Source: Minisyncoccia bacterium (GTDB taxonomy: Bacteria; Patescibacteriota; Minisyncoccia; Phycocordibacterales; UBA9973). From it: a stretch of 64,000 nt of DNA. A program made the translations under genes and the position numbers. This document shows, in pieces, positions 1-64,000 of this stretch. Location of the stretch: assembly GCA_041737125.1 (NCBI GenBank), contig JBGSSJ010000011.1, positions 33,568 to 97,567 of the forward strand. Reading direction: 5' to 3'. The notes beneath the pieces were generated by a model, which was given only the letters and a program-made list of their open reading frames with translations, was not told the DNA's origin and made no database searches. The stretch's first letter is position 1. Every line of letters starts with the position of its first letter.

Positions 1-352
1 TTTTTAACACAGAGTGTTATTACACTAAAACCTATAAAGTAGTGATTGATCTGCCATAACTCAATCGATATTCACTGGGTATTATCTTAACTTATTTCTT
101 ACATAGAGTCAAGTAAAGGCATACCTTGGGGGCATGCCTTGTTTTCGAGAAGCTTACTAGAAGGGATTTATTACCAAATATCTGTATTTTTCCCATAATG
201 TGGACGATCCTCTCCCATCATAAAATCATTTAATCCCCTTCTCATTTCCTGGAATTTTTCTTTAATTCCAAGAATAAAACTCCTCAACCGGAGTATTAGA
301 AACTTTTTCATTTGTTTTTATTATACAATAAAAACTTATTTTAGCAAGTGAG

Positions 353-1039
353 TTATTCACTTTTACTATTCTTCCACTCTTCTATCAACTTATGGTTCCC
401 AGATAGTAATACTTTAGGTACTTTATGCTTCTTATTTTTATGCACGAGGATTTCAGGCTTTGTGTATATCTCACTAGTGGACACTCTCTCCTCTTCACGT
501 GAATCAAAGTTACCAAGTACTCCCTTTACTTGTCTTGAAATTGAATCGACAAGTATCATCGCTGGTATCTCACCACCTGTGAGAACATAGTCCCCTATTG
601 ATATCTTCTTTGTCTTTAGTATTTTATCTACACGGGCATCGATACCTTCATACCTGCCACAAATCATAATAATGTCTGTATATTTCTTGGAGAAATTCTT
701 CGCCAGGGTTGTAGTGAACTTCTCTGCTTGAGGAATAAAGTTTATAGTTAGAACTTTTCTATTTTTTCTCTTAGTAATTTTCTTCACTACACTCTCAACC
801 GCTTTTATTATAGGCTCTGCCATAATCACCATTCCTGGGCCTCCACCATAAGGTCGCTCGTCTATCTGCGCTGATATATTACCATCGGGCCAGACTTTCT
901 TGTACTTACCTGTGACGAATTTGCGAGGATTCACAAAAGATACTGCGATCCTCTTATCCTTTATAGCCCTACCCAAAATAGACTCTGAAAGATATGAGTC
1001 GAACATCTCCGGGAACAATGTAACTATGTAGAAATTCAT
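353..1039 (-). CDS. trmD: tRNA (guanine37-N1)-methyltransferase TrmD
   Basis: 228 aa; N-terminus 'MNFYIVTLFPEMF' and overall length typical of TrmD; located in rpsP-KH-trmD neighbourhood. Confidence 0.9.
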   Translation of the reverse strand: MNFYIVTLFPEMFDSYLSESILGRAIKDKRIAVSFVNPRKFVTGKYKKVWPDGNISAQIDERPYGGGPGMVIMAEPIIKAVESVVKKITKRKNRKVLTINFIPQAEKFTTTLAKNFSKKYTDIIMICGRYEGIDARVDKILKTKKISIGDYVLTGGEIPAMILVDSISRQVKGVLGNFDSREEERVSTSEIYTKPEILVHKNKKHKVPKVLLSGNHKLIEEWKNSKSE

Positions 1040-1045
1040 ACGGTT

Positions 1046-1056
1046 AATATATCACA
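1046..1056 (-). promoter_or_regulatory. extended -10-like box TGTGATATATT 6 nt upstream of trmD ATG (identical 11-mer upstream of thrS)
   Basis: minus-strand sequence ...ctttgTGTGATATATTaaccgtATG; same 11-mer at 10222-10232 before thrS ATG. Confidence 0.4.
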
Positions 1057-1120
1057 AAGTTATACCTTTGACACTCTTATAAATAAATGCATAATAAAAT
1101 AAACACAAAAAAATTTTATA

Positions 1121-1480
1121 ATGGAAAATTTAAAGAACATAGATATTATTCATCAATACACTGATGATCTATTGCATGATGGAGGTAAAGCCCCTGATGT
1201 TTACAAAAACTCTAGATATGCCAAAGAATTACTACAAAGAGGTAGGAACGTAATATCTGAAGTTGGGAAATACCTTCTAAAAGACATCTTACCTTCTTTG
1301 AAAACAAACAGGTTTGAAAAGATTGAGAAGGAAACAGTAGCACACGGTTGGGTAATTTTGCTTTGCAGTATTAAAGATAGACACAATATTGAGATCGGAC
1401 GTGTTGTATTTGGAGCAAATTTAGAACTGTGGGCGAAATGGGCAGCTGAATACAGCATACCCGAAAATAATAGTAGTTAA
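1121..1480 (+). CDS. hypothetical protein (119 aa), opposite strand to surrounding operon
   Basis: intact ORF in intergenic gap between trmD and KH-protein gene, followed by hairpin+T-run terminator; no recognisable family. Confidence 0.45.
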   Translation: MENLKNIDIIHQYTDDLLHDGGKAPDVYKNSRYAKELLQRGRNVISEVGKYLLKDILPSLKTNRFEKIEKETVAHGWVILLCSIKDRHNIEIGRVVFGANLELWAKWAAEYSIPENNSS

Positions 1481-1489
1481 AGAAAAGAA

Positions 1490-1528
1490 AAACCCCGCAC
1501 ATAATGATGGCGGGGCCTTTACTTTTTA
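1490..1528. terminator. bidirectional intrinsic terminator (ccccgc..gcgggg stem, T-runs both sides)
   Basis: aaaaaCCCCGCacataatgatgGCGGGGcctttacttttt between convergent genes 1121..1480(+) and 1537..1881(-). Confidence 0.6.
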
Positions 1529-1536
1529 TAGTGAGA

Positions 1537-1881
1537 TTAAATTCCTTTCAAATCTTCCAATGCTGCATCGACTGACCTGGATGCGTCACTAGCAGACATA
1601 GCAGGTGCACTTTGCATACTTGCCTGGTGTGTACCTCCTTCTGGTTCATTGATCTTCAAGTTCACACGAGCGTTATTCTTCATACCTATTACACGTAGTA
1701 GTGTACGGATAGCTTTCGCAGTGTTACCTTGGCGGCCAATTATCTTACCCATGTCGGCACTATTTACTGTCATGGTAATCAGTACTCCCATTTCATCAAC
1801 TGTACGATCAATTTTTACATCATTTGGGTTATCAACCAACGCTTTAACCACATATTCTAGAAATGCTTTATCATCTGTCAT
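1537..1881 (-). CDS. KH-domain RNA-binding protein (KhpA/YlqC-like) with low-complexity C-terminal tail
   Basis: KH GXXG loop 'MGKIIGRQGNTAKAIRTLL'; canonical position downstream of rpsP; ORF extends to 1974 but internal Met at 1881 gives family-typical N-terminus (start uncertain). Confidence 0.7.
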   Translation of the reverse strand: MTDDKAFLEYVVKALVDNPNDVKIDRTVDEMGVLITMTVNSADMGKIIGRQGNTAKAIRTLLRVIGMKNNARVNLKINEPEGGTHQASMQSAPAMSASDASRSVDAALEDLKGI

Positions 1882-1984
1882 AAATTCTTTTAGTATTACT
1901 CGTAAATGTACTGCAGTGTATCGACTACAACCTGCAATAGGATTATTATACCATAAGTCCTTTTTTGTATGCAATTATATTAAA

Positions 1985-2014
1985 ATCCCCTCCGACGTAG
2001 GTCGGAGGGGATTT
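1985..2014. terminator. perfect 13-bp-stem palindromic hairpin between rpsP and KH gene (possible attenuator/partial terminator)
   Basis: aaaatcccctccgac-gtag-gtcggaggggatttt, U-rich flanks on both strands. Confidence 0.5.
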
Positions 2015-2017
2015 TAA

Positions 2018-2323
2018 TTATGCTTTTTTAAGTTCTTTACGTGCTTTGGTAGGAGATTTCTTGGATAGGACATTCTTCTTCTTACCATCGATAACTTTCT
2101 GATGGACTAGGAAGTTGTGGACAGTAGCAGATGCTTGAGCTCCATTACTCATCCAGTAAGATATACGATCATTCTTAAATAATACTTCCCCACTCTTTAG
2201 ATTATAAGATCCGAGGATTTCTTTGAACTTACCACTCTTAGTTGAGTTTTTAGAATCAGTTAAAACGACACGGAAGCTCGCGTCATTCTTACGACCTATT
2301 CTTTGTAGTCTAATTTTTAACAT
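2018..2323 (-). CDS. rpsP: 30S ribosomal protein S16
   Basis: 'MLKIRLQRIGRKNDASFRVV' is the classic bS16 N-terminus; 101 aa. Confidence 0.95.
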   Translation of the reverse strand: MLKIRLQRIGRKNDASFRVVLTDSKNSTKSGKFKEILGSYNLKSGEVLFKNDRISYWMSNGAQASATVHNFLVHQKVIDGKKKNVLSKKSPTKARKELKKA

Positions 2324-2349
2324 AGGGCTATACTACCATAAAGTATTAT

Positions 2350-4365
2350 ATGAATCAAGCGTCATTTTTATGTTATACTAACAAGGTGAAAAATAAACAA
2401 AAAAGGCATGATTCTCACCCTACAAAAAAGGTTGTTGAGAGTAAACATAAAAAGGAAATAAGTAGATATATAGAAGGTATTATACACATATCCCACAAAG
2501 GTATAGGTGTTGTTCGCATACAACATACAGATGACACAGTAGAAGTCGAGCACAACTTCCTACACACAGCTTGTAATGGTGATACTGTCCGAGTACTCCT
2601 CCATCCAAAGAGGAAAGACCTTGACCAGACAGGCGAAGTATCCGAGATACTACGTCGTTCGAAAATTGGCTTCTCTGGAATCCTCGAGAAAGAGCACGAT
2701 ACTTACTTCCTCATACCTAGTGATTTGAAAATGTATTCAGACATAGTCATCCCTTCGGACAGATTAAACGGTGCACAAATTGGACAGAAAGTATTCGTCA
2801 TTATTACTGAGTGGAAAGATGCAAAGAAAGCTCCTATTGGTGAAATAGTGAAGGTCCTAGGTATGCCAATGGAACACAATGCCGAAATGGAAGCTATCGC
2901 TCTTGAGAAAGGATTTGATGCAGTCTTCCCTACTCCTGTTGAGAAAGAAGCACAAAAGATTGCAGAAATAGGAATTACTGAGAAAGATTTAAAAGGTCGC
3001 CGGGACCTGCGCACAACTACGACTTTCACTATAGACCCAGAAGATGCCAAAGATTTCGATGATGCTATATCATTCAAAAAGTTACCTAATGGTCACTATG
3101 AAGTAGGTGTTCACATAGCCGATGTGTCTTACTATGTCAGACCCGATACAGCACTTGATACTGAAGGACGCCGTAGGGGGACATCAGTGTACCTCGTAGA
3201 CCGCACTATCCCTATGCTACCCGAAGAATTATCAAATGGTTTGTGTAGTCTAAATCCAAATGTAGATAGGCTCACATTCTCGGGAATATTTGAGATTGAT
3301 AGTAAAGGTGAAGTATATAGTGAGTGGTACGGCAGGACAGTCATTCACTCTGACAAACGTTTTACTTATGAGAATGCCCAGAAAATACTTGATGATGGAC
3401 ATGGCATATTCTTTGAGGAATTACACACACTCAATAACATAGCGAAAAAGCTTCTAAAGAAACGCTACGATGAAGGGGCTATATCCCTCGAACAAGATGA
3501 AGTGAAATTCAAATTAGACGAGAACGGTGTGCCAATATCCGTCTTTACCAAACAACGCGGTGACACACATAAACTCATCGAAGAGTTCATGCTTCTTGCC
3601 AATAGAAGAGTCGCAGAATATATGTCACCGAAAAAAGGTGGCAAGCAAAGCGTCTTCTTATATCGTATTCACGGATTACCAAACAAAGAGCGAATGCAAG
3701 ATCTTGTGAATTTCTTGCGCAAGCTTGGCTATAATATGAAGCTCAAAGATGGAATAATTCCATCAGAGGAAATAAATGCTCTAGTTGGTAAGCTCGAGCA
3801 CAATCCCCTTCGTGATACAGTGCACAGTGCTATTATCCGCACAATGGCCAAAGCAATTTACTCTACAAAGAATATTGGTCACTATGGTCTAGGCTTTAAA
3901 TTCTATACTCACTTCACTTCCCCAATTCGCCGATATCCAGACATTATAGTGCACAGACTTTTAGAATATTTCATCGAAGGTAAACCTATACCGAAAGAAA
4001 GATTTTTTGAATATGAGAAGATGAGTAGCGAAGCTTCCAGTCGCGAGAAGGAAGCCGCCGAAGCTGAGCGCGCATCCATAAAGTATAAACAAGTAGAATA
4101 CATGTCTACTCGTATAGGATCTAAATACACAGGCGTCATTACCGGAGTTACTGAATGGGGTCTATACATAGAAGAAGAGAAGACCAAATGTGAAGGCATG
4201 GTCCGCATGCGCGACCTATCAGATGATTACTATACCTTTGATAAGAAGTATATGAGCATCCGAGGTAGTAAGACTCACAAGAAGTACACTCTGGGCGACA
4301 AAGTCAAATTTGAAGTTATAGGAGTAGATAGGAATAAGAAAACTATTGATTACAAAATAATATAG
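2350..4365 (+). CDS. rnr: ribonuclease R / RNase II-family 3'-5' exoribonuclease (RNB domain + C-terminal S1)
   Basis: 671 aa; RNB catalytic region '...RRDLRTTTTFTIDPEDAKDFDDAIS...'; S1-like C-terminus 'KYTGVITGVTEWGLYIEEE'. Confidence 0.9.
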   Translation: MNQASFLCYTNKVKNKQKRHDSHPTKKVVESKHKKEISRYIEGIIHISHKGIGVVRIQHTDDTVEVEHNFLHTACNGDTVRVLLHPKRKDLDQTGEVSEILRRSKIGFSGILEKEHDTYFLIPSDLKMYSDIVIPSDRLNGAQIGQKVFVIITEWKDAKKAPIGEIVKVLGMPMEHNAEMEAIALEKGFDAVFPTPVEKEAQKIAEIGITEKDLKGRRDLRTTTTFTIDPEDAKDFDDAISFKKLPNGHYEVGVHIADVSYYVRPDTALDTEGRRRGTSVYLVDRTIPMLPEELSNGLCSLNPNVDRLTFSGIFEIDSKGEVYSEWYGRTVIHSDKRFTYENAQKILDDGHGIFFEELHTLNNIAKKLLKKRYDEGAISLEQDEVKFKLDENGVPISVFTKQRGDTHKLIEEFMLLANRRVAEYMSPKKGGKQSVFLYRIHGLPNKERMQDLVNFLRKLGYNMKLKDGIIPSEEINALVGKLEHNPLRDTVHSAIIRTMAKAIYSTKNIGHYGLGFKFYTHFTSPIRRYPDIIVHRLLEYFIEGKPIPKERFFEYEKMSSEASSREKEAAEAERASIKYKQVEYMSTRIGSKYTGVITGVTEWGLYIEEEKTKCEGMVRMRDLSDDYYTFDKKYMSIRGSKTHKKYTLGDKVKFEVIGVDRNKKTIDYKII

Positions 4366-4369
4366 AAAT

Positions 4370-5989
4370 ATGAGTAAATTAAAATACATTGCCCTCTTTA
4401 TCCTTTTAGGTTCTACTGGATTTGCTTTTGGTTATTTTGCATCACAAACTATGACAGATACAAATGTAAAGAATCAAAGAGCTCAAGTTATACAAGAAGA
4501 GGTAAAAATACCTGAGCCTCCAAAAATAACAAAAATATCTTTCGTAGGAGATATGATGTTTGATCGAAGTGTTCGCACATCAGTGAATAAAAACTTCAAA
4601 GGAGATTATAATGAACTCTTTATCCACCTCAAAGAACTTGCAAATTCAGATATATTATTTGGCAACTTAGAGGGCCCAGTATCTGATGTCGGTAACAATG
4701 TCGGTAGTAAATACTCTTTCCGTATGGATCCACTAGTCCCTTCTACACTAGTGAATGCAGGCTTTGACATAGTGTCATTTGCTAACAATCACGTCGGTGA
4801 CTGGAATGTAAAAGCATTTGAAGATACTTTAAAAAGATTAGGTGAAGTAAATTTGAAACAAACAGGAGCCGGTATGAACAAGACGGAAGCTGAACAAGTA
4901 ACAATAATAGAACGCAATGGAGTTAAATTCGGCTTTATCGGATTCTCTGATGTAGGACCGGCATGGATGGAAGCGAAGGAAAACAAGTCTGGTATACTGC
5001 TCGCCAATAATCCAAGATTTAAAGAAATAATAAGTAATGCAAAACAAAATGTAGATGTATTAATTGTATCTTTCCACTGGGGCGATGAATACAAAAAGAT
5101 TCACAATAAAAGACAGGAGACACTAGCACATAGTGCGGTAGATAGTGGCGCAGATATGGTCATCGGCCACCATCCTCATGTCATGCAAGATATAGAAGTA
5201 TACAATGGTGCACCTATTGTCTACTCACTTGGTAACTTTATATTTGATCAATACTTCTCTGTAGATACAATGCAAGGCATGCTATTTGAGGCGACATTCG
5301 AAGACAAAACTTTGAAAGATACAAAAAGTAGAATCATTACTCTCAATAAGAAGTACCAACCAGATGGTATTTATGAAAGTGTTGAAGAAGCCGCTCTCGC
5401 AAACGCTTGCCCGAAACCTACAAAGATATATGAGGATTATTCATACCTCGGTGTCGATCAAGGCGTAGCAATTCCTGACACAACATACACACCGTCTGAT
5501 TTGCGACCAGTAAAGAAAGATATATCTACTGGAAGTTTCTGTTTGAAGAAGGAAGCAGTGACAGCAATAGAAGAAATGTTTGCGGATGCAAAAATGGATG
5601 GCTATATGTTGAAAGTATCCTCTGGCTTTCGTGATTATGGAACACAAGTGACAATACTTAATAATAATCTAAAAAATACTAATCAAAATGTTTCGACTTC
5701 CGTTGCGAAAGCAGGCTACTCCGAGCACCAGCTAGGTACAGCAATTGATATAACTAGCCCCTCAGTGAACAATGCTGGTGCTTCGAAGATATTCGAAGGA
5801 ACGAAAGAGGCAGCGTGGCTTGAAACCAACGCCCATAAATATGGTTTCATCCAAAGCTATCCTAAAGGCAAAGAAGATATCACAGGCTACATATACGAAC
5901 CATGGCATTATAGATATGTAGGTAAAGACCACGCAGAAGCAATCACAAAAAGTGGCGAAACAATAAATCAATATTTAAAAAATCTATAA
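4370..5989 (+). CDS. membrane-anchored fusion: CapA/PgsA-type metallophosphatase domain + C-terminal M15 (VanY-like) D-Ala-D-Ala carboxypeptidase domain
   Basis: N-terminal TM; 'SFVGDMMFDR', 'FANNHVGDW', 'GHHPHV' (CapA/calcineurin-like); C-terminal 'SGFRDYGTQ', 'YSEHQLGTAIDI', 'EPWHYRYVG' (LAS/M15 zinc-peptidase motifs). Confidence 0.7.
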   Translation: MSKLKYIALFILLGSTGFAFGYFASQTMTDTNVKNQRAQVIQEEVKIPEPPKITKISFVGDMMFDRSVRTSVNKNFKGDYNELFIHLKELANSDILFGNLEGPVSDVGNNVGSKYSFRMDPLVPSTLVNAGFDIVSFANNHVGDWNVKAFEDTLKRLGEVNLKQTGAGMNKTEAEQVTIIERNGVKFGFIGFSDVGPAWMEAKENKSGILLANNPRFKEIISNAKQNVDVLIVSFHWGDEYKKIHNKRQETLAHSAVDSGADMVIGHHPHVMQDIEVYNGAPIVYSLGNFIFDQYFSVDTMQGMLFEATFEDKTLKDTKSRIITLNKKYQPDGIYESVEEAALANACPKPTKIYEDYSYLGVDQGVAIPDTTYTPSDLRPVKKDISTGSFCLKKEAVTAIEEMFADAKMDGYMLKVSSGFRDYGTQVTILNNNLKNTNQNVSTSVAKAGYSEHQLGTAIDITSPSVNNAGASKIFEGTKEAAWLETNAHKYGFIQSYPKGKEDITGYIYEPWHYRYVGKDHAEAITKSGETINQYLKNL

Positions 5990-5992
5990 TAA

Positions 5993-6032
5993 AAAACCCT
6001 TACTTATAAGTAGGGGTTTTTTATTTAGCGTA
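5993..6032. terminator. bidirectional intrinsic terminator between convergent genes
   Basis: aaaaaCCCTTACTTAtaAGTAGGGGtttttt hairpin with flanking A/T runs. Confidence 0.6.
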
Positions 6033-8297
6033 AACGCTGGCGTCTTCGAGGTGGATAGATAGAAGCTTCGATACTCCTGCGGAGTCCATAGTCACACCGT
6101 AGAGGACATTCGCACGAGACATTGTCTCCCTATTATGAGTCACAACTATGAGCTGTGAATACTTGGATAGATTCTCAAGCATGTTACCGTACTTTCTGGA
6201 ATTTGCTTCATCGAGTGCTGCATCTGTCTCATCGAGAACAAGGAATGGTGGAGGGTTTACTTGAGATATTGCGAATAAGAGTGCGATAGAAGTAAGGGAC
6301 CTCTCACCACCGGATAGCATATGCAGGTCTTTCACTTTCTTGTGAGGGAGAGCTATGTTTATCTCTATTCCGCGTTCGAATCCGAGCTCTTCTTCCTCGG
6401 CTTCATCACTCTCATCTACGAATTCATCTTCATCCTTTGAAGAGATTCTAGACTTCTTATGTTCCATAACTACAGAGAGGAATGCAGAACCTCCTCCGAA
6501 CATTAGAGCGAAGAATTCTTGGAATTGTTTATTTATCTTCTCTACACCTGTTTTGAATTCTTCATCAAGGGTATCTTTCAGTTCTTGGATTAACAATCGC
6601 AAAGATTCCACACTCTTCGTCAAATCCACAATCTCACGGCCGAGGAATAAGTCGCGCTCTTCTGTATCTTGATACTCTTTGAGCACATCGGCTCCCGAGC
6701 TTGAGCCTATGTCTTCGAGCTTTATCTTTATGCGTTCTATCTTACGACGAAGTTCATCTTGAGTTGCGCGCACTACTTCATAAGTCACTCGCTCACTTGC
6801 ATAGCCTATGACTTCCCTCCCTATCATAGCTCCTGCTTCAGCAAGCTCCATCTCATATGCATTCTTTATGAGTAGTAGCTTCTCTTCTTCGAAGTGCAGT
6901 GAATGCATACTTGAAGTCACTTCATTCTTCTCGCGAAGTGCTTCATATAATACACGCTCACCTTGGCGTAAATTAATCTGCATTTCTTGCTCGCGAATAC
7001 GCAGGTCGGATATCATAGAGAGTATAGACTTCTCGTTCTCTGTTATCTTACTCAGGTCCATATTTATCTTATTACGGACTTCTTTCATCTCTTCATATTC
7101 TTTACTTATCTTGCTGTCTATCTCACTCTCTCTATTATCTACCCCTGAACTATCTTTACCTAGGGAGTTTATAACTTCCCTCATAGCGTGAAGTACTTTA
7201 GTTATGTCATTCTTATCTTCAAGAAGTAGAGCTTGCTCAATTTTATCTTTGATACTTGCCACAGCTTCCCTCCACTCAGACTCTTTAATTACTTTTTCTG
7301 TTGTAGTATTCGCACGCGCACGTTCACGCTCGATGGAATCGATAATCCCTTCTATGCGCCCAAGCTTACGTACTAGCTCATCCTTCATTGAGCGCAAATC
7401 TACAAGCTTGATCTCGTATTCTTTAATCTGTTTTATATGTTCGCTCTCTGTTTGGTCTTTATTATTATCTTTCTGTAATTCTTCTATGTGGGAATCAAGC
7501 GACTTCATCTTCTCTTCTAAGTCATGGCGAAGTGAATGTAGTCTCTTTGTTTCTATGTCTATATATGTAGCCTCACCTGCGAAATATGTCTTATACATAT
7601 CTCGAAGCTCTTCCCTCATATCACGAGCTTTCTCTACGATAGCGACCTGCTTCTTGAGGAATGCTAAGTGTGGCGCTATCTCCCGACGAGAAGCTTGTAC
7701 TTCCTTCATATTCAAAATTGTTTTCTCTAATTTCCTTTCTGATTCACGAATTCGGTACTGATAAATCTTAAGACCTAATGCATCTTCAATCATAGCTCTA
7801 CGGTCTTTATTCGAAGCATTAAGTACTCTATCTGCTTCACCTTGAGAGATAATATGGTGACCAGAGCTACCAATGTTCACAGAGGAAAGTAAATCTATAA
7901 TATCTTTTAACCTTACTTCTGTATTATTGATACTGTACTTATTCGCCCCGTCAGCAAAAACTTCACGAGAAATAGATATCTCATCATAATCAAGTGATAC
8001 TCCAAGTCCGCTATTCGTAAAAGAAAAAATCTTTTTGCTATTATCAAAAGTAATAGTTACACTAGCGCGGTTTGATGATGGAGTATTTTTGGAACCTTTA
8101 AATATTAAATCCACCCCTCCTTTACCACGGAGTGACTTCATAGATTGCTCACCTAATACGAAGCGTATAGATTCAACAATGTTTGATTTACCAGAGCCAT
8201 TAGGCCCCACAACTGCAGTAATAGGAGAGAGGAATGAGACAGAGCTCTTCTTCCCGAATGATTTGAAACCTAGTAGTTCGATAGATTTCAATGTCAT
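6021..8297 (-). CDS. smc: SMC-family chromosome-partition ATPase, short form (758 aa; no obvious hinge)
   Basis: N-terminal Walker A 'AVVGPNGSGKSNIVESIRFVLGEQ'; long coiled-coil middle; C-terminal signature 'LSGGERSLTSIALLFAI...LVLDETDAALD'; start overlaps rnc stop (rnc-smc operon). Confidence 0.7.
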   Translation of the reverse strand: MTLKSIELLGFKSFGKKSSVSFLSPITAVVGPNGSGKSNIVESIRFVLGEQSMKSLRGKGGVDLIFKGSKNTPSSNRASVTITFDNSKKIFSFTNSGLGVSLDYDEISISREVFADGANKYSINNTEVRLKDIIDLLSSVNIGSSGHHIISQGEADRVLNASNKDRRAMIEDALGLKIYQYRIRESERKLEKTILNMKEVQASRREIAPHLAFLKKQVAIVEKARDMREELRDMYKTYFAGEATYIDIETKRLHSLRHDLEEKMKSLDSHIEELQKDNNKDQTESEHIKQIKEYEIKLVDLRSMKDELVRKLGRIEGIIDSIERERARANTTTEKVIKESEWREAVASIKDKIEQALLLEDKNDITKVLHAMREVINSLGKDSSGVDNRESEIDSKISKEYEEMKEVRNKINMDLSKITENEKSILSMISDLRIREQEMQINLRQGERVLYEALREKNEVTSSMHSLHFEEEKLLLIKNAYEMELAEAGAMIGREVIGYASERVTYEVVRATQDELRRKIERIKIKLEDIGSSSGADVLKEYQDTEERDLFLGREIVDLTKSVESLRLLIQELKDTLDEEFKTGVEKINKQFQEFFALMFGGGSAFLSVVMEHKKSRISSKDEDEFVDESDEAEEEELGFERGIEINIALPHKKVKDLHMLSGGERSLTSIALLFAISQVNPPPFLVLDETDAALDEANSRKYGNMLENLSKYSQLIVVTHNRETMSRANVLYGVTMDSAGVSKLLSIHLEDASVYAK

Positions 8298-8298
8298 A

Positions 8299-8994
8299 TT
8301 AGTCTAGCCAATCTTTAATTTCGAGTGCCGACCTAGCTGCTGCTTGCTCTGCTTCTTGTTTACTTTTGCCTTTACCAGTTGCTACTTGTTCACTTCCGAA
8401 GAATACGCCCACAGTAAAGTGCTTGTCGTGATCAGGACCTACTTCATTTATAACTTTATATACTGGGGTAATGCTCAAATATTCTTGGGACTTCTCTTGG
8501 ACCAAACTTTTCGCATCGCGCCATAGCTTCTGCGCTACTATCATATATATTTTGCCGAATAAAGTTTTCGATATGAACATGCGTGCTTGATCATAGCCTT
8601 GGTCTATGTAAAGTGCACCTACGTATGCTTCATAGGTATTGGCAAGTATATAGCTTCGTGCTCTTCCTGCGTCTTTGGCTTCACCCTTTGAAAGCAATAG
8701 GAAATCATTCATACCTAGCTCTTGAGCAACTTCACCTATGATAACTGCATTCACTAGAGCAGAGCGATAAGCCGTAAGCTCGCCCTCATCTCGATCTGGG
8801 TATTTGTTGTATAAGTAATCAGTCACTATAAGCTCAAGCACTGCGTCACCCAGGAATTCAAGGCGCTCATTATGAGAGAGTTTTGAACCTGTATTTTCAT
8901 TTATATAGGAACGGTGAATAAAAGCTTGCTCAAGAAGCTTCTTATCTTTAAAAGTTATTTTAGTTTTCTCTTCAAATTTGGATAAATCTACCAT
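8299..8994 (-). CDS. rnc: ribonuclease III
   Basis: RNase III signature 'HNERLEFLGDAVLEL'; C-terminal dsRBD; 231 aa. Confidence 0.9.
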   Translation of the reverse strand: MVDLSKFEEKTKITFKDKKLLEQAFIHRSYINENTGSKLSHNERLEFLGDAVLELIVTDYLYNKYPDRDEGELTAYRSALVNAVIIGEVAQELGMNDFLLLSKGEAKDAGRARSYILANTYEAYVGALYIDQGYDQARMFISKTLFGKIYMIVAQKLWRDAKSLVQEKSQEYLSITPVYKVINEVGPDHDKHFTVGVFFGSEQVATGKGKSKQEAEQAAARSALEIKDWLD

Positions 8995-8995
8995 A

Positions 8996-9898
8996 TTATT
9001 TATTCGTTAATATTTCTATAGCCTTCGTTAAAAGTGGGATCGTGTTATCGTACATTTTAAGATTCGCAATTTCCTCAATTGGGAACCATTTTGTATCATC
9101 TAAACCTCCAGACATATTCTTAAGAACCAAATCTCCATATGGAGCTTCTGCAAGAAAGAATACTACTTGCTTCCGGATTTTACCTTGCTGTGGATGATTA
9201 GCAATATACTCATTGCGACCGAGTTCTTCTTTGATAATTATATCAAGACCCATTTCTTCCTTTATCTCACGGATGGCACCAGCCTTTTCATCTTCACCAT
9301 CTTCAATGCCTCCTTTTGAAAGTGTCCAGTATCCGAATACATCGTGAACGAATGCAAAGTAAATATTGCCTTCGTGAAGAGAATAGACCACAGCGCCTGC
9401 TTTCTTCTCTATTGGGAATTTACTTGGATCCGTTTCGAATTGTTTATTCTTCTTTTTATTTACATCATCTTTGCCTGGCTCACCGAGCTCTTTGTAGACA
9501 CCACCAAGTACGCCATTTATGAATTTACTGGAATTCTCCCCACCGAAACTTTTGGCAAGTTCGATAGCTTCATTGATAGCAACTTTCGGTGGAACTTGAG
9601 TGCGGTCACCAAAAAGTAGCTCATATAAACCGATACGTATAATATTGCGGTCCACAATAGAAATCTTCTCTATCGGCCAGTCTGGAGCTGCTTTCTCTAT
9701 AATCTCATCTATGATTGCCTGCTTCTTTATAACGCCAAGAAAAAGATCACTCATAAAAGATGAGTCATCAAGACCTGGGCCAAATTCCTCTATATTACGA
9801 TCAAGCATTTGCTCTGGACTTGTGTCTGTGCTAACACCAAAATCCCACTCGAAGAGTGTCTGCAGAACAATTGAACGTGAAAGGTGCCTGTTTGCCAT
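8996..9898 (-). CDS. nusB: NusB antitermination factor fused to C-terminal NUDIX hydrolase domain
   Basis: N-terminal NusB fold motifs ('RIGLYELLF...VAINEAIELAKSFGGENSSKFINGVLGGV'); C-terminal Nudix box 'GGIEDGEDEKAGAIREIKEEMGL'; 300 aa. Confidence 0.75.
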   Translation of the reverse strand: MANRHLSRSIVLQTLFEWDFGVSTDTSPEQMLDRNIEEFGPGLDDSSFMSDLFLGVIKKQAIIDEIIEKAAPDWPIEKISIVDRNIIRIGLYELLFGDRTQVPPKVAINEAIELAKSFGGENSSKFINGVLGGVYKELGEPGKDDVNKKKNKQFETDPSKFPIEKKAGAVVYSLHEGNIYFAFVHDVFGYWTLSKGGIEDGEDEKAGAIREIKEEMGLDIIIKEELGRNEYIANHPQQGKIRKQVVFFLAEAPYGDLVLKNMSGGLDDTKWFPIEEIANLKMYDNTIPLLTKAIEILTNK

Positions 9899-9918
9899 AG
9901 TTTGTGGAGTTACTAGGT

Positions 9919-9965
9919 TCTAGTTTCTAGGGACTAAATATAGCGCCCAAGAACTAACACCTAGA
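9919..9965. promoter_or_regulatory. 11-bp inverted repeat (tagtttctagg / cctagaaacta) with ~28-nt GC-richer loop between rpmF and nusB
   Basis: seen directly in sequence; position suits attenuator/terminator downstream of rpmF. Confidence 0.3.
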
Positions 9966-9967
9966 AA

Positions 9968-10186
9968 CTAACTTTTCTTAGCTTTCTTTTTAGCTTGCTT
10001 CTTCTCTACTTTTTTAACAACGTCTACAACCTTGCGTCCTCTGTAAAATCCACAGTGTGTGCAGATTACATGAGTCTCCTTCGCTTTCTGACAGTTTGAA
10101 CAAAGTCCAAAAGTCTTCGCTTTCAGAGCGTGGTGGCTTCGGCGGTTACCAGTATGAGCACGTGTATGTCGCATTCTTATTACCAT
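9968..10186 (-). CDS. rpmF: 50S ribosomal protein L32 with Lys-rich C-terminal extension
   Basis: 'RRSHHALK...CSNC...CTHCGFYRGRKVV' fits bL32 zinc-ribbon pattern; GCTATACT box 6 nt upstream of ATG. Confidence 0.75.
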   Translation of the reverse strand: MVIRMRHTRAHTGNRRSHHALKAKTFGLCSNCQKAKETHVICTHCGFYRGRKVVDVVKKVEKKQAKKKAKKS

Positions 10187-10221
10187 TCATATAGTATAGC
10201 TATTTCTCGGAAATATGCAAA

Positions 10222-10232
10222 TGTGATATATT
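10222..10232 (+). promoter_or_regulatory. extended -10-like box TGTGATATATT immediately upstream of thrS ATG (10240)
   Basis: identical 11-mer precedes trmD; ~7 nt from start codon, implies leaderless/short-leader mRNA. Confidence 0.4.
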
Positions 10233-10239
10233 GTTATAT

Positions 10240-11982
10240 ATGGAAAACACAGAACACCTATCCCACATACGACATACTCTGGCTCACCTAACCGCCGCGG
10301 CAGTTCGAGCTCTATACCCCCATGCTCAAAATGCAATTGGTCCTACAATAGACAATGGGTTCTACCAAGACTTTGATATGGGTGAAATAAAACTCTCTGA
10401 TTCAGATTTGCCTCGCATAGAAGAGAAAATGAAAGAAATTCTTAAATCTTGGAGCACATTCCAAAAAAAAGAAGTGACTAAAGATGAAGCTTTAGAAGAA
10501 TTTTCTTGGAATCCATATAAATGTGAACTTATCGCTGAGTTCGCAGGTGAAAACAAAACACTTACCTTCTACACTAATGGTGAATTCGTTGACCTCTGCA
10601 AGGGCGGCCATGTTGAAAATGCAAGAGAAATAAAACACGATTCATTCAAGCTCGATAAAGTCGCTGGTGCTTACTGGCGTGGAGACGAGAAGAACAAAAT
10701 GCTCACTCGTATATATGGACTCGCATTTGAAAATAAAGAAAAATTAGATTCTTATATTCTGCAGATAGAAGAAGCAAAGAAGCGCGATCATAAAAAACTT
10801 GGAATAGAACTAGATTTATTTACATTCTCTGATCTTGTAGGACCTGGTCTTCCTCTCTGGACACCAAAAGGAACTCTAGTACGTAATCTACTTGACGCTT
10901 ATGTATGGGAACTTCGTAAAGAAAGAGGCTACGATAAAGTAGAGATTCCACATATAACCAAGAAAGATTTATATGAAAGAAGTGGCCACTGGGATAAATA
11001 TAAAAATGATTTATTCCGTATTACTACTCGTGAAGGACACGAGTTCGCAATGAAGCCAATGAATTGCCCTCATCACACACAGATATACGACCGCAAACAG
11101 TGGAGCTATCGCGAACTTCCACAACGATATGCAAACACAACTACATGCTATAGAGATGAGCAATCAGGTGAACTTTCCGGATTATCACGAGTAAGAGCAT
11201 TCGCTCAAGACGATGCTCACGTATTCTGTCGTATTTCTGATGCAAAAGGAGAAATACAAAAAATATGGGATATTGTTCACATATTCTATAAATCACTAGA
11301 CTTAGTTCCCTATCTTCGTCTGTCACTCAGAGACCTAACACAACCAGATAAATATCTAGGTAACCAAGAGCACTGGGATAAGGCAGAAAAAATATTAAAA
11401 GAAGTAGCAATAGAAAATAAGACAGAATACTTTGAAGCTCCAGGTGAAGCAGCTTTCTATGCGCCAAAGCTCGACTTTATGGCAAAAGACTCAATAGGAA
11501 GAGAGTGGCAAGTTGCTACGATACAGCTTGATGTGAACATGCCTGAGAGGTTTGATCTTTCATGTATCAATGAAAAAGGAGAAAAAGAGCGTATTGTTAT
11601 GATACACGCAGCTATCATGGGTTCTATAGAAAGATTCATGTCTATTCTTATTGAACACACAGCTGGAGTATTCCCTACTTGGCTCTCTCCTGTACAAGTA
11701 GCAATTATCCCTGTACGTGATGAACATATAGATGAAACCAGAAAGATAACACAGGCACTTTTAGAGAATGATATTCGTATTGAGCACTATGATTACAATG
11801 AGAGCTTAGGTAAACGCATTCATGCGGCCAAGAAAATTAATACCCCGTATGTCATCATCATTGGTGATAAAGAAAAAGAATCGGGCATGCTAACTATAGA
11901 GAAACGTGATGGGACAAAAGAAACAAAAACTTTAGAGGACTTTATAAAAGACATCTCTACAGAAATTAAAAACCGCTCATAA
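10240..11982 (+). CDS. thrS: threonyl-tRNA synthetase, short form lacking N-terminal TGS/N2 domains
   Basis: editing/second-additional-domain HxxxH 'HIRHTLAHL', class II core 'DHKKLGIELDLF', anticodon-binding C-terminus; ORF could start at TTG 10231 but ATG 10240 sits right after -10 box. Confidence 0.9.
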   Translation: MENTEHLSHIRHTLAHLTAAAVRALYPHAQNAIGPTIDNGFYQDFDMGEIKLSDSDLPRIEEKMKEILKSWSTFQKKEVTKDEALEEFSWNPYKCELIAEFAGENKTLTFYTNGEFVDLCKGGHVENAREIKHDSFKLDKVAGAYWRGDEKNKMLTRIYGLAFENKEKLDSYILQIEEAKKRDHKKLGIELDLFTFSDLVGPGLPLWTPKGTLVRNLLDAYVWELRKERGYDKVEIPHITKKDLYERSGHWDKYKNDLFRITTREGHEFAMKPMNCPHHTQIYDRKQWSYRELPQRYANTTTCYRDEQSGELSGLSRVRAFAQDDAHVFCRISDAKGEIQKIWDIVHIFYKSLDLVPYLRLSLRDLTQPDKYLGNQEHWDKAEKILKEVAIENKTEYFEAPGEAAFYAPKLDFMAKDSIGREWQVATIQLDVNMPERFDLSCINEKGEKERIVMIHAAIMGSIERFMSILIEHTAGVFPTWLSPVQVAIIPVRDEHIDETRKITQALLENDIRIEHYDYNESLGKRIHAAKKINTPYVIIIGDKEKESGMLTIEKRDGTKETKTLEDFIKDISTEIKNRS

Positions 11983-11996
11983 GCGGTTTTTAATTT
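11969..11996 (+). terminator. hairpin aaccgct-cata-agcggtt + T-run overlapping thrS stop codon
   Basis: stop TAA lies in loop; followed by ttttt. Confidence 0.5.
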
Positions 11997-12007
11997 TCCC
12001 CTTAAAT

Positions 12008-12051
12008 AAATGGCTGTTAATTTCCGCATATGCGGAAATTAACAGCCATTT
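12008..12051. terminator. 44-bp perfect palindrome (aaatggctgttaatttccgcatatgcggaaattaacagccattt) between convergent thrS and 12068..12526
   Basis: perfect inverted repeat, bidirectional terminator candidate. Confidence 0.6.
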
Positions 12052-12067
12052 AAAATATTATTAAAAT

Positions 12068-12526
12068 TTAATCTAAATAATTTATTTTTATACCTAGCCT
12101 TTCTGCTTGATCGTGTTCCCAGTTAGCACCTTTAGAAGTCTGCCAGTTTGGCATGAAGTAGAATTCTTTAATCAGTCCAGATTCAAATATAGGTAAATAG
12201 AAATCAGTAAGTATATCTTCTGGATACACATCTCTAGGAAGTTTGAACTTCATAACTTGCATCGGCCACTCGAAAGGCATCTGGTCGAATACATTTAGAC
12301 CCTTACCTTGTAAGGTTTTTATCGTTTCGTCGAAAGCTTTCAAATTATCCTCTATATTACCTGCTCCACCAGTACCTATAGGCCCACAGACAGATGCCAC
12401 AGGCTGTGGCATTTTATTTAATACCCGTATTGCAACTACAAATAATTCTTTGAAATCTTTTGCTTCCTTTATCTGTACTAAATCTTCCTCTGCCCAATAT
12501 TTTGCTGTGTGCAAATTATCAGTCAT
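12068..12526 (-). CDS. hypothetical protein, possibly DUF4406 / nucleoside 2-deoxyribosyltransferase-like fold
   Basis: 152 aa; 'VASVCGPIGTGG...NIEDNLKAFDETIKTLQGKGLNVFD' resembles DUF4406 'IAGPMTG...N..F......L...G..VFNP' (pattern match from memory only). Confidence 0.4.
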   Translation of the reverse strand: MTDNLHTAKYWAEEDLVQIKEAKDFKELFVVAIRVLNKMPQPVASVCGPIGTGGAGNIEDNLKAFDETIKTLQGKGLNVFDQMPFEWPMQVMKFKLPRDVYPEDILTDFYLPIFESGLIKEFYFMPNWQTSKGANWEHDQAERLGIKINYLD

Positions 12527-12527
12527 G

Positions 12528-14633
12528 TTAGATATCTAACTTTGCCATTTTGGCGTTGGATTGTATGAATGCTTTGCGAGGTGGAACTTCAGAGCCCATG
12601 AGCATATCAAACACTTTGTTAGCATCTTCGGCATCAGTAATTTCTACTTGTTTAAGTATACGGCGTGCCGGATCCATAGTAGTCTCCCAGAGTTCTTCGG
12701 CATTCATTTCTCCGAGACCTTTATATCTTTGGATATGAATTTTCGTATTCTTCTTTCCTTTTGTATCTTCTTCCGCATCTTCTTCTATCTCTTCAGCAAC
12801 TTCACCTTCTTCATTTATAGATTCTGTTAGTAACTCTTCAAGCTTTGGAGCATCTTTACCAAGCATTACGTCGCGTTCTTCATCTGAATATGCATAAGAA
12901 ATTTCTTTACCCTTTTTTATTTTAAATAGTGGAGGTTGTGCTATGTATACATAACCTGCATCGAGTACTTGGCGGAAGTAACGATACATAAGAGTAAGTA
13001 TGAGCGTACGGATATGAGCTCCGTCCACGTCGGCATCTGTTGCAATTATAATCTTGTGGTAGCGCATTTTCTCAAGATCAAAAGTGTCACCAATAGATGT
13101 ACCCATGGCAATAACTAAGTTCTTTATCTGCTCACTTCCTAGCATGCGATCAAGTCTGGCGCGCTCCACATTTAAAATTTTTCCGCGAAGTGGAAGGATC
13201 GCTTGAGTCTTTCTATCTCGTCCCATTTTGGCTGTACCGCCCGCAGAGTCTCCCTCTACTATGAATAGCTCAGAGCTCTCAGCATCTTTAGTCTGACAGT
13301 CTGCAAGCTTACCAGGCAGCGTCATACCCTCAAGTGCACCTTTACGAAGTACTGAGTCCTTTGCAGCTTTAGCAGCTTTACGAGCACGAAGGGCAAGTAA
13401 GGATTTATTTATTATTTGTTTTGCTTCATCTGGATTCTCCTCTAAGAAATTAGAAAAGGCGTCCCCAAATACGGTAGCCACAGCACCTTGGGCTTCAGTA
13501 GAACCCAACTTTGCTTTTGTCTGACCTTCGAATTGTATTTCACGAAGCTTAACAGAAACTACAACCATAAGACCTTCTAGTACATCATCGCCTGTAAAAG
13601 CACCATCTATCTCTTTTATAAGATTATTCTTCTTACCATAAGTATTAAGCACACGAGTGAGTGCGGTCTTAAACCCTGTGATATGAGTACCTCCTTCTGG
13701 GTTATAAATGTTGTTGGCGAAAGGTACTATGTGTGAGTTCACATCATCTACATACTGCAATGCTACTTCCACACCTACTTCGTCTTGCTCTCTCTCTACA
13801 TAGAAAACAGTAGGGTGAATGACTTTTTGTGATTTATTATAGAACTTCACTAAAGAAACTAATCCCCCTTCGAAGTAGAAAGTGGTACTCGGAATTTCAA
13901 GTCCAAGCTCTGAGAACCAGTAAATATCTTCGAAATTCTTTTTCTCTTTACTACCTGTTATAGGATCCCACTCACGCGCATCGATAATATCTATACGTAA
14001 ACCTTTGACCAAGTACGCCTGTTGACGTAAATGATTCACCACTGTATTCCAATCAAACCTAACTTGTTTGAAAATTTCTTCATCTGGAGTAAAAGATATA
14101 ATAGTACCGTGTGCTTTCGATGAGCCTACTTTCTTTACTGCCGCTTTCCTTTTACCTTGTGAATACTCCTGCACGAAACGTCCTCCTTCACGATGAACTT
14201 CTGCTTTAGTATAAATAGAAAGTGCATTTACAACAGAAGCACCCACACCGTGGAGTCCTCCCGAGACTTTATAACCACTATCATCACCTCCAAATTTACC
14301 TCCGGCATGGAGTGTAGTCATGACAGTTTCAAGTGCAGAGACTTTTGTCTTCGGATGTATGTCAGTAGGTATACCACGCCCATTATCCACAACTCGGACA
14401 CTGTTGTCTGGAAGTAGTGTGACCTCAATGTGATCGGCAAATCCACCCATGGCTTCATCACGTGAGTTATCAAAGATTTCCCAGATTAAGTGGTGAAGTC
14501 CATCCACGCCAGTAGACCCGATATACATCCCAGGACGGCGACGTACAGGCTCGAGTCCTTCTAAGACTGATATCTGATCAGCACCATATTTCCCTTCTTT
14601 TTTAGTAGATTTTACTTCCTTTTCTTTTGCCAT
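12528..14633 (-). CDS. gyrB: type IIA topoisomerase subunit B (DNA gyrase B / ParE-like), 701 aa with acidic insertion
   Basis: 'LEPVRRRPGMYIGST', 'HHLIWEIFDNSRDEA', 'EGDSAGG', 'PLRGKILNVE' motifs. Confidence 0.9.
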   Translation of the reverse strand: MAKEKEVKSTKKEGKYGADQISVLEGLEPVRRRPGMYIGSTGVDGLHHLIWEIFDNSRDEAMGGFADHIEVTLLPDNSVRVVDNGRGIPTDIHPKTKVSALETVMTTLHAGGKFGGDDSGYKVSGGLHGVGASVVNALSIYTKAEVHREGGRFVQEYSQGKRKAAVKKVGSSKAHGTIISFTPDEEIFKQVRFDWNTVVNHLRQQAYLVKGLRIDIIDAREWDPITGSKEKKNFEDIYWFSELGLEIPSTTFYFEGGLVSLVKFYNKSQKVIHPTVFYVEREQDEVGVEVALQYVDDVNSHIVPFANNIYNPEGGTHITGFKTALTRVLNTYGKKNNLIKEIDGAFTGDDVLEGLMVVVSVKLREIQFEGQTKAKLGSTEAQGAVATVFGDAFSNFLEENPDEAKQIINKSLLALRARKAAKAAKDSVLRKGALEGMTLPGKLADCQTKDAESSELFIVEGDSAGGTAKMGRDRKTQAILPLRGKILNVERARLDRMLGSEQIKNLVIAMGTSIGDTFDLEKMRYHKIIIATDADVDGAHIRTLILTLMYRYFRQVLDAGYVYIAQPPLFKIKKGKEISYAYSDEERDVMLGKDAPKLEELLTESINEEGEVAEEIEEDAEEDTKGKKNTKIHIQRYKGLGEMNAEELWETTMDPARRILKQVEITDAEDANKVFDMLMGSEVPPRKAFIQSNAKMAKLDI

Positions 14634-14737
14634 AATATGGTATATTTTAACATAAAATACTACGTATTCCTAATCCATAAATACCTAAGATAGGCTTATA
14701 AATAAGGTTATAATTGGTATATTGTTATTACGATTTT

Positions 14738-16117
14738 CTACTTATTAAGAGTATTCTCTTTGTCTTCATAAGGAGGAAGTGGGACTACATCCCCCGTTTC
14801 AGTAGTAGCTTGGTCGGACATAATATTTTTCTCTATAATTTCTTCTTTTATTTCGTCCTTTAAGGAAATCTTCTTAAAGATAGAGTACGCCTTGCGCATA
14901 TGGTCTACTACATGGTGCCCGAACAAGTAGTGGATAATAAGCTCAAGTAAGAGTATCAAGACCATTAGTCCTAATAAGTACGGAGCGTATTTCTTAATTA
15001 TTAATACAAAATTAATTCCTGGATATAAATCCACATGAGCTTCTTGCATATTATCTGCTGTATCAAATGCTCTTATCATTACACGCAAACTTTTAGAATT
15101 CGTACTTGGTACTAGATATGGACTTTCAGTTTGAATAAATACAGGTGAAGCCACATTACCAGCACTTTGATCTATTATACCTACTTCATATCGATCTATA
15201 CTAGAAAGTGGGTCAGTTGTTAAGAATGATATCAGATATTTCTTCGTGCCATCTTCATCTTTTAGAATATTTATTTCGGGGTCGAATTGAGCTGGCTTAT
15301 TGGTATCAACTTTAACCTGGAAATGAGATGTATTACCCCACACACCTCGAACATTCGCACGTACATGGAAGTACCAGACTCCATCTTCTATATTCTCATA
15401 GGACGCTTGTGATGTATTCGTAGTTATAGTAGTAGGTGGAATAGAGCTCGGATTTAAGTCAAACAAAGCACTATAGCCAGTAATACCTTCTGGGCTATTC
15501 CATCTAAAAATTGGTGAACTATTGTTATACCAATGATCTTGCAGTGGGTGAGTATCAGAAGATATAGCTACACCCTCAGGGGCCTTTGGGCTAATTGAAT
15601 ACTGAGATCCACTAAATGAAAGCTTCACATCAGAACCTAGTCCATCATTTAGATTAGCACTAGAGTAATTAGTTACCGTTACCGTCGCTTCACCTGGTGC
15701 TATAGCCTTGAAACTAATGGTTGCTATTAAGCCTGAGCTTGTAACTATACCTCCAGGGATAATCCCAACGAGGCTAGCTTGTCCCTTTTTATTATCATAA
15801 CTTGGTGGTTCTACCCATATACCAAAGATAGACTTCCCTCCTGAAGGATTCACAATAGAGAGCTTCGACGAATCAAAGCTTATTTTTACATTTATTGCAT
15901 TTATATTATTATTGTTCGTATTTATATAAATTGGCGTTTCAAAAGTAGAACCCACTATGAAATTACCACTCCTCGGTGTTGTAAATATTTCTGCTCTAGG
16001 CAGGAGAGTAGTACCATCTAGATTTATAGTTTCTTGCCCATAAGAAAGTAATGGAGAAAAAGCAAATAATATTATTATGAAATTAAGAAATATATTTTTA
16101 AAAGTTATTTTAATCAT
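14738..16117 (-). CDS. surface protein with N-terminal cohesin-like module, C-terminal TM anchor and cytoplasmic 'VPLPPYE' tail (paralog 1 of 3)
   Basis: signal peptide; ~130-aa module alignable with 16114..17088 and 17045..17935 ('IFGIWVEPPSYDNKKGQASLVGIIPGG', 'LNDGLGSDV'); TM 'LLGLMVLILLLELIIHYLF' near C-term. Confidence 0.6.
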   Translation of the reverse strand: MIKITFKNIFLNFIIILFAFSPLLSYGQETINLDGTTLLPRAEIFTTPRSGNFIVGSTFETPIYINTNNNNINAINVKISFDSSKLSIVNPSGGKSIFGIWVEPPSYDNKKGQASLVGIIPGGIVTSSGLIATISFKAIAPGEATVTVTNYSSANLNDGLGSDVKLSFSGSQYSISPKAPEGVAISSDTHPLQDHWYNNSSPIFRWNSPEGITGYSALFDLNPSSIPPTTITTNTSQASYENIEDGVWYFHVRANVRGVWGNTSHFQVKVDTNKPAQFDPEINILKDEDGTKKYLISFLTTDPLSSIDRYEVGIIDQSAGNVASPVFIQTESPYLVPSTNSKSLRVMIRAFDTADNMQEAHVDLYPGINFVLIIKKYAPYLLGLMVLILLLELIIHYLFGHHVVDHMRKAYSIFKKISLKDEIKEEIIEKNIMSDQATTETGDVVPLPPYEDKENTLNK

Positions 16118-17088
16118 AAATCATCTTCTATTTTTCTAACCTGTTTAAGAATTTCTTTTTCCTTATCTTCAATCTCTTTATTGAGCATAGATAGAGTATT
16201 AATCTCTTCCTGATAAGGAGGAAGGGGCACTGTATTATCCCTAAGCTCTGCATATATTTGCTTTTCTTTTTCTAGGTCTCGAGATATAACAGAGAAGCTG
16301 TCTTCCATATTAGAACTTATAGTGATCATGCGCCTCTTTACGGACTTTTTAAATCTATCCATATAATAAACTATGAACATGAAAATAAGGAGAATTGCTA
16401 ATAGTAATAATATTAAAATAAGTGATTTATAAGGTATAGGATAGTATCCAGTATTCACTGGCTCTATTTGTTTGATTTCCTTATTTGATATTGGCTCGAT
16501 TATCTTCTGTGGTACTGGGGCTGGCTCTAACTTTTTCTCTTCTTCTGTAGGTTTTTTAATCGGAAGGTTTGATTCATTTATTGTAATGATACTCTTGCCT
16601 CTACTAGAAATAACCTCAGTACCCAAGCCATCATTTGCGAGTATGCTACCTTTAGACAGACTCAGATTAGCAGTCCCTAAGGCCTTCCCCTTAAATACAA
16701 GCACTAAGACCACACCCTTACTACCGGAAAAACCATTCAATACAATACCTTCAAAAGAAACGGTTCCGGAATTATTTGAATAGGATGGTTCTTGTGCCCA
16801 AAGGTTTATAATTGAACCATTTTTAGAAACAGAAGAAAGAGTTAGGATGTCTTTAGGGAATGAAACTTGCCCAGACACAGCATTAATAGATTTGTCACTC
16901 GAAACAACTACTTTTATATTTATCGAATCACCTACACTATATGAACCACTATTGAAACTAAATCCTAAATCAGAAGATGCGGAAGCTTCTTGCACATAAA
17001 ATGATGAAATAAATAAAATTACGAGTACTAAACAATATATTAAATTATTTTTGTTTTTTGAAAACATACTTTTTAAATTTAAGAACAA
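16114..17088 (-). CDS. surface protein with cohesin-like module, C-terminal TM anchor, coiled-coil cytoplasmic tail with 'VPLPPYQ' motif (paralog 2)
   Basis: signal peptide; 'INLWAQEPSYSNNSGTVSFEGIVLNGFSG', 'ANDGLGTEV'; TM 'ILILLLLAILLIFMFIVYYM'. Confidence 0.6.
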   Translation of the reverse strand: MFLNLKSMFSKNKNNLIYCLVLVILFISSFYVQEASASSDLGFSFNSGSYSVGDSINIKVVVSSDKSINAVSGQVSFPKDILTLSSVSKNGSIINLWAQEPSYSNNSGTVSFEGIVLNGFSGSKGVVLVLVFKGKALGTANLSLSKGSILANDGLGTEVISSRGKSIITINESNLPIKKPTEEEKKLEPAPVPQKIIEPISNKEIKQIEPVNTGYYPIPYKSLILILLLLAILLIFMFIVYYMDRFKKSVKRRMITISSNMEDSFSVISRDLEKEKQIYAELRDNTVPLPPYQEEINTLSMLNKEIEDKEKEILKQVRKIEDDL

Positions 17089-17935
17089 GTAAGATTATTA
17101 TTACAACTAAGAAGATAATATAATTATAGGCTGAGAATCCTTTTTTCTTGGTTGGTTCTATCGTTAGAGTTGAACTCTCTCCAGAAAAATTGATTGCGCG
17201 TATATTTATTATACTACGGCCACTTTGATCTTCCAATAAATAGGGACTTTCGATTTCCTTCCAATCCTTATTCCCTTCTTTTACCATCACAGTATCTACT
17301 CCTGTTTCTTTATCATTCACTCTGAATACAAGAGTATACTTATTATTAAATAAATTTTCATCCTGCGTTACATATGCATCTATGGTCGGCGCACTGTCAT
17401 CCTTACTTTCGTAAACAACCCTATTCTCAGATTTATCAATAAAAATATATGTAGAATTACCTGCAGTATATATAATACTTCCCTCACCATCATTGAGTGT
17501 TAAAGATAGTGGCGATATATTTATTGCGGTATTGCCACTACTTTTACCCTCGAAAACAAGCCTGATTAAGGTACCAGGCGCCTTATTACTACTATTGAAT
17601 GGATCTATTAATCCAGAGAAGCCGGTAGGTACAATACCCGCAAAAGATATTTTATTGTTATTTAAAACTGCTTTTTCAATCCAAAAAGTTATAAAAGACT
17701 TCCCTTCTTCAGCTCTAATAAGAGTAAGATTTTTATCGTCAAAAGTGACACTACCTTCTACTCCATTTATAGATTCATTCTCTGTATTAATCATTATATC
17801 AACATAAAATTGCTCACCAATGCTGATATTCTCCTCGGAAACTTTTAAAATAGAAAAAGACGCATCCACATGATGGGTCGACATCAATAAGACAAAGAAT
17901 ACTGCAAATAATATTTTTAAGATAAATTTTTTCAT
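17045..17935 (-). CDS. surface protein with cohesin-like module and C-terminal TM anchor (paralog 3)
   Basis: signal peptide 'MKKFILKILFAVFFVLLMSTHHVDA'; 'ITFWIEKAVLNNNKISFAGIVPTGFSG', 'LNDGEGSI'; C-terminal TM + KKYVFKKQK. Confidence 0.6.
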   Translation of the reverse strand: MKKFILKILFAVFFVLLMSTHHVDASFSILKVSEENISIGEQFYVDIMINTENESINGVEGSVTFDDKNLTLIRAEEGKSFITFWIEKAVLNNNKISFAGIVPTGFSGLIDPFNSSNKAPGTLIRLVFEGKSSGNTAINISPLSLTLNDGEGSIIYTAGNSTYIFIDKSENRVVYESKDDSAPTIDAYVTQDENLFNNKYTLVFRVNDKETGVDTVMVKEGNKDWKEIESPYLLEDQSGRSIINIRAINFSGESSTLTIEPTKKKGFSAYNYIIFLVVIIILLVLKFKKYVFKKQK

Positions 17936-17940
17936 AATTA

Positions 17941-18876
17941 TTAACCTGTCCAGTTATAAGCCATAATACTAAAATCGACTAGTGTAACTTTGGTATCGTT
18001 ATTCAAATCCACTTTCGCTGGTATATTTGTTTTCTTATACCAGAAAGCCATAATTGAAAAGTCCACCAAGTTTACGTGATTATCACAGTTAAGATCACCA
18101 CGGAGAGTAGAACATAGTACTTCTTCTTTCACTTTCGTCTCATTGCCAACCAGGAAGGATAACGGTGAAGTGAAAGAACTAACTCTAGTGTCTATAGCGC
18201 TTTTGGATTTGGTTTGGTGCTTACCTAATTCTAGTATTGCTGTGTCTAAATTATACAAATAAACACCATTAGTATTAGATTTAATCTTGAAGAAATATTC
18301 TGGATCTGAATGTACAGATATAGTTATATCACTCGATGGCACACTCTGACCAAAGATAGCGAGATTATCCCCTTTTTTAACTTCACTTTTATCTATGTCT
18401 ATAGTAGGAGATAGATATATGTTGCCGATATTTACAGTTGTCCCACTTGTAATATATAAAGGGAAGGAAAAAGACTGGGATTTCCTACCTTTTGCGTCTT
18501 CACCATAGACTGAGAAAGTGTAGTTCCCAGTCGAAAGGTTAGTAACAGACACAGAGAAATTCGCCCCAGGATCAGAAATAGTATTTACTACAATGACACC
18601 ATCTTGCAGTATGAATACTCTTGATAATGGATATGCCATACCAGAGAAATTTACTACAGTCTGTGGTGGATTAACGCCACCACCACCACCACCACCTCCA
18701 CCACCTCCAGGTGGGGCAATATTCGAACTGACGATAGCCGATATGGATATATTATCATTGACGACAATATCCACTCCGTAAACAAAAATGGGTGTAAATA
18801 ATAAAAAAATAATTAAAAATACAATATTTTTATTTAATTTATTCTTGAACATTAGAAGATTTATTAACTGATACAT
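17941..18876 (-). CDS. secreted protein with poly-Gly tract and C-terminal dockerin-like tandem Ca-binding repeats
   Basis: signal peptide; 'PPGGGGGGGGGGGVNPP'; C-terminal 'DLNCDNHVNLVDFSIMAFWY' + 'DLNNDTKVTLVDFSIMAYNW' match dockerin D-x-N-x-D-x-x-V-N-x-x-D repeat pair. Confidence 0.6.
   Translation of the reverse strand: MYQLINLLMFKNKLNKNIVFLIIFLLFTPIFVYGVDIVVNDNISISAIVSSNIAPPGGGGGGGGGGGVNPPQTVVNFSGMAYPLSRVFILQDGVIVVNTISDPGANFSVSVTNLSTGNYTFSVYGEDAKGRKSQSFSFPLYITSGTTVNIGNIYLSPTIDIDKSEVKKGDNLAIFGQSVPSSDITISVHSDPEYFFKIKSNTNGVYLYNLDTAILELGKHQTKSKSAIDTRVSSFTSPLSFLVGNETKVKEEVLCSTLRGDLNCDNHVNLVDFSIMAFWYKKTNIPAKVDLNNDTKVTLVDFSIMAYNWTG
18669..18707. repeat. (GGN)n trinucleotide tract encoding 11 consecutive Gly in dockerin protein
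   Basis: plus strand ccaccaccaccaccacctccaccacctccaggtgg. Confidence 0.8.
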
Positions 18877-19876
18877 TTAGGCTATCATGCGCTTTCTGTA
18901 TGATATATCTATTGTATCTTTTAATAAGTCTTTTACCTCCAAAAAATATTACTATGAATATAACGAGTAGACATATTAGCAATTGCCATGGGAACACAAA
19001 GAAGAAAGCGTACTTACTAGTATGAATACTATTTGTACCGTATTCTAAGCTAAGTTTTGCGAAATAAGGTCCGAATGCATAGTTCTGCCATTGATAAAGT
19101 GCATCACTGAAAAACTTTTCAATTTTATTATCTGGACTAATGAAGTCATTACTACGTGGATTCTTCACCCAATCAATATCAAAGCGTCTTGTTGAATTAG
19201 GTAGGATGTTACCATTGGTGGGATTCGCATCAATACTATCTTCTGGTATGTATAGTAAGTCATGCATTCTTATCTTCCCAACTGGTTTAATTCTATCCCC
19301 ACCATCGTTTTTAAATCTATAAGTAAAAGAAACAGGCAGAGTATTATAGAAAACTTTATTATCTAGTGTATCAAAGCTTATCAATCCCCCAGCCTCTTTT
19401 ACGTCACCAGAGACAGATAGGAGTATCAGCATGCCTACTTTTGCTCCAATAGAGACTGCAGATGCACCTGTCCCGGTCGGATTAGTACCCCAGAAAATAG
19501 CAGCAAAGTGTCCTCCCGGGGTTGCATTTTGTGGAATATTAATTAATACAGGGACGATAACACTACCTCCAGGTGGCAGTGCGACAGATTCCTGTACAGA
19601 AATCCATTTATCCAAATCCTCTTTTGATTCTACGAAAGATGGATTACCAGACTCGCCTTGCGCTTCGAAGTTTGCAAAAGAAGAATAGAAAATTTGGTTT
19701 GCATCAGTATCATTAGTAAGAGTCATCTCTTGTTGTATTGTCTCACCTGGATTACCTTTTATCTCTATTCGAGGTGGAGATACAGATATAGCTTCAGCTC
19801 TAAATGTAGAAAAGAAAAATACACCCGATATGACGGCAATCTGTATAAGCATGCGTTTTGTAAATCGGATGTTCAT
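18839..19876 (-). CDS. secreted protein with C-terminal TM anchor (cell-surface; family uncertain, DUF916-like impression only)
   Basis: signal peptide 'MLIQIAVISGVFFFSTFRAEA'; C-terminal TM 'WQLLICLLVIFIVIFFGG' + basic tail. Confidence 0.55.
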   Translation of the reverse strand: MNIRFTKRMLIQIAVISGVFFFSTFRAEAISVSPPRIEIKGNPGETIQQEMTLTNDTDANQIFYSSFANFEAQGESGNPSFVESKEDLDKWISVQESVALPPGGSVIVPVLINIPQNATPGGHFAAIFWGTNPTGTGASAVSIGAKVGMLILLSVSGDVKEAGGLISFDTLDNKVFYNTLPVSFTYRFKNDGGDRIKPVGKIRMHDLLYIPEDSIDANPTNGNILPNSTRRFDIDWVKNPRSNDFISPDNKIEKFFSDALYQWQNYAFGPYFAKLSLEYGTNSIHTSKYAFFFVFPWQLLICLLVIFIVIFFGGKRLIKRYNRYIIQKAHDSLNVSVNKSSNVQE

Positions 19877-19894
19877 TTTTCTTTTATTTAATTA

Positions 19895-20983
19895 TTAGTA
19901 AGTAGCAGTAGCGACGTATGTGTGATTTGCAGTATAAGTTCCTGCTTCTGTTACAGCATCAATGTTTGCAAGGTATCTTAGTGAGTATGTTGTTGTAGCA
20001 GAAGGACCTCCGACACTAGCTAGTGTTACTGCAGTTGATGCAGTAGGAGTCCATGCATATCCAGATGCTGCGAACGGTGCTTGGACGGCACCACTTCCGC
20101 CAGATGCTGTAGCTCTGACTCCGAACTGTTCTGTGGCAGGAGATGAAGCAGTGTTAACTGCTAATGGTGTTATTGTATTTGCTCCTGAAGTAAGAGTTGC
20201 ACCCTGAGCTGTAATTACATATCCTGATGTAGCATTTGTTCCAGCTGTGATATTAAAAGCTTCTGTCTCTGTAGTAGTAGGACAAGTTACGGCTCCAGGA
20301 TCAGTTCCTTGAGCGAAACAGGCACCAGCAGTACGCAAGTTACCGAAGAATACTGTATTGTCAGACAAAGCAAAAGATATACTAGGCACAACTAAAGCAT
20401 TCACCACAACTACATCATCAGATACGATTGGTATACCTATAGTTCCAGTATCAGTGAAAGTTCCAGATATATATAATAGTGTAGTTCCAGCAGAACCGTT
20501 TGTTATCTGTTGATCACCAGTAGCACCCGTAGTAGCATTTGTTCCTATTTCAATAACTATCACACTACCACCAGCTACAGCTGTAGTGCCGTTCGTAAAT
20601 GTAATTACTGTACCTGAAGTGCGAACTACTCCCCATGTCGCAGCAGCGGGAGCAGCAGCGAGAGTCACATCAACACCATCATCAGTTAAATCTATGTCAG
20701 TAAAATCAAGTGGGGCAGGAATACTCGTGGAGTTATCGAATGTAAGTATTATAGTCTGTCCAGAAGCAACACCAGTTGGAGTAGTGAATGTTATAGTATG
20801 GTTTGCTACAGTTGAAGCTTTTTCTGCATTTGTCGCACCTGTTGCAGGTGAGAGCCTATCAGACATAGCGGTAAGAGATGCAGCTTCTGCTACTTTTGTA
20901 AAGTATGGAGTAAAAGAAGTTACACATACGAACATGAACATTAGGACGACGTTGGTAATATTTAAAAGTGTTGATTTTTTCAT
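19895..20983 (-). CDS. secreted Thr/Ala/Gly-rich beta-rich surface protein (paralog A), C-terminus ends in alternating aromatic pattern ...HTYVATATY
   Basis: signal peptide (AEA|AS); paralogous to 21084..22082 ('FGNLRTAG'/'FGNLSAGAS', 'EQFGVRA'/'EQFGLRA', 'YSLRYLANID'/'YSVRYVGNID'). Confidence 0.55.
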   Translation of the reverse strand: MKKSTLLNITNVVLMFMFVCVTSFTPYFTKVAEAASLTAMSDRLSPATGATNAEKASTVANHTITFTTPTGVASGQTIILTFDNSTSIPAPLDFTDIDLTDDGVDVTLAAAPAAATWGVVRTSGTVITFTNGTTAVAGGSVIVIEIGTNATTGATGDQQITNGSAGTTLLYISGTFTDTGTIGIPIVSDDVVVVNALVVPSISFALSDNTVFFGNLRTAGACFAQGTDPGAVTCPTTTETEAFNITAGTNATSGYVITAQGATLTSGANTITPLAVNTASSPATEQFGVRATASGGSGAVQAPFAASGYAWTPTASTAVTLASVGGPSATTTYSLRYLANIDAVTEAGTYTANHTYVATATY

Positions 20984-21083
20984 ATTTAATAAATTTTAAT
21001 AATAAATTACTCTTTAAGTAGATATATTTTACCATATTTTAAAGGTAAAATATACAAAGATAGCTGTTGATAACTATCATAAA

Positions 21084-22082
21084 CTAAAATGTTCCAGTGA
21101 CCACATAATTGATATGAGCTACATAGGCACCCGCTGCTGTATTACTGTCTATATTACCTACATATCGGACTGAGTAGACAGTATTACTATTATCCCCCGC
21201 CCCGCTTGCAAGCTCGTCTGGGAATGATCCAGTATCGAGAGCAAAACCTGAAGCAGCATATGGCGAAGTTACAGTGCCTGTACCACTAGTTACACTTGCG
21301 CGTAATCCGAACTGCTCTGTCCCTACGCTTGGAGCAGTATTTGTACCACCGATAGCATCTATAGTATTGCCTCCATATGTAAGAGTAGTTCCATCCACAG
21401 ATAGAACGTAGCCACTAGGCGCATTTGTACTAGCAGAAATTGTATGCGCCTCGACTTCGGTACCACTTCCAGTACTTGTATCTGCATATCTCGACGCTCC
21501 GGCTGATAAATTACCAAAGTTTACAGTATTAGCGGAAATTGAGAAATTAATACTAAGTGGAATAATAGTAGCACAAAGCTTGCGTGTATAAGCCGAACCA
21601 TCACCCAATGTGGCATTATCAGAGCCGGACAAAGATAGAAGTGTTGTATCGTAGCCAGAACAATTGTTGTCTTGATAGCCACTTGATATCTCATTTGCGG
21701 TGACAGAATCAGAAAGACAGACATTAGAGCCATAAGTATTCACACTTGTCTCTTGCATGTGGGCATTCGTCGCCGAAGAAATTCTTCCTAGTATTTCATA
21801 GTTACCACTACAAGAGTTCCCTATCGACAAAATACCAGTACAACAGACAACATTATTATCATAATTAACGTTGGATTGGCTGGGTAATTCTGCATGAGCA
21901 TTAGTCGAACCCGACATACGAAGTATTACAGTTCCCGTACAAGAGCCCACGGTCGTAACCGAGCAAGTAAGTGCACCATAAGCATAAGATGTAGGTATCA
22001 TAATTAATAAAGCCAAAAATAGAGACAAAATAGTTCCCGAAATTTTATCTTTTTTAGTTTTATCAATTATGTTTAAAAACAT
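21084..22082 (-). CDS. secreted Thr/Ser/Gly-rich surface protein (paralog B), C-terminus ...INYVVTGTF
   Basis: signal peptide; paralogy to 19895..20983 as above. Confidence 0.55.
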   Translation of the reverse strand: MFLNIIDKTKKDKISGTILSLFLALLIMIPTSYAYGALTCSVTTVGSCTGTVILRMSGSTNAHAELPSQSNVNYDNNVVCCTGILSIGNSCSGNYEILGRISSATNAHMQETSVNTYGSNVCLSDSVTANEISSGYQDNNCSGYDTTLLSLSGSDNATLGDGSAYTRKLCATIIPLSINFSISANTVNFGNLSAGASRYADTSTGSGTEVEAHTISASTNAPSGYVLSVDGTTLTYGGNTIDAIGGTNTAPSVGTEQFGLRASVTSGTGTVTSPYAASGFALDTGSFPDELASGAGDNSNTVYSVRYVGNIDSNTAAGAYVAHINYVVTGTF

Positions 22083-22090
22083 TTTATAGA

Positions 22091-22504
22091 CTATTGCTCG
22101 TCCAAAGGCACACTCTCTGCATTATTCTTTGTATTTAATGGAGCAATATTAATTATCTTATTTGCTACAGGATCAAACAATATAGCCTTTTTAGCATTAC
22201 TATATATGAGGACTTTATAACCAACTTTTGAATCTGCAAAGAATGCCTGATCTCGAAGTGCTTCTGGATCAGAGACCGTAGCTATGGTCGGAGTCTCACC
22301 TTCTGGAAGAAGTACAATTCTACCTACTTTTTTTGAAAGACTCTGTGCTTCAGCCATAGATTCTTGAACACTAGTATCTAAAAGCTTACTCTGTTTATAG
22401 AAGTAGACTGCTGCCACCCCCAATCCTATTACCAAGATAATAAGGATAAATAAGATATATTTTTTTAACAATGTATTTTTCATATTTATAATTCTATTAC
22501 ACAA
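22091..22504 (-). CDS. small N-terminally membrane-anchored hypothetical protein
   Basis: TM 'ILFILIILVIGLGVAAVYFY' then soluble domain; likely true start at MKNTLL (22483). Confidence 0.5.
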   Translation of the reverse strand: MCNRIINMKNTLLKKYILFILIILVIGLGVAAVYFYKQSKLLDTSVQESMAEAQSLSKKVGRIVLLPEGETPTIATVSDPEALRDQAFFADSKVGYKVLIYSNAKKAILFDPVANKIINIAPLNTKNNAESVPLDEQ

Positions 22505-23542
22505 TTACAATTTATTCAACCTACTATCTTTACCTATCTTTTCATAGAAAAAGTGAGAGATTTGTTTAATGATATTTTGTTGCTTATTTAAGTCGTTACC
22601 TCGAGTCATCACGCACAATATGTATGGCGCCTCCAAATGATATACAATACCGCAGTCGTGCAACTGAATTATATCTTCCTTTACATTTTTAAAGTCAGTA
22701 GGAAAACGCTCACCATATTTATGTGCAACTTTTATTTTATTTGGAACACCGGCCACTAATCCATCATGATAATTGTTTTCTGAAAGTATTTTTAATACTG
22801 TTTCCGAATGTTCTCTATTCAAATATGAAGCATTGAAAAGAATACGATAAAATGATGCCATATCCTTAATTCGTAGGAATATTTCATTATCTTGATTTAC
22901 ACGAACAACGCCAATATTGAGAAAAGTATTATCAATATATTCTTTTGGGATCTGTTCATATAGCATTGCAGTTGCGACATTGTCTGAATTCTTAATCATT
23001 TTTTCTGCAAGCACAGCGAGCGAGTACGGTTGACCAATTTGAATATCTGTAGGCTCTGAATTTATCTGATCTGGAATGTTAGAGAAAAACCGCTGTTCCG
23101 CAATAACCACTTTGGAGAGAGCTGAAGGTGTAGTTTCTGACCATTTATAAAGAGCAATGATAAGTGGTGTCTTAAGCATACTTGCAGGTGTAAAGTATTC
23201 CTTTTCATTTATACCTATCCATGGACCATTATTCAAATCTCGAAAGTATACAGATATGTGATTAATATATTTCTCTTCTTGAATTTTTTCTACAAATCTT
23301 CGCACCTCGCTAGAATCTAGCATAGCCTCTGAAGAAGATGTGGATAGCTCGAAATCAAGAATAGGATTAGTAAACTTATATTCCCCACCCTTCTCTCTCG
23401 TAATAGTTCCCTTTGTTTGATTCTTAAGATTTATGATTCGTGCTTGCTGAACTATAATTATGACCAAAAATACTATTGCTATCGTGCAGAAAATAGTTGT
23501 TTTCTTATTCAAGCTATTTTTATTTATTTTGGGTATTGCCAT
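22505..23542 (-). CDS. membrane-anchored class A beta-lactamase-fold serine hydrolase (PBP/beta-lactamase family)
   Basis: N-terminal TM; S-x-x-K 'PASMLKTP', SDN 'KNSDNVATAML', KTG-like 'HKYGE'. Confidence 0.65.
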   Translation of the reverse strand: MAIPKINKNSLNKKTTIFCTIAIVFLVIIIVQQARIINLKNQTKGTITREKGGEYKFTNPILDFELSTSSSEAMLDSSEVRRFVEKIQEEKYINHISVYFRDLNNGPWIGINEKEYFTPASMLKTPLIIALYKWSETTPSALSKVVIAEQRFFSNIPDQINSEPTDIQIGQPYSLAVLAEKMIKNSDNVATAMLYEQIPKEYIDNTFLNIGVVRVNQDNEIFLRIKDMASFYRILFNASYLNREHSETVLKILSENNYHDGLVAGVPNKIKVAHKYGERFPTDFKNVKEDIIQLHDCGIVYHLEAPYILCVMTRGNDLNKQQNIIKQISHFFYEKIGKDSRLNKL

Positions 23543-23544
23543 AA

Positions 23545-26500
23545 TTAATATTCTGAGACTGTAGTATTATCAGTATTTTCTTCTATTATAAGTGGTGCTT
23601 CCACAGTTACTTTTGGGCTCGGAACAGGCGTACTCTCCTCTATTATAGGTGCGGGTTCATCTGGAGAAGTTACTTCCTCAATAATTATTTCCTCAGTTAC
23701 TATTTCGGGTACTAGTTCAGTAGAGGGATTTTCCGGTGATGGGACATCATCTTCTTGGGGTACTTGTTCTAGAGGAGCTTCTGTAGGTATTTCTATGTCG
23801 AGTCCTTCTACTAGACTCTCTACAATTTTAGGATCTTTTACGCCTAATGCTACCCAAGAGAAGCGTATATCCCGAGGTGCTTTCTTATTCAAGAATATTG
23901 TGAACCCTGTTTGATCTTTCTCTACCACTAGGTGGCGTACATCTTCGAAGAAGAATGCTTCAGCAGTGGCATCATCCATATTATCTGTAACCTCAAATGT
24001 AATATTTGTGGTTATCACAGGCGTGGTCACATAAGGCTCATCGAATACTACTCGCACTCGTCGGTCTTCCTCTTTTATAAGAGCAAAACCTGCTGTATCT
24101 TTGTTAAATATTGGTGGGATAGTGAACTCTGTCTGTGCACCGAAGACTACAGAGCCATCAAATGTAGTACTATTGGCAAAGAATGAAAGTCCACTAAACT
24201 GTGCTTTGCCTTCGAAAGTACTCTCTCCTGTTGCTTTGAAATTTGCTGTAGTTACTGATGTGAGTGCATCAAATGCATTTGCTCCGAGCAATGTTTCAAG
24301 TGCAGTGATTCGCTCAATCAGCGCATCAAAACCAGCAATTTTAGTAGCTTCAATTTCTTGTGCAGTAATTTTACCATTAAATACTGCATTTCCGAGTGCA
24401 TCAATAGTCATAACCGCAGCATCTTCACTATTTTTCTTTACAGAGAAGATTCCATTATTAAGAACAAGCGCGAGTGATCCATCTATTCCCCCAGTGAGCT
24501 GGCTTGTCACTACAGTATCAGCAATAAGTGTAGGTGTAAGAATTTCAAACCCAGCAGCAATTCTATCTGTGAAGAAGCTCTCTAGTGGAAGAGCGTTTGT
24601 CTCCTTGTCATCACGTGTTGCACGCAAGAATGACATGATAGACCATTGTGTTCCAAGCTCTGCTGTAAGTCCATCAACTGAAACATGGCCGTCTTCTATA
24701 GAACCATATTCTTGTGCAAGAATCTCTACATTTTGACCAAGTGATTCTCCAAGCCCAACAAAGAGCATAACATATCCGCACTGTATTCCTGTTGATGATT
24801 GCACTTGTTCTCCTTGCGCTTCACCTTCTACACGCTCTCCACCTACCCATGGACCTTCAGGAAGAGCAACATTTTCAAGTGCTGGAAGAGGGGCATCGCA
24901 TGAAGTCATTCCGTATGGCTCATTGAGTACACGACCTATCACTGCTCCGGCTGAAGTCGCGCGCATTGCATATCCTTCACGGGAAGACGAGGTGAGGAGG
25001 TCACCTACCTTTATAGGGCCATTTTCTGTCGTTACCTTAACAGGTACACGACCGGAGAGCGCAACAGCGTATGCATTTTCTGCTACAGGTCCTAAAATAA
25101 GTCCTGGTCGTGTGGAAATAACACCGAGCAGATTCTTTTGATACCTTCGAGAAGACTTACCAATTCCAGCTTCTTGACTTGGTTCAATGGAGACGACATC
25201 GCCTGCCTCAAGTGTTTCATTTGAGTAATAGTACTCAGCAAGGTCGGCTCCTTGACCGAGACCAAGCACATCTTGTGTGGCCCCAAAGAGACCACTAGCC
25301 ACCAAACTCATTCGAACATCCTCAAGAGCAAGGAGCGTATCTGCTTGGAGTTGTTTTATACTTACATCTTTTCTTTCTACTCTGATACCTGTACCAGTGG
25401 CAAACAAGATAGTATCCGTATATATAGCTATTGATTTTATGTCATCAGAACCAGTACCACTCCACGTAGTACCAAAATCATCTTCTTCAATACCAGAATC
25501 ACTACTATGCACTTCTGTTTTAATTCCTCCTGCCCCAGCATTTGTAAATGTTGAAATTCCTCCACCATCTGCCCCATCATCAGTACCAACATACAAACTA
25601 CGAGTCTTGTTAATTTGTGTAGGGGCATCAACAGCAATAGAGGTTACGTTATTTGTAGATCCATAGAGCTTAGAAGGAGAAACTCGGTAATCACTTGTTG
25701 CATCTGGTGTGACCGACCATGCAGGCGCCACAGTAAAGGCAGTTGCATCATTTGAAATAATATTTCTTGTTTGTCCAGCCCCAGTTCCTCCAGTGATTTC
25801 AACAACAAGCGAAGTAAATGAATTTGGAACATAGGTTGCAGTCGTACTTCCTATTGTCGTTCCACTGAAAATATCAGCATTCTCAACGGAGGTTTGTGGT
25901 CGTATGAGATGTGTTCGTCCATCAAGGAAGCGTCTATTTGCAGAAGCAGAAACGGTACCTGAAGATGTCGTTGCACCTGCACTCCACGTGAATTCATCAA
26001 TTTCTCCATCCCAGAAACTATCCCCTGTGGCGCAGTTAGCCCCAGTACATCGGCCACCAATGGTGAGCACTTGTGCTGCGTCAAGTGTTGCTGTTGCTGC
26101 AAGAGCTGTATCACACGCAGCTGCCAAGCGTCCGTCTATATACATACATAAGTCTGTGTCAGTATTCGTAAGCAAGAAATGATGCCACTGACCATCGTTC
26201 CATGTTCCAGAAGAAGTCAAACCGTCATCCATCGACAAAGTTCCCACAGTTGTCCATGTCCCATCATCATCAATACCTGCAGTGATAGTTCCTGTAGTTG
26301 TCATACCAGCATAGATACAAGCGGCAGCTGTAGGAGTTGCAGGAGTATAACATCGCTCAAAGAGCACATCAGCTGCTGCGGTCGTTGAATGTTTAAACCA
26401 AAGCGAAACCGTAAAGGAAGTTGCTGCAACGTTGTTGTCTGTATCACTGTCACACGTGCCGTCCGCATTGGCATCACTACAGAGGTACGAGTTATTATTG

Positions 26501-29500
26501 AAATTCACTGACCCTCCTCGAATACCATTACCTCCAAATGTTGGTGCTGTTGCGCCTGCTTGGTCAAGTGGATTTCTGGTCGTCCCCGTATTTCCAACCG
26601 CACTATTTGTAGATGTCGCACCTACTGCATCATCAAAAAGGTACGCTGAACGGACTCCTCCATTCATATACGGAGTTGCACTATCCTTCGTTGTGATCTT
26701 TGACCATGAGGCATTCGCAAGTGCACCTCCTGATGTGTGCACTTCTGCAAGACCTTGGTTTGTACCGACAAACACAATATCACCTGAGTCAATCTGTCCC
26801 GCTGCAGCAGCTTCCCTTGCAGCAGAACCACGCTCAATCACTGCAAGAGCGCTCGGTGAAGTCGAAATAGTGGGAACAGCCCCCTCAAGTGTAATCGGCG
26901 TATTCCCGGCGAGTGTTTCGTCATACCATCGTGTAGGAGTTCCGTTTGCCTGTGTTGTTATCACCGTATCTACTCCGCGCCATTCTTCAAGTTGAGCGCG
27001 CGTTTCATTCGTCGCATACATACGACCACGCTTAGTCATGTACACCTGATTGTAGTCATCATTTGTTGCATCAGAATAGTTGATGACCTTTCGTGCTCCC
27101 ATATTGATAACAGACACTCCAGAGTCAGTAGCAGCTGCAATAATAGTGACTCCAAGCATTGGTCCTCCTTGAGAATCAACTGGCGCAATAAGTGTACCCG
27201 CTCTTCCTTCCATGGATCCAGTCTGAACATTTACTGACACATCATTGACTGTGTTGTTGATAATAGCAAAACCTGTCTCTGCATTAGCAGCATACGTGGC
27301 AGTTGAATTTCGATTGCCAATATTTATATCTGCTTGAGTCCTGTTTGTAGTGTTATATCTATATAGAACATCTTGTTTAAAATCAAATGCATATAAACCT
27401 GTAGCAGAAGCCCCGTTTGTACCAACATAAATAACACCATTTTGAGCAGTTACTCCAGAGGGGTTGTTGTTAGTATCTGCACCGAGTGCATAGGTGCCCG
27501 CTTGAGTAAACTTCATCCAAAGTGAATTATCAGCACTGTCAAATATATACAGTCCATCAGCAGTCGTAGCAATAATAGCCTTACGAGGAAAGGCTGAACT
27601 TCCACAACGATCATCAGTTGAGATACTACATGCATCTCCTGCCCCATCGTCTTTAGCCTCAGTTGCCCAAGATCTTTGCATCATCTCTAGAGAGTTACGC
27701 CACTCACCTGCATCAACATCAACAGATGTATCGTATATAAATGTATCTATAACCCCAGTGAGACTCCGTGCAATAGTTCCCCCTTTTACAATAAGGTCTC
27801 CATATACAAGTGCATTACCACGACTTATAGCGGTACCGACTTGGAAAATATCGTTGGTTGTTGAAGATCCATCAGAGAGAACAAGTGTTCCGTTATCTGC
27901 AAGTGTCATTTGTGGAGTTGCATCAATAAATCTGATGTCGCTATCCCATCCAGAACCAATCACAAGTGCATTCTCTGTTGCTGCAGTACCTGTGATGTTT
28001 GCGATATTTAAACCATTAAATGTCTCATCACCTGATGGTGTGTTTACTGGAATGAGTGTAATGTTGAGTCCTGAGTTTGTGTTTGTTGTTCCGTTTCCGA
28101 CTTCCATTGCAATAGAGAGCCCATCGACTCCGTCAGTGACTATCCCTGTTGTTCCACCAGTTAAATTTACTACCATCGAGTCGGCGGTAGGTATAACATT
28201 GTTCGCAGTGTTCTGTATAGTGATAGAGCCCAAGGTTGAAGTGTTGCCGGAACTATCTATCTGGAAGAGGTCACCGTTACCAACAGTAAAGAGTGATGCG
28301 GGTGATGCATCTCCGATACCGACGTTACCATTATTAAAAATAAAACCATTACTAGGACTATCACCATTTACTGCTAAATACACACTAGAACCATTACCAC
28401 TAAAATCACCTATGTAAACATTATCTAAGGCTTCAAGATAAATATTTCCACTGGACGCTCCATTCGTAACGTCTAAAATACCTCTAGGAGCTATAGTTCC
28501 TATACCTACCCTCCCGCCCATATCTGGCACCAACAAGGCATAATTATCCGTCCCTCCTGTTGCACTTGCATATAACGCTACATTAGTAGATGACGTTCCT
28601 GTTTTAACATTGGTAAAATAACCACCATAGGTCGTTTGAGTTGAAGTAGCGTTTGCACCCGACTGTGCGACTTCAAATATTTTCTGTGCATTTGATGCTG
28701 CAGCAGTAGAAGTAGACGAGAGTTTGAGTCCTGTTGCGCCCGCGAGTGTATTCCATTGCCATTCTTGAGTGTAGTCCGCATTGTTGATAGTGTTGGTAGC
28801 TCCTGCTGCAGAGAGACTAGAAAGTGCAACCGCTCCTCCACAAGAAGCAACTGAAAGCGTTCCTGATCCGTTTGACTGGAGACATCCAGATGCATCTGCA
28901 GCAGGAAGAGTCCATGTGTATGACGCAGTAACAGCAGCGGGAGCTTGGAGTGCTGCAAAGTCTGTCCCTCCTCCTGTTTCGACAAATCGCAAATCAGCCC
29001 CTGCAAAGAGTGATGTGTTCCCTGATCCATCTACTTGGAAGAGGTCGCCGGAGCCGACAGTGAAGAGTGAAGCGGGTGATGTGTCTCCAATCCCCACATT
29101 CCCACTATTAAGTATCCTCATCGCTTCAGTGGCTCCGTTGTTCCCCGTCTGGAAAATAATATCTGCACCTGTTGTTCCCACTCCTGAAGTTGAGCGAAGC
29201 GTTAGTGGAGATGTAGTAGTGGTACCTCCGATAACAAGTGGTGTGGTGATGTCTGTGGTGAATGTTGGAGATGTAGAGAAGACAGCAAGGCCAGAACCAG
29301 TTTCGTCTGTGAGAGCGCTTGCTAAGTTTGCAGATGACGGAGTAGAGAGCCATGTAGAAATTCCACTACCGAGTGTGGTTACAGAAAGTGCACCTGTTCC
29401 TCCTGATGTAGTAACAAATCCATTCGTAGAAAGTCCTGAGAATGTGATACTACCACTTGATGTGATACCTGTGGCTGCAATAATTGCTCCTGTACTATCT

Positions 29501-32500
29501 ACTTGAAATTGAGATGTGGAGCCGACGGTGAACGCTGAGTCAGGTGTGACATCTCCGATACCCAGATTTGCTGCTTCATTCCTAAAATAACTATTACCGT
29601 TTGCATTCAAAACAATTACAGCAACTCCATTTCTTTGAATATCAATACGACCTTGATCTGAGTTTCCATTATAAAGCCTGACTACTCTTCGTGATGAGTT
29701 TGCCCCTTCGACATACAATTCACTCCCTTTAGAAAGTCTGACATTGCCTCCCACATCAAGTTTCTCTGCAGGTGAAAGACCAATACCGACGTTTCCACTA
29801 TTAAGTATCCTCATCGCTTCCGTCGCTCCATTGTTCCCTGTTTGGAAAATAATATTTGCACCTGTTGTTCCCACTCCTGAAGTTGAGCGAAGTGTCAGTG
29901 GTGATGTTGTAGTTGTTCCTCCGATAATAAGTGGAGTGGTGATGTCTGTGGTGAAGGTTGGAGATGTAGAGAAGACAGCAAGGCCAGAACCAGTTTCGTC
30001 TGTGAGTGATCCTGCAAGGTCTGCAGAGGTGAATGATCCTGTCGCTGTACCATAAAGTGTACCTGATGTTGGGAGCGTAACATTTGTTGTACCTGTAGAG
30101 GTAAATGTAGTATTAAATGCACCAGAGGTAGTGAGCGCTCCTCCGAGGGTAATTATTTTACCTGCACTATTGTTCACACCGGTACCTCCGTTTGTTGGAG
30201 AGAGAAGTCCAGAGACAGCAGACGACGAAGCGATGTTGATAGCTCCAAATGCAAGTGCAGTACCTCCCCCATTAAGACGAAGGACTTGGTTCCCTGTACC
30301 TACGATATCAGCTACATCTCCTGTTGTGTTTGTTTCTCTACCGATGACTGATACTCCTGCAGACTGTCTCAATTTCCCGTCAGTAACAGTATTTGCATCG
30401 ATAGTCATTACTGTTCCTGTTCCTGATACTGTTATATCGCCGTAATCAAGATCAGAGAGCCCACCACTCACCGCGCTCCAGCTTCCATCTCCCCTTAGGA
30501 ACGTTGATGCACTAGGTGTCCCCGTGATAGCTGATGCAAAGATAGGAAGTGTGTTTGATGCAATCTTTTCAAAAACGCCAGTTCCAGTATTACGAGTGAT
30601 GAGATCGTATGAGCCTGCTGAAGTTGTAGGTGTTGTGGAGAGCGTGAGAGTTCCGGATGATGTGATACCTGTGGCTGCTGTAATAGCACCACCAGAAGTG
30701 ACTTGGAATTGTGCAGCAGAGCCTACGTTGAATAATGAAGTTGAAGTAGTAGAACCAATAGTGACATTACCACTTGCCTCAATTCTCATTTTTTCACTTC
30801 GCGTAGTAGAGTTATTCGCAGTTGTCTCAAATCGGAGACTTGTTCCATATGCAGAACCATCACTCCACGCTTGAGAAGTATATGCAGCAATACCAGCAGT
30901 AGAGCGCAGTGGTTGTGCCCCCGAAGAAGACCCTCCAAACAATACGCCCCCCAATCGATCAAGTGAAGACATTGCTCCCCCGTCATTACTATAGAGCCCT
31001 ATGAGTGCGCCAGCAAAAGCACCTGATGCGCCTCTACTCTCACCGGCAAACACAAGACCTGACGTAGCCCCGCTGGACGAAACAGATACAGATTCAGTCC
31101 CCACAACAGAATCGAACGATGAGTGTGTTGCACCGAGCGTTAGTTTGGATACAGGACTTGCTGTCCCTAATCCCAACCTATCATTCGTATCATCCCAAAA
31201 GAAATTCGCATTGTCTTGAACGATTGTTGTACCGTTTGAGAATAGTACTGAACCGGTAGTTAGTGATGGAAGTGTGAACTTTGCATTGATTTGTGATTGT
31301 ATTCCTGAAGTCACCCCTTTGACATATGATATTTCTGTGAGTGATGGATATGTTACAGTTGCAAGTGAACCTAGAGTATTTGTTCCACTCCAGTAGGTCA
31401 GTTCGTTTGCAACCCCTGTACCAACGGAGGTGAGGTATGTACTTGAATCTAGTGATCCATCACCTTTAATAAAGTCTGTACTGGCACCTATACCAGTGGA
31501 AGTTAAGTTCTTGGATGCATCAGTGAATACAACCTTTGATGCTGTGAGGCCAGAGAAGTTGATGGTTCCTGATGATGTGATACCGGTAGCCGCGGCGATG
31601 GCACCGGAGGAGTTGACTTGGAAGAGGTCGCCAGAGCCGACAGTGAGCATCGCTGCAGGAGTAGTGTCGCCAATACCAACGTTACCATCACCACCTATTC
31701 TCATTCTTTCTCCATCTCCAGCACGGAACTGAAGAAAACTTGTCGCATCAGCAGTACCTGAACCATTTCCAGAAACAGAAGTATAACCAGAGTTCGTGCC
31801 GAAATATAAATTCTGGTTAAACCCAACACCTACAGATCCGGTAAATGTACCCGCACCAGTAACAGTAAGCGGAAAAGTCGGCGTGTTCGTCCCGATACCG
31901 ACGTTTCCAGCATTTACAATGAGCCCATAGTTAGCAGTTGTAGCTCCTGATGCATCTAAGTAGAGAGCTACGTTTGTACCTGAGGTAGCATTTGTTTTCG
32001 TGTTTGATATTTGCGCACCGTACGTAGTGATAGCATTCGTAGATGTTGCACCGGAAGTGAGGATATTCAAACCAGTTTGTGACGCGCCTGCGTCGGTGCC
32101 TGAGATTTGAATATCAATTAATCTTCCCGATGTAAGACTTGATGAAGCAAGATATGCACCAGTACCTGTAGTAAGGGAGTTGAAGTTTCCTACTAATGCT
32201 GATGCTGTGGTAGCTTGGGTAGTGTTTGCTGAAGTAAGTGCAATTGTGCCTGTAGTAGTGAGTCCCGTTGCTGCCACAATAGCACCGGTCGAGTTCACCT
32301 GAAATGCATCACCTGAGCCCACAGTAAGCATGGACGCTGGTGATGGGTCACCGATACCCAAAGATGCTGCAGCGTTTACAAAATAGCTATCTCCACTTGC
32401 ATTAAGTCGGATATTAACAGCTCCGTCTCTTTGGATATCAATCATTCCTTGACTCAACCCTCCACTGTTATACAAACGAACAGCGCGTCGTGCAGGAATA

Positions 32501-33294
32501 GTCCCCTCGATATAAAGCTCACTTCCTGGAGAAAGTCTGACATTCCCCCCGACATCAAGTGTCTCTGATGGTGATGAAGCAACGTTAACTCCCAATCTGT
32601 TTGTTGAATCATCCCAAAAGAAGTTTGCATTATCTTGTGCAATGGTACTGCCATCAGAGAAGAGGACTGATCCTGAAGTTAGTGATGGAAGTGTGAACTT
32701 TGCATTGATTTGTGATTGTATTCCTGAAGTCACCCCTTTGACATAAGAAATTTCTGTGAGTGATGGATAGGTTGCAGTTGCAAGAGAAGAGAGAGCACCT
32801 GGACCCGAGAAGTATGCAAGCTCATTCGTAGTACCTGAGCCAGATAAACTTCCACAAGCCCCCCATGATGGAGCAGATCCAGTATTACCGATAAGACACT
32901 CACCAGTAATACCTGCAGCAGTGACTCCCATAGCGGAAGTACCGTTACCGTAAATAATTCCGTTGGAAGTAAATGTCCCTGCACCAGTTCCTCCTTGAGC
33001 TACAGTCACAAGTGCATTCGTAGTGAGGATGGTCGCATTCGCATCAGGGAAAGTATAAGTACGGACTCCTGTCTGGTTGTTGGTAACAGCGAAAACTCCA
33101 TCTCCAAGCTCTGCCCATGGGTGGCCTGGGTTCGGTGTCGCTCCACTTACTATTCCGAAAATAGAAAAGGCAACAAAGATAGAAAGTATCGTATACACGA
33201 CATAGTGTATAGAAAATTTAGGAGCAATTTTCCTTAAAATTCTTTGTACGAAATTTGAAATTTGTTGCTTGTAATTTTTAAACATAAAATACAA
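23545..33294 (-). CDS. giant (3249 aa) N-terminally TM-anchored surface protein: tail-fibre-like Gly/Thr/Ser repeat modules, LamG domain, C-terminal lectin-like domain and Pro/Glu-rich tail
   Basis: single uninterrupted ORF; N-terminal TM 'YVVYTILSIFVAFSIFGIVSG'; recurrent 'GNVGIGxxxPxxxLTVGSGDxFQVxSxGAI' modules; LamG 'FTVSLWFKHS...MYIDGRL...WDGEIDEF' (~25960-26420); C-terminal 'RVRVVFDEPYVTTPVITTNITF...FSWVALG' (~23830-24130). Confidence 0.8.
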   Translation of the reverse strand: MYFMFKNYKQQISNFVQRILRKIAPKFSIHYVVYTILSIFVAFSIFGIVSGATPNPGHPWAELGDGVFAVTNNQTGVRTYTFPDANATILTTNALVTVAQGGTGAGTFTSNGIIYGNGTSAMGVTAAGITGECLIGNTGSAPSWGACGSLSGSGTTNELAYFSGPGALSSLATATYPSLTEISYVKGVTSGIQSQINAKFTLPSLTSGSVLFSDGSTIAQDNANFFWDDSTNRLGVNVASSPSETLDVGGNVRLSPGSELYIEGTIPARRAVRLYNSGGLSQGMIDIQRDGAVNIRLNASGDSYFVNAAASLGIGDPSPASMLTVGSGDAFQVNSTGAIVAATGLTTTGTIALTSANTTQATTASALVGNFNSLTTGTGAYLASSSLTSGRLIDIQISGTDAGASQTGLNILTSGATSTNAITTYGAQISNTKTNATSGTNVALYLDASGATTANYGLIVNAGNVGIGTNTPTFPLTVTGAGTFTGSVGVGFNQNLYFGTNSGYTSVSGNGSGTADATSFLQFRAGDGERMRIGGDGNVGIGDTTPAAMLTVGSGDLFQVNSSGAIAAATGITSSGTINFSGLTASKVVFTDASKNLTSTGIGASTDFIKGDGSLDSSTYLTSVGTGVANELTYWSGTNTLGSLATVTYPSLTEISYVKGVTSGIQSQINAKFTLPSLTTGSVLFSNGTTIVQDNANFFWDDTNDRLGLGTASPVSKLTLGATHSSFDSVVGTESVSVSSSGATSGLVFAGESRGASGAFAGALIGLYSNDGGAMSSLDRLGGVLFGGSSSGAQPLRSTAGIAAYTSQAWSDGSAYGTSLRFETTANNSTTRSEKMRIEASGNVTIGSTTSTSLFNVGSAAQFQVTSGGAITAATGITSSGTLTLSTTPTTSAGSYDLITRNTGTGVFEKIASNTLPIFASAITGTPSASTFLRGDGSWSAVSGGLSDLDYGDITVSGTGTVMTIDANTVTDGKLRQSAGVSVIGRETNTTGDVADIVGTGNQVLRLNGGGTALAFGAINIASSSAVSGLLSPTNGGTGVNNSAGKIITLGGALTTSGAFNTTFTSTGTTNVTLPTSGTLYGTATGSFTSADLAGSLTDETGSGLAVFSTSPTFTTDITTPLIIGGTTTTSPLTLRSTSGVGTTGANIIFQTGNNGATEAMRILNSGNVGIGLSPAEKLDVGGNVRLSKGSELYVEGANSSRRVVRLYNGNSDQGRIDIQRNGVAVIVLNANGNSYFRNEAANLGIGDVTPDSAFTVGSTSQFQVDSTGAIIAATGITSSGSITFSGLSTNGFVTTSGGTGALSVTTLGSGISTWLSTPSSANLASALTDETGSGLAVFSTSPTFTTDITTPLVIGGTTTTSPLTLRSTSGVGTTGADIIFQTGNNGATEAMRILNSGNVGIGDTSPASLFTVGSGDLFQVDGSGNTSLFAGADLRFVETGGGTDFAALQAPAAVTASYTWTLPAADASGCLQSNGSGTLSVASCGGAVALSSLSAAGATNTINNADYTQEWQWNTLAGATGLKLSSTSTAAASNAQKIFEVAQSGANATSTQTTYGGYFTNVKTGTSSTNVALYASATGGTDNYALLVPDMGGRVGIGTIAPRGILDVTNGASSGNIYLEALDNVYIGDFSGNGSSVYLAVNGDSPSNGFIFNNGNVGIGDASPASLFTVGNGDLFQIDSSGNTSTLGSITIQNTANNVIPTADSMVVNLTGGTTGIVTDGVDGLSIAMEVGNGTTNTNSGLNITLIPVNTPSGDETFNGLNIANITGTAATENALVIGSGWDSDIRFIDATPQMTLADNGTLVLSDGSSTTNDIFQVGTAISRGNALVYGDLIVKGGTIARSLTGVIDTFIYDTSVDVDAGEWRNSLEMMQRSWATEAKDDGAGDACSISTDDRCGSSAFPRKAIIATTADGLYIFDSADNSLWMKFTQAGTYALGADTNNNPSGVTAQNGVIYVGTNGASATGLYAFDFKQDVLYRYNTTNRTQADINIGNRNSTATYAANAETGFAIINNTVNDVSVNVQTGSMEGRAGTLIAPVDSQGGPMLGVTIIAAATDSGVSVINMGARKVINYSDATNDDYNQVYMTKRGRMYATNETRAQLEEWRGVDTVITTQANGTPTRWYDETLAGNTPITLEGAVPTISTSPSALAVIERGSAAREAAAAGQIDSGDIVFVGTNQGLAEVHTSGGALANASWSKITTKDSATPYMNGGVRSAYLFDDAVGATSTNSAVGNTGTTRNPLDQAGATAPTFGGNGIRGGSVNFNNNSYLCSDANADGTCDSDTDNNVAATSFTVSLWFKHSTTAAADVLFERCYTPATPTAAACIYAGMTTTGTITAGIDDDGTWTTVGTLSMDDGLTSSGTWNDGQWHHFLLTNTDTDLCMYIDGRLAAACDTALAATATLDAAQVLTIGGRCTGANCATGDSFWDGEIDEFTWSAGATTSSGTVSASANRRFLDGRTHLIRPQTSVENADIFSGTTIGSTTATYVPNSFTSLVVEITGGTGAGQTRNIISNDATAFTVAPAWSVTPDATSDYRVSPSKLYGSTNNVTSIAVDAPTQINKTRSLYVGTDDGADGGGISTFTNAGAGGIKTEVHSSDSGIEEDDFGTTWSGTGSDDIKSIAIYTDTILFATGTGIRVERKDVSIKQLQADTLLALEDVRMSLVASGLFGATQDVLGLGQGADLAEYYYSNETLEAGDVVSIEPSQEAGIGKSSRRYQKNLLGVISTRPGLILGPVAENAYAVALSGRVPVKVTTENGPIKVGDLLTSSSREGYAMRATSAGAVIGRVLNEPYGMTSCDAPLPALENVALPEGPWVGGERVEGEAQGEQVQSSTGIQCGYVMLFVGLGESLGQNVEILAQEYGSIEDGHVSVDGLTAELGTQWSIMSFLRATRDDKETNALPLESFFTDRIAAGFEILTPTLIADTVVTSQLTGGIDGSLALVLNNGIFSVKKNSEDAAVMTIDALGNAVFNGKITAQEIEATKIAGFDALIERITALETLLGANAFDALTSVTTANFKATGESTFEGKAQFSGLSFFANSTTFDGSVVFGAQTEFTIPPIFNKDTAGFALIKEEDRRVRVVFDEPYVTTPVITTNITFEVTDNMDDATAEAFFFEDVRHLVVEKDQTGFTIFLNKKAPRDIRFSWVALGVKDPKIVESLVEGLDIEIPTEAPLEQVPQEDDVPSPENPSTELVPEIVTEEIIIEEVTSPDEPAPIIEESTPVPSPKVTVEAPLIIEENTDNTTVSEY
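29095..29335. repeat. ~235-bp intragenic direct repeat, copy 1 (copy 2 at ~29755-29995, ~90% identical)
   Basis: encodes duplicated block 'LTDETGSGLAVFSTSPTFTTDITTPLIIGGTTTTSPLTLRSTSGVGTTGA(N/D)IIFQTGNNGATEAMRILNSGNVGIG'. Confidence 0.8.
31262..31326. repeat. 65-bp 100%-identical intragenic repeat (second copy 32681-32745) within ~230-bp diverged repeats
   Basis: agtgatggaagtgtgaactttgcattgatttgtgattgtattcctgaagtcacccctttgacata in both places; encodes 'SYVKGVTSGIQSQINAKFTLPSLT'. Confidence 0.85.
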
Positions 33295-33404
33295 CTATAT
33301 TATATCATAGTTGTATAGTAAAAATAGCTAAAAAGTGCTTTTTATTTAAGGTTTTTGTGGATAACTTTTGTTTTAAATTTCGGAAGAATTATTGGTCAAT
33401 TTTA

Positions 33405-35303
33405 CTAGCGGACTTCATACCCTAGAGACGCTATTTTCTCTGTAATTTTAGACATTATCATATTCACTTCTTCGGTCTCTAGAGTGCGGTCATATGACTG
33501 GAAAATCAATCGATAAGCATAAGATATTTTACCATTTTTCTTGAACATATCCAAGAGTTTTGGCTCCCCTTGTAGCAATTCTGTGCCGAATTCCGTATAA
33601 ACCTGTGAAAGCACACTACTTTCGACATCTTCAGGCACCCAAACAGCAATATCACGCACCATAAATGGATAAAGTGACCACATTTTGAAATACGAAATGT
33701 CTGTAGTCGTGGAGTCAGGAAGTGAAGCAAGAAGTTCGTTATGAGAGCCTTGCGCAGAGCTGGCTCGAGCAGAGAAATTTCCCTCCAAGGAAATATTCGT
33801 GCTCCCAGAAGGAAGCTCCTCCGAAGCATTATCTCGAATAAATTCATCTAAACTCATTTCTTTCATTTCTTTTTTATTTACGAATGCGATATTTAGGAAC
33901 TCTTCCCCATTTTTAAATACCGTCCCAATTTCAAAAATTTTAATTTCATCATGGCCTAGGAATTGAGAATTTAATTTATTTAATTCATATGCATTTCGAA
34001 GTCCATCACTTAGATTCGTGCGCATGAAATTCTTATCACTAGCAGAGGCAAGTACTTCCACTTCACCTTTTTCTGTGAATGCATAAGTCATCACTTCCCT
34101 GTAACCACTCTCTACCAGGTAATTGCGAGCCTTTTTTATATTCTCATAAACAGGATTCTCTTTAGGAGTAAAGTTTATCTTTGGCAATTGTGGAATTACT
34201 TTATCGTAGCCGATTATGCGGCCAATTTCTTCTGCTATGTCGCTAGTATTTGTAAGATCTAGTCGCATAGGTGGCACCTCGAGAGTAAAGTTATTACCAT
34301 CTTTCTTATAAGTGAAATTATACCTCTTCAATATGTCTTCTACCTCCTCACCTGTTATACTTATACCTAGTATTTTGTTTATATTTTCCAAGGTAAAATC
34401 CACTTTTACTTCTTTTTGTAAATCTTTATTCGGGTATATATCCACCACATCTTCAAATGTTGCTTCCGGGCAAATTTCAGCTATCAATCCTGAAAGTTCA
34501 AGCATAGCAAAGTCACAAAGTGAGGGCGATAAATCATTCTCAAATCTTTTCGCTGAATCAGAAAGAAGTCCTAATCTGCGCGCAGTTTTCCGGACAGATG
34601 TCGGATCGAAATTCGCAACTTCAAGCACTATGTCAGTCGTCCCATCCGTAATTCCAGAATCAAGTCCACCTTTGACTCCGCCAAGTGCTAAAATTTTCTC
34701 ACCACTAGTTATAGTCAAATCATTTTCCTTTAACTTCGCAAGTATCCCTTCTCTGCCTACGACTTTCAATTCCTCTCCCTCTTTAGCATTAGTAATTCGT
34801 AATTCGTAATTCGTAATTTTCCCTAAATCAAATGCGTGTGTCGGCTGACCACAGTCATACATCACAATATTTGTCGCATCAACAATATTATTTATACTTC
34901 TCTGTCCTATGTTCTCTAAATATTCTACTACCCACTTTGGTGATGGACCTATCTTTATATTACGGACAATTCTCGCAGAATATCTACGGCAACTCGGTGA
35001 ATTAATTTCTACTTTTAGGTCAGTCGTTACGGATGGAGGAACCTTGTACATGGAAGTAGGGTCCTTAAAAGTTAACTCCAAAAGCCCCGCAAGCTCACGA
35101 GCAACACCCTGGTGTGATAGCAAATCATGAGCCCGATTCGGTAATATACCCAAGTCATAAATCCAATCTTTCTTGCCATCTATACTTTCAATAGCAGTAA
35201 CACTTTCAACTTCACAAAGATGATAAGTAAAAATACTCTCTAGATGATGAGGTTCAGGGATATCAGATATATATGATTCTAGCCAATTGTAAGAAATAAA
35301 CAT
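33405..35303 (-). CDS. pheT: phenylalanyl-tRNA synthetase beta subunit, short form (632 aa)
   Basis: 'MFISYNWLESYI...' N-terminus, B3/4 and B5 regions, C-terminal anticodon-binding-like domain. Confidence 0.85.
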   Translation of the reverse strand: MFISYNWLESYISDIPEPHHLESIFTYHLCEVESVTAIESIDGKKDWIYDLGILPNRAHDLLSHQGVARELAGLLELTFKDPTSMYKVPPSVTTDLKVEINSPSCRRYSARIVRNIKIGPSPKWVVEYLENIGQRSINNIVDATNIVMYDCGQPTHAFDLGKITNYELRITNAKEGEELKVVGREGILAKLKENDLTITSGEKILALGGVKGGLDSGITDGTTDIVLEVANFDPTSVRKTARRLGLLSDSAKRFENDLSPSLCDFAMLELSGLIAEICPEATFEDVVDIYPNKDLQKEVKVDFTLENINKILGISITGEEVEDILKRYNFTYKKDGNNFTLEVPPMRLDLTNTSDIAEEIGRIIGYDKVIPQLPKINFTPKENPVYENIKKARNYLVESGYREVMTYAFTEKGEVEVLASASDKNFMRTNLSDGLRNAYELNKLNSQFLGHDEIKIFEIGTVFKNGEEFLNIAFVNKKEMKEMSLDEFIRDNASEELPSGSTNISLEGNFSARASSAQGSHNELLASLPDSTTTDISYFKMWSLYPFMVRDIAVWVPEDVESSVLSQVYTEFGTELLQGEPKLLDMFKKNGKISYAYRLIFQSYDRTLETEEVNMIMSKITEKIASLGYEVR

Positions 35304-35340
35304 AGTTATAAAGTTATAAAGTTATAAAGTTGAAAGTAAT
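35304..35340. repeat. left inverted-repeat arm (GTTATAAA x3) flanking four-helix-bundle pseudogene
   Basis: aGTTATAAAGTTATAAAGTTATAAAGTTgaaagtaat; reverse-complement of right arm (35685-35730) contains GTTATAAAGT twice. Confidence 0.6.
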
Positions 35341-35684
35341 TCATAGGGTTTTGATAAATCCAGAAAGTATTCTTGAAATTTCTAATGATAATTTTTCTAA
35401 TTCGGAATATTTATTTTGATCTATATATTTTAAATCTACAGCTAAGCCTAACATTGATCTTACTTCTCCACAAGAACCTTTTGAAATATATAAAAATTCT
35501 TTAATTCTTTATTTGTTTGCCTTTCAAATCCTTCAGCAATATTATTCATAATAGAAACTGAAGCCCTTTCTATCTGATTTTTAAAAGAAAAGTCTTTACA
35601 TTGATTAAATGTTTTGTAAATTATCAAAGTTAATTCTTTTGATTTTTTCCAAGCTATTATGTCTTCAAATTTTTCAACTTTCAT
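35341..35684 (-). pseudogene. frameshifted 'four-helix-bundle protein' (TIGR02436 / 23S rRNA intervening-sequence protein family)
   Basis: frame 1 (35684..35460) 'EDIIAWKKSKELTLIIYKTF...ERASVSIMNNIAEGFERQTNKELKNFYI'; family C-terminus continues in another frame ('YISKGSCGEVRSMLGLAVDLKYIDQNKYSELEKLSLEISRILSGFIKTL*' to 35341); single missing T in run 'gaatttttatat' (~35493-35498) would restore ~114-aa protein. Confidence 0.7.
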
Positions 35685-35730
35685 AAAAACTTTATAACTT
35701 TTAACTTTTAACTTTCTACTTTATAACTCC
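35685..35730. repeat. right inverted-repeat arm flanking four-helix-bundle pseudogene
   Basis: aaaaACTTTATAACttttaacttttaactttctACTTTATAACtcc. Confidence 0.6.
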
Positions 35731-36558
35731 TTAGAATTGATTAATTCTAAGGTCTCCTTGGTAAAATAATCGCACGTCAGGAATATTCCAGCGAATCATC
35801 GCTATACGATCTACTCCTCCACCGAACGCAAAGCCTTGTACTTTCTCAGGATCTAGTCCTGCATTACGCAGAACATTCGGATGTAGCATTCCTCCACCCA
35901 TCATTTCGAGCCACCTACCGTTGAACTTCGCATGTACTTCTACAGAAGGCTCAGTGAATGGGAAGAAGCTGGGACGGAACTCTATTTCTACATCAGGACC
36001 AAGTGCTTTCTTGTAGAATTCTATAAGCACTGCTTTCATATGTGAAAGATTTACATTCTCCCCAACCATGCATCCATCTATCTGATAGAATTGCATTTCA
36101 TGAGTTATGTCTGTAGCTTCATTACGGAAAACTTTCCCGACTGTGATAGAAGCAATTTCTTTCAACCCTTCATCTACCATTCTTTTAAGTGTACGCGCTG
36201 TCACATTCGTCGCGTGAGTACGTAGCACATGGGCGGAGTCGGAAGTTGGATACGAAATAGTCTGGCCGAGCGTATTCGCGAGGAGATCCGAGGACTTTTC
36301 GGAGACTACTTCCGACGAAGCATTAACATTCTTAATATAGAAAGTATCCTGCATGTCGCGAGCAGGGTGATCTTTAGGTACATTTAGGGCGTCGAAGTTA
36401 TACCAAAGAGTTTCAAGTTCTGGGCCTGTAGCTACCTCAAAACCGAGCTTTGAGAATACTTCATAGGCCTCATCTTGTAATATAGTAAGTGGGTGCAACC
36501 CGCCTGCCACGCTATGCGTAACATTTCGGGCAGGGCTTCCTTTAGAATCTTTAGACAT
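35731..36558 (-). CDS. pheS: phenylalanyl-tRNA synthetase alpha subunit, short form (275 aa, catalytic core only)
   Basis: class II motifs; '[13 protein letters not shown]', '[19 protein letters not shown]', '[13 protein letters not shown]'. Confidence 0.85.
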
Positions 36559-36603
36559 TTATAAAATATAGCATTTTTCTCATCTTTTTTCAAAATTCTG
36601 TAT

Positions 36604-39582
36604 TTATTTGTTTTTATATATCTCTGATTTTTTGCAATATTCGCATTCTGACTGCTCGCCTCCGTAAGGCTTGAAGTTACATGTGCGAGTAGTCCAGCCA
36701 CCAGATGAAAGTGCTTTGTCATAGTCACTTATATCACGCACAAGTAAATCTATCTCCTCTTGTGTTACTTTGCCACTATAAACTGCATTTTTATCTTTAT
36801 GGTCAACTTCGAGGAATAGTAATTTCGACTGTGTGACATTCTGCCCCGTGAGTAAATACGAATACATAGCAAGCTGACGCATCAAGGTACTTAGTCTACC
36901 TTCTTCATCACGCTTCTCTATCATACCCTTTGTCTTTGAGCTACCAGTTTTGAAATCTGTCACAGTTATACCCCCATCATAATTCTCGGTTAAGTCTATT
37001 TTGCCGTACATTTTCAAGTGAGGGAAATTCTTATCGTGGTACGACACAGAGCGCTCCGTCATGTAACTACTATGTATGTGTGGATAGTAATTGCGCGCCC
37101 AATTTGTTAATATCTTTTTCGCATTTTTATTTATTCTTTGTCGTAATGATTTATCTTTAACTATTTCTTTATCAAGAGCATTTTCTACTATCTCTCCGAG
37201 AACTTTATCTGTGACTTTTATTTTATCTTTTAATATTTTCTCTATACTTATATGCACCACACTACCCAAAGTTAAGCTCTCAGTCTTCGGCGTTGGAAGC
37301 TGGAGGAAGCTATTGAAATACCATTTCCACGGACACTCGAAAAAGTTATTAAGTAGTGTCACAGACACATTCTTATCCATATACTCTTTAGCGACGATAT
37401 CTGCTAACTCCTTCATCCCTACTATTTCTTTCTGTGAATTATTCTCTATATAAGTAAGTGGATTTTCCCCGCCTATTATTTTTATCGAATCCTCAACTTT
37501 ATTCTGTTTGATATTCTTCTCACCTATTTCTCCGATAATGCGAGCGACAGTAAGCGTACTACCAGAGAGTGAAGTTTGCGCATATGACACAGTGCAATGC
37601 CTTTTCGCCCTTGTAATTGCTACATAAAGTTCTCTTTTGGCTGTTAATTCATCTTTCGTTTCAACTATATTCTCTATTGATTCAGGCAGGATAAAGCCTC
37701 TTCTCCTACCGTTCATCAAGCTGTTCTCATTCATGTGAGCTATGTGAACTACATCAAATTCAAGCCCTTTCGAAGCATGGAGTGTCATCACATTTATACC
37801 TGATTGCACTCCAATTGTCGCAAGTGGTATGTGGTGATTGTATGATTCTAATCTATCTAAATATTCGATGAACTCGCCAAGAGTTGTATGTGGATGTTTC
37901 TCTATGTGTGATAATGCGAGGTGCAAATATGTGCGAATCACTTCCGCGTATCGTACTAGCTCATCATGCTCCCCTGTTTTATCTATGAAGAATTCTTTCC
38001 CTATCAATTGTAATAATGTGTAAATATCTCCGTTCTTATTTATCTCCATAAAAGATTCCAGACTTTTACCAAGAGCTCTTATAGGATTACTATCTGAGAA
38101 TAAATCTACACTATTATCTTTTGTATATTTAGTAAAATCTTCAACAGAAAGATTCCTGGTGTTGGTAGACTTTAGAAATGCGTGAGCTTCAAGCGGTGCA
38201 ATACTAGAGTTGGGTATGAATAATAATTCACCTAAAGCCACGCTATCATAAGGATCATTTATGGCTTTCAGAATATTTTTCAAAATATAAGTCTCATTCA
38301 TATCGAAGAACGAGCTATTGTTACCGACGGATACAGGAAGACCCATGTCTTTGAGTATTCTTACAGCAGAGCGTACATTCCTATTCTTCGGCACGAGCAG
38401 TGCACAATGACTAGGCTCTACACCATTATCAATATGACTTTTGAATAATTGACCTGCGAGCAGTACTTCATCACGCTCATATTCACAAGTGTAGAGCTCA
38501 ACAATAGAACTTTCTTTCGTATTACTTATGAGCTTACCTTCGGCCATTGTGCTCGTAAGTAGTACATCTGCAGTATCAAGAATGTCTTGAGTAGAGCGAT
38601 AATTATCCACAAGTGTTATCAGGTGCGCTTTACCAAATGAACTTTTGAATTCTTCAAAGAATGTGACCGATGCTCCTCCGAAGCCATAGATAAGCTGGCG
38701 GTCATCCCCCACTACGAATATATTCGGTCGCTCAACTTCACTCCAAATTGTTTTGAGGAATTGATTCTGTATACCACTCGAATCTTGATGCTCATCTATT
38801 AGGACATACTGACTATTCTCTTGTATCTCGGACTTCACATCATCTGAAATATTTATAATATTGAGCGCATAAGCAAGCACATCATCGTAATCCATGTAGC
38901 CTTGTTCCCTTTTCGTCTTCTCATAAATGGCATAAAATGTTACTGCTTCTTTGGATCGCAACAACGACTCTATCTTCTTCTCCACTTCCTTTTTCAGTTG
39001 ACCCTTACTCTCGCCTCGGCTAGAAATACTTTCAGGATCATTCTCTATAATTTTTATCTCCTCATCGATCATCTTACCGAAACTTTCTGCCGTAATAGAC
39101 TCACGCTTCAATAATGATATTAGTGACTTTAAATCATGGAAATATTGTGATGGGTTATTACGAGGACGCAAGTACTCCCACTCATTCTTGTGTAGAATTT
39201 CATCAAAAAGTAAAACAGAGTCTTGCTCATCGATAAGGATAGGCATAGATTCCATATCAAGAAGAGCATAGTGCTTCTCTACAATTTTCTGTGCAAAGCT
39301 ATGGAAGGTAGAGACTTGGACTTCACCTGATGCTTCACCGATATATTTCTTCAGACGTTCGCGCATAGCAAAGACTCCGGAATTCGTAAATGTCAGACAT
39401 AATACTCCATGTGGACCAATGTCTGTTTTTATCAATATGTTTGCAATACGAAGAGCGAGTACTTCTGTCTTCCCTGTACCTGGGCCTGCCACTACCATCA
39501 CAGGGCCATCGATAGTATCCACAGCTTCTTTCTGTTTGTTATTGAGCATTTTATAGGATTGTTCGAAAGTCGCCTTATGCAT
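36604..39582 (-). CDS. UvrD/PcrA-family SF1 helicase fused to C-terminal RecB/Cas4-like PD-(D/E)XK nuclease with Cys cluster
   Basis: N-terminal 'MVVAGPGTGKTEVLALRIANIL' (motif I); C-terminal 'ITVTDFKTG' nuclease motif and Cys pattern FECPW...C-x11-C-x2-C. Confidence 0.75.
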   Translation of the reverse strand: MHKATFEQSYKMLNNKQKEAVDTIDGPVMVVAGPGTGKTEVLALRIANILIKTDIGPHGVLCLTFTNSGVFAMRERLKKYIGEASGEVQVSTFHSFAQKIVEKHYALLDMESMPILIDEQDSVLLFDEILHKNEWEYLRPRNNPSQYFHDLKSLISLLKRESITAESFGKMIDEEIKIIENDPESISSRGESKGQLKKEVEKKIESLLRSKEAVTFYAIYEKTKREQGYMDYDDVLAYALNIINISDDVKSEIQENSQYVLIDEHQDSSGIQNQFLKTIWSEVERPNIFVVGDDRQLIYGFGGASVTFFEEFKSSFGKAHLITLVDNYRSTQDILDTADVLLTSTMAEGKLISNTKESSIVELYTCEYERDEVLLAGQLFKSHIDNGVEPSHCALLVPKNRNVRSAVRILKDMGLPVSVGNNSSFFDMNETYILKNILKAINDPYDSVALGELLFIPNSSIAPLEAHAFLKSTNTRNLSVEDFTKYTKDNSVDLFSDSNPIRALGKSLESFMEINKNGDIYTLLQLIGKEFFIDKTGEHDELVRYAEVIRTYLHLALSHIEKHPHTTLGEFIEYLDRLESYNHHIPLATIGVQSGINVMTLHASKGLEFDVVHIAHMNENSLMNGRRRGFILPESIENIVETKDELTAKRELYVAITRAKRHCTVSYAQTSLSGSTLTVARIIGEIGEKNIKQNKVEDSIKIIGGENPLTYIENNSQKEIVGMKELADIVAKEYMDKNVSVTLLNNFFECPWKWYFNSFLQLPTPKTESLTLGSVVHISIEKILKDKIKVTDKVLGEIVENALDKEIVKDKSLRQRINKNAKKILTNWARNYYPHIHSSYMTERSVSYHDKNFPHLKMYGKIDLTENYDGGITVTDFKTGSSKTKGMIEKRDEEGRLSTLMRQLAMYSYLLTGQNVTQSKLLFLEVDHKDKNAVYSGKVTQEEIDLLVRDISDYDKALSSGGWTTRTCNFKPYGGEQSECEYCKKSEIYKNK

Positions 39583-39621
39583 AGACTCATTATACTAGAC
39601 TATAGATAAAATGAGAAAATA

Positions 39622-39630
39622 AGCTATAAT
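39622..39630 (+). promoter_or_regulatory. AGCTATAAT -10 box 6 nt upstream of ABC-transporter ATG
   Basis: same 'taagctataat' 11-mer occurs before 43282 gene. Confidence 0.4.
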
Positions 39631-39636
39631 CAAGCA

Positions 39637-41376
39637 ATGAAAATATTATACCCATATGTTACAAAGTATTGGAAAGTCCTCATCCTTGCACTCGCACTTG
39701 CCACTATAAACCAAGTCTTCTCTTTACTCGATCCTTTAATCTTCCGCCATGTTATTGATAACTATGCGACGAAATTCGACCATTATACTTTGAACGAATT
39801 TATAAGAGGTGTGGGCTTGCTGCTACTTGCTGCTGTAGGTGTCGCTTTCGTATCACGCGTCGCGAAGAATTTCCAAGACTATTATGTAAATACAATTACA
39901 CAGAAAGTCGGAGCAGAAATGTATGCCGATGGTATCAAGCACTCACTCGAGCTACCTTACCAACAATTCGAGGATGAACGCAGTGGTGAAACATTAGGCA
40001 AAATTCAGAAAGCACGCACTGATACAGAGAAATTAATCAATGGATTAATTAATGTCGTTTTCATTTCTTTGGTTGGCTTCATCTTCGTTATGATTTATGC
40101 GATGAAAGTTTACTGGCCGATAGCACCACTTTACTTCCTTGCTATTCCTCTTATAGGTGGGACAAGCTTTTTATTATCAAACAAAATAAAAAAGGTTCAG
40201 AAAAAGATATTCGAAGAGACAGCAGCCCTCGCCGGTACTACAACTGAATCGCTCCGCAATATTGAATTAGTTAAGAGCTTAGGTTTATCCAAGCAGGAAA
40301 TCGATCGCCTTAATAGCACTACGGACAAGATACTCATTCTTGAATTAAAGAAAGTGAAATATCTACGTAGCTTATCCTTCATTCAAGGAACTATTGTGAA
40401 CTTCGTACGAACTGCGATACTATTCATAATGCTCTACCTTATATTTACGCAGAAAATTACTTTCGGTGAATTCTTCTCTCTTTGGATTTATTCATTCTTC
40501 TTATTCCAGCCACTCCAAGAACTTGGCAATATAATCAGCACTTACCGAGAGAGCGAAGCAAGCCTCGAGAACTTTAAGCAAATAATAGAGGCTCCTATAG
40601 AACAAAAACCTACAGGCGCGATTAAAATCGATAAGATAGAATCATTATCATTTGAAAGTGTGAAATTCAAGCATAAATCTGCAAACACTGAAGCCCTTGG
40701 TGGTGTATCGTTTGACGCCAAGCGCGGTGAGACTATAGCATTCGTCGGCCCTTCTGGCTCTGGCAAGACTACACTAGTGAAGCTCCTTGTTGGACTATAT
40801 CAGCCAATAGTTGGAGATATAAAATACAACAATACTTCCTATAACAAAATAGATATCGACACAGTTCGCTCTCAAATAGGATTCGTCACTCAGGACACAC
40901 AACTATTCGCAGGAACTATTCGCGAGAATTTATTATTCGTAAATCCTGATGCGACGGATGCAATGTGTCTAGATGTGCTTGAGAAAGCTTCATGCCAGAC
41001 ACTTCTTGCTCGTGCTGAGAAAGGACTCGACACTGTCATAGGTGAAGGTGGAGTGAAAGTCTCCGGTGGTGAGAAGCAGCGCTTATCTATAGCTCGTGCG
41101 CTCCTTCGCAAGCCGAAGCTTCTAGTATTCGATGAAGCGACTTCATCACTAGATTCAATTACTGAAGAAGAAATATCAAAAACAGTACAATCCATAAGTG
41201 AAGCAAAAGAGCATATCACCGTCCTTATCGCTCACAGACTTTCTACTATCATGCATGCTGATCGTATCTACGTCCTTGAAAAGGGGCTGATTATAGAGAG
41301 TGGTTCTCACCAAAGCCTCATAGACCAAAAAGGCCTCTACGCCGCCATGTGGAGACAACAAATTGGGGAAAAATAG
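39637..41376 (+). CDS. ABC exporter, fused permease-ATPase (MsbA/MdlB-like)
   Basis: 6-TM N-terminal half; Walker A 'GPSGSGKTT', signature 'VSGGEKQRLSIARAL', Walker B 'LLVFDEATSSLD'. Confidence 0.85.
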   Translation: MKILYPYVTKYWKVLILALALATINQVFSLLDPLIFRHVIDNYATKFDHYTLNEFIRGVGLLLLAAVGVAFVSRVAKNFQDYYVNTITQKVGAEMYADGIKHSLELPYQQFEDERSGETLGKIQKARTDTEKLINGLINVVFISLVGFIFVMIYAMKVYWPIAPLYFLAIPLIGGTSFLLSNKIKKVQKKIFEETAALAGTTTESLRNIELVKSLGLSKQEIDRLNSTTDKILILELKKVKYLRSLSFIQGTIVNFVRTAILFIMLYLIFTQKITFGEFFSLWIYSFFLFQPLQELGNIISTYRESEASLENFKQIIEAPIEQKPTGAIKIDKIESLSFESVKFKHKSANTEALGGVSFDAKRGETIAFVGPSGSGKTTLVKLLVGLYQPIVGDIKYNNTSYNKIDIDTVRSQIGFVTQDTQLFAGTIRENLLFVNPDATDAMCLDVLEKASCQTLLARAEKGLDTVIGEGGVKVSGGEKQRLSIARALLRKPKLLVFDEATSSLDSITEEEISKTVQSISEAKEHITVLIAHRLSTIMHADRIYVLEKGLIIESGSHQSLIDQKGLYAAMWRQQIGEK

Positions 41377-41415
41377 AAATTTGCATAGCAAGTTAAATCT
41401 TGATAAAATGTACTT

Positions 41416-41766
41416 ATGAAAGAAAGTCTTAATCCTAATATGAATAATCTCTCTGAATTAAGTACAGAAAGAGAACTCTTACTAAAAGAGCAAAAGGAAT
41501 TACAAGAGTTTATGTCCTCTATACCGAGCCTTTCTTTCCCTTCTGATTGGAAAGTAAGTTTTAATGCTCCGCGAAAAGATTTTCCAGTATCTTTTATAAT
41601 AAATGAATCTGTCTCAGTTGTTTTAAATTATCAAGAGAAAAGATGGAATTTGCTCACATTGTACTCAGAACCTGTAGAAGAGGAGAATAGTATGTACGAC
41701 GGACGAACTAGTGATAATGTTGATGTTAATAAAGATTTAATTACTGTAATTCAGAAATATTTATAA
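41416..41766 (+). CDS. hypothetical protein (116 aa)
   Basis: intact ORF after ABC gene; overlaps murI 3' end convergently by 26 bp; no family recognised. Confidence 0.4.
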   Translation: MKESLNPNMNNLSELSTERELLLKEQKELQEFMSSIPSLSFPSDWKVSFNAPRKDFPVSFIINESVSVVLNYQEKRWNLLTLYSEPVEEENSMYDGRTSDNVDVNKDLITVIQKYL

Positions 41767-42499
41767 AAAATTCTTTCACTTTTACTACATCAGAACCTGA
41801 AGTCAAAATCTCAGGTTCTTTTTTATTATCTACTGGAGGGATATTATTCTCTTCTATCAATTGCTTCACCCTCTTAACTACGGATGGTGCTGGGTCGATG
41901 ATCTGCACTTTATCTCCTACTATTTTCTTTATCCGATTTATTAGGAATGCATAGTGTGTACAGCCGAGAACGAGCTCGTCTATGTCTTGCTCGATTAGTG
42001 GTTCTAAATATTCGCGTAAAAGTTTCTCTGCTTCATCACTATCACCCTTCCCTTCTTCTACAAGTTCTACTAAGCCATAACCCACCACAGTATGCACTTC
42101 TACATTACTTGCGAACTTATCTATATTCTCTTGTAATTTTTGTCCTTCTGCTGTCACTTTCGTCGCAAGCACTCCTATGTGCCCAGTCTGGGAATGCTCT
42201 CCTGCAGGCTTGATCGCAGGCTCGATACCCACAAATGGTATATCGTATTTCTCGCGTAGTATATCTATTGCAGCCGAAGTCGCAGTATTACAAGCGACAA
42301 CTACAAGCTCGCAATCCTTTGCAATCAAGAAGTCAGTAATATTAGATGAGAACTCTACTATCTCTTCCCTCGTATGAGATCCATAAGGAATATGCGCCTG
42401 ATCGGCATAATATATAAAGTTATAGTTGGGTAGCTCTTCCCTTAGATACTTCAGTATCCATAGTCCACCCAAGCCTGAATCAAATACTCCAATAGTCAT
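41741..42499 (-). CDS. murI: glutamate racemase
   Basis: 'IGVFDSGLGGLWILKYL', 'VVACNTATSAAI', 'LGCTHYAFL' motifs. Confidence 0.9.
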   Translation of the reverse strand: MTIGVFDSGLGGLWILKYLREELPNYNFIYYADQAHIPYGSHTREEIVEFSSNITDFLIAKDCELVVVACNTATSAAIDILREKYDIPFVGIEPAIKPAGEHSQTGHIGVLATKVTAEGQKLQENIDKFASNVEVHTVVGYGLVELVEEGKGDSDEAEKLLREYLEPLIEQDIDELVLGCTHYAFLINRIKKIVGDKVQIIDPAPSVVKRVKQLIEENNIPPVDNKKEPEILTSGSDVVKVKEFFINISELQ

Positions 42500-42503
42500 A
42501 TGC

Positions 42504-43190
42504 TTATCTTATCATAATTAACTTTTTAGTTGATTTCGTAAGTGTGATACAACCCTTCTTTGTAATTAGGCATGTATCTTCTATGCGAATTCCCAATTTA
42601 TTCTTCATGTATACACCAGGCTCTATGGTTATGACCATATTCTCTTTTAAGATTGGCTTTGTGAGCTTATGATAAAGTTTTGGTTCTTCGTGAATCTTCT
42701 TCCCTACTCCGTGGCCTAGTATATGGATAAAGTACTTTTTATATTTACCTAGTGAATTACGAACTATATCATCTACATCAGCACAATGCATTCCTGTCGT
42801 AGCTATATTTATACCTAACTCTTCAGATTTCAACATTAGACTATATAAATCTTTCTCTTCTTTTGTGGGTTTCCCTATAAAAATAGTTCTTGTCATATCC
42901 GACATATATCGCTCGTACACTACTCCGAAATCAATAATAACAAAACCGTATAATTTATTATCTGTTGATTGTGGGTGTATTTCATTTCCCGCACGTTTAC
43001 CTCCACTAACTATCAGTGGGAAGCTTGGCTTCAAACCTCTTTTCTTTATCTCCCCTAGTATAAAATCCCGAAGCTCTACCTCTGTCATCTTCTTCAAATC
43101 TTGTTTCAAGATTAAATCAAAAATATCATCCGTCACCTTGCATGCCTTTTTAACTTTCTCTATTTCTTCTTTTGTTTTTATTTGTGCCAT
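42504..43190 (-). CDS. map: M24-family metallopeptidase, catalytic pita-bread domain only (methionine aminopeptidase-like)
   Basis: 'IIDFGVVYERYMSDMTRT', 'HGVGKKIHEEP', 'EPGVY' metal-ligand motifs; 228 aa. Confidence 0.7.
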   Translation of the reverse strand: MAQIKTKEEIEKVKKACKVTDDIFDLILKQDLKKMTEVELRDFILGEIKKRGLKPSFPLIVSGGKRAGNEIHPQSTDNKLYGFVIIDFGVVYERYMSDMTRTIFIGKPTKEEKDLYSLMLKSEELGINIATTGMHCADVDDIVRNSLGKYKKYFIHILGHGVGKKIHEEPKLYHKLTKPILKENMVITIEPGVYMKNKLGIRIEDTCLITKKGCITLTKSTKKLIMIR

Positions 43191-43246
43191 ATAGCAATTA
43201 TTATACTATAAAAAACAGGTGGCATAACGAGGTATTTTACAAAATC

Positions 43247-43275
43247 TTGATACCAGGCTTATATTAAGCTATAAT
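43247..43275 (+). promoter_or_regulatory. sigma70-like promoter TTGATA-17 bp-TATAAT ending 6 nt before ATG of 43282 gene
   Basis: cTTGATAccaggcttatattaagcTATAATattgacATG. Confidence 0.5.
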
Positions 43276-43281
43276 ATTGAC

Positions 43282-44076
43282 ATGAGCATGAGTAATCCGT
43301 TTGATAGTAAAGTAGATTCTCCAGCAATGAAACCTGCGACTCAAGATACGAGTAAGGTAATTTCGGATTTTGAATTGTTAAAGAAAGATCTACGTGAGAA
43401 AATCAAAAACTTCACTCCGGAAGAAATAAAAGGTCTCAATAAAGATATAAGTGAACGGTTTACGTCTTTTACAACTGACTGTCTTTCTAGGTTTAAAAAA
43501 GTAGTTTCTCCAGAAATTTTTAATGATTTCTGTGAAGCATTGAAAAAGTATCCTATTATTGACCTAGCAGCTGGAGATCTTAAAAATGACGATGGGGAGT
43601 TGCTTGATTTACTTTATAAAGGAAATTGGAGAGATGGTGGGATGTATCATCCAAATCAAAATGACCCTTATTCAAATAATATAGACAAGGCTGGTTTACC
43701 CGAACCTGCAGGATATACTGCCGTAGATAAATATCAAAAAGCTACAAAGATATCAGATAATCCCCATATTACACAAGTTCAGGAAGATTTATTAGTTTAT
43801 TTAAAAGATACCCCAAATGGATCATCAAATATCTTCATTGGAGGATTTGATAATATTATATCTAGCCCGAAAGATGGAGAAGAAGATTTATATCGTGCTA
43901 TGCTTGTTCTTAAAATAGGAGATGTCGTTCCTGTAGGTGCCTACGTTCTATCAGTAAATTCAAACTTAGAAGGACGGCATCAGAATAAAATATTAAAACT
44001 TACAGACGTCGGATTTGAAAGGGTTGATACTAATGGAATTATGTATACTAATTTATACAAAAAAGTTTCTGAATAG
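43282..44076 (+). CDS. hypothetical cytoplasmic protein (264 aa)
   Basis: intact ORF with own promoter; no recognisable motifs. Confidence 0.5.
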   Translation: MSMSNPFDSKVDSPAMKPATQDTSKVISDFELLKKDLREKIKNFTPEEIKGLNKDISERFTSFTTDCLSRFKKVVSPEIFNDFCEALKKYPIIDLAAGDLKNDDGELLDLLYKGNWRDGGMYHPNQNDPYSNNIDKAGLPEPAGYTAVDKYQKATKISDNPHITQVQEDLLVYLKDTPNGSSNIFIGGFDNIISSPKDGEEDLYRAMLVLKIGDVVPVGAYVLSVNSNLEGRHQNKILKLTDVGFERVDTNGIMYTNLYKKVSE

Positions 44077-44196
44077 GGTTATACTGACTTGTTATTGGTT
44101 TTGTTATAGAAAACAAAGCTACTATGAAAATGCAGAAACAGTTGTTTGAAATTATTTGGGATAGCATCAAGTAACAACTAAAATAATAAAGGGATA

Positions 44197-44880
44197 TTAT
44201 TTCTGCAAATAGGTTAGCCAGTAGTCGCGCTTGTAGATACGGTCGTTAAAAGTAGAGTAGCTTGTCTTCTTCGTCAAAGATAGTATTTTGAAATATTGTC
44301 CATACATTTTCATAAAATCTTCACGAGAAAATACACGCTCTGTTAAGCCAATTTCTTTTAATATGTAAGTGTCATATTCTTTACCTGGGCTATCTTTGAG
44401 CAAATTCTTCACATTCTTATTGCCATCTTTGCAAAGTGCGCGGACGAACATATACCCTCCATCCTTCAGTACTCGATTGCATTCTGCCAGATAAACTTCT
44501 CGCCCTTTCTCATCGAGAGAATTCGATGAAGTCACATCTAGTATTATATCTATCGATGAATCTTCTAGCTCATACTTCTGCCCTATATCACCGAGTCTAT
44601 AGTCAACTTTCACACCTCCGTCTTTCACACGAGCAATAGCAAGGTTTAATGCTGTTTTTGATATTTCAATTCCTATTACATTATTACCTTTCTCTGCTAG
44701 GTAATTCGCATTCCTTCCTGTACCACAACCAAGGTCTAGAATGCTCTTATCTTCAACTACAAACTTCTGATCTTTTTTAAGAAATTTCAAGAACCGCAAA
44801 GTATCAGCATTCGGGCCGTCATTCTTCGTGACGAGTTTTGGATTCCTGTATTCCCTATCCCATGTATTCCCTTGATTCAT
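44197..44880 (-). CDS. class I SAM-dependent methyltransferase
   Basis: motif I 'ILDLGCGTGRNANYLA', motif post-I 'IGIEIS'. Confidence 0.75.
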   Translation of the reverse strand: MNQGNTWDREYRNPKLVTKNDGPNADTLRFLKFLKKDQKFVVEDKSILDLGCGTGRNANYLAEKGNNVIGIEISKTALNLAIARVKDGGVKVDYRLGDIGQKYELEDSSIDIILDVTSSNSLDEKGREVYLAECNRVLKDGGYMFVRALCKDGNKNVKNLLKDSPGKEYDTYILKEIGLTERVFSREDFMKMYGQYFKILSLTKKTSYSTFNDRIYKRDYWLTYLQK

Positions 44881-44881
44881 A

Positions 44882-46129
44882 TTAAGCTTTCGTTATATCA
44901 CGAGGATAGAATATATTCACTGTCCAGTCGACAACAATTTTAATTCGTTTTGATTTCGATAAGAATTTGAATAGGTATATCGTACGCCAGACGAACCAAG
45001 CAAGAGGACCAGAGAATTTAAATCCATAAATATCCGCCACTGCTCGCCATTGCCCAAGTGATACCAGGCTACCTTTTAGCTTAAAAGAGAATGGCGCGAG
45101 CTCTCCACCTTCGAGTAACCTTTTTATATTCCTCCCTACATGCGCGCCTTGGCTTACTGCGACTTGAGCAAGCATAGGCAGAGGCCTATCTTCGGGCTTA
45201 AGAGCGAAGCTTGCTACATCACCTAGCACAAATACATTCGGGTAATTCTCAATCTGTAGATATGAATTAACTATCACTCTGCCACCTTTATCAAGATGTA
45301 TTGGGCTTGAGAACACGGGAGTATTGGGCTTGACTCCAGCAGTCCACACAACAGTACTTACTGGTAATACTGAATCATCACCTAGCACCACGCTGTCCTT
45401 CCTTACTTCTTTGACGCTAGTATTAAGCATGACTTTTACTCCGCTATCCTTTAGCACTTCCAGAGCTTCTTTGCGTAATGATTCATGGAAAGGATTTAAT
45501 ACTTCACTACTTTGATTTATAAGTGATAAAGTTACATCCTCACACTTTATAATTCCATGATAATACTTCATGAGTGTATCATTTATAAGTTCAGCCATTT
45601 CTGTCACTATCTCTACTCCTGTCGGACCTCCACCCACCACAGCGAAAGTTAATTCCTTCTTTCTATCTTCTTCGTTCATCTCTGAAGCATCTTCGAACTT
45701 TTGTATAAGGAGGTTACGAAGCTTAATAGCATCACGTAAATCTTTCAGTACTAGTGCATGCTCCTCGGCACCAGGAGTGTTGAAGAAATTCGTCGTCGCA
45801 CCTAGTGCCACAACTAGCACATCGTACTTTAATTCACCTAAAGTTGTCTTTACTTTCTGATTGATACAATCAATAGATTCGAGTTCTGCAATGTGGAGCT
45901 TGTCATTCGTCTTGTATATAATCTGACGGATAGATTCTACAACTTGGTGATGTGATATACCTCCCGTCGCAACTTCGTGAAGCATAGGAGTGAAGAGGAA
46001 GTAGTTATTCCTATTCACTATCGTTATATCAATATCGTCGTGCTCGAAATATTTATACAAACCTTTATAAGTATAAAGTCCACCGAAGCCTCCACCCAGT
46101 ATTACAATTTTCTTCTTTTCTTTATTCAT
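44882..46129 (-). CDS. ndh: type II NADH dehydrogenase (NDH-2) / pyridine nucleotide-disulfide oxidoreductase
   Basis: two Rossmann motifs 'IVILGGGFGG' and 'FAVVGGGPTGVE'; C-terminal amphipathic/membrane segment. Confidence 0.8.
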   Translation of the reverse strand: MNKEKKKIVILGGGFGGLYTYKGLYKYFEHDDIDITIVNRNNYFLFTPMLHEVATGGISHHQVVESIRQIIYKTNDKLHIAELESIDCINQKVKTTLGELKYDVLVVALGATTNFFNTPGAEEHALVLKDLRDAIKLRNLLIQKFEDASEMNEEDRKKELTFAVVGGGPTGVEIVTEMAELINDTLMKYYHGIIKCEDVTLSLINQSSEVLNPFHESLRKEALEVLKDSGVKVMLNTSVKEVRKDSVVLGDDSVLPVSTVVWTAGVKPNTPVFSSPIHLDKGGRVIVNSYLQIENYPNVFVLGDVASFALKPEDRPLPMLAQVAVSQGAHVGRNIKRLLEGGELAPFSFKLKGSLVSLGQWRAVADIYGFKFSGPLAWFVWRTIYLFKFLSKSKRIKIVVDWTVNIFYPRDITKA

Positions 46130-46133
46130 ATTT

Positions 46134-47501
46134 TTACATTAATGCTAACTTGGGAGCTATACCCGTATAAGATGTCGGAGTCCATTTCTTGAGCTCCAAC
46201 TTTAGCTTATTTGAGATTTTCAAATTATCGATAAATTGTGCAAAGTCCTCCATAGTCACTTCTTTGCCACGAGTAAGATCTTTGAGTGCTTCATAAGGAA
46301 TCGGGTACCCTTCACGACGAAGGACTGTCTGTATGGCTTCGGCTACTATCTCTGGATGTGCAAGTAAATCATATAGGATACGAGCTTCATTCACACTTAT
46401 CTTACCAAGACCCTTCGCAAGTGAACTATATGCAAGCAAAGAGTGGCCAAACGCAGTTCCAAATGCACGCTCTACTGTAGAGTCGGACAGGTCGCGCTGA
46501 AGTCGTGATATAGGTAACTTGTTTGAGAAGAATGTGAACAAAGCATTGGCAAGACCCAAGTTCCCTTCACTATTCTCAAAATCAATCGGGTTTACTTTGT
46601 GAGGCATAGTCGATGAGCCCACTTCACCCTTCTTCACTTTCTGTATTAGGTATCCATCACTTATATACCGCCACATATCTTGATTACAATCTATAAGAAT
46701 ATTATTAATATGGCGAATCATATCGGATAGCTCAACATAAGTATCATGTGGTTCTATCTGAGTTGTTATCAAGTTGGGGCAGAGTGATACACCTTCGACT
46801 TTGCCCAGGCGCTCTATGAACTTTTTCGTAAAGACGGGCCAATTAACACTAGGGTATGCTGCCACAAATGCATTGTAATTACCAGTCGCACCGTTTAGCT
46901 TGGCCATTACTTTAAATTTATTTAGGAGGAATATTTGTCTTCTAAGCCTATCGGCGAAAACTGCAAACTCTTTGCCTAAAGTTGTAGGGCTTGCGCTCTG
47001 ACCATGAGTGCGGGCAAGCATCGGAGTACGCGCATACACCTTGGCATATTCTTTCAAAGTTTTGTTTATATCTGTAAGTGCGGGGAGGATTACATTCTTC
47101 GTGCCGGATGCAAGCATGAGTGCGTATGCGCAATTATTCGTATCCTCAGATGTTAGTCCGAAGTGCACCCACTCGAGAGTATTCGCTAGGCTCGTATTCT
47201 TTAATTCATCTTTCATGAAGTACTCGACTGCTTTCACATCGTGATTGGTTACCTTCTCGTGCTTCTTGATCTTTTTATAAGAGGCCTCAGTAAAATTCTG
47301 ATATAAAGCACGGACCTTCCCTACTTCAACACTTGTGAGCTTGCGTAAACCAATACCTTTCACTTCGGACAAACTAATAAAAAATTCGCACTCCACCATG
47401 ACTCTGTACTTCATAAGTGCATACTCAGAAAAGTATGGCGCAAGTGCGCGAGTCTTCTCGTAATATCGTCCGTCTAGTGGGTTTATGTTTGTGCTTTGCA
47501 T
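46134..47501 (-). CDS. purB: adenylosuccinate lyase
   Basis: fumarate-lyase signature 'GSSTMPHKVNPIDFE'; 455 aa. Confidence 0.9.
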   Translation of the reverse strand: MQSTNINPLDGRYYEKTRALAPYFSEYALMKYRVMVECEFFISLSEVKGIGLRKLTSVEVGKVRALYQNFTEASYKKIKKHEKVTNHDVKAVEYFMKDELKNTSLANTLEWVHFGLTSEDTNNCAYALMLASGTKNVILPALTDINKTLKEYAKVYARTPMLARTHGQSASPTTLGKEFAVFADRLRRQIFLLNKFKVMAKLNGATGNYNAFVAAYPSVNWPVFTKKFIERLGKVEGVSLCPNLITTQIEPHDTYVELSDMIRHINNILIDCNQDMWRYISDGYLIQKVKKGEVGSSTMPHKVNPIDFENSEGNLGLANALFTFFSNKLPISRLQRDLSDSTVERAFGTAFGHSLLAYSSLAKGLGKISVNEARILYDLLAHPEIVAEAIQTVLRREGYPIPYEALKDLTRGKEVTMEDFAQFIDNLKISNKLKLELKKWTPTSYTGIAPKLALM

Positions 47502-47504
47502 TTT

Positions 47505-47609
47505 TTTCTAAGCAAAGTCAGAATAATTTTACCAGAGGGGCTGGTGAGGCTCGACGGAGCGAACAATGAGGAAATTTCTCCCAAGAAATTTCCGGACCCT
47601 CTGGGAAAG
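47505..47609 (-). promoter_or_regulatory. structured intergenic element, copy C (long imperfect inverted repeat enclosing AAATTT-type hairpin), upstream of purB
   Basis: gcaaagtcagaataattttaccagaggg ... ggaaatttctcccaagaaatttcc ... ccctctgggaaagttattttgactttgc. Confidence 0.5.
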
Positions 47610-48581
47610 TTATTTTGACTTTGCTACACTTTTCAAATTATTAATAATCCTATCAATTATCGGCAGGCTGAAATCATGATCGAATGCCTTGCCGGTAATC
47701 GTCTCATATATCTCTATATACCTGCGAGAAAGCTCGGCGACAAGTGCCGGTGGTGCCTCGGGCAGTACTTCATCTTTATACGGATCACAATTGTCTTTGA
47801 ACCACAGACGGAGGAACTCTTTATCAAAATACTCTGGCTCCTGCCCCATACTTAATCTATCATTATATGTGTCTTTCTTCCAATACCGAGATGAGTCGGG
47901 TGTATGTATCTCATCTATAAGGGTCAGCTTGCCTTCACTATCAAGACCAAATTCATACTTCGTATCTACAAGTATAAGTCCACTACGCTCTGCTATCTCT
48001 TGCCCTCGAGCAAATAGTGCCTTTGATACACGCTCTACTTCATCTGTCATCTCCTGTGTGAGTAATCCTTCCGCTACAATTTCTGCCGGACTAATAGGCC
48101 TGTCATGCTCATCGGACTTCGTTGTCGGAGTGAATACTGCTTCAGGTAACTTTTGATTCTTATCCAAACCATCTTCAAGCACAAAATTTCCGAAATCACG
48201 CTTGCCATCTTTATAAGCAGTCCAAAGTGAAGTACCTGTGACTCCAGTAATATATCCACGCATAACACACTCTATCGGTAGTGGTGTACACTTCTGTGCT
48301 ACCAAAACATTCGGGTCGGGCGCACTTATAACATGGTTCTTTATTATATCTTTCGTATTCTCGAACCAGAATAAGCTAATCTGATTAAGCACTTCACCTT
48401 TGAATGGTATATGAGCAATAATCCGATCGAAAGATGAGTGCCTGTCTGTAGCAACCAGCTTAATAGTCTCCTCTCCAATATAAATATCACGAACTTTCCC
48501 CACCTTCTTAACTCCTAATCCTTCTAAATTAGTTTCTTTGATTACGTCGTTTATATGTTCTTGTATTTTTTCGATATTCAT
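47610..48581 (-). CDS. purC: SAICAR synthetase (long, eukaryote/Bacteroidetes-like form)
   Basis: 'LILVDTKYEFG' and flanking conserved blocks; 323 aa. Confidence 0.85.
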   Translation of the reverse strand: MNIEKIQEHINDVIKETNLEGLGVKKVGKVRDIYIGEETIKLVATDRHSSFDRIIAHIPFKGEVLNQISLFWFENTKDIIKNHVISAPDPNVLVAQKCTPLPIECVMRGYITGVTGTSLWTAYKDGKRDFGNFVLEDGLDKNQKLPEAVFTPTTKSDEHDRPISPAEIVAEGLLTQEMTDEVERVSKALFARGQEIAERSGLILVDTKYEFGLDSEGKLTLIDEIHTPDSSRYWKKDTYNDRLSMGQEPEYFDKEFLRLWFKDNCDPYKDEVLPEAPPALVAELSRRYIEIYETITGKAFDHDFSLPIIDRIINNLKSVAKSK

Positions 48582-48585
48582 TATT

Positions 48586-49626
48586 TTATTTAAATACTAC
48601 CTTCTTGTCGCCTTTGATAATCTTCCCTATTTCAAAAATTTTAAATTGTGGGTAATCTTTTAAGATATTCTCAATCTTTTCTTTTTCCTTTTGTGGAACT
48701 ATCAGAACAAGTCCGATACTCATATTGAATACTCTATACATTTCTTCCTCTGGCACCTCACCCACTTTCTGTAAGTATGAAAATAGAGGAAGCATAGGCC
48801 AAGTACCTTTCGCAATCTCTGCATCAAGAGCCTCGGGCAATACTCGCGGAATGTTCTCAATGAATCCCCCACCTGTTATGTGAGCTATGCCTCGGATATC
48901 TATACCACGATCAAGCATCGAAAGCACAGGCACAGAGTAATTCACATGTACTTGTAGCAATGCTTCACCTACACTCATGCCAAGCTCAGGAACATTGTCC
49001 TCCACTTTATGACCTGCAATATTAAAAAGTATTTTACGTGCAAGGGAAAAGCCATTCGTATGTAGACCACTCGAAGGAAATCCGAGTATGATGTCGCCTT
49101 CTTGTATTCTATCCCCTGTTATAATTTTATCTTTTTCTACTACTCCAGTAATGCACCCGGCTATATCGTGCTCGCCACTTGTATACACTCCTGGCATCTC
49201 TGCAGTCTCGCCACCGATGAGGGACACTCCGTTCTCCCTGCAAGCTTTCGCCATACCTCCCACCATTGCTTCCATCACAATAGGATCGAGCTTATCATGC
49301 GCTACATAGTCAAGGAATGTAAGTGATCGCGCACCCATAGCAAGCAGATCATCACAGCAGTGATTCACTATATCCTCTCCGACTGTATCGTATTTATTCA
49401 TCATCCGAGCGACAGAGAGCTTCGTCCCTACACCATCGATACTCTGCACGAGGACTGGGTGATTGTAAGATTTCAAAACCTCCCCTATATCATAGAGCCC
49501 ACCGAAGCTACCGATACCAGTAAGCACTGCGCTTGTGTGAGTAGAAGCGACGTCTTTTTTTATACGAGAAACTGCTTCATTCCCCGCATCTATATTTACT
49601 CCTGATTGTGTGTATAAGTCTGACAT
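48586..49626 (-). CDS. purM: phosphoribosylformylglycinamidine cyclo-ligase (AIR synthetase)
   Basis: 'YTQSGVNIDAGNEAV', 'VLVQSIDGVGTK', 'CITGVVE' typical PurM blocks. Confidence 0.9.
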   Translation of the reverse strand: MSDLYTQSGVNIDAGNEAVSRIKKDVASTHTSAVLTGIGSFGGLYDIGEVLKSYNHPVLVQSIDGVGTKLSVARMMNKYDTVGEDIVNHCCDDLLAMGARSLTFLDYVAHDKLDPIVMEAMVGGMAKACRENGVSLIGGETAEMPGVYTSGEHDIAGCITGVVEKDKIITGDRIQEGDIILGFPSSGLHTNGFSLARKILFNIAGHKVEDNVPELGMSVGEALLQVHVNYSVPVLSMLDRGIDIRGIAHITGGGFIENIPRVLPEALDAEIAKGTWPMLPLFSYLQKVGEVPEEEMYRVFNMSIGLVLIVPQKEKEKIENILKDYPQFKIFEIGKIIKGDKKVVFK

Positions 49627-49627
49627 G

Positions 49628-50140
49628 TTATATCGAATATTTCTTATATCCGACTTTTTGTAATTTCTTCGCTTTGCCTTTCACTTCTACATTCATCTTC
49701 TTCTTATAATCTACCATCTTCTTCTGTAATTTCTTATCTGTAAGTCCTAGTATCTGTATTGCAAGTAATCCTGCATTCTTCGCTCCATTTACTGCAACAG
49801 TAGCTACGGGTACACCAGGCGGCATTTGTGCAATAGACAAAAGTGAATCAAGTCCGTCCATCGTCTTCGTCTTTACAGGAACACCTATCACAGGGAGCAC
49901 AGTCATGGACGCAGTGATTCCCGGCAAATGTGCTGCACCTCCAGCACCTGCAATAATAACTTTCAATCCTTTGGTGATGGCTTTTTTTGAATATTCAAAT
50001 AGCACATCAGGTGTGCGATGCGCTGATACGATAGTCATCTCATAAGCCACATTAAAATCATCAAGAATACTTGCAGCATCTTGCATAACCGCAAGATCTG
50101 AATCCGAACCCATTATTATTCCTACTTTTATTTTTTTCAT
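49628..50140 (-). CDS. purE: N5-CAIR mutase
   Basis: '[19 protein letters not shown]...' ; ORF extends to 50185 but upstream part overlaps conserved intergenic element, so Met at 50140 preferred. Confidence 0.85.
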
Positions 50141-50149
50141 ATTATTTTT

Positions 50150-50298
50150 ACTGAAACAAAATAGTCTTTGAGAAATGTCTTGCACAGGAGCTTAGAAAAT
50201 AAATGAGTGTAACGATTATTATTTTCTTGAGCGACGAGCAGAGAAAATTTGAAGCTTCAAATTATTCGTGCATTTCGAGAAGACTATTTTGTGAAAGT
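50150..50298 (-). promoter_or_regulatory. structured intergenic element, copy A (between purK and purE)
   Basis: shares with copy B: 'aaaatagtctNtgagaaaNgNcttgcNcagg', 'cgagcagagNaaatt'+hairpin (aaatttgaag/cttcaaatt), 'tttcgaNaagaNtNattttNNNgaaag'; outer 10-11-bp complementarity aaaatagtct/agactatttt. Confidence 0.6.
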
Positions 50299-50299
50299 T

Positions 50300-51427
50300 C
50301 TAAATCTCTATACTCTTCCTTACTTCTAAAGCTTTCTCTTCTGCCTCTTCTAGGCTATCTGCAAGCGCTGTTATATGCCCCATTTTGCGTTCCTGGCGTG
50401 TATCCATTTTACCATATATATGGACTGACAGAGAAGGTTCGCCATCATACGTATAATTCCCATCAAATAAAGCTTCACCCTCACGACCACCCAAGATATT
50501 CACCATCACTGCATGATGAGCAAGAGGCAAAGGATCCACAAGTGGCATGCCAGTGATAGCTCGTATGTGAGCTTCAAACTGAGACATGGAAAACGCTTCT
50601 ATGGTGTGGTGACCCGAGTTGTGCACTCGCGGAGCTATCTCATTCACTAGCACTTCCCCATCTTCAGTTAAGAACATTTCAACTGCATACACTCCGACAC
50701 CACCAAGTACAGACAAAACACGTTCTGCAATAGTTTTGGCTTTATTTATAACTTCATGTGGCACTGGTGCAGGCGAGCGCACAATGTGGCAAATATTATT
50801 CTTGTGCACTGTCTCCACCACCGGGAAAGAAATAATCTCCCCGTCCACACCGCGCGCAGAAACTACTGCAAGCTCTTTCGTAAATGGCACGAACTTCTCG
50901 GCATAAAGAGTACTTTTTGAAAGTTCCTTAAATGCATCTTCTATATCATCTTTACTTTTTATAACTCTATTCCCTCGCCCATCATATGCATCAAAGCGAG
51001 CTTTCAGTAAGTATGGATAGCCGAAAATCTCGCCTTGCTTGTAGCAATCATCTACACTATCTATGAGAGCGAAGTCCGCGACTGGTATGTCGTGCTCACG
51101 GAGGAATACTTTCTGTTCAAATTTATCTTTAATAATTTTAAGTACGTTCGGTTCTGGGTTCACGGATACACCCCGCACTACTAGCTCCTCTAGTGCTTCA
51201 GCATTGGCGGACTCTATCTCGAAAGTTATGAAGTCGGACACTTCAGCAAGCTTGAAAATACTTTCTTTGTCTTTGAAGCTTCCGACTATTTGTGCATCTG
51301 ATACCTGTCCTGCAGGCGATCCCGCTTGTGGGTCGAGCACAGTCACATAGAAACCCAACTTGTGAGCTGCTTGTGCGAGCATACGGCCTAGCTGTCCCCC
51401 ACCGACAATTCCAATTCTTTGCTTCAT
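50300..51427 (-). CDS. purK: N5-CAIR synthetase (ATP-grasp)
   Basis: 'MKQRIGIVGGGQLGRMLAQAA' N-terminus and ATP-grasp architecture. Confidence 0.9.
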   Translation of the reverse strand: MKQRIGIVGGGQLGRMLAQAAHKLGFYVTVLDPQAGSPAGQVSDAQIVGSFKDKESIFKLAEVSDFITFEIESANAEALEELVVRGVSVNPEPNVLKIIKDKFEQKVFLREHDIPVADFALIDSVDDCYKQGEIFGYPYLLKARFDAYDGRGNRVIKSKDDIEDAFKELSKSTLYAEKFVPFTKELAVVSARGVDGEIISFPVVETVHKNNICHIVRSPAPVPHEVINKAKTIAERVLSVLGGVGVYAVEMFLTEDGEVLVNEIAPRVHNSGHHTIEAFSMSQFEAHIRAITGMPLVDPLPLAHHAVMVNILGGREGEALFDGNYTYDGEPSLSVHIYGKMDTRQERKMGHITALADSLEEAEEKALEVRKSIEI

Positions 51428-51444
51428 ATTCTAACTTTAACATC

Positions 51445-51472
51445 GTTTGGGCAATAAAAAAAGGCCGGAGGC
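51445..51472 (-). terminator. intrinsic terminator (ggcc-tccg-ggcc stem + T7) downstream of purD/small ORF on minus strand
   Basis: minus strand aaaggcctccggcctttttttatt. Confidence 0.6.
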
Positions 51473-51492
51473 CTTTGTTTAGGGTTTTATTT

Positions 51493-51714
51493 TTAGTGTC
51501 CATCCTGAAAGTGGAGATCGTCGTCTATTAAACGAAAATCATTCTCGGGTTGATAAATCTTTTTCTTAGATACCTTTTCAGACTCCAAAAAACCTGATCC
51601 ATCCGACACTCCACCTACAAAGTAGGAGGTTAAGGAAGTTTCCAAAAAATCATTTAACCTTTGACTCTTCCCTTCTCGATCAAAAGCTATTATTTGCTCA
51701 TTAGTCATAGCCAA
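51493..51714 (-). CDS. small hypothetical protein (73 aa) inside pur operon
   Basis: ORF between purD and terminator; not PurS-like; weak. Confidence 0.3.
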   Translation of the reverse strand: MAMTNEQIIAFDREGKSQRLNDFLETSLTSYFVGGVSDGSGFLESEKVSKKKIYQPENDFRLIDDDLHFQDGH

Positions 51715-51771
51715 ACAATTTAAATTCTTGAAAAATGAAGATACAATTAATTTAAGCCTACAATAAAAATA

Positions 51772-53061
51772 CTACTTTAGCAATAGTGCTTTTTTGCCTA
51801 TGTCTCTCCTGTATTGCATACCTTCAAAATGGATTTTATTTACAGCATTATATGCAGTCTGAAGAGCTTCCTCCAAAGTATTCCCCACAGCGCTTACTCC
51901 CAATACTCGCCCACCATTTGTGACCAAATTCCCGTCTTTCATGGTTGTCCCCGCATGGAATACTATGACATGTGGATCTTGCTCCGCATCTGCTATGCCA
52001 CTTATAACTTTACCTTTCGTATAGTCACCTGGGTACCCACCGGACGCAAGGACGATAGTGCAGGCGTAGCAATCTTTCCATTTAATTTCGAGTTGTGAGA
52101 GCTTGCCTTCTATGCAAGCGAGGAATATGTCAACAATGTCACTTTCAAGAAATCGCATATATGTCTGTGTCTCTGGGTCGCCAAAGCGCGCATTATACTC
52201 TAGAATTTTCGGACCATTCTCTGTAAGCATGAGTCCAGGATAAAGCACACCTGAGAATGGCACACTCTCGTGCGTCATCGATACTAGAGTAGGAGCCACT
52301 ATCGTCTCTTCGATCTTCTGTATCAGACCATGAGATACAAATGGAAGCGGGGCAATAGTTCCCATGCCACCTGTGTTCGGACCCTTGTCGCCTTCACCCA
52401 CTCTCTTATGATCCTGAGAAGTCGGGAAAAGAGAATGATTCTTACCATCTGAGAAAGCATGTATAGATATCTCAGGGCCCGTCATGAAGTCTTCGACGAC
52501 AATCTCTCGCCCTGATTCACCGAATATATTACGAACGAGAATATCCTCGGCAGCAGCGCGTGCCTCAGGATACGTCATGCATATGAAGACTCCTTTACCG
52601 AGAGCAAGGCCACTTACTTTGACTACTTGAGGTCTGTCTTGCGCTGCTAGGTATGCGTCTGCTTCAGCGAAATCAGTGAAAACTTTGAACTGTGCTGTGG
52701 GAAGATTGTTGCGGTCCATGAACTTCTTCGCAAATGCTTTCGAAGATTCAAGCTGAGCGGCTTCTTTTGTAGGGCCGAAAATTTTCAGTTCATTTGCTTG
52801 GAATAAATCCACAATACCGAGAGCAAGCGGATCATCGGGCAGTGCAAGAGTCAGGTCAATATTCTCGTTCAAAGCGAATTCTAGGAGCGCATGTATATCT
52901 GTGGCTTTGATTTCAATATTGGTGCCAAGCATCGCTGTACCAGCGTTCCCTGGTGCGAAGAACAGCTCCCCACATTTCGGTGATTGCGCAACCTTCCATC
53001 CTATTGCATGTTCCCTACCACCCGAACCTATTATTAAAATTTTGTATTTTTCATTAGGCAT
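51772..53061 (-). CDS. purD: GAR synthetase
   Basis: 'KILIIGSGGREHAIGWKVAQSP' N-terminus, ATP-grasp core. Confidence 0.9.
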   Translation of the reverse strand: MPNEKYKILIIGSGGREHAIGWKVAQSPKCGELFFAPGNAGTAMLGTNIEIKATDIHALLEFALNENIDLTLALPDDPLALGIVDLFQANELKIFGPTKEAAQLESSKAFAKKFMDRNNLPTAQFKVFTDFAEADAYLAAQDRPQVVKVSGLALGKGVFICMTYPEARAAAEDILVRNIFGESGREIVVEDFMTGPEISIHAFSDGKNHSLFPTSQDHKRVGEGDKGPNTGGMGTIAPLPFVSHGLIQKIEETIVAPTLVSMTHESVPFSGVLYPGLMLTENGPKILEYNARFGDPETQTYMRFLESDIVDIFLACIEGKLSQLEIKWKDCYACTIVLASGGYPGDYTKGKVISGIADAEQDPHVIVFHAGTTMKDGNLVTNGGRVLGVSAVGNTLEEALQTAYNAVNKIHFEGMQYRRDIGKKALLLK

Positions 53062-53656
53062 TTTTAGATAATTTACTTAATACTTCTATATAAAGTTCGT
53101 TTTCTTTTTTCTTTAATCTACTGTAGAGCGATTCTACATCCTCATTATCTTCCACCTTCTCATATGTGCGACCAAGTACTGGGCCGAAGTCGAAGTTCAA
53201 AGTTAGAAAGTGAATAGATGAACCAGCATACGTACACTTGTGATCGAGGAAATTCTGTATCGCTTTCGTAGTGAGCATTCCTTTGTTCCAGAGCCCCTCT
53301 GTGCCATCTGGGTTCAAAGCTTGCCCATCTACTGTATCTGGAATAAGCCCCGGATGCAAATTTAGAATCCTATTCGGATACGCAAGTATAACTTCATCAA
53401 GTATTATCTGCTTCCAGCCAGCAAGGCATATATAGTCAGGATTTAATTCTTGGAGAAGTGAAAGGAGTTCTTCTTTCTTCGGGCATATTTTAATATCTAA
53501 ATTATTCTTCCTTGCACGCTCGAGTCCAAGAGCACTTGTATCATCCGAGACCACAGCACTAATAGTAGCATTTATCTGCCCCCCATTCACACCATCAATA
53601 ATTGCTTGTAGATTGGTGCCCGTACCAGTATTGGAAATAAGTACAACAATTTTCAT
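53054..53656 (-). CDS. purN: GAR formyltransferase
   Basis: 'MKIVVLISNTGTGTNLQAIID', 'ILNLHPGLIPD' (HP motif), 'GSSIHFL'; overlaps purD start by 8 bp. Confidence 0.9.
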   Translation of the reverse strand: MKIVVLISNTGTGTNLQAIIDGVNGGQINATISAVVSDDTSALGLERARKNNLDIKICPKKEELLSLLQELNPDYICLAGWKQIILDEVILAYPNRILNLHPGLIPDTVDGQALNPDGTEGLWNKGMLTTKAIQNFLDHKCTYAGSSIHFLTLNFDFGPVLGRTYEKVEDNEDVESLYSRLKKKENELYIEVLSKLSKNA

Positions 53657-53659
53657 AAT

Positions 53660-53790
53660 TTAATAATGAAGTAAAAATAGTCTCTGAGAAAAGACTTGCG
53701 CAGGCGGGTAGCCGAGCAGAGCAAATTCCGAGCACGGAATTATGTGTACTTTTCGAAGAGAGTTATTTTTACGAAGTTTATTCATATTAT
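53660..53790 (-). promoter_or_regulatory. structured intergenic element, copy B (between purF and purN)
   Basis: as copy A; internal hairpin here is aattccg-agc-acggaatt (compensatory relative to copy A). Confidence 0.6.
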
Positions 53791-55182
53791 TTATTCTTTC
53801 GGTACATCTCTAGTAAACTCATTCACACGTTCGAATAAATCTATCGGGTACTCTCCGGTAAATGCAGATAGAGAGAATCGTTCTTTCGGTAAGCCTGTCG
53901 CCTTCACCATGCCGTCCACCGATAAGAATGAAAGTGATGTCGCTCCAAGATACTCACAAATTTCTTGGACAGTTTTCTGTGAACCTATAAGGTCAACTTG
54001 CTTCGGAGTATCAATACCATAAAAGTCCGGGAACTTCACAGGGGGTGAAGCCACAAGGAAATGCACTTCCGTGGCTCCCGCTTCGAAAAGCATTTTCACT
54101 ATTTGCCTACTAGTTGTACCGCGTACTATCGAGTCATCCATCACACCGACGCGCTTACCAGTGATAACTTCAGTAAGTGGCAGGAGCTTCATCTTCACTT
54201 TCTTATCCCTATCGTCTTGAAGAGGTTCTATGAATGTGCGATGTATGTATCTATTCTTCACTAATGCCATTTCGAAAGGTATACCTGTGGCTTGTGAGTA
54301 ACCAATAGCTGAAGGGACTGACGTCTCGGGTACAGGGATAATAATGTCTACTTCTTTCGGATACTCTTCCGCTAAGATTGCGCCGAAGTTCTTGCGAACT
54401 TCATATACTGACTTACCAAGCATATTACTATCTGGCCTCGCAAAGTACACGAATTCAAATATATCAAACTTGTGTTCCCTATTCTCTAAAATTTTACTTT
54501 CTACTCCGTCTTTCGTGACTATCACTAGTTCGCCGGGTTCTACTTCGCGTACAAATTCTGCGCCGACAGTAGTAAGAGCACATGTCTCTGAAGCGAAGAA
54601 TATCTTATCTTTCCGTTTACCCATTACAAGTGGTCGCATACCAGAAGAATCACGGAAAGCAACGAGGCAGTCAGTAGATAATGATACACATGAGAATGCT
54701 CCAGTGAAAAGTGGGTAGACTTTCTCGATAGCTTGAGCTAAAGTTACACCTTCTTTCATACACTTACCTATTGCATGAGCCATAAGTACGGAGTCCGACA
54801 TGTCATGAAGTGGTAGACCGCTATCCTTTAAAAATTCCATCAAAGCATCCACACTAGGGAGATTACCGTTATGGGCAAATGCAATATTATCCACAACAAC
54901 AGGTTGAGCGTGCTCTGCTCCACCACCACGTGATGTCGAATAACGGTTGTGGCCAATAGCACCAAATCCTGGCAACCCTTGTAATATCTCTTCTGTGTAT
55001 ACCTGACTAACTAAGCCATGAGCTTTATAAGAGAAAATTTCTTTGCCGTCAGTAGATGCAATACCTGAATACTCTTGACCTCTATGTTGTAGAGCAAACA
55101 ATCCGAAATAAGTTTGCCTTGAAGCAATCTCTGTATCACCAAAAACTCCAAACACCGCACATTTCTCATTGAGTTTATCCAT
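53791..55182 (-). CDS. purF: amidophosphoribosyltransferase
   Basis: N-terminal 'KCAVFGVFG' Ntn-Cys, PRTase motif 'VGVMDDSIVRGTT'. Confidence 0.9.
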   Translation of the reverse strand: MDKLNEKCAVFGVFGDTEIASRQTYFGLFALQHRGQEYSGIASTDGKEIFSYKAHGLVSQVYTEEILQGLPGFGAIGHNRYSTSRGGGAEHAQPVVVDNIAFAHNGNLPSVDALMEFLKDSGLPLHDMSDSVLMAHAIGKCMKEGVTLAQAIEKVYPLFTGAFSCVSLSTDCLVAFRDSSGMRPLVMGKRKDKIFFASETCALTTVGAEFVREVEPGELVIVTKDGVESKILENREHKFDIFEFVYFARPDSNMLGKSVYEVRKNFGAILAEEYPKEVDIIIPVPETSVPSAIGYSQATGIPFEMALVKNRYIHRTFIEPLQDDRDKKVKMKLLPLTEVITGKRVGVMDDSIVRGTTSRQIVKMLFEAGATEVHFLVASPPVKFPDFYGIDTPKQVDLIGSQKTVQEICEYLGATSLSFLSVDGMVKATGLPKERFSLSAFTGEYPIDLFERVNEFTRDVPKE

Positions 55183-55185
55183 AGA

Positions 55186-55971
55186 CTATTTAAAATAATT
55201 AATTGCGTTCTTGAATAATATAATACCCTCACCATCTGTTGGAATTTGTTTTATTTTGCCACTCTTTCTTTTCAAAATCTCTTTCTGTAGCTGGAAGTCT
55301 GGCCTGTGATGTGAGAACATTGCACGCTCTGGATGTGGCATCATACCCAAGACTCTACCATCATAACCAAGCACTCCAGCGATATCATACATGGCACCGT
55401 TCGGATTGTCTTTCAAATTCTGGAATTTACATAATGTACCTTTTGTATATTGGAATGCGACTTGTCTCTTTTTCTTCATGTCTTTATATTCGCCCTCATC
55501 TATAACATAGCGGCCTTCGCCATGAGCAATAGGTAGTGATATTGTTTTCATCTTGCCTAGCCATGGACTATGACCCACTACTTTCAAATCCACCCACCTA
55601 TCTATATACTGGCCACTACTATTATGCATAAGTCCTCCAGGAAGTAGACCTAGGTTTGTAATAATCTGAAAACCATTACATATGCCTATAGTAAGTGTGT
55701 CCCTATTTACGAAGTCTTGTAATTCTTGGGCCAAATGATTCTTAAATTTATTGGCATACGCTTTGCCACTGCCTGTATCGTCACCATAAGAGAATCCTCC
55801 AGGGAATACTAGTACGTCATAAGTAGATAAAAGTTTCGGACTTTTTATTAAGTCATTAATATGAACAATGTCAGCCTTACCACCAGCATTATTAAAAGCA
55901 AACTGTGTTTCCTCTTCGCAGTTGAGTCCGTAGCCTGACATTATTATAATTTTCGGTATTTTCTTTTTCAT
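55186..55971 (-). CDS. purQ: FGAM synthase glutaminase subunit
   Basis: 'IIIMSGYGLNCEEET' , catalytic 'GICNGFQ', 'MPHPER'. Confidence 0.9.
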   Translation of the reverse strand: MKKKIPKIIIMSGYGLNCEEETQFAFNNAGGKADIVHINDLIKSPKLLSTYDVLVFPGGFSYGDDTGSGKAYANKFKNHLAQELQDFVNRDTLTIGICNGFQIITNLGLLPGGLMHNSSGQYIDRWVDLKVVGHSPWLGKMKTISLPIAHGEGRYVIDEGEYKDMKKKRQVAFQYTKGTLCKFQNLKDNPNGAMYDIAGVLGYDGRVLGMMPHPERAMFSHHRPDFQLQKEILKRKSGKIKQIPTDGEGIILFKNAINYFK

Positions 55972-58900
55972 ATTTTATTTTCTACCTCCGGCAGATCTCC
56001 CAGAGGCGACATCTTACTAGAAAAACTATGGTAATTCTGGTAGAGCTTGTCTATGTTTGTATCTATAATTTTCTTGCCGTTTTTGTCTTTGACAATGAGA
56101 GTGCTCCCTTTTGAAACTGCACCAATATTTGCACATGCGATGCCTTTCATCATTTTTTCAAATAGAGATTTATTCTTCTTTGCAACCGTTACAAGTACTC
56201 GCCCCTGGCTCTCAGAGAATAGTGCATTACTTCCTGATGTATATGTACCCGGTAGCTTCTTTATTGAAATATCAGCACCAAGCATTGAGCCTGTACATGC
56301 TTTCGCAAGTGCGCATGCTATTCCTCCAGATGATATAGATAGAGATGAAGCGATGACCCCTGTTTTTATAGCTTTCTCTAATGCTTTGTATGTCTTCTTA
56401 TTCTTCTGCCAATTAACTCTTGGTACTTGTGTACCGATCTTTGTAGTATCATTACCGGCGAGTAATTTATAATATTCTGATGCACCGAGTTCATCGTGCG
56501 TCTCGCCCAACACATATACCAAATCCCCTGCGACTTTCCACTCTGGTGTAACTGCTTTATTTATATCAGGAATTACTCCGATAGCAGAGATAAGTAGCGT
56601 AGGAGGAATAGATATTGAGAGAGGATTCCCCTTCTTGTCGTAGCCTCGGAAGTCATTGAACATACTGTCTTTACCTGAGATGAATGGAGTGCCGTACCCG
56701 ACTGCGTAGTCGTAACATGCGCGAACTGCAAGCACGAGCTCTGCCAAGCGGGACTTATCATAAGAAGAGCACCAGCAGAAGTTATCAAGTATTGCCAAGT
56801 TATCCATGGACGCACCGCAAGCTATAGCATTCCTGATAGCTGTATCGATAGCAGAACCTGCCATATGATATGTGTCGATATCGGAATATGAAGGATATAA
56901 ACCAGTGGATAGAACTACGCCTTTAGTAGATGAAAGTAGTGGCCGGATAACTTGCGCATCAGTGTTCACACGGCCAGGGCCTGACTGAGGTTTGATCACA
57001 GAACCTGCTTGGACTTCATGATCGTATTGTTCTGATATCCAAGCAAAGCCCCCAATGTTCCCAGATCGAAGTAGTGCGAGTAAACTATCAGTCACATTTA
57101 TATTGGTAGGTAACTTTGGCTCTGATAAATTCTTCGGAGTAAGTTCAGAAACAAGTGACCTAGTCGGTAGACCATTGTGGAGGAAGTCCATCGCCATCTT
57201 CATAATGACTTTGCCATTATGTTTAACTACGCAATCTTTCGAATTATTAAATTCTCCAATTCTTACTGCAAGAACTCCGCGTGACTCCATGAGAGCATTA
57301 AATTCCTTCCATTTATTTTTCGGCACAGACAGTGTCATGCGCTCTTGTGATTCTGAAATCCATATCTGCCAAGGAGTGAGTCCTTCATACTTCAGTGGGA
57401 CCTTCTCTATATCTACTACACATCCTCCGCACTCTTTCGCCATCTCGGCTACCGAGCAAGATATACCTCCTGCACCATTATCGGTAATACTTGTGTAGAG
57501 CCCAAGATTGCGTGCTTCTTTGACTATGGCATCGCTTAATTTCTTCTGAGTTATCGGATCACCTATTTGGACCGCTGTCGCAGGACTAGATGAATCCATA
57601 GCTACAGATGAGAACGTAGCTCCGTGTATGCCGTCTGCTCCGACTTTACCTCCGACTATTACTATGTAGTCGCCACTCTGTGCATTCTTCTCGTGTGCAA
57701 GCTTGCCGTTTATTTTCCTTGGGGATAAGCCGACAGTGCCTACGAATACTAGAGGCTTCGCCCGGAAGCGATCGTCATACCTAGCAAATCCTGATACTGT
57801 AGGTATACCAGAGCAGTTACCTCCTACATTTACTCCACGAATAACTCCATCGATAATACGCTTGGGTGGAAGCATTTTCTGTGTTAAATTCTTATCGCGA
57901 TAAAGTGGCCTTGTGTCATCGGGATTTCCGAAGCAGAAGCCGAAAGTATTCCCCACTGGCTTGGCACCTAGACCGAAGCCGATAGTGTCGCGATTCACGC
58001 CGACAATACCTGTAATAGCTCCACCAAATGGATCAAGTGCTGAAGGGCTGTTATGTGTCTCTACTTTGTGTGTAATAATATGATCCTTGTCGAAAACTAT
58101 TCCCCCAGCATTATCAGAGAATACAGAAATACAAAAATCATTATCTCCCTTCTCTTTTCTTATCTTATTTGTCGCGCCTTTGATATAAGTTTTATAAAGT
58201 CCATCTTTGATGTCATCGATAGAATTTGCAAATATTGTATGCTTGCAATGTTCACTCCATGTCTGCGCCAAAGATTCAAGCTCGATATCTGTAGGATTGC
58301 GTTTTAACTTGTGGAAATATTCTTGGATTATCTTCATTGATGCAAGATCAAGAGCAAGTGGCCCACGGCGAGTATTTGATTCTTTGTCAAAAATGCCCTC
58401 CTTCCCTATCTTTATAAGTTCGTCATCAGATACAGAAAGTGCGACTTCTATGACAGGAACTTTCTTTGCTAGTTTGACTGACGGCACAATAGTAGAGAGT
58501 TCATTGTTCTTGATAGAACTTTTCTTAATTATATTAAACCTTTCTATCAGTTGATTATGTAGTGAGTACGCAATCTTCTTCACATCAGATTCACTCACAG
58601 TCCCTGCGATGAAAAATAGTCGTGAAGTGTACACTGCTTCACCCGGGGTAAATGGGCGCTTGATAGTATCGACTATCTCCTCCATAGTAGTATGAGCTAC
58701 ATTGTCTGTAACTCCGGGCATGAACCCAATCTCACATATAAAAGAAAAATTGCCGGAAGGCGGCAAGGTATTAATCGATGATGACTCTATTCTTTTATTT
58801 GTCAGAGCTTGTGCGATATTTGCAAGTTCAGTCTTGGATAGCTTCGCGTCTATAGTGTATGAGTCGACGAGCTCGACTGAAGTGACTTTCCCTGTAAGGT

Positions 58901-58979
58901 CTAGGTTGTTGAATGATTTCTGATACAAATCCCCTCTGCTATCTTTTCTTGTCGGTTTAATATATATCCTCGAAATCAT
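55968..58979 (-). CDS. purL: FGAM synthase synthetase subunit (PurL) with ~230-aa N-terminal lgPurL-type (PurS-like) extension
   Basis: 1003 aa vs ~740 for small PurL; 'SEHCKHTIFANSI' marks canonical smPurL N-terminus at ~aa 250; AIRS-like duplicated domains; overlaps purQ start. Confidence 0.85.
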   Translation of the reverse strand: MISRIYIKPTRKDSRGDLYQKSFNNLDLTGKVTSVELVDSYTIDAKLSKTELANIAQALTNKRIESSSINTLPPSGNFSFICEIGFMPGVTDNVAHTTMEEIVDTIKRPFTPGEAVYTSRLFFIAGTVSESDVKKIAYSLHNQLIERFNIIKKSSIKNNELSTIVPSVKLAKKVPVIEVALSVSDDELIKIGKEGIFDKESNTRRGPLALDLASMKIIQEYFHKLKRNPTDIELESLAQTWSEHCKHTIFANSIDDIKDGLYKTYIKGATNKIRKEKGDNDFCISVFSDNAGGIVFDKDHIITHKVETHNSPSALDPFGGAITGIVGVNRDTIGFGLGAKPVGNTFGFCFGNPDDTRPLYRDKNLTQKMLPPKRIIDGVIRGVNVGGNCSGIPTVSGFARYDDRFRAKPLVFVGTVGLSPRKINGKLAHEKNAQSGDYIVIVGGKVGADGIHGATFSSVAMDSSSPATAVQIGDPITQKKLSDAIVKEARNLGLYTSITDNGAGGISCSVAEMAKECGGCVVDIEKVPLKYEGLTPWQIWISESQERMTLSVPKNKWKEFNALMESRGVLAVRIGEFNNSKDCVVKHNGKVIMKMAMDFLHNGLPTRSLVSELTPKNLSEPKLPTNINVTDSLLALLRSGNIGGFAWISEQYDHEVQAGSVIKPQSGPGRVNTDAQVIRPLLSSTKGVVLSTGLYPSYSDIDTYHMAGSAIDTAIRNAIACGASMDNLAILDNFCWCSSYDKSRLAELVLAVRACYDYAVGYGTPFISGKDSMFNDFRGYDKKGNPLSISIPPTLLISAIGVIPDINKAVTPEWKVAGDLVYVLGETHDELGASEYYKLLAGNDTTKIGTQVPRVNWQKNKKTYKALEKAIKTGVIASSLSISSGGIACALAKACTGSMLGADISIKKLPGTYTSGSNALFSESQGRVLVTVAKKNKSLFEKMMKGIACANIGAVSKGSTLIVKDKNGKKIIDTNIDKLYQNYHSFSSKMSPLGDLPEVENKI

Positions 58980-59039
58980 GTATGTATTCTATAATAAATT
59001 AGATGTAATTACAAACTAAAAAAATAATGATAAAAATTG

Positions 59040-59126
59040 CGGAGAGGAGAGGATTTGAACCTCCGAAGGCTTTAACACCTTGCTGCCTTTCCAAGGCAGT
59101 GCACTAGACCACTATGCGACCTCTCC
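59040..59126 (-). tRNA. tRNA-Ser (anticodon GGA), class II with long variable arm, G73 discriminator, CCA not encoded
   Basis: GGAGAGG-UC-GCAU-AGUGGUCUA-GUGC-A-CUGCC-UUGGAAA-GGCAG-[CAAGGUGUUAAAGCCUUC]-GGAGG-UUCAAAU-CCUCU-CCUCUCC-G folds as cloverleaf. Confidence 0.85.
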
Positions 59127-59172
59127 ATAAACTCTAACTAGAATACTTTAAATAAGGCCCTAAATCAATACC

Positions 59173-60042
59173 TTACAATCTATGAGGAAGGTCCCCTATC
59201 TTTTCGAAATGGAACCTATCCAGTCGAGGCTTGAGCATTGCCATCAAGGTCGCTGCTGCATTATATTGCTTTTCTAATAACTTTAAATGCTTGTCAAAAG
59301 AAAAACCAAATAGATTTTGCTTTTCAATAAAGAAGTAGATTTGATTGTCGACTAGCTCGATATCCACCTTTATCTCTTGATCTAGTATTTTTGCGAGTAT
59401 TTCTGGAGTAAATATTTCCAGAGCTTCAATATGATACCCCTCGGGTATAGATACTTGAAAAGATTTCTCAAATTCTAAGGGAACCGAAACCTTTTTACCT
59501 ATATTAAGCCCGTAGCTATCTCTCTTATAATTTAGATAGATATGAGGAAGTGAGCCTTCTACTTTTATAGATATAACAGTATAATTATATGCTTGATAGT
59601 TTTTATCTGTGACAGAGTTTTTCTTCGAAAATGAATATTGAAATATTTTAGTTTGATTTTTACCTTCTTCAAACAATGCAACGTGTTTAATATTATTAAA
59701 ATCACCTTGCTTGAACATTATTGCTTTCTCTGTATTTGGATTACCAGTTTGTTTATACTCACCACCGTTAACTTTGCAAAAATTATACCAGAATTTCCTT
59801 TCAGCCTGCTTAAATACATTACCCAAATAAACACCTAGTAAAAGGAGGGGCGACACAATAATGAAAACTATAGTATCTCCATCTAATCCAAAATTTCTAT
59901 TATCTAGATAGAGGAACTTATATACCGAAAGACAAATTAAAATACTAACCAAAATTAATATTAATGTTACTGGTCTTGTCTTATCGCCAACTTTCTTTAT
60001 CTGCTGATTATGTTCAGAAATTAGGAAATTTAATTTTTTCAT
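59173..60042 (-). CDS. hypothetical membrane protein (2 TM near N-terminus)
   Basis: TMs 'VTLILILVSILICLSVYKF' and 'IVFIIVSPLLLLGVYLG'; downstream of htpX. Confidence 0.5.
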   Translation of the reverse strand: MKKLNFLISEHNQQIKKVGDKTRPVTLILILVSILICLSVYKFLYLDNRNFGLDGDTIVFIIVSPLLLLGVYLGNVFKQAERKFWYNFCKVNGGEYKQTGNPNTEKAIMFKQGDFNNIKHVALFEEGKNQTKIFQYSFSKKNSVTDKNYQAYNYTVISIKVEGSLPHIYLNYKRDSYGLNIGKKVSVPLEFEKSFQVSIPEGYHIEALEIFTPEILAKILDQEIKVDIELVDNQIYFFIEKQNLFGFSFDKHLKLLEKQYNAAATLMAMLKPRLDRFHFEKIGDLPHRL

Positions 60043-60043
60043 A

Positions 60044-60931
60044 TTACATCCCTCGTAGTATTTTCACTCGTTCTTCTGCAGGAGGATGAGTGGCAAATAA
60101 ACCTTGGACCTTCTTGCCGAAGCTTGAACCCTTCGGATCTGATATATACAAGTGAGCAATAGCTTTCGACTGCTTCTGCATCGGACGAGCGTATTGCTGG
60201 ATCTTCTCGAGCGCTCGAGCAAGCCCTTCTGGGTAGCGAGTAAGGAGTGCACCTGATGCATCGGCTAGGAACTCTCGTTTGCGGGAGATGGCTAGCTGTA
60301 AAAGGACGGCGAAAATTGGTGCAAGTATGGATAGCACTATGCCTACAATCATGAGTACATTACCTCCTTTATTATCGCGATCACCTCCCCCGCCAAATAT
60401 CATACTCCTCATGAACACATCAGCAAGTATTGATACGAATCCGACAAGCACTACCGCCACTGTCGATATGAGCATATCCTTGTTCCCTATGTGTGAGAGC
60501 TCGTGAGCTATGACCCCTTCGAGTTCATTCTTCTCGAGTATTGCGAGTAGCCCCGTAGTCACCGCTACGACCGCATGCTTCGCGTTACGTCCTGTCGCAA
60601 AGGCATTCGGAGCTTGATCTTCTATAACATAGACTTTCGGCATTGGAAGGCCTGCAGTAATGGAAAGATTCTCGACTGTGGTATATAAGTCGAAGTACCG
60701 AGCTCTATCTACCAAGTGTGCGCCAGAGAGCTTGAGCACTATCTTGTCCGAGAACCAGTAAGAAGTGACATTCATAACAATACTGAAAATGACAAAGATA
60801 ACGAGAAGTGATGGGTCCTGATAATAGTAGCTAAAGAACCATCCGAGCCCAATAACAACGATGAAGAACATGGTCATAAGCATCCAAGTCTTCGCAATAT
60901 TCTTTGATTGGTGGGTATAAAGTGTAGCCAT
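60044..60931 (-). CDS. htpX: M48 zinc metalloprotease HtpX
   Basis: 'GVIAHELSHIGNKDML' HExxH; 4 TM topology typical of HtpX. Confidence 0.9.
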   Translation of the reverse strand: MATLYTHQSKNIAKTWMLMTMFFIVVIGLGWFFSYYYQDPSLLVIFVIFSIVMNVTSYWFSDKIVLKLSGAHLVDRARYFDLYTTVENLSITAGLPMPKVYVIEDQAPNAFATGRNAKHAVVAVTTGLLAILEKNELEGVIAHELSHIGNKDMLISTVAVVLVGFVSILADVFMRSMIFGGGGDRDNKGGNVLMIVGIVLSILAPIFAVLLQLAISRKREFLADASGALLTRYPEGLARALEKIQQYARPMQKQSKAIAHLYISDPKGSSFGKKVQGLFATHPPAEERVKILRGM

Positions 60932-61038
60932 ATATAAATTCTATATTGGGATTATAGCATATTAGCCAAAGTGCCCCAAAGCCCCAAGCTTGACAATTAC
61001 CCTCTAATATGTTAGGGTATGCACAAATCATAATCACA

Positions 61039-61530
61039 ATGAAATACCGTCTCATGCTCGCGATTGCATTAATCGCCACAGTACTTAGCCTCCAATCCTG
61101 CACGAAGGACACAGGAGAAATGCTAAAAAAGAAAATCGTGCATACTGATAGCCCTCCCGAGGACTTGCCAAGAGAGAGTTACATCCCTTATGGTGAAAGT
61201 GAAAAGGGTTTTATTTTTGCCAAAGACCTGGAAAAAATAAAAGAGCAAGGGCACCAATGTAACTATTTCTACGATGCGTCTGATATGCAGTGGTATTCGG
61301 ACCGTTGCGGCAAATGGTACCTGGTTCCTACCTATTTGTATTGGGGGGAGAAAAACGGGGTTATCTATCTTTCTGGAGACAGGAAGTGGATGGCGACCTA
61401 CAAGGACATCCTGCTGGATGTAAATGATGCGATAAGAGGCAAAACTGAGATCTTGGTAAGAATAATGAACCAGACTCAGTGGCAACAAAATGCCGTCAAC
61501 GCAGCATATCAAATATCCTGGGTACCTTAA
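61039..61530 (+). CDS. putative lipoprotein (163 aa), locally higher GC
   Basis: signal peptide + 'LSLQSC' lipobox-like; ORF opens at 61009 but Met 61039 gives canonical signal peptide. Confidence 0.5.
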   Translation: MKYRLMLAIALIATVLSLQSCTKDTGEMLKKKIVHTDSPPEDLPRESYIPYGESEKGFIFAKDLEKIKEQGHQCNYFYDASDMQWYSDRCGKWYLVPTYLYWGEKNGVIYLSGDRKWMATYKDILLDVNDAIRGKTEILVRIMNQTQWQQNAVNAAYQISWVP

Positions 61531-61548
61531 GCAACTGCCCACACAAAA

Positions 61549-61590
61549 GAAACAACCGCCAGACGATAATAATTCGTCTGGCTGTTTTTT
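61549..61590. terminator. intrinsic terminator gccagacga-ataataa-ttcgtctggc + T6
   Basis: seen directly; between convergent 61039..61530(+) and 61608..62573(-). Confidence 0.65.
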
Positions 61591-61607
61591 ATTTTATAAC
61601 GATTTTT

Positions 61608-62573
61608 TTATCTAGGTTTACTCTCTAAATCAGGAGTTGGTATATGTTGGCGACTAAACATATCCCCTATCTTTGCAATAATAAATACTAATAAAATAAC
61701 ATAACTTTCCGAAACAAATCCGAATTTGTAGTTTAAATAAAGAAAAACTATTACACAAAGTATCATTAGTGTATGTTTGATAGGGAGATTGTGGTGCGGG
61801 TTAAAATACTCTGCAAACTCATCGATTGCTAATTTTAATATTTGCTTACGTTCTTCCCAGGATTCATACTTACCAGGGATGGGTGAGAGTTTTAATAAGT
61901 AAGTTGCGTAAGGAATAATATATCCTATGAGCATACCTGAAGCCAAGACATCTATAATATTTAGGTTGGTATTAAAATTTGAGCCAAAGAAAAAGTCCAT
62001 ATCAGAGATACGTAAATGCATTGCGTAAATACCAATGACCATAGCTAGAAAAATAACATAGAAGCTTGCACGTATATATTTATTGATATCTATATTTGTA
62101 TAAATATTGATAATTGATAGTAAAAATATTAGTGTAAATACTATCCAGATTATAGGAGTAACACCAGTTATTAACATTAAATATCCTAACAATACACAAT
62201 AAAGCAGGAATGTCTGTTCATTGATTTTGGGAGAAATATATTTATGTATCCAAGTAGAAAATATACATCCCGTCAGCAACAACACAATTGCAGTATTTAA
62301 ATATACATTATAATAGTATTCCCCATTAGTAGAGAGGAAACCAGTTCCTGCCATAAATACAGATGGGATCATTGCCCAGATTAGATCAGTCCATTTAATT
62401 TGCTTGTTCCTAACAATAGGAAAAATAAATTGTATCAAGTAACCAAAAGAGAAAACTACAAGATATAGTAATCGATCATGCTCTGTTGGGGACTTATAAT
62501 ATTCATATATAAAAGGAATAGTTACTAACCCTAATACTAGGATTATAAATATTAGGGGTAGAAATTTTTTCAT
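61608..62573 (-). CDS. polytopic integral membrane protein (≥8 TM), function unknown
   Basis: hydrophobic segments throughout 321 aa. Confidence 0.55.
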   Translation of the reverse strand: MKKFLPLIFIILVLGLVTIPFIYEYYKSPTEHDRLLYLVVFSFGYLIQFIFPIVRNKQIKWTDLIWAMIPSVFMAGTGFLSTNGEYYYNVYLNTAIVLLLTGCIFSTWIHKYISPKINEQTFLLYCVLLGYLMLITGVTPIIWIVFTLIFLLSIINIYTNIDINKYIRASFYVIFLAMVIGIYAMHLRISDMDFFFGSNFNTNLNIIDVLASGMLIGYIIPYATYLLKLSPIPGKYESWEERKQILKLAIDEFAEYFNPHHNLPIKHTLMILCVIVFLYLNYKFGFVSESYVILLVFIIAKIGDMFSRQHIPTPDLESKPR

Positions 62574-62577
62574 AGAG

Positions 62578-63495
62578 TTATTTTACAACGATTGGGATTA
62601 GAACATATTTTACTATATACCCTGCTCTCTCGGATTCATCACGAGGGTCGTCTTGTATAAGTCTTATATAATAATTCCCTGCAGGTATTTTGCTAAAGTC
62701 GAAATCAACAGAGAATGACACATTACCAGTAGTCATCCAGTCCGTAGTAGCATTCGCATAGCCTGGGCCGTATGAAGTCACTTTTTTATTAGCATCGAGG
62801 ATGGAGACTAGGATGTTCCCTTCAAAGAAATATCCACCTTTCATAACTCCGGTTACTTTCACTTTACCTGTCACTTCCTGCCCTGGCTTGATAGAGAATG
62901 ACACCAAGTCCTCCTTATTCCCTTCTATCTGTGGCCACCCGACGAATTTGAAAGTTGAAAGTAAGTTTATGAGTTGACTCTTCTGTTCGCTAGTTACCCC
63001 CGTCCTAAAATCGTAAGCAACGTTTCCTTTCTTCAGCCAGTAAATATCTTGTTCTCCACATTCATAAAGCTTGAACATTGTTTCACCAATTCTTGTATCC
63101 TTTGGTGGACAATCCTTCGCAAATAACATATTACTCTTTTCCCATGTTACGGCATCACTTATATACAAAAGAGTATCACCATTTGGTAAGGATATTGATG
63201 TTACCATAGAACCCGTTTCTTCTTTCGGTATAAACCCTTTCGGCAATTCAATACTAAATCCATGATTTGTGTATGTATAAGTGTCTTTGACTTGTGGTCT
63301 TATCGTTTCATCTTTTTCTTCTAATTCTTTTTGTTCTTCTACCGCTTCTTTATCTCCACCAAGGAAAGAGAAGTATTTCTCCCGATCTTTCGACATCAAC
63401 ATAAGAGCGATAACCATAAGTACTATGAGTACCAATAGAAGCCCAGAGTTTAGCTTTGAGCCGAAGAAATTTTTACCCCAATAATCTTTTTCCAT
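62578..63495 (-). CDS. N-terminally anchored protein with C-terminal Gmad2-type immunoglobulin-like domain
   Basis: TM 'LLLVLIVLMVIALMLM'; 'KVKVTGVMKGGYFFEGNILVSILDANKKVTSYGPGYANATTDWMTTGNVSFSVDFDFS' fits Gmad2 (GerM-associated Ig-like) pattern. Confidence 0.55.
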   Translation of the reverse strand: MEKDYWGKNFFGSKLNSGLLLVLIVLMVIALMLMSKDREKYFSFLGGDKEAVEEQKELEEKDETIRPQVKDTYTYTNHGFSIELPKGFIPKEETGSMVTSISLPNGDTLLYISDAVTWEKSNMLFAKDCPPKDTRIGETMFKLYECGEQDIYWLKKGNVAYDFRTGVTSEQKSQLINLLSTFKFVGWPQIEGNKEDLVSFSIKPGQEVTGKVKVTGVMKGGYFFEGNILVSILDANKKVTSYGPGYANATTDWMTTGNVSFSVDFDFSKIPAGNYYIRLIQDDPRDESERAGYIVKYVLIPIVVK

Positions 63496-63565
63496 ACTAG
63501 ATTTTTAATGAATTATTTAATAAAGTGGTTAAAAAAATTATAGTCGCTATGCTCCTTAATTATTT

Positions 63566-64000
63566 CTAAAATTTAACTTCTACATTCTTCTGGGCGACGT
63601 CGTTATCATCAAGGTCGAAGAATTCCATTGCCTTGAATGAGAACATGCCAGAGATAACATTCCCTGGGAACTGTTGGATGCTAGTATTTAAGTCACGAAC
63701 ATTTGCATTGTAGAATCTGCGAGCTGCTTGAATCTTATTCTCTGTATCTGAAAGCTCTCTCTGAAGTTCGAGGAAGTTCGCATTCGCTTTAAGGTCTGGA
63801 TAAGCTTCTGCTATGCCGAAAAGTCCCGTGATAGCTTGGCCTAGGACTGCTTCTGCTTTGCCGTGCTCCCCTGCAGTACGCGCACCCATAGCAGCAGCAC
63901 GAGCCTGAGTCACCTTCTCGAAAGCTGTGGACTCGTGAGTTGCATAGCCTTTGACAGCATTCACCAAGTTCGGAATCAGATCATAACGGCGCTTCAGCTG
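63566..64000 (-). CDS. lemA: LemA-family protein (N-terminus beyond window end)
   Basis: 'TQARAAAMGA...LFGIAEAYPDLKANANFLELQRELSDTENKIQAARRFYNANVRDLNTSIQQFPGNVIS' is the conserved LemA core; reading frame stays open to 64000. Confidence 0.8.
   Translation of the reverse strand, partial: QLKRRYDLIPNLVNAVKGYATHESTAFEKVTQARAAAMGARTAGEHGKAEAVLGQAITGLFGIAEAYPDLKANANFLELQRELSDTENKIQAARRFYNANVRDLNTSIQQFPGNVISGMFSFKAMEFFDLDDNDVAQKNVEVKF

Follow-up and report, generated by a model that had tools for sequence, protein, structure and literature searches.

A NusB–Nudix fusion protein encoded upstream of rnc and smc in the Paceibacteria/Parcubacteria lineage

Few bacterial transcription factors are as conserved as NusB, which usually consists of a single domain of ~140 amino acids. 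Covalent joining of a NusB-fold RNA-binding domain to an rRNA-acting enzyme has a precedent in RsmB/Sun, which combines a NusB-like domain with an rRNA m5C methyltransferase. In E. coli, genetic links connect Nus factors with RNase III in rRNA maturation (PMC4807359), and the rRNA antitermination complex of the same organism includes an enzyme-fold component, SuhB (PMC6614797, PMC6614801). Among Nudix enzymes, RppH removes Np4 caps and the 5' pyrophosphate from RNA (PMC8833179, PMC7044304). A literature search found no publication on a NusB–Nudix fusion, either in Patescibacteria/Parcubacteria/CPR or otherwise. Here, we describe such a fusion in a stretch of 64,000 nt (the window) from a Minisyncoccia bacterium (GCA_041737125.1, contig JBGSSJ010000011.1, positions 33,568 to 97,567).

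Gene organization and the NusB half

The fusion gene lies in a co-directional run of genes with the following features.

9968..10186, minus strand: rpmF, ribosomal protein L32 (Pfam Ribosomal_L32p)
9908..9969, minus strand: imperfect RNA hairpin with 29-nt arms and a 4-nt loop (dG and inverted repeat I1)
8996..9898, minus strand: nusB::nudix fusion ORF (300 aa plus a TAA stop, ATG start, no internal stops)
8299..8994, minus strand: rnc, RNase III, 231 aa (Pfam Ribonucleas_3_3, Ribonuclease_3 and dsrm)
6021..8297, minus strand: smc, short form of 758 aa (Pfam SMC_N, aa 3–743)

The four genes are all on the minus strand, with rpmF 69 nt upstream of the fusion. A single nucleotide separates the stop codon of the fusion from the start of rnc and the stop codon of rnc from the start of smc, in agreement with the original prediction that the fusion lies directly upstream of rnc–smc. 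The run ends with smc, which is followed by a convergent gene. The 64-kb window contains no other NusB or Nudix match and no rRNA operon or BoxA element, the only Rfam match being one tRNA, and a scan of 5600..10500 for promoter and terminator consensus sequences gave no signal exceeding the shuffle background. The rpmF…rnc–smc neighbourhood is presumably the ancestral arrangement known from Bacillus, and the location of the fusion next to rnc may in part be a relic of this neighbourhood after the intervening genes were lost.

The hairpin between rpmF and nusB extends from the rpmF stop codon to ~10–13 nt before the nusB ATG and has a dG of −29.2 kcal/mol (z −4.1), with none of 200 shuffled sequences being equally stable. 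Most close loci carry a hairpin of different sequence at the same place. By analogy to the rnc leader of E. coli, an RNase III autoregulatory site was considered, but is not supported as a specific feature, as hairpins of equal length mark the ends of several other genes in the window, including convergent pairs. The element looks like the generic terminator or 3'-end hairpin of this genome.

HMM searches and AF2 modelling divide the fusion ORF into three parts, a full NusB, a disordered linker and a C-terminal Nudix domain.

9488..9898, minus strand: NusB domain, aa 1–137, seven helices (PF01029, TIGR01951, AF2, Foldseek)
9404..9487, minus strand: linker, aa 138–165, beginning with LGEPGKD and then Lys-rich, predicted to be disordered
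8999..9403, minus strand: Nudix domain, aa 166–300, an alpha/beta/alpha sandwich (PF00293, AF2, Foldseek, phmmer)
9245..9313, minus strand: Nudix box GGIEDGEDEKAGAIREIKEEMGL, aa 196–218, read directly from the sequence

A complete NusB and a Nudix domain in one 300-aa ORF had been proposed from the DNA sequence, together with a domain search for both halves, and this search confirmed both. The Pfam NusB domain spans aa 7–136 (E 4.6e-34, 118.1 bits against a cut-off of 23.1) and NUDIX (PF00293) spans aa 189–283 (E 4.9e-13, 49.7 bits against a cut-off of 21.1), so that the C-terminal half clears the threshold of the Nudix HMM. The TIGR01951 nusB model is matched with 123.2 bits (cut-off 88.35) over aa 4–137, corresponding to model positions 2–130 of 131. 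The NusB half is thus a bona fide member of its superfamily at the equivalog level. In the AF2 model it consists of seven helices (H4–138) with pLDDT mostly above 85, and its Foldseek matches include 3imq (NusB101–S10; TMt 0.87), 1tzt (0.81) and 1eyv (0.80).

The first 137 residues of the fusion align end to end with stand-alone NusB (residues 5–128 of the E. coli protein and 7–134 of the T. maritima protein) and include the near-identical segment VP.KVAINEAIELAKSFG.E.S.KF.NGVL. Among family members, the N-terminal arginines R4 and R8 and the C-terminal NusB signature are ≥90% conserved. The position of D118 in E. coli NusB is an asparagine in the fusion, as it is in the NusB101 mutant and in T. 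maritima NusB. Solved stand-alone NusB chains are 139–156 aa long, which bears out the stated usual size of ~140 aa and means that the extra ~160 C-terminal residues of the fusion, comprising the linker and the Nudix domain, are real additional sequence. The fusion also differs from stand-alone NusB in adjoining rnc and lying outside the usual nusB neighbourhoods. RsmB models also match the NusB half, but membership of the RsmB family was rejected: the match covers the NusB part only, with 57.4 bits against a cut-off of 319, and the fusion has no Pfam match to a methyltransferase domain. The partner here is a Nudix domain and the NusB half is an equivalog-level NusB, in contrast to the merely NusB-like domain of RsmB.

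The linker and the Nudix half

The AF2 model of the whole fusion has a mean pLDDT of 89.5, yet a pTM of 0.54, and AF2 gave no confident domain–domain interface or relative orientation (pTM 0.54–0.56). The linker is predicted to be a disordered stretch of ~25 residues, with pLDDT below 50 at aa 143–155. The Nudix domain is therefore predicted to fold independently and to hang from NusB on a flexible tether. At the start of the linker, LGEPGKD forms a conserved junction motif, in which GEPGK is ≥90% conserved in 79 species.

The Nudix half is a true member of the Nudix superfamily. The canonical Nudix box that had been predicted is present: GGIEDGEDEKAGAIREIKEEMGL fits GX5EX7REUXEEXGU at every specified position (G196-x5-E202-x7-R210-E211-I-K-E214-E215-M-G-L). 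Strands and helices extend over E163–H299 in the AF2 model, with pLDDT of 83–97 over aa 161–300, and the top 40 Foldseek matches of this half are all Nudix proteins (40/40). The best fold match is the Ap4A hydrolase aq_158 of Aquifex (3i7u; TMt 0.89, r.m.s.d. 2.0), and further Foldseek matches to ApnA hydrolases are 1vc8, 4mpo, 1ktg and 3u53 (TMt 0.85, 0.77, 0.76 and 0.70, respectively). The nearest structures also include the diadenosine polyphosphatase MutT1/Rv2985, the Ap6A hydrolase Ndx1, CT771 and NUDT2. In a phmmer search of the PDB the same families lead as by fold, with the Ap4A hydrolases 1kt9 (1.1e-06) and 3i7u (1.7e-06) as best matches. The diadenosine-polyphosphate hydrolases, with ~27% identity, are thus the nearest relatives of the Nudix half in both sequence and predicted fold.

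In the alignment to 1kt9, the C. elegans Ap4A hydrolase, K195 (in WTLSKG) corresponds to K36 and Y283 to Y121, which we take to be the lysine of the WxxPKG motif and the adenine-stacking tyrosine, respectively. Y231 is offset by six residues from Y76 of 1kt9 in the phmmer alignment. Membership of two curated Nudix families was rejected. The RppH models NF001936 and NF001938 match aa 175–220 only and score 28.9 and 22.1 bits against cut-offs of 118 and 116, respectively. The MutT1 8-oxo-(d)GTP phosphatase model NF052459 scores 36.7 bits against a cut-off of 475, and the protein ends at aa 300 with no further domain after the Nudix domain. As these scores fall far below the curated RppH and MutT1 cut-offs, no characterised orthologue fixes the substrate. 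Of the substrates originally suggested, Np4A or an RNA cap fits better than a NAD cap or ppGpp, because the nearest Nudix relatives are ApnA hydrolases.

Distribution of the fusion and erosion of the Nudix box

The fusion is present in at least 366 species-representative genomes of Patescibacteria (Paceibacteria/Parcubacteria) in GTDB. The identical 300-aa protein was found in NCBI, along with 119 further clusters of 298–311 aa from NCBI, JGI, ENA and Logan assemblies, and both Pfam domains are present in all of the best 120 clusters at 90% identity. The gene order L32, nusB::nudix, rnc, smc is conserved among the 80 GTDB loci inspected, with L32 upstream in 79 of them and rnc directly downstream wherever the sequence extends past the fusion. 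A fusion with 34% identity keeps this full order and one with 38% identity keeps L32, fusion and rnc; the join itself persists to ~31% identity. One fusion variant additionally carries a C-terminal Rho_N domain (28.8 bits against a cut-off of 24.9), which is a nucleic-acid-binding domain. All the database names examined for the fusion proteins read 'NusB', except for one JGI entry named '8-oxo-dGTP diphosphatase', so that the extra domain is easily overlooked.

An artefact, in which adjacent genes had been misjoined by mis-assembly or a stop codon or frameshift had been missed, might be suspected from two inspected genomes that have an in-frame TAA exactly at the domain boundary (L045, CAYUGY010000018.1, and L087, JACCDV010735530.1). 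However, each of these stops arises from a single-base change, and the rest of the reading frame is intact. The ORF in the window is continuous, as it is at full length in 78 of the 80 GTDB loci (the others being L045 and L033, which is cut by a contig end), and the two domains recur together in 120 clusters across independent assemblies. This recurrence refutes the artefact explanation, to which we assign a negligible probability. Neither of the two findings named as refuting the original prediction, a mis-assembled join or a C-terminal half that fails the Nudix HMM, was therefore obtained. We conclude that the fusion is real, ancient and widespread in the Paceibacteria/Parcubacteria lineage. 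The two boundary stops do indicate that covalent linkage between NusB and the Nudix domain is not strictly required.

High-identity Nudix-only representatives mostly do not qualify as a free-standing gene: contig edges truncate P0130 and P0123 within the linker, P0243 belongs to the same cluster as a 294-aa member and P0131 is a fusion broken by one in-frame TAA. A stand-alone homologue with a canonical Nudix box exists in a mobile-element-like context, and stand-alone Nudix relatives occur at ~35% identity, some of them in Bacillota.

The catalytic residues of the box, intact in the window protein, are not conserved family-wide. The GEREEE pattern is present in 54 of 79 near-relative species (68%), in 11 of 42 diverse sequences and in 5 of 35 non-close clusters. 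Substitutions of box residues, among them E211, the metal-binding glutamate of the RE pair, occur in 25 of the 79 near relatives and affect 30 of the 35 divergent clusters; in most divergent clusters E211 has become V, K, I, A, R or S. The fold has nevertheless been kept. A box-dead member was modelled with the same fold (pLDDT 92.9, TMt 0.87 to 3i7u), and W191, K195, Y231, W271 and Y283 are retained in members without the catalytic glutamate. K195, a candidate phosphate-binding lysine, and E215, a metal ligand, are ≥90% conserved even in box-eroded members. Pairwise identities of the Nudix and NusB halves are 0.33/0.38 and 0.64/0.78 for members lacking E211 or E215 and 0.54/0.62 and 0.65/0.75 for canonical members, with the same ratio in both groups. 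Judged from these patterns of conservation, purifying selection still maintains the Nudix fold and several candidate pocket residues where the box is eroded, although the W, Y and K residues so conserved could be part of the structural core instead of a ligand pocket. Erosion of the box in most divergent lineages, with retention of the fold and pocket residues, indicates that the conserved role is probably binding. The family-wide role is probably to bind a ligand or an RNA 5' end beside NusB, with hydrolysis retained in the clade of the window; hydrolysis by the window protein itself is plausible.

These observations bear on three other explanations. The fusion might serve co-expression only, with a housekeeping hydrolase of ApnA or NTP derivatives joined to an essential neighbour and no coupling to NusB. 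The flexible linker, the absence of a predicted interface, the in-frame-stop variants that separate the halves at the boundary and the stand-alone relatives at ~35% identity (some in Bacillota) are consistent with this explanation, as are the compactness of CPR genomes and the 1-nt intergenic gaps in the window. Nevertheless, the catalytic residues expected in a housekeeping enzyme are lost in most divergent fused lineages even though the domain remains under selection, and the persistence of the join and gene order to ~31% identity and the conserved LGEPGKD junction motif also argue against it; we regard co-expression alone as improbable. A purely structural subunit, in which the Nudix fold would act as a protein–protein scaffold of an rRNA transcription or processing complex and have no nucleotide ligand, would account for the dispensability of catalytic residues in most lineages and has a precedent in SuhB, an enzyme-fold protein integral to the Nus complex (PMC6614797, PMC6614801, PMC4807359). 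Yet the conservation of K195 and E215 at ≥90% even in box-eroded members would be unexpected if the pocket were irrelevant, and the box is canonical in 68% of near relatives, which makes a scaffold similarly hard to credit.

A free-nucleotide sensor resembling NrtR is possible, though unlikely. The Nudix domain would bind a soluble dinucleoside polyphosphate or alarmone, hydrolyse it slowly where the box is intact and, through its occupancy, tune the assembly of NusB on S10 and BoxA. In this way rRNA output would be tied to the nucleotide or stress state of the cell. An eroded box combined with a kept fold and kept candidate pocket residues is the pattern of Nudix-derived ligand sensors, the best matches of the domain are enzymes that act on free ApnA and the NrtR Nudix domain with ADP-ribose (3gz8) is among the fold matches. 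The latter, at rank 11 with a TMt of 0.67, is however a poorer match than the ApnA hydrolases, and the disordered linker and lack of a confident AF2 interface (pTM 0.54–0.56) leave no allosteric path evident.

Proposed role and comparison with known systems

We tentatively favor, with a probability of about 0.4, a NusB carrying an ApnA-hydrolase-like Nudix domain that binds the 5' group of leader RNA throughout the family and catalyzes its hydrolysis in particular clades. The NusB half would perform the normal NusB job of binding S10 and BoxA on the nascent pre-rRNA leader and would thereby tether the leader RNA to RNA polymerase. The Nudix domain, within reach of the linker, would bind a nucleoside-polyphosphate group, for which the most plausible candidate is the 5' end of this leader RNA, bearing either a triphosphate or an Np4 cap. 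Where the box is intact, as in the genome of the window, it would hydrolyse the bound group much as RppH or NUDT2 does, preparing the leader for processing or decay together with the RNase III encoded next door; in dead-box lineages it would bind only. The coupling of antitermination to hydrolysis that was first suggested is compatible with the intact box of the window protein, but it is not the feature that is conserved family-wide, as the catalytic box is eroded in 30 of 35 divergent clusters.

More speculatively, a Nus factor might here contain its own module for reading or decapping RNA 5' ends co-transcriptionally, in the form of the tethered Nudix domain, a proposal that we consider doubtful. 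With NusB bound to BoxA, the 5'-PPP or Np4-capped end of the nascent leader would be brought to the Nudix domain, which would cleave it if the box is intact and hold it if the box is dead, so that in CPR bacteria the 5'-end status of the leader would be coupled to RNase III processing and turnover. If this were true, no earlier case would be known of an activity that modifies RNA 5' ends being physically integrated in the bacterial antitermination machinery.

A second domain on NusB has been kept across deep divergence in a CPR class of hundreds to thousands of species with minimal genomes, which suggests a component of rRNA transcription or maturation that is absent from model bacteria. The intact box in one clade and the eroded box with a kept fold elsewhere amount to a natural experiment separating binding from catalysis. 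Should the Nudix domain act on the leader 5' end or sense ApnA alarmones, RNA capping or alarmone biology would be linked to ribosome biogenesis.

The window protein resembles the ApnA hydrolases (aq_158, T. thermophilus Ndx1, C. elegans/human NUDT2, CT771 and MutT1/Rv2985) in its canonical Nudix box, in a W-x-x-(P/S)-K-G motif ahead of the box and in a C-terminal tyrosine aligned with the adenine-stacking tyrosine. It differs from them in having serine for proline in this motif, in its identity of only ~27% and in being joined to NusB, and the box is eroded in most members of the fusion family. It also lacks the histidine-phosphatase domain of MutT1.

RppH and NUDT2-type enzymes share the superfamily and the polyphosphate-bridge chemistry of the fusion's Nudix domain. 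RppH, initially known for hydrolysing ApnA, has 5'-PPP and Np4-capped RNA among its substrates (PMC8833179, PMC7044304). By analogy, RppH is a plausible working model for how a Nudix domain might act when attached to a factor that binds RNA, although the fusion's domain lies outside the RppH family, whose models score under their cut-offs, and is likened to it by superfamily. NrtR similarly fuses a degenerate-box Nudix domain, as a ligand-binding module, to a nucleic-acid-binding domain of transcription control. In NrtR this is a C-terminal winged-helix DNA-binding domain that represses at promoters, whereas in the fusion the Nudix domain is joined to an elongation factor that binds RNA and S10, and a canonical box is kept by many fusions, including that of the window. 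SuhB, in contrast, has an inositol-monophosphatase fold with no homology to Nudix proteins, and it binds NusA and RNAP as a separate polypeptide.

Domain composition and predicted structure

The fusion protein is a member of both the NusB family and the Nudix superfamily.

8996..9898, minus strand: nusB::nudix fusion ORF (300 residues, ATG start, without internal stop)
9245..9313, minus strand: Nudix box GGIEDGEDEKAGAIREIKEEMGL (residues 196–218), matching all specified positions of GX5EX7REUXEEXGU

As the original prediction held, a complete NusB and a canonical Nudix box lie within this one ORF. The N-terminal half matches Pfam NusB over residues 7–136 (E = 4.6e-34) and the NCBIfam nusB equivalog TIGR01951 over residues 4–137 (123 bits, cut-off 88), and a sequence search of the PDB aligned it end to end with the T. 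maritima and E. coli NusB proteins. The C-terminal half matches Pfam NUDIX over residues 189–283 (E = 4.9e-13), with a score of 49.7 bits (cut-off 21.1). Residue 122 (9533–9535) is an Asn where E. coli NusB has Asp118, as in the NusB101 (D118N) mutant and also in T. maritima NusB. The score of the fusion against 3imq (NusB101–S10) is slightly above that against the wild type.

An AlphaFold2 model built on a 42-sequence alignment (31–85% identity) has a mean pLDDT of 89.5 and a pTM of 0.54. It consists of a seven-helix NusB domain (residues 4–138) and an α/β/α Nudix domain (residues 163–299), with a pLDDT below 50 for the intervening residues 143–155, and we read it as two confidently predicted domains joined by a flexible tether. 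The fold closest to the NusB half in a Foldseek search of the PDB is E. coli NusB101–S10 (TMt 0.87). The Nudix half has a true Nudix fold, like that of the ApnA hydrolases: its closest structure is the Aquifex Ap4A hydrolase (3i7u; TMt 0.89, r.m.s.d. 2.0), followed by mycobacterial MutT1/Rv2985 ('Nudix diadenosine polyphosphatase') and the T. thermophilus Ap6A hydrolase Ndx1, and then by the NrtR Nudix domain, the C. elegans and human Ap4A hydrolases and Chlamydia CT771. A sequence search of the PDB agrees, returning Ap4A hydrolases at E values of about 1e-6. The curated equivalogs, including RppH, MutT1, NudI and MutT, all score far below their cut-offs against the fusion, so its substrate cannot be assigned by orthology. 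Foldseek also aligns the whole two-domain models, over ∼250 columns, with Dcp2 decapping enzymes, in which the Nudix domain comes after a helical regulatory domain at the N terminus; the r.m.s.d. of 10–15 Å therefore leaves a resemblance in domain order only and is no evidence of relationship.

Distribution, gene order and variants

The join between the two domains is real: the ORF is continuous, an identical 300-residue protein is present in the protein database, and both Pfam domains occur in all 120 of the best 90%-identity clusters (80–100% identical, 298–311 residues), which were drawn from NCBI, JGI, ENA and Logan assemblies. The chance that two genes were wrongly joined is accordingly negligible. 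Most of these clusters come from Patescibacteria, Paceibacterota or Nomurabacteria and are named simply 'NusB' at source. Relatives are encoded at at least 366 loci among the GTDB species representatives; the best 80 of these, labelled Nomurabacteria, Yonathbacteria, Lloydbacteria, Paceibacteria, Minisyncoccia or Parcubacteria group, are covered over their full length at 60–86% identity, with one cut by a contig end. Many GTDB loci are titled 'uncultured Candidatus Saccharibacteria'; the title seems to be a generic project name or a mistaken taxon label, because their proteins are at least 80% identical to those of Nomurabacteria/Paceibacteria, and the gene order is shared. The Nudix half on its own, searched exhaustively against 50%-identity representatives, matched 199 of them at E values up to 1e-10, and a local HMM search found NusB as well in 53 of the best 150.

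The predicted position immediately upstream of rnc–smc is also confirmed, on the minus strand, which had not been specified. On that strand rpmF (L32) ends 69 nt upstream of the fusion, rnc begins 1 nt past the fusion stop and smc 1 nt past the rnc stop; the co-directional run ends there, since the next gene is convergent. The order L32, fusion, rnc, smc is kept in 80 of 80 loci as far as the contigs reach (L32 was undetected in one). It recurs, with gyrB nearby, around the divergent member P0239 (34% identical, on a 930-kb contig); a second divergent member (38% identical) keeps L32, fusion and rnc, and another lies in a different context. Given this recurrence, the conserved gene order and the divergent members, the fusion is old and widespread in this bacterial class.

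6021–8297, minus strand: smc (758 residues; SMC_N match, residues 3–743)
4370–5989: 539-residue ORF combining PGA_cap (capsule-synthesis-type metallophosphatase) with a VanY D-Ala-D-Ala carboxypeptidase domain
23545–33294, minus strand: giant 3249-residue ORF (sole Pfam match Laminin_G_3, residues 2286–2443)

Typical bacterial SMC proteins have ∼1180 residues; the short length seen here is common to the 80 related loci. The giant ORF, probably encoding a surface or adhesion protein, lies in the only stretch of raised G+C in the window (0.44–0.46 against ∼0.39). Other genes in the window (trmD, S16, RNase R, thrS, gyrB, pheST) are those usually found in CPR genomes.

Several hairpins lie in the window:

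9908–9969, minus-strand RNA: long imperfect hairpin in the rpmF–nusB spacer (29-nt arms, ΔG −29 kcal/mol, z −4.1)
1975–2017, 11983–12067, 1481–1536 and 61531–61607: very long near-perfect hairpins (18–21 bp) in short intergenic spacers, some between convergent genes

The spacer hairpin extends from the rpmF stop codon to ∼10–13 nt short of the nusB ATG, and most close relatives have a comparable hairpin, of unrelated sequence, in this spacer. The 18–21 bp hairpins, several of them without a clear U-tract, appear to be the usual 3'-end signal of this genome. Equally long hairpins at other gene ends suggest that the rpmF–nusB hairpin is a generic terminator-like or 3'-end element, and this disfavours taking it as evidence of RNase III autoregulation. 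A scan of window positions 5600..10500 for consensus promoters and terminators gave only background-level matches.

Two relatives carry a single-base in-frame TAA at the domain boundary, with the downstream Nudix frame otherwise intact: one at the codon for Glu137 (L045:4475–5362), the other at that for Tyr135 (L087:542–1459), where separate NusB (133 residues) and Nudix (141 residues) genes are called between L32 and rnc. Tolerated fission or readthrough isoforms could explain these stops, as could sequencing error; two independent stops within three codons of 300 seem unlikely by chance. Some members have an additional C-terminal Rho_N motif (28.8 bits in P0127, cut-off 24.9; 18.8 bits in P0128, below the gathering cut-off). 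In the 577-residue P0262 (L085:3605–5338), a partial NusB and then a Nudix domain come after a long N-terminal extension that gives a weak cold-shock-domain match; its neighbours (NB-ARC NTPase, DDE transposase and HEPN_Swt1 protein) resemble a defence or mobile island, into which the module may have been co-opted. P0151 (L088:3001–3453) is a stand-alone homologue of 150 residues, 44% identical to the Nudix half and with a canonical box; it lies among genes for an integrase, a DNA methylase and Phage_rep_O-like proteins and could be a copy carried by a phage or mobile element. Several 'Nudix-only' representatives were rejected as stand-alone genes, being fragments at contig edges.

Box erosion and the role of the Nudix domain

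The box was compared in 79 species-level relatives (60–86% identity) and in a diverse set of 42 sequences. All six key residues (Gly196, Glu202, Arg210, Glu211, Glu214 and Glu215) are canonical in 54 of the 79, the others carrying E214K (8), 'KR' or 'KK' for 'RE' (7) or other changes. Canonical boxes number 11 of 42 in the diverse set, and 5 of 35 once close relatives are excluded; position 211 is usually Val, Lys, Ile or Ala there. Glu215 is the sole box residue still at least 90% conserved. Glu211, which follows the Arg, presumably corresponds to NUDT2 Glu58, the residue mutated in PDB entry 4ijx ('E58A').

Pairwise identities of the Nudix and NusB halves are 0.33 and 0.38 (diverse set) and 0.64 and 0.78 (species set) among members without Glu211 or Glu215, against 0.54 and 0.62 and 0.65 and 0.75, respectively, among canonical members; the Nudix:NusB ratio is essentially the same in both groups. 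By this measure the Nudix domain is not decaying in members without these residues, and selection on it is independent of the catalytic Glu residues. The box-dead P0239 scores 19.6 bits against Pfam NUDIX, under the gathering cut-off, and its model has the same Nudix fold (pLDDT 92.9; TMt 0.87 to 3i7u). With the box eroded, the domain still selected and the fold kept, the role conserved across the family does not depend on canonical catalysis. Continued selection despite erosion also disfavours a fusion for co-expression only, in which a housekeeping hydrolase was joined to NusB, and we consider this improbable.

Nearly invariant in the Nudix half are Asp186, Trp191, Thr192, Lys195, Tyr231, Gly265, Trp271 and Tyr283. 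In the PDB sequence search Lys195 aligns with Lys36 and Tyr283 with Tyr121 of the C. elegans Ap4A hydrolase, which we take to be its phosphate-binding Lys and adenine-stacking Tyr. Retention of Lys195 and Glu215 argues against a ligand-free scaffold like SuhB, to which we give little credence.

Our preferred reading, with a probability of about 0.4, is that the NusB half would dock on S10/BoxA of the pre-rRNA leader, as NusB usually does, and the adjoining Nudix domain would bind a nucleoside polyphosphate group; the most plausible candidate is the leader's own 5'-PPP or Np4 end, which members with an intact box, this one included, would hydrolyse. Its established parts are a true NusB and a true Nudix fold, a flexible covalent tether, conserved adjacency to RNase III and selection on the domain irrespective of the catalytic Glu residues. 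Hydrolysis is plausible for the clade of the window, where the box is intact; the original proposal that antitermination is coupled to hydrolysis does not extend to the family, which does not conserve the catalytic box. An NrtR-like sensor of a free alarmone is a rather unlikely alternative. In E. coli, rnc mutations suppress the rRNA-maturation defects of nus mutants, and Nus factors are suggested to tether BoxA to RNAP, letting the RNase III stem form (PMC4807359); RppH removes Np4 caps (PMC8833179, PMC7044304). This work makes the leader-end mechanism plausible.

Comparison with known systems

A literature search found no description of a NusB–Nudix fusion, and databases label the protein simply NusB. 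The fusion is solidly real and lineage-defining; its proposed functional implication is testable. It resembles the ApnA hydrolases, RppH and MutT1, but cannot be filed under any of them. RsmB combines a NusB-like domain with a methyltransferase, NrtR joins a Nudix sensor to a domain that binds nucleic acids, and SuhB is an enzyme fold within the Nus complex; all three are architectural or functional analogues of the fusion rather than relatives of the whole protein.

Follow-up and report, generated by a model that had tools for sequence, protein, structure and literature searches.

What do four adjacent genes that encode three membrane-bound cohesin-like proteins and one dockerin protein do for a Minisyncoccia bacterium? 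The genes occupy positions 14738-18876 of the 64-kb stretch of DNA analysed here (the window), and a preliminary description had read them as a non-cellulosomal cohesin scaffold that docks secreted partners and bears a conserved PPxY-type signal inside the cell. All four ORFs are present on the minus strand, as are all other features given below, and are referred to as coh459 (14738..16117), coh324 (16114..17088; the NCBI start is probably 17067), coh296 (17045..17935) and doc311 (17941..18876). Each cohesin-like protein starts with a signal peptide and a cohesin or cohesin-like module, which is followed by an FN3-like domain carrying 'HPxxxWY', an Ig-like domain, a TM helix and a tail in coh459, by a disordered linker, a TM helix and a two-helix tail in coh324, and by an Ig-like domain, a TM helix and a short basic tail in coh296.

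Pairwise BLASTP comparisons bore out the proposed paralogy of the three genes, with E-values of 2e-16 for coh296 and coh324 (30% over 168 aa), 2e-14 for coh324 and coh459, and 7e-13 for coh296 and coh459. A signal-like hydrophobic segment is found at the N-terminus of each protein and a single TM segment near its C-terminus (14936-15007 in coh459, ending in HYLFGHHVVDH; 16369-16425 in coh324; 17081-17137 in coh296). Downstream of the TM segment, coh296, coh324 and the neighbouring chaperone candidate p345 have five to six K/R residues each, consistent with an N-out, C-in orientation, i.e., with the type-I topology and cytoplasmic C-termini that had been proposed for the cohesin proteins. A cytoplasmic tail had been ascribed to all three; coh324 and coh459 have one, but that of coh296 is just 11 residues long.

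The module shared by these proteins is a cohesin. In coh459 (module at 15641-15955) it passes the Pfam Cohesin model PF00963 with 33.4 bits (cutoff 24.1), but direct searches with coh324 (16576-16974) and coh296 (17441-17860) gave no Pfam Cohesin match at E<=1. Among the 68 coh324 homologues that were found, many match PF00963 (15 of 40, best 4.8e-11), and the AF2 model of coh324 (pLDDT 80 overall and >90 across the cohesin module) retrieved with Foldseek nothing but cohesins as its top 50 PDB matches, at target TM-scores of 0.6-0.75. The coh296 module is tied to cohesins only through its paralogy (E 2e-16 to coh324). Orthologues of coh459 in three related loci (L013, L008 and L046) are 58-63% identical and have variable tails, either acidic or Pro-rich. 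In almost all related loci, the gene next after that for the dockerin is a coh296 orthologue.

The fourth protein, doc311, ends as proposed in a two-repeat dockerin (17944-18096; DLNCDNHVNLVDFSIMAFWYKK...DLNNDTKVTLVDFSIMAYNWTG). Its Ca-binding repeats, each a DxNxDxxxxxxD loop plus a helix, are nearly identical, and the domain is internally symmetric. With Pfam Dockerin_1 (PF00404) the window protein itself stayed below the threshold (19.1 bits, cutoff 22.9), but 24 of 25 orthologues matched, and the family profile found the solved type-I dockerin 2y3n_B (E 1.3e-4) as well as 5nrm_B and 1daq_A. Upstream of the dockerin, doc311 consists of a signal peptide, a mature N-terminal strand segment (VDIVVNDNISISAIVSSNIAPP, 18709-18774), a poly-Gly leash of 11 residues (18676-18708) and two Ig-like (Big_6) domains. 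The same order, with a strand of the pattern 'V.I[ST]A.V' and an optional Cys-rich module before the poly-Gly, characterizes the dockerin family.

Two pilin genes and a chaperone gene lie immediately upstream of the cluster, a context that the preliminary description had not mentioned. The chaperone candidate p345 (18839..19876) is a membrane-anchored protein analogous to PamC/PamD of the Pam pili discussed below; its structural model shows the two domains of a PapD-like chaperone and a TM helix, and it resembles WxLIP proteins, with a sub-threshold match to Pfam WxLIP_PGBD (16.6 bits, cutoff 27.3). Farther upstream are the two-domain pilin gene pil362 (19895..20983) and pil332 (21084..22082), whose product has a Cys-rich N-terminal domain. 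Both proteins are Pam-type pilins by the NCBIfam model NF058581, CPR_Pam_pilin_C (81.9 and 65 bits, respectively, cutoff 55), which also matches the pilin orthologues in loci L002 and L009. A putative donor strand, VVVVNALV, was located in the pil362 linker by alignment (20390-20413). On the PamT equivalog model scores were 30.8-44.3 bits (30.8 for pil332), far under the cutoff of 240; pil332 may be a distal or tip subunit. It is the first pilin gene of the operon, which is headed by g137 (22091..22504), a conserved gene for a small, N-terminally anchored membrane protein. The operon spans ca. 14738-22504, and accessory genes reach 33294. Pfam and NCBIfam searches detected no WxL-domain proteins and, within the operon, neither an usher nor another assembly platform. 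Judged from its gene content, the cluster forms the distal portion of an operon for Pam-type pili in Patescibacteria.

The gene order pilin(s)-chaperone-dockerin-cohesin-cohesin recurs across 82 distinct Patescibacteria loci. In L002 the order g137, pilin, pilin, p345, dockerin, coh296, tailed cohesin is kept in full at 45-57% identity, with the g137 orthologue (50% identical) in the same position. Two-domain pilins accompany p345 in 18 loci, and small pilins accompany a short p345-like gene in 12; homology links the small proteins to the C-terminal domain (CTD) of the pilins (hhalign probability 94.4%, E 8e-8). The g137 gene was found in 18 related loci and stands directly before the dockerin gene in those that we call class II. 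The 13 class II loci, and 8 further partial ones with a long dockerin protein, consist of g137, dockerin and cohesin genes with no pilin or chaperone genes detectable nearby, so that the dockerin-cohesin module need not have a pilus gene set next to it. Of 69 dockerin genes, all 69 have a cohesin gene directly behind them, within 500 bp, as a cognate binding pair would predict.

The conserved feature on the cytoplasmic side is a two-helix tail of ca. 75 aa; 773 representative clusters have it, almost always as part of a cohesin protein. The tail of coh324 (16117-16356) belongs to this family (65 bits on the tail HMM), and the 70-aa tail of coh459 gave no match to the same HMM. In coh324 the VPLPPY motif (16213-16230) is an insertion of 3 residues within the inter-helix loop; in coh459 it is at 14768-14785. 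The motif had been described as near-identical in the two paralogues. VPLPPY itself is indeed present in both, but the longer pattern drawn around it does not fit coh459 exactly (motif region VPLPPYEDKENTLNK* versus VPLPPYQEEINTLSMLNK in coh324). At the DNA level the two genes agree at 28 of 39 positions across the motif and at 10 of 36 directly upstream. The motif was also thought to be a conserved signal of the family, which is not the case: just 2 of 68 homologues have VPLPPY, neither LPPY nor VPLPPY was found in any of 164 cohesin ORFs from the 82 related loci, and the relaxed pattern VP[LV]P[PN] added just two tails. A PPxY/WW interaction motif was rejected on the same counts. The closest relative keeps the motif as IPLPPYHEE and VPLPNYENN; by these distributions, VPLPPY is a local quirk of this lineage and that relative.

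A tether function can be envisaged by comparison with the Pam pili of Candidatus Mycosynbacter amalyticus, which are donor-strand-exchange filaments served by TM-anchored chaperones and held by PamR, a TM tether bearing an N-terminal strand and two FnIII domains (Troman et al., bioRxiv 10.64898/2026.03.03.709456). We recognised no such single protein (N-strand, two FnIII domains and TM helix) here; the N-strand and a pair of Ig domains are found in doc311, whose C-terminal module is a dockerin, and it is the cohesin proteins that carry the TM helix. What is one polypeptide in Mycosynbacter would be divided here between a dockerin adaptor and cohesin anchors. The N-terminal strand of the dockerin proteins resembles, in alignments at the family level, the pilin linker 'QVAVSATV': the strand pattern was present in 16 of 40 N-termini of short dockerin proteins versus 54 of 2596 other ORFs, and a pilin-linker PSSM gave these N-termini a median of 6.8 bits versus -2.7 for other ORFs (p 2e-16).

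The sequence of events would be as follows. Pilins exported by Sec would be bound by p345, the membrane-anchored PapD/WxLIP-like chaperone, and would polymerise when the linker strand of one subunit completes the truncated Ig domain of its neighbour; of such putative donor-strand exchange, the sequences show the conserved linker motif. With its donor-like strand on a poly-Gly leash and no acceptor domain, doc311 would end the fibre at its base, and its C-terminal dockerin is predicted to plug into the cohesin modules of the single-pass proteins coh296, coh324 and coh459. One of the anchors would bear the ca. 75-aa helical hairpin in the cytoplasm, with VPLPPY as a lineage-specific motif of its loop. 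We consider it an even chance that the four genes serve in this manner as the part of the operon that anchors the pilus to the membrane. Counting against such a tether are the presence of two or three cohesin genes for one dockerin gene, the loci that have the module but no pilins, and the weak strand match and the lack of covariation described below. A broader proposal, that cohesin-dockerin joints fasten Pam-type pili across Patescibacteria, that the conserved hairpin links the base to a partner inside the cell so as to position the pilus or to sense force or contact, and that VPLPPY-like motifs tune this link, is speculative and on balance doubtful. If true, the joint between pilus and cell would use a module that is known elsewhere from cellulosomes.

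The pilus may, alternatively, be co-regulated with the cluster but unjoined to it, the cohesin anchors holding doc311, with its Ig domains and, in the family, its Cys-rich module, as a surface adhesin or spacer. The pilin-less loci speak for such display, as does the fact that adjacency of dockerin and cohesin genes is tighter than the association of either with pilins. Moreover, the strand of doc311 itself (ISISAIV) is weak on the pilin-linker PSSM, with just 3.0 bits, and no within-locus covariation between dockerin-protein strand and pilin linker was found (p 0.56, n 13). On the other hand, the N-strand and its poly-Gly leash are conserved and pilin-donor-like at the family level, even the long dockerin proteins of the pilin-less loci have an N-terminal segment that matches the PamT model (E 4.9e-9), and, given enough flank, 30 loci show pilin and chaperone genes directly in front of the module. 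Display apart from the pilus is a minority reading in our estimation, if one to be taken seriously.

We regard two further explanations as improbable to a similar degree. The general scaffold of the preliminary description, with VPLPPY as a PPxY-type handle for several secreted dockerin proteins, agrees with the confirmed folds, with the number of cohesin proteins, and with a motif that is common to two paralogues, raises their DNA identity locally and reappears in the closest relative. However, doc311 is the only dockerin ORF in the 64 kb and a fixed operon neighbour of the cohesins, so a set of secreted partners is not what the locus encodes; there are no enzymes or other cargo genes in the cluster, the motif is missing from more than 95% of the family, and bacteria are not known to have a WW-type partner. 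The non-cellulosomal character of the system, by contrast, was correctly recognised: there is one cohesin per protein, the dockerin is on an Ig protein, and glycoside hydrolases are absent from the cluster. The cohesin-like proteins could also be pilus assembly factors, acting as a platform in place of an usher or as an additional strand-taking chaperone, with the dockerin ligand elsewhere, e.g., in the cell wall or on a host surface. The lack of an assembly platform in the operon would fit this, the Pam study likewise found no trans-envelope machinery (bioRxiv 10.64898/2026.03.03.709456), and two or three paralogues per operon would suit subunit-specific factors. Yet the fold matches are specific to dockerin-binding cohesins, the dockerin and cohesin genes are strictly adjacent, and the operon already has a PapD-like chaperone.

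The proposed fastening of the pilus through doc311 has a parallel in P pili, where the last subunit, PapH, gives a strand to its neighbour, has no acceptor groove that could be used in turn, and thereby stops growth and anchors the fibre base. As a strand-donating terminator doc311 would follow the same logic; unlike PapH, it has no pilin fold, and in place of an outer-membrane usher a cohesin-dockerin joint to a membrane protein would hold it. Also close for comparison are cellulosomal anchoring scaffoldins and type-I cohesin-dockerin pairs, e.g., OlpA/OlpC (C. thermocellum 3ul4/4dh2) and C. cellulolyticum 2vn6; non-cellulosomal cohesins are represented by Archaeoglobus fulgidus 2xdh and C. 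perfringens 2vo8/2jh2. The present system shares with them the cohesin fold, an EF-hand-like two-repeat dockerin and a cell-surface anchor that carries the cohesin. It differs in having neither a multi-cohesin scaffoldin nor glycoside hydrolases, in its TM helix in place of SLH domains or sortase, in the single, operon-encoded dockerin partner and in the conserved cytoplasmic tail of one anchor. In the WxL clusters of Firmicutes, the WxLIP proteins (DUF916-DUF3324-TM) resemble p345 in their pair of Ig-like domains and the TM helix at the C-terminus, and WxLIP is proposed to insert a beta-hairpin strand into its partner domain (Hassan et al. 2023, PMC10599100; PDB 9i1y, 9i25); cohesin or dockerin modules are not described in WxL clusters.

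Like the Pam system, the one described here is confined to the CPR (Candidate Phyla Radiation, i.e., Patescibacteria). Both combine Pam_pilin_C pilins, in which a linker or donor strand is conserved, with a PapD-like chaperone that is exported by Sec and has its TM helix at the C-terminus; both lack an usher and have a large 'tail fibre-like' surface protein nearby. There is one chaperone-like gene here and two there, and the distal operon positions are taken here by a dockerin adaptor and two or three TM cohesins; neither module is mentioned in the Pam study (bioRxiv 10.64898/2026.03.03.709456). The lineages treated in that study are Saccharimonadia and Microgenomatia, whereas the source names of the homologues found here appear to point to Paceibacteria or Parcubacteria.

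Three consecutive ORFs were confirmed on the minus strand: coh459 (14738–16117), coh324 (16114–17088, with a database start at 17067) and coh296 (17045–17935). Their products are paralogues, aligning by BLASTP with E values of 2e-16 to 7e-13 and ~30% identity over the N-terminal module. Only coh459 scores above the Pfam Cohesin cutoff (33.4 bits vs. 24.1), and no match to this model was obtained for coh324 or coh296 at E ≤ 1. Database searches retrieved 68 homologues of coh324, several of which are named “cohesin domain-containing protein”, and PF00963 is matched by 15 of 40 coh324 homologues. A full-length profile of the family yielded only weak cohesin matches among PDB sequences (5aoz_A, E 0.077); sequence alone therefore left the fold unsettled, and structure prediction was needed. 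When coh324 was modelled with AlphaFold2 from the alignment of its 68 homologues, residues 32–164 had pLDDT values above 90, and the best 50 matches of a Foldseek search of the model against the PDB are all cohesins, including the non-cellulosomal ones of Archaeoglobus and C. perfringens. The cohesin modules were delimited at aa 26–165 in coh296, aa 39–171 in coh324 and aa 42–177 in coh459. The ORFs, the BLASTP and HMM searches, the homologues and the predicted structure thus bear out the three paralogous cohesin-type genes that had been proposed in the preliminary description.

Each of these proteins had also been assigned a C-terminal transmembrane (TM) helix and a cytoplasmic tail. Hydropathy and the positive-inside rule predict cytoplasmic C-termini for coh296, coh324 and p345, a PapD/WxLIP-like chaperone candidate with a TM anchor. 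Since no K/R residues follow the TM segment of coh459 in the topology check, a cytoplasmic C-terminus is assumed for this protein too, on the basis of a signal peptide and one TM segment. The orientation is thus retained; the tail of coh296 is just 11 residues long.

The adjacent gene, doc311 (17941–18876, minus strand), was also confirmed as an ORF and is the only dockerin ORF in the 64-kb window. The C-terminal end of its product reads DLNCDNHVNLVDFSIMAFWYKK-(7 aa)-DLNNDTKVTLVDFSIMAYNWTG, and the dockerin was delimited at aa 249–311. At 19.1 bits, doc311 itself falls under the Pfam Dockerin_1 cutoff of 22.9, but 24 of 25 orthologues match this model, and the family profile matches solved type-I dockerins (2y3n_B, E 1.3e-4; 5nrm_B; 1daq_A), which upholds the earlier reading of the C-terminus as dockerin-like repeats. 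Most of the 2,329 doc311 homologues carry a precomputed PF00404 annotation. Members of the family are organized as a signal peptide, a strand “V.I[ST]A.V”, an optional Cys-rich module, a poly-Gly stretch, two Ig domains (Big_6) and a dockerin ending in WTG; the mature N-terminus of doc311 is VDIVVNDNISISAIVSSNIAPP. The Cys-rich module, “CG.G..E.GE.CD...L.G..C...GF..G.L.C...C.F.TS.C”, lies between the N-terminal strand and poly-Gly in many homologues (e.g., at loci L009, L012, L021, L036 and L079) and is absent from doc311 of the window; Pfam DUF4215 is matched by 4 of 25 family members. A 62-aa poly-Pro ORF at 18593–18781 (plus strand) was rejected as an artefact, being the reverse complement of the doc311 poly-Gly codons. 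At locus L044 (7362–8855, plus strand), and likewise in P0255, the dockerin protein ORF runs on in frame from a GIY-YIG nuclease-like segment at the N-terminus, and one relative is named “GIY-YIG nuclease family protein” by NCBI; the likely explanation is a homing-endonuclease gene or a wrongly called start immediately upstream.

Patescibacteria (CPR) rely on surface appendages for host attachment, and so far there is only a model of how a Pam pilus is tethered where the cell has neither outer membrane nor usher. Two genes located upstream of the four-gene set, past one intervening gene, match the NCBIfam model CPR_Pam_pilin_C with 81.9 and 65 bits (cutoff 55); among the Pam models of NCBIfam, only this one and PamT, the latter below its cutoff, match any operon protein. 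The 2026 description of Pam pili, from Ca. Mycosynbacter amalyticus, is of donor-strand-exchange filaments made of two-domain pilins, with the linker strand of each subunit completing the truncated Ig domain of an adjacent one; the other parts are the TM-anchored PapD-like chaperones PamC and PamD, the tip pilin PamT and PamR, a TM tether with an extra N-terminal strand (bioRxiv 10.64898/2026.03.03.709456). The accessions are WP_260763282.1 / QHN43270.1 for PamR and WP_260763277.1 and WP_260763284.1 for PamC/PamD. Neither “cohesin” nor “dockerin” occurs in that paper, whereas the operon in the window contains both, and our literature search for cohesin or dockerin in connection with CPR pili found nothing relevant.

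The cluster is flanked by gyrB and pheT and also holds g137, a small membrane protein, a beta-lactamase-family protein and a 3,249-aa surface protein. The gene for the latter (23545–33294, minus strand) heads the gene string; its product has an N-terminal membrane anchor, many internal repeats “...GNVGIGDTSPASLFTVGSGDLFQV.S.G...” and a single Pfam match, one Laminin_G_3 domain (aa 2286–2443). A “tail fibre-like protein” has been reported to adjoin pam operons (bioRxiv 10.64898/2026.03.03.709456), and the giant protein may be its counterpart. Between the giant-protein gene and the pilus operon lies the gene of the membrane-anchored beta-lactamase-family protein (22505–23542, minus strand; PF13354, E 3.8e-34), which has homologues in 10 related loci and whose role may be cell-wall remodelling for the appendage. 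A scan of positions 14400–23700 for promoters and terminators found sites no more numerous than in shuffled sequence.

When one genome per species was scanned, relatives of the cohesin protein were found at no fewer than 534 loci. The best 80 of these at least 534 loci all appear to be from Patescibacteria MAGs; about 16 records among them are titled Gammaproteobacteria or Deferribacteres, which we take as mislabels. ORFs were called on related loci and compared using iterated HMMs built from the window proteins. Across these loci, the arrangement [g137]-[pilin(s)]-[p345]-[doc]-[coh296]-[coh with tail] is seen again and again, and at L002 all seven genes are collinear with the window at 45–57% identity. 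A doc311 homologue is present in 69 of 82 distinct loci and is followed by a cohesin gene within 500 bp in every one of the 69. This pairing of dockerin and cohesin genes at the operon end provides a concrete candidate mechanism for the anchoring of Pam-type pili.

Three classes of loci were distinguished. Class I (18 loci) has two-domain pilins and p345. In class III (12 loci), small proteins of 165–180 aa and a short p345-like gene are found. The small proteins begin with “TATVTATVTVQNISVSVSDG...”; their homology to the pilin linker and C-terminal domain rests on hhalign (probability 94.4%, E 8e-8), NCBIfam giving no match for them or for the short p345-like proteins. At loci such as L018, L050, L066, L020, L062 and L071, these minimal pilins consist of an N-terminal “TATVTATVTV” strand and a C-terminal domain; together with a p345-like protein of ~200 aa, they take the place of the two-domain pilins and the 345-aa chaperone upstream of the dockerin-cohesin module. 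Class II (13 loci plus 8 partial ones) has only g137 and a longer dockerin protein with an N-terminal match to the PamT model (E 4.9e-9). In the 13 loci (L011, L024, L028, L030, L034, L043, L045, L046, L049, L057, L059, L060 and L072), g137 lies directly upstream of the dockerin gene, with no pilin or chaperone detected nearby; the dockerin proteins are 430–470 aa long and carry an N-terminal “SSNF.L...GG..SS.NF...GFLYFP” (PamT model positions 9–78) followed by an FN3 domain.

The strand “V.I[ST]A.V” of the doc311 family resembles the pilin linker “QVAVSATV”. The pattern is found in 16 of 40 N-termini of short dockerin proteins and 15 of 32 pilins vs. 54 of 2,596 other ORFs, and on a pilin-linker PSSM the same N-termini score a median of 6.8 bits vs. 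−2.7 for other ORFs (Mann–Whitney p 2e-16). Since the growth of a fibre from its base would stop at a strand donor that lacks an acceptor domain, we propose doc311 as the cell-proximal cap: it would donate its strand to the pilus, and its dockerin would plug into the membrane-anchored cohesins, so that doc311 and its anchors would form a two-piece equivalent of PamR. This model is weakened by the strand of doc311 itself, ISISAIV, which scores just 3.0 bits on the pilin-linker PSSM, and by the lack of within-locus covariation between the N-terminal strand of the dockerin proteins and the pilin linker (p 0.56); the class II loci, where adjacent pilins are missing, also count against it. Non-cellulosomal cohesin-dockerin pairs are a known kind, and if the tether model is wrong, the window encodes an ordinary pair of this type, with VPLPPY a local curiosity. 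If the tether model is true, this would be the first structural role of cohesin-dockerin in pilus biology. Databases already recognize the domains, with names such as “cohesin domain-containing protein” or “dockerin type I repeat-containing protein”. Three features appear to be undescribed in the literature searched: the constant position of a cohesin-dockerin pair at the end of Pam-type pilus operons, a dockerin protein whose N-terminus resembles a donor strand, and a cytoplasmic tail domain specific to cohesins.

The preliminary description had drawn attention to a conserved, near-identical motif in the tails of two paralogues and had read it as a PPxY-type intracellular handle. VPLPPY is indeed present in both coh459 and coh324, but the full pattern is not exact in coh459. 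Conservation holds within this lineage only: the motif occurs in 2 of 68 coh324 homologues (the protein of the window itself and an orthologue with 71% identity) and is absent from all 164 cohesin ORFs of 82 related loci, where a relaxed form, VP[LV]P[PN], retrieved two further coh459-type tails (L013 and L073). The contig of the closest relative, L085, has four cohesin genes; the tail of one product reads AIPLPPYHEEINTL and that of another ends in ...DTVPLPNYENNNEEDNK. Rarity among homologues and recurrence in the L085 tails point to VPLPPY as a short linear motif that is confined to this lineage and turns up repeatedly on paralogue tails that are otherwise unlike each other. The DNA of the two window paralogues is identical at 28 of 39 positions across the motif and at 10 of 36 just upstream, and the coh324 motif forms an insertion of three residues within the loop that joins two helices of the tail. 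Because the motif is not conserved, the PPxY/WW reading was dropped as a family feature.

The conserved element is a tail of ~75 aa, located within aa 245–324 of coh324 and reading roughly “...KSF..L.ED...E..IF.KIK...pLT..E..F...FKKDIE.AEK.I.KEI...”. Its profile retrieves 773 representative clusters among 1.84 billion proteins, nearly always at the extreme C-terminus; 71 of 82 matches of at least 280 aa carry a cohesin module, and most others are N-terminally truncated. A Pfam scan of the tail found no family, only scattered sub-threshold matches of coiled-coil type. The domain is a possible link between the inside and the outside of the cell; our guess is that it clusters the anchors or binds an intracellular partner. 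The coh459 tail does not match the family profile, and the idea that it is a truncated copy was rejected, as no remnant is found past its stop codon. The coh459 subfamily carries a His-rich motif, “ELI(L/I)HYLFGHH(I/V)xDH”, at the cytoplasmic end of the TM helix (14936–15007, minus strand), which is also present in orthologues at L008, L013, L043, L046, L060, L072 and L073 and could be a metal or pH site; beyond “HYLFGHH(I/V)xDH”, the tails of this subfamily are variable, acidic or Pro-rich. In two database members, P0309 (464 aa) and P0310 (563 aa), the family tail domain is present twice in tandem, with a hydrophobic segment between the copies in P0310.

Follow-up and report, generated by a model that had tools for sequence, protein, structure and literature searches.

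A giant surface-type protein of Patescibacteria with a predicted phi29-gp12-type self-cleaving cap

A giant gene between pheT and gyrB

We analyzed a window of 64,000 nucleotides from the genome of a Minisyncoccia bacterium. Between pheT and gyrB it carries one 9.75-kb ORF on the minus strand (23545-33294), which the first-pass annotation had correctly recognized as a single reading frame. Counted from a TTG, it has 3,249 codons. This TTG directly follows an extended -10-like element, TGATATAAT, and the ATG three codons downstream (33285), which gives 3,246 aa, is therefore the likelier start and probably the true one. The features of the locus are listed below; residue numbers refer to the giant protein.

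33405-35303: pheT
23545-33294, minus strand: whole giant ORF
33142-33294, minus strand: basic n-region and 23-residue hydrophobic segment with the end VSG/A, aa 1-51 (sequence)
32845-33141, minus strand: "TPNPGHPW...TYTFPDANAT...GGTG" module, candidate attachment end, aa 52-150 (homologue coverage)
28135-32844, minus strand: Gly/Thr/Ser-rich shaft with repeated modules of several diverged types, aa 151-1720 (composition, repeats, orthologue comparison)
26440-27747, minus strand: predicted beta-propeller blades at the start of the head, then a low-confidence linker, aa ~1850-2285
25966-26439, minus strand: LamG/concanavalin-like domain (Laminin_G_3), aa 2286-2443 (Pfam)
25360-25893, minus strand: further blade-like beta segments after LamG, aa 2468-2645 (model strand pattern, orthologue conservation)
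25246-25359, minus strand: neck helix and conserved "LFGxTQDVLGLGQGA" segment up to the cleavage site, aa 2646-2683 (model, orthologues)
25243-25248, minus strand: predicted autocleavage site A2683/D2684, motif D-L-A-E (alignment to the phi29 gp12 fragment)
24865-25245, minus strand: phi29-gp12-type chaperone (MEROPS G2/PF11962-like), aa 2684-2810
24238-24864, minus strand: mixed helix/strand cap linker, aa 2811-3019 (model; partly missing in orthologous loci L010, L014, and L015)
23815-24237, minus strand: C-terminal beta domain with H-type-lectin fold, aa 3020-3160 (H_lectin-equivalent aa 3080-3150)
23548-23814, minus strand: acidic Pro/Glu-rich tail, predicted disordered, aa 3161-3249 (composition, pLDDT)
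22505-23542, minus strand: class-A-like beta-lactamase-fold protein, N-terminally anchored (PF13354, E=3.8e-34)
14738-22504, minus strand: downstream surface-protein cluster (Pfam, motif and homologue evidence)
12528-14633: gyrB

A gap of 2 nt separates the giant's stop codon from the beta-lactamase-fold gene, whose product has intact motifs (S121xxK, S186DN, and K275YG). The latter gene also lies beside giant homologues at loci L001-L004, L007, L008, L011, L014, L016, and L107. The downstream cluster encodes a small membrane protein, two paralogous secreted proteins, a DUF916-like protein, a protein with Ig and dockerin-like parts, and three C-terminally anchored cohesin-like paralogues; homologues of the cluster follow the giant in L003, L005, L006, L012, L013, L016, and L017. 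Cohesin PF00963 was recognized in 14738-16117 (33.4 bits vs. 24.1), with the two paralogues lacking a Pfam match, and Dockerin_1 in 17941-18876 scored 19.1 bits vs. 22.9, with two DxNxDxxVxLVD repeats present. The giant's own sequence contains no dockerin motif that would tie it to the neighboring cohesin-like proteins. The neighbors named by the first-pass annotation (the beta-lactamase-fold gene, the cohesin/dockerin-like genes, gyrB, and pheT) are thus in place.

Orthologues of the giant occur at 15 genome loci, all but three labeled Patescibacteria; the other three are labeled Bdellovibrionales, probably wrongly. Around these orthologues we found no phage genes at any of the 15 loci, and the recurrent neighbors are the beta-lactamase-fold gene, the small membrane protein, and the cohesin-like genes. 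The idea of an island inserted between gyrB and pheT was not upheld, in that no private insertion is seen: the cluster genes recur beside the orthologous giants, mostly elsewhere in the genome; in one syntenic relative, the pheT-gyrB interval retains just remnants of the giant gene; and the giant gene has the same GC3 (0.295) as the housekeeping genes on its flanks. The observations support an exported surface-type protein of a reduced-genome bacterium, as had been claimed.

The giant is assembled from known parts and is a member of a very large family. Searched as a whole, it gave no match in an NCBIfam scan and none by phmmer against the PDB, and literature searches on such an architecture in Patescibacteria and on "Peptidase_G2" found no specific report.

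N-terminus, shaft, and head

The N-terminus had been described as a signal-anchor. A basic stretch followed by a hydrophobic one is indeed present, but anchoring is doubtful: the hydrophobic segment spans 23 residues, yet it ends in VSG/A ahead of the TPNPGHPW module, and in more than 60 homologues typical signal peptides with AxA ends stand immediately before the same module. Judged by sequence, aa 1-51 are probably a Sec signal peptide cleaved at VSG/A, and an uncleaved anchor is possible instead. Homologues of the N-terminal module number 660 proteins at E<=1e-3, with a coverage peak at aa 50-140, and include a complete relative of 1,351 aa (P0019). Some proteins with this module end in Peptidase_S74 chaperones and therefore follow the logic of phage fibers, in which a constant N-terminal end is combined with a variable C-terminal one.

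The following residues are rich in Gly (12-16%), Thr (11-16%), and Ser (10-15%) up to about aa 1750, and internal protein repeats are restricted to aa 150-1720. This composition agrees with the Gly/Thr/Ser-rich modules reported earlier, but the G[NDR]VG[IV]G motif occurs in 6 copies, or about 10 with degenerate ones (GNVGIG...LTVGSGD...FQV), and not in dozens. The repeats had also been likened to tail fibers and to Chlorovirus glycoproteins. Some similarity to phage tail fibers was recovered, in the form of short shaft matches (36-57% over 70-120 aa) to cyanophage tail-fiber or virion proteins. The Chlorovirus assignment was rejected, since hmmscan gave no PF06598 match for the whole protein (E<=1) or for nine segments (E<=10). 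Shaft length in the orthologues varies between about 450 and over 3,000 aa; on sequence comparison, the shaft is the length-variable part of the orthologue family, and the head and cap are conserved.

The proposed LamG domain was confirmed by hmmscan (PF13385, aa 2286-2443, E=3.4e-11, 44 bits vs. a gathering threshold of 27.6). In the structure model, whose confidence is low for the head (pLDDT 55), it is placed among the blades of a beta-propeller. A seven-bladed propeller of the Reg_prop-like sensor type is a possible assignment. The highest-identity matches of the putative propeller are ligand-sensing domains, not enzymes, and Pfam, NCBIfam, and PHROGs found no catalytic family in the head. 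Across different Patescibacteria lineages, head identity is 51-79%, and this conservation over distant lineages is unlike what is expected of a host-specific receptor binder under diversifying selection.

A phi29-gp12-type chaperone and its cleavage motif

Next to the head, the neck helix (residues 7-28 of the structure model) is followed by the "LFGxTQDVLGLGQGA" segment, conserved in 16 orthologues, and by a domain related to the C-terminal chaperone of phi29 gp12. A profile of this domain (A1, aa 2668-2805) matched phi29 gp12 in the PDB (6qz9_A residues 681-768, E=9.5e-5) and its released fragment from residue 1 (3gqh_A, E=3.4e-4). Only this focused, 136-position chaperone-domain profile reached gp12; a profile of the whole cap (A2) gave no useful match. 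Residue 1 of the released fragment ("DFAEYFES") aligns to the giant's "DLAEYYYS" at D2684, such that D2684 and E2687 correspond to D692 and E695 of gp12, the P1' Asp and the Glu three residues later. In the uncleaved 3suc chain, Q stands in place of the motif's E. Across 41 diverse sequences the D, A, and E do not vary, the D and E are invariant in 60, and the complete site is kept in 16 of 16 orthologues.

The chaperone domain of the giant has the fold of the released gp12 C-terminal fragment. Direct hmmscan with PF11962 gave no match for the whole giant or its segments; weak matches at the aligned position were obtained for the homologues P0077 (25.4 bits vs. a 25-bit cutoff), P0051, P0107, and P0092. 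PF11962-type membership of the giant is thus a prediction from the family profile and the fold. In PHROGs, the single match (aa 2681-2777) was to a family of uncharacterized function.

The chaperone module was found in 430 IMG/VR stretches, and in 86 viral ORFs it lies at the extreme C-terminus with a median of 12 residues after it, as expected of a removable cap. The module is extremely widespread in giant cellular proteins, with 29,256 clusters at 50% identity. In proteins of this kind it is again close to the C-terminus, at a distance of up to about 170-560 aa. Many family members carry two to three copies. Phage versions of the chaperone are without the lectin-bearing extension found in the giant.

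In that extension, a fold search assigned aa 3080-3150 to the H-type-lectin fold, and aligned homologues exceed the Pfam H_lectin threshold, whereas hmmscan of the giant's C-terminal segment gave no PF09458 match at E<=10. The earlier reading of an H-type-lectin-like C-terminus therefore stands on the fold and the homologues' Pfam matches and not by direct Pfam match. H-type lectins such as Helix pomatia agglutinin (2CCV), discoidin I/II, and coral SLL-2 (PF09458) share the fold, with an identity of only 13-18%. Some relatives have SH3_3 domains appended after the lectin domain. The Pro/Glu-rich tail, also predicted at first pass, was recovered at aa 3161-3249 (E 12% and P 8% over the last 250 aa; pLDDT down to 50-67 at the tail start). 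Because it lies downstream of the predicted phi29-gp12-type autoproteolytic site, the lectin-like domain is probably part of an assembly cap and not a covalently attached binding tip. By the model, the head remaining on the fiber would then be the putative beta-propeller with LamG.

A candidate surface fiber and the alternatives

At about even confidence, we propose that the giant is a Sec-exported surface fiber of Patescibacteria (Paceibacteria/Parcubacteria-type) whose construction and maturation resemble those of a phage tail fiber or tailspike. The N-terminal hydrophobic segment would direct export and probably be removed at VSG/A, and the exposed TPNPGHPW module would hold the fiber at the cell surface; the neighboring surface-protein cluster may encode its partner. 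Some 1,600 Gly/Thr/Ser-rich residues would form a long beta-structured shaft, probably trimeric and of lineage-dependent length, and the distal beta-propeller with its inserted LamG domain would be the likeliest ligand-binding part, the ligand probably being a glycan. The last 566 residues (chaperone, linker, H-type-lectin-fold domain, and acidic tail) would act as an assembly cap: trimer folding would be nucleated by it at the C-terminal end, after which the cap would sever itself at A2683/D2684 via Asp2684 and Glu2687. The cut cap may depart or stay noncovalently bound at the tip. A role as an adhesin, or host- or surface-attachment device, is plausible. We infer the trimeric state, the cleavage itself, the polarity on the cell, and the adhesin function from the observed domain identities, chaperone homology and fold, conservation of the cleavage motif, and family and neighborhood pattern.

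Support for this fiber comes from the exact alignment with the phi29 cleavage site, the invariance of the motif, and the phage-like C-terminal position of the module, as well as from the signal peptides before TPNPGHPW and a cellular context with recurring surface-protein neighbors and no phage genes. The 455 residues with a lectin fold after the chaperone count against it, being unexpected in a part that would just be shed, and the multiple chaperone copies of many family members are unexplained by a simple terminal-cap model. The missing direct PF11962 match, the low-confidence model and strong conservation of the head, and the length of the hydrophobic segment weigh on the same side. Release of the phi29 cap reportedly requires ATP (Xiang et al. 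2009), a further point against the fiber since ATP is not expected outside the cell.

The closest known system is the phi29 gp12 preneck appendage (MEROPS G2; PF11962; 3GQH, 3SUC, and 6QZ9), which shares the D-x-A-E motif residue for residue and likewise carries the chaperone at the C-terminal end of a long fiber-forming chain. Unlike gp12, the giant is cellular, Sec-exported, and about four times longer, lacks a pectate-lyase-like beta-helix enzyme domain by Pfam, and continues far beyond the chaperone, after which gp12 has about 50 residues. Phage and R-pyocin fibers with lectin-like distal domains (R2 pyocin, 6CL6; AP22 gp53, 4MTM) and those with S74-type chaperones (K1F endosialidase and T5 pb1) are likewise modular and combine a constant N-terminal end with a C-terminal head and a removable chaperone (for background on the removal of phage-fiber chaperones, see PMC10579305). 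The chaperone of the giant, however, is of the G2 type and not of the S74 Ser-Lys type; the giant is chromosomal and secreted, and its lectin-like domain follows the cleavage site instead of preceding it.

Among cellular proteins, very large surface proteins of Patescibacteria have been described as candidate host-attachment factors; an example are the Absconditicoccaceae proteins that exceed 1,500 aa and contain concanavalin A, FN3, and integrin domains (PMC13059738). Like the giant, these proposed adhesins of episymbiotic ultrasmall bacteria have a signal peptide and lectin/concanavalin-type domains. That description covers domain content only and includes no tail-fiber-like shaft, propeller-LamG head, G2 cap, or pairing with a beta-lactamase-fold protein. 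The Aureispira grappling-hook protein GhpA (PDB 9FLP) is likewise a giant bacterial surface fiber, one used in contact between cells. Apart from the phi29 gp12 chains, the chaperone profile reached no PDB entry but this one; the match is not significant (E=0.38 over 44 residues), and we claim no homology.

An alternative with a smaller but real chance is that the N-terminus is an uncleaved membrane anchor and the H-type-lectin domain is the host-binding tip, the cap being uncleaved or cleaved and still attached. The hydrophobic segment does have the length of a transmembrane helix, relatives append SH3_3 domains beyond the lectin domain, and the absence of the extension from phage chaperones suggests that it has a function of its own. 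Against this, the lectin lies downstream of a family-invariant cleavage motif that aligns exactly with the phi29 site, the same N-terminal module is preceded in homologues by signal peptides of the ordinary, cleavable kind, and the lectin reading itself comes from fold and homologues in place of a direct H_lectin match.

It is unlikely that the giant is no host-cell adhesin at all but a structural envelope part (a surface layer spike or spacer fiber) or a fiber with a polysaccharide-degrading head like that of a tailspike depolymerase. Conservation of the head across Patescibacteria lineages would fit such a role, as would the steady pairing with a serine hydrolase of beta-lactamase fold with intact SxxK/SDN/KxG; phi29 gp12, moreover, degrades teichoic acid. 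However, the head contains no recognized catalytic family, its putative propeller has its highest-identity matches among ligand-sensing domains, and the LamG and lectin folds indicate binding.

It is very improbable that the giant gene is a tail-fiber gene of a phage, prophage, or tailocin, or that it was inserted recently by horizontal transfer, rather than being a cellular gene of the chromosome. The chaperone module does occur often in viral contigs, there are short matches to cyanophage tail-fiber and jumbo-phage virion proteins, and the GC content of the gene is above that of its flanks; the excess, however, comes from second codon positions (Gly/Ala/Thr/Ser codons), with GC3 at the housekeeping level. 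Moreover, the giant has a Sec signal sequence, phage structural, replication, and integrase genes are absent from its neighborhood, the same surface-protein neighbors recur at the 15 loci, and gene remnants lie at the same pheT-gyrB site in the syntenic relative. Prophage origin was rejected on the lack of nearby phage genes, the recurrent surface neighbors, and the housekeeping-like GC3.

Equally remote is an ORF produced by misassembly of collapsed or chimeric repeats, a danger noted at first pass: related giants do lie frequently at contig ends or beside scaffold gaps, a sign that genes of this kind are difficult to assemble, but we found no tandem DNA repeats, internal DNA repeats reach at best 248 nt at 90% (ceiling 90% identity over 253 nt), the frame is open without interruption over 9.75 kb, and orthologues are colinear over 1,400-1,575 aa, with aa 1618-3179 matching independent assemblies at 73-79% identity.

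Apart from type IV pili, little is known, to our knowledge, about the means by which ultrasmall episymbiotic bacteria locate their hosts and stay attached to them. More tentatively than the surface fiber itself, with only a limited chance of being right, we suggest that Patescibacteria took over the self-cleaving G2 chaperone of phages, added an H-type-lectin cap, and use it to make giant fibers outside the cell without ATP, which together with the recurrent gene set would constitute an undescribed attachment organelle. That set comprises the beta-lactamase-fold hydrolase, the small membrane protein, cohesin/dockerin-like scaffold proteins, and DUF916-like proteins; the TPNPGHPW N-terminus would dock the fiber on the scaffold, and the cleaved cap would regulate or arm the propeller-LamG tip. 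The analysis turns a giant hypothetical protein into testable parts: a predicted cleavage site at A2683/D2684, a propeller-LamG head, a lectin-fold cap, and a partner hydrolase. Cleavage outside the cell, if it does take place there, would add to the chemistry known for these chaperones. With the chaperone present in so many cellular clusters, maturation of surface fibers in the manner of phages may be a general and underannotated theme in bacteria.

The open reading frame and its N terminus

The giant ORF was recovered where the first-pass annotation had placed it, at window 23545-33294 on the minus strand, with 3,249 codons counted from a TTG (residue numbers follow this count). Its upstream region reads ...CTATGATATAATATAG-TTG-TATTTT-ATG, and an extended -10-like element, TGATATAAT (window 33283-33310), stops a few bases before the TTG; a weaker promoter-like site was also recorded. 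Because the -10-like element ends just before the TTG, the ATG at 33285, three codons further on, is the more plausible start, which would give a protein of 3,246 aa. The position of the element also suggests that the mRNA leader is very short or absent. The ORF showed no sign of being a misassembly of collapsed repeats, a concern raised at first pass: Tandem Repeats Finder detected no tandem arrays in it, it has no internal DNA repeat stronger than one of 248 nt (90% identity), and aa 1618-3179 are colinear with orthologues from independent assemblies (73-79% identity).

A search with aa 1-330 returned 660 proteins, more than 60 of which have a typical signal peptide with an AxA end immediately before a TPNPGHPW(T/S)(E/D)(V/L)GDG module (for example, MVLGLAFIFASTALA|TTPNPGHPW and ...SDITFA|VTPNPGHPW). 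Because the junction in the giant, ...FGIVSG|ATPNPGHPW, parallels those of the homologues, its N terminus is more likely to be cut by signal peptidase I than to serve as the signal-anchor previously proposed, although it contains a hydrophobic stretch as long as 23 residues. The module itself, TPNPGHPW...GDG...TYTFPDANAT (aa 52-150; window 32845-33141, minus strand), lies directly behind signal peptides in hundreds of proteins, mostly from Patescibacteria and very different in length (∼220 to 3,249 aa), and has no Pfam family. Five complete orthologues (at loci L004, L008, L010, L011, and L015) carry another N-terminal module (INYQGKL...DGTY), also behind canonical signal peptides. Some TPNPGHPW-type proteins have a Peptidase_S74 chaperone at the C-terminal end. 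Like phage fibres, these proteins combine a proximal end that stays constant with a distal end that can be exchanged, an analogy that lends modest support to placing the N terminus of the giant at the cell-proximal end.

Shaft, head, and cap

Gly, Thr, and Ser are abundant up to ∼aa 1750, and the internal repeats, of several module types, all fall within the shaft (aa 150-1720). The GNVGIG-type motif, said to occur in dozens of copies, was found as G[NDR]VG[IV]G only six times, or about ten including degenerate copies. Likeness to tail fibres held at the motif level only, in short matches (70-120 aa, with 36-57% of residues identical) to cyanophage tail-fibre, "chaperone of endosialidase," and virion proteins; a search of the whole giant and of nine separate segments at E ≤ 10 gave no Pfam match to the proposed Chlorovirus glycoprotein repeat. 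Shaft length ahead of the conserved core ranges from ∼450 to >3,000 aa across the family, whose members total 1,858 to >4,429 aa.

That core comprises the head and cap (aa ∼1700-3180, 51-79% identity). The LamG domain expected in the head was borne out by a Laminin_G_3 match at aa 2286-2443 (E = 3.4e-11, exceeding the gathering score). Because blade-like strands flank it on either side, the domain seems to sit as an insertion within a blade or between blades.

The cap (aa 2684-3249) opens with a phi29-gp12-type (G2) intramolecular chaperone module. Of the 198 homologues retrieved with aa 2468-3249 as query, most have only two modules in common (aa 2682-2792 and aa ∼3038-3155). Because the Asp and Glu of the cleavage motif do not vary in sets of 41 and 60 diverse sequences and the entire site, LGLGQGA|DLAE, is conserved in 16 of 16 orthologues, autocleavage is predicted between A2683 and D2684; the cut would free a 566-aa fragment with the lectin-fold domain and the acidic tail. 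NCBIfam gave no match to the giant, and PHROGs gave a single family of unknown function (aa 2681-2777). The chaperone module is found in 29,256 clusters at 50% identity (E ≤ 1e-3), among them proteins reaching 6,814 aa, in which it is no more than a few hundred residues away from the C terminus. Many proteins have two or three copies per chain (e.g., P0126, P0033, P0060, and P0041), and some, such as P0060, have a Peptidase_S74 domain in addition. IMG/VR holds 430 stretches with the module, which forms the extreme C terminus in 86 viral ORFs (median of 12 residues after it). Because none of these 86 has the lectin-like domain, the 455-residue extension past the module is a feature of the cellular versions. 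The H-type-lectin-like segment named at first pass (RVRVVF...FSWVALG, aa 3080-3150) had no direct Pfam H_lectin match in the whole giant or nine segments at E ≤ 10 and was supported indirectly, through homologues, five of which have PF09458 matches (24.4-34.6 bits) that map onto this segment in the family alignment.

Orthologous loci and the pheT-gyrB site

An orthologue scan with one genome per species gave 15 strong loci (L003-L017), all in metagenome-assembled genomes, labelled Saccharibacteria, Nomurabacteria, Moraniibacteriota, Kaiserbacteria, Parcubacteria, or Patescibacteria; N-terminal homologues are named Paceibacterota, Pacebacteria, and Uhrbacteria. Three loci labelled "uncultured Bdellovibrionales" (L007, L009, and L011) share the giant gene and its neighbours with the Patescibacteria loci; they are probably mislabelled or come from mixed bins. 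At 18716-22888, L010 carries a second giant-like ORF, cut off by the end of the locus after at least 1,391 aa; the orthologous giant lies ∼5.5 kb upstream.

The beta-lactamase-fold hydrolase and the cohesin/dockerin-like genes were found beside the giant, as claimed.

Genes beside the giant and in related loci
Window 22505-23542 (-): class-A-like beta-lactamase-fold gene, N-terminally anchored (PF13354; S121xxK, S186DN, and K275YG intact)
Window 14738-22504 (-): conserved surface-protein cluster, downstream of the beta-lactamase-fold gene
L001 5470-6462; L002 6303-7295; L107 4296-5306: beta-lactamase-fold gene elsewhere
Window 36604-39582 (-): AddA/UvrD-type helicase with C-terminal PD-(D/E)XK nuclease, upstream of pheS and pheT, in the same order as in L106
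Window 59040-59126 (-): tRNA gene, the sole Rfam match within the 64-kb window

The beta-lactamase-fold gene begins 2 nt after the stop codon of the giant in the window and adjoins giant homologues, among them the short 1,351-aa relative P0019, in at least ten other loci (L001-L004, L007, L008, L011, L014, L016, and L107). The cluster then runs through a 137-aa membrane protein, two paralogous secreted proteins (C-terminal halves 49% identical), a DUF916-like protein that weakly resembles DUF916/WxL-interacting families and has a C-terminal transmembrane segment, an Ig and dockerin-like protein with two DxNxDxxVxLVD repeats, and three cohesin-like paralogues, each anchored in the membrane at its C terminus. 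The layout is reminiscent of Gram-positive WxL/Csc surface clusters, but the cluster yielded no WxL domain. In other loci, homologues of the cluster genes lie behind the giant, or in some ahead of it, and its upstream neighbour is usually not pheT.

One syntenic relative was found, L106 9358-11582 (GCA_038322745.1, contig JBBQGF010000012.1), whose gyrB protein is 85% identical to that of the window and whose order is helicase-pheS-pheT-[3.8 kb]-gyrB-thrS. With 18.8 kb in the window vs. 3.8 kb in L106, the pheT-gyrB interval is highly variable between related genomes. Within the L106 interval lie only a 271-aa gene that shares the N terminus of the giant (148 aa, 62% identical), a fragment of the lectin-fold domain (46% to aa 3093-3194), and the small membrane protein. 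Because remnants of the giant lie there, the pheT-gyrB site is taken as an old home of the gene in this lineage, where it has either grown in the window or decayed in L106. Composition gave no sign of recent import: GC3 is 0.295 in the giant, as in the housekeeping genes on its flanks, and its higher overall GC is due to second codon positions. No phage genes lie near the giant in the window.

A proposed phage-fibre-like surface protein

The evidence fits best with a secreted, probably trimeric, phage-fibre-like surface fibre. The giant would be exported by Sec and kept at the cell surface by its conserved N-terminal module, a long beta-structured shaft would bear the propeller-LamG head, and the C-terminal cap would nucleate folding and then cut itself at A2683|D2684. 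In 2009, Xiang and coworkers (Mol Cell 34:375) reportedly found that phi29 gp12 trimerises with the help of its chaperone domain and cleaves after trimerisation, with fragment release as an ATP-dependent step, and they are said to have already suggested the same maturation for bacterial adhesins. No ATP is expected outside the cell, which is a weak point of this reading. For the giant, both cleavage and trimerisation are predictions. Removal after folding is the rule for S74-type chaperones (PMC10579305). A lectin fold in the cap, together with SH3_3 domains in relatives, would be wasteful for a discarded part, and the two or three module copies in many family members are a weak point of the cap mechanism, since several self-cleaving modules in one chain go beyond what a simple "terminal cap" model accounts for. 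Nor does the conserved head resemble a rapidly evolving determinant of host specificity. Because of these weak points, the main rival is that the cap, cleaved or not, stays at the fibre tip as a binding element. The head may also be structural or enzymatic in role.

The first-pass annotation was partly confirmed in its observation and partly supported in its interpretation. Each domain found in the giant belongs to a known fold, and giant Patescibacteria surface proteins containing concanavalin-type domains have been reported as candidate attachment factors (PMC13059738). In the literature searched, we found no description of its particular architecture, of a Sec-exported cellular fibre that uses a G2-type chaperone extended by a lectin-fold cap, or of such a gene repeatedly paired with a beta-lactamase-fold gene and a set of cohesin-like genes.
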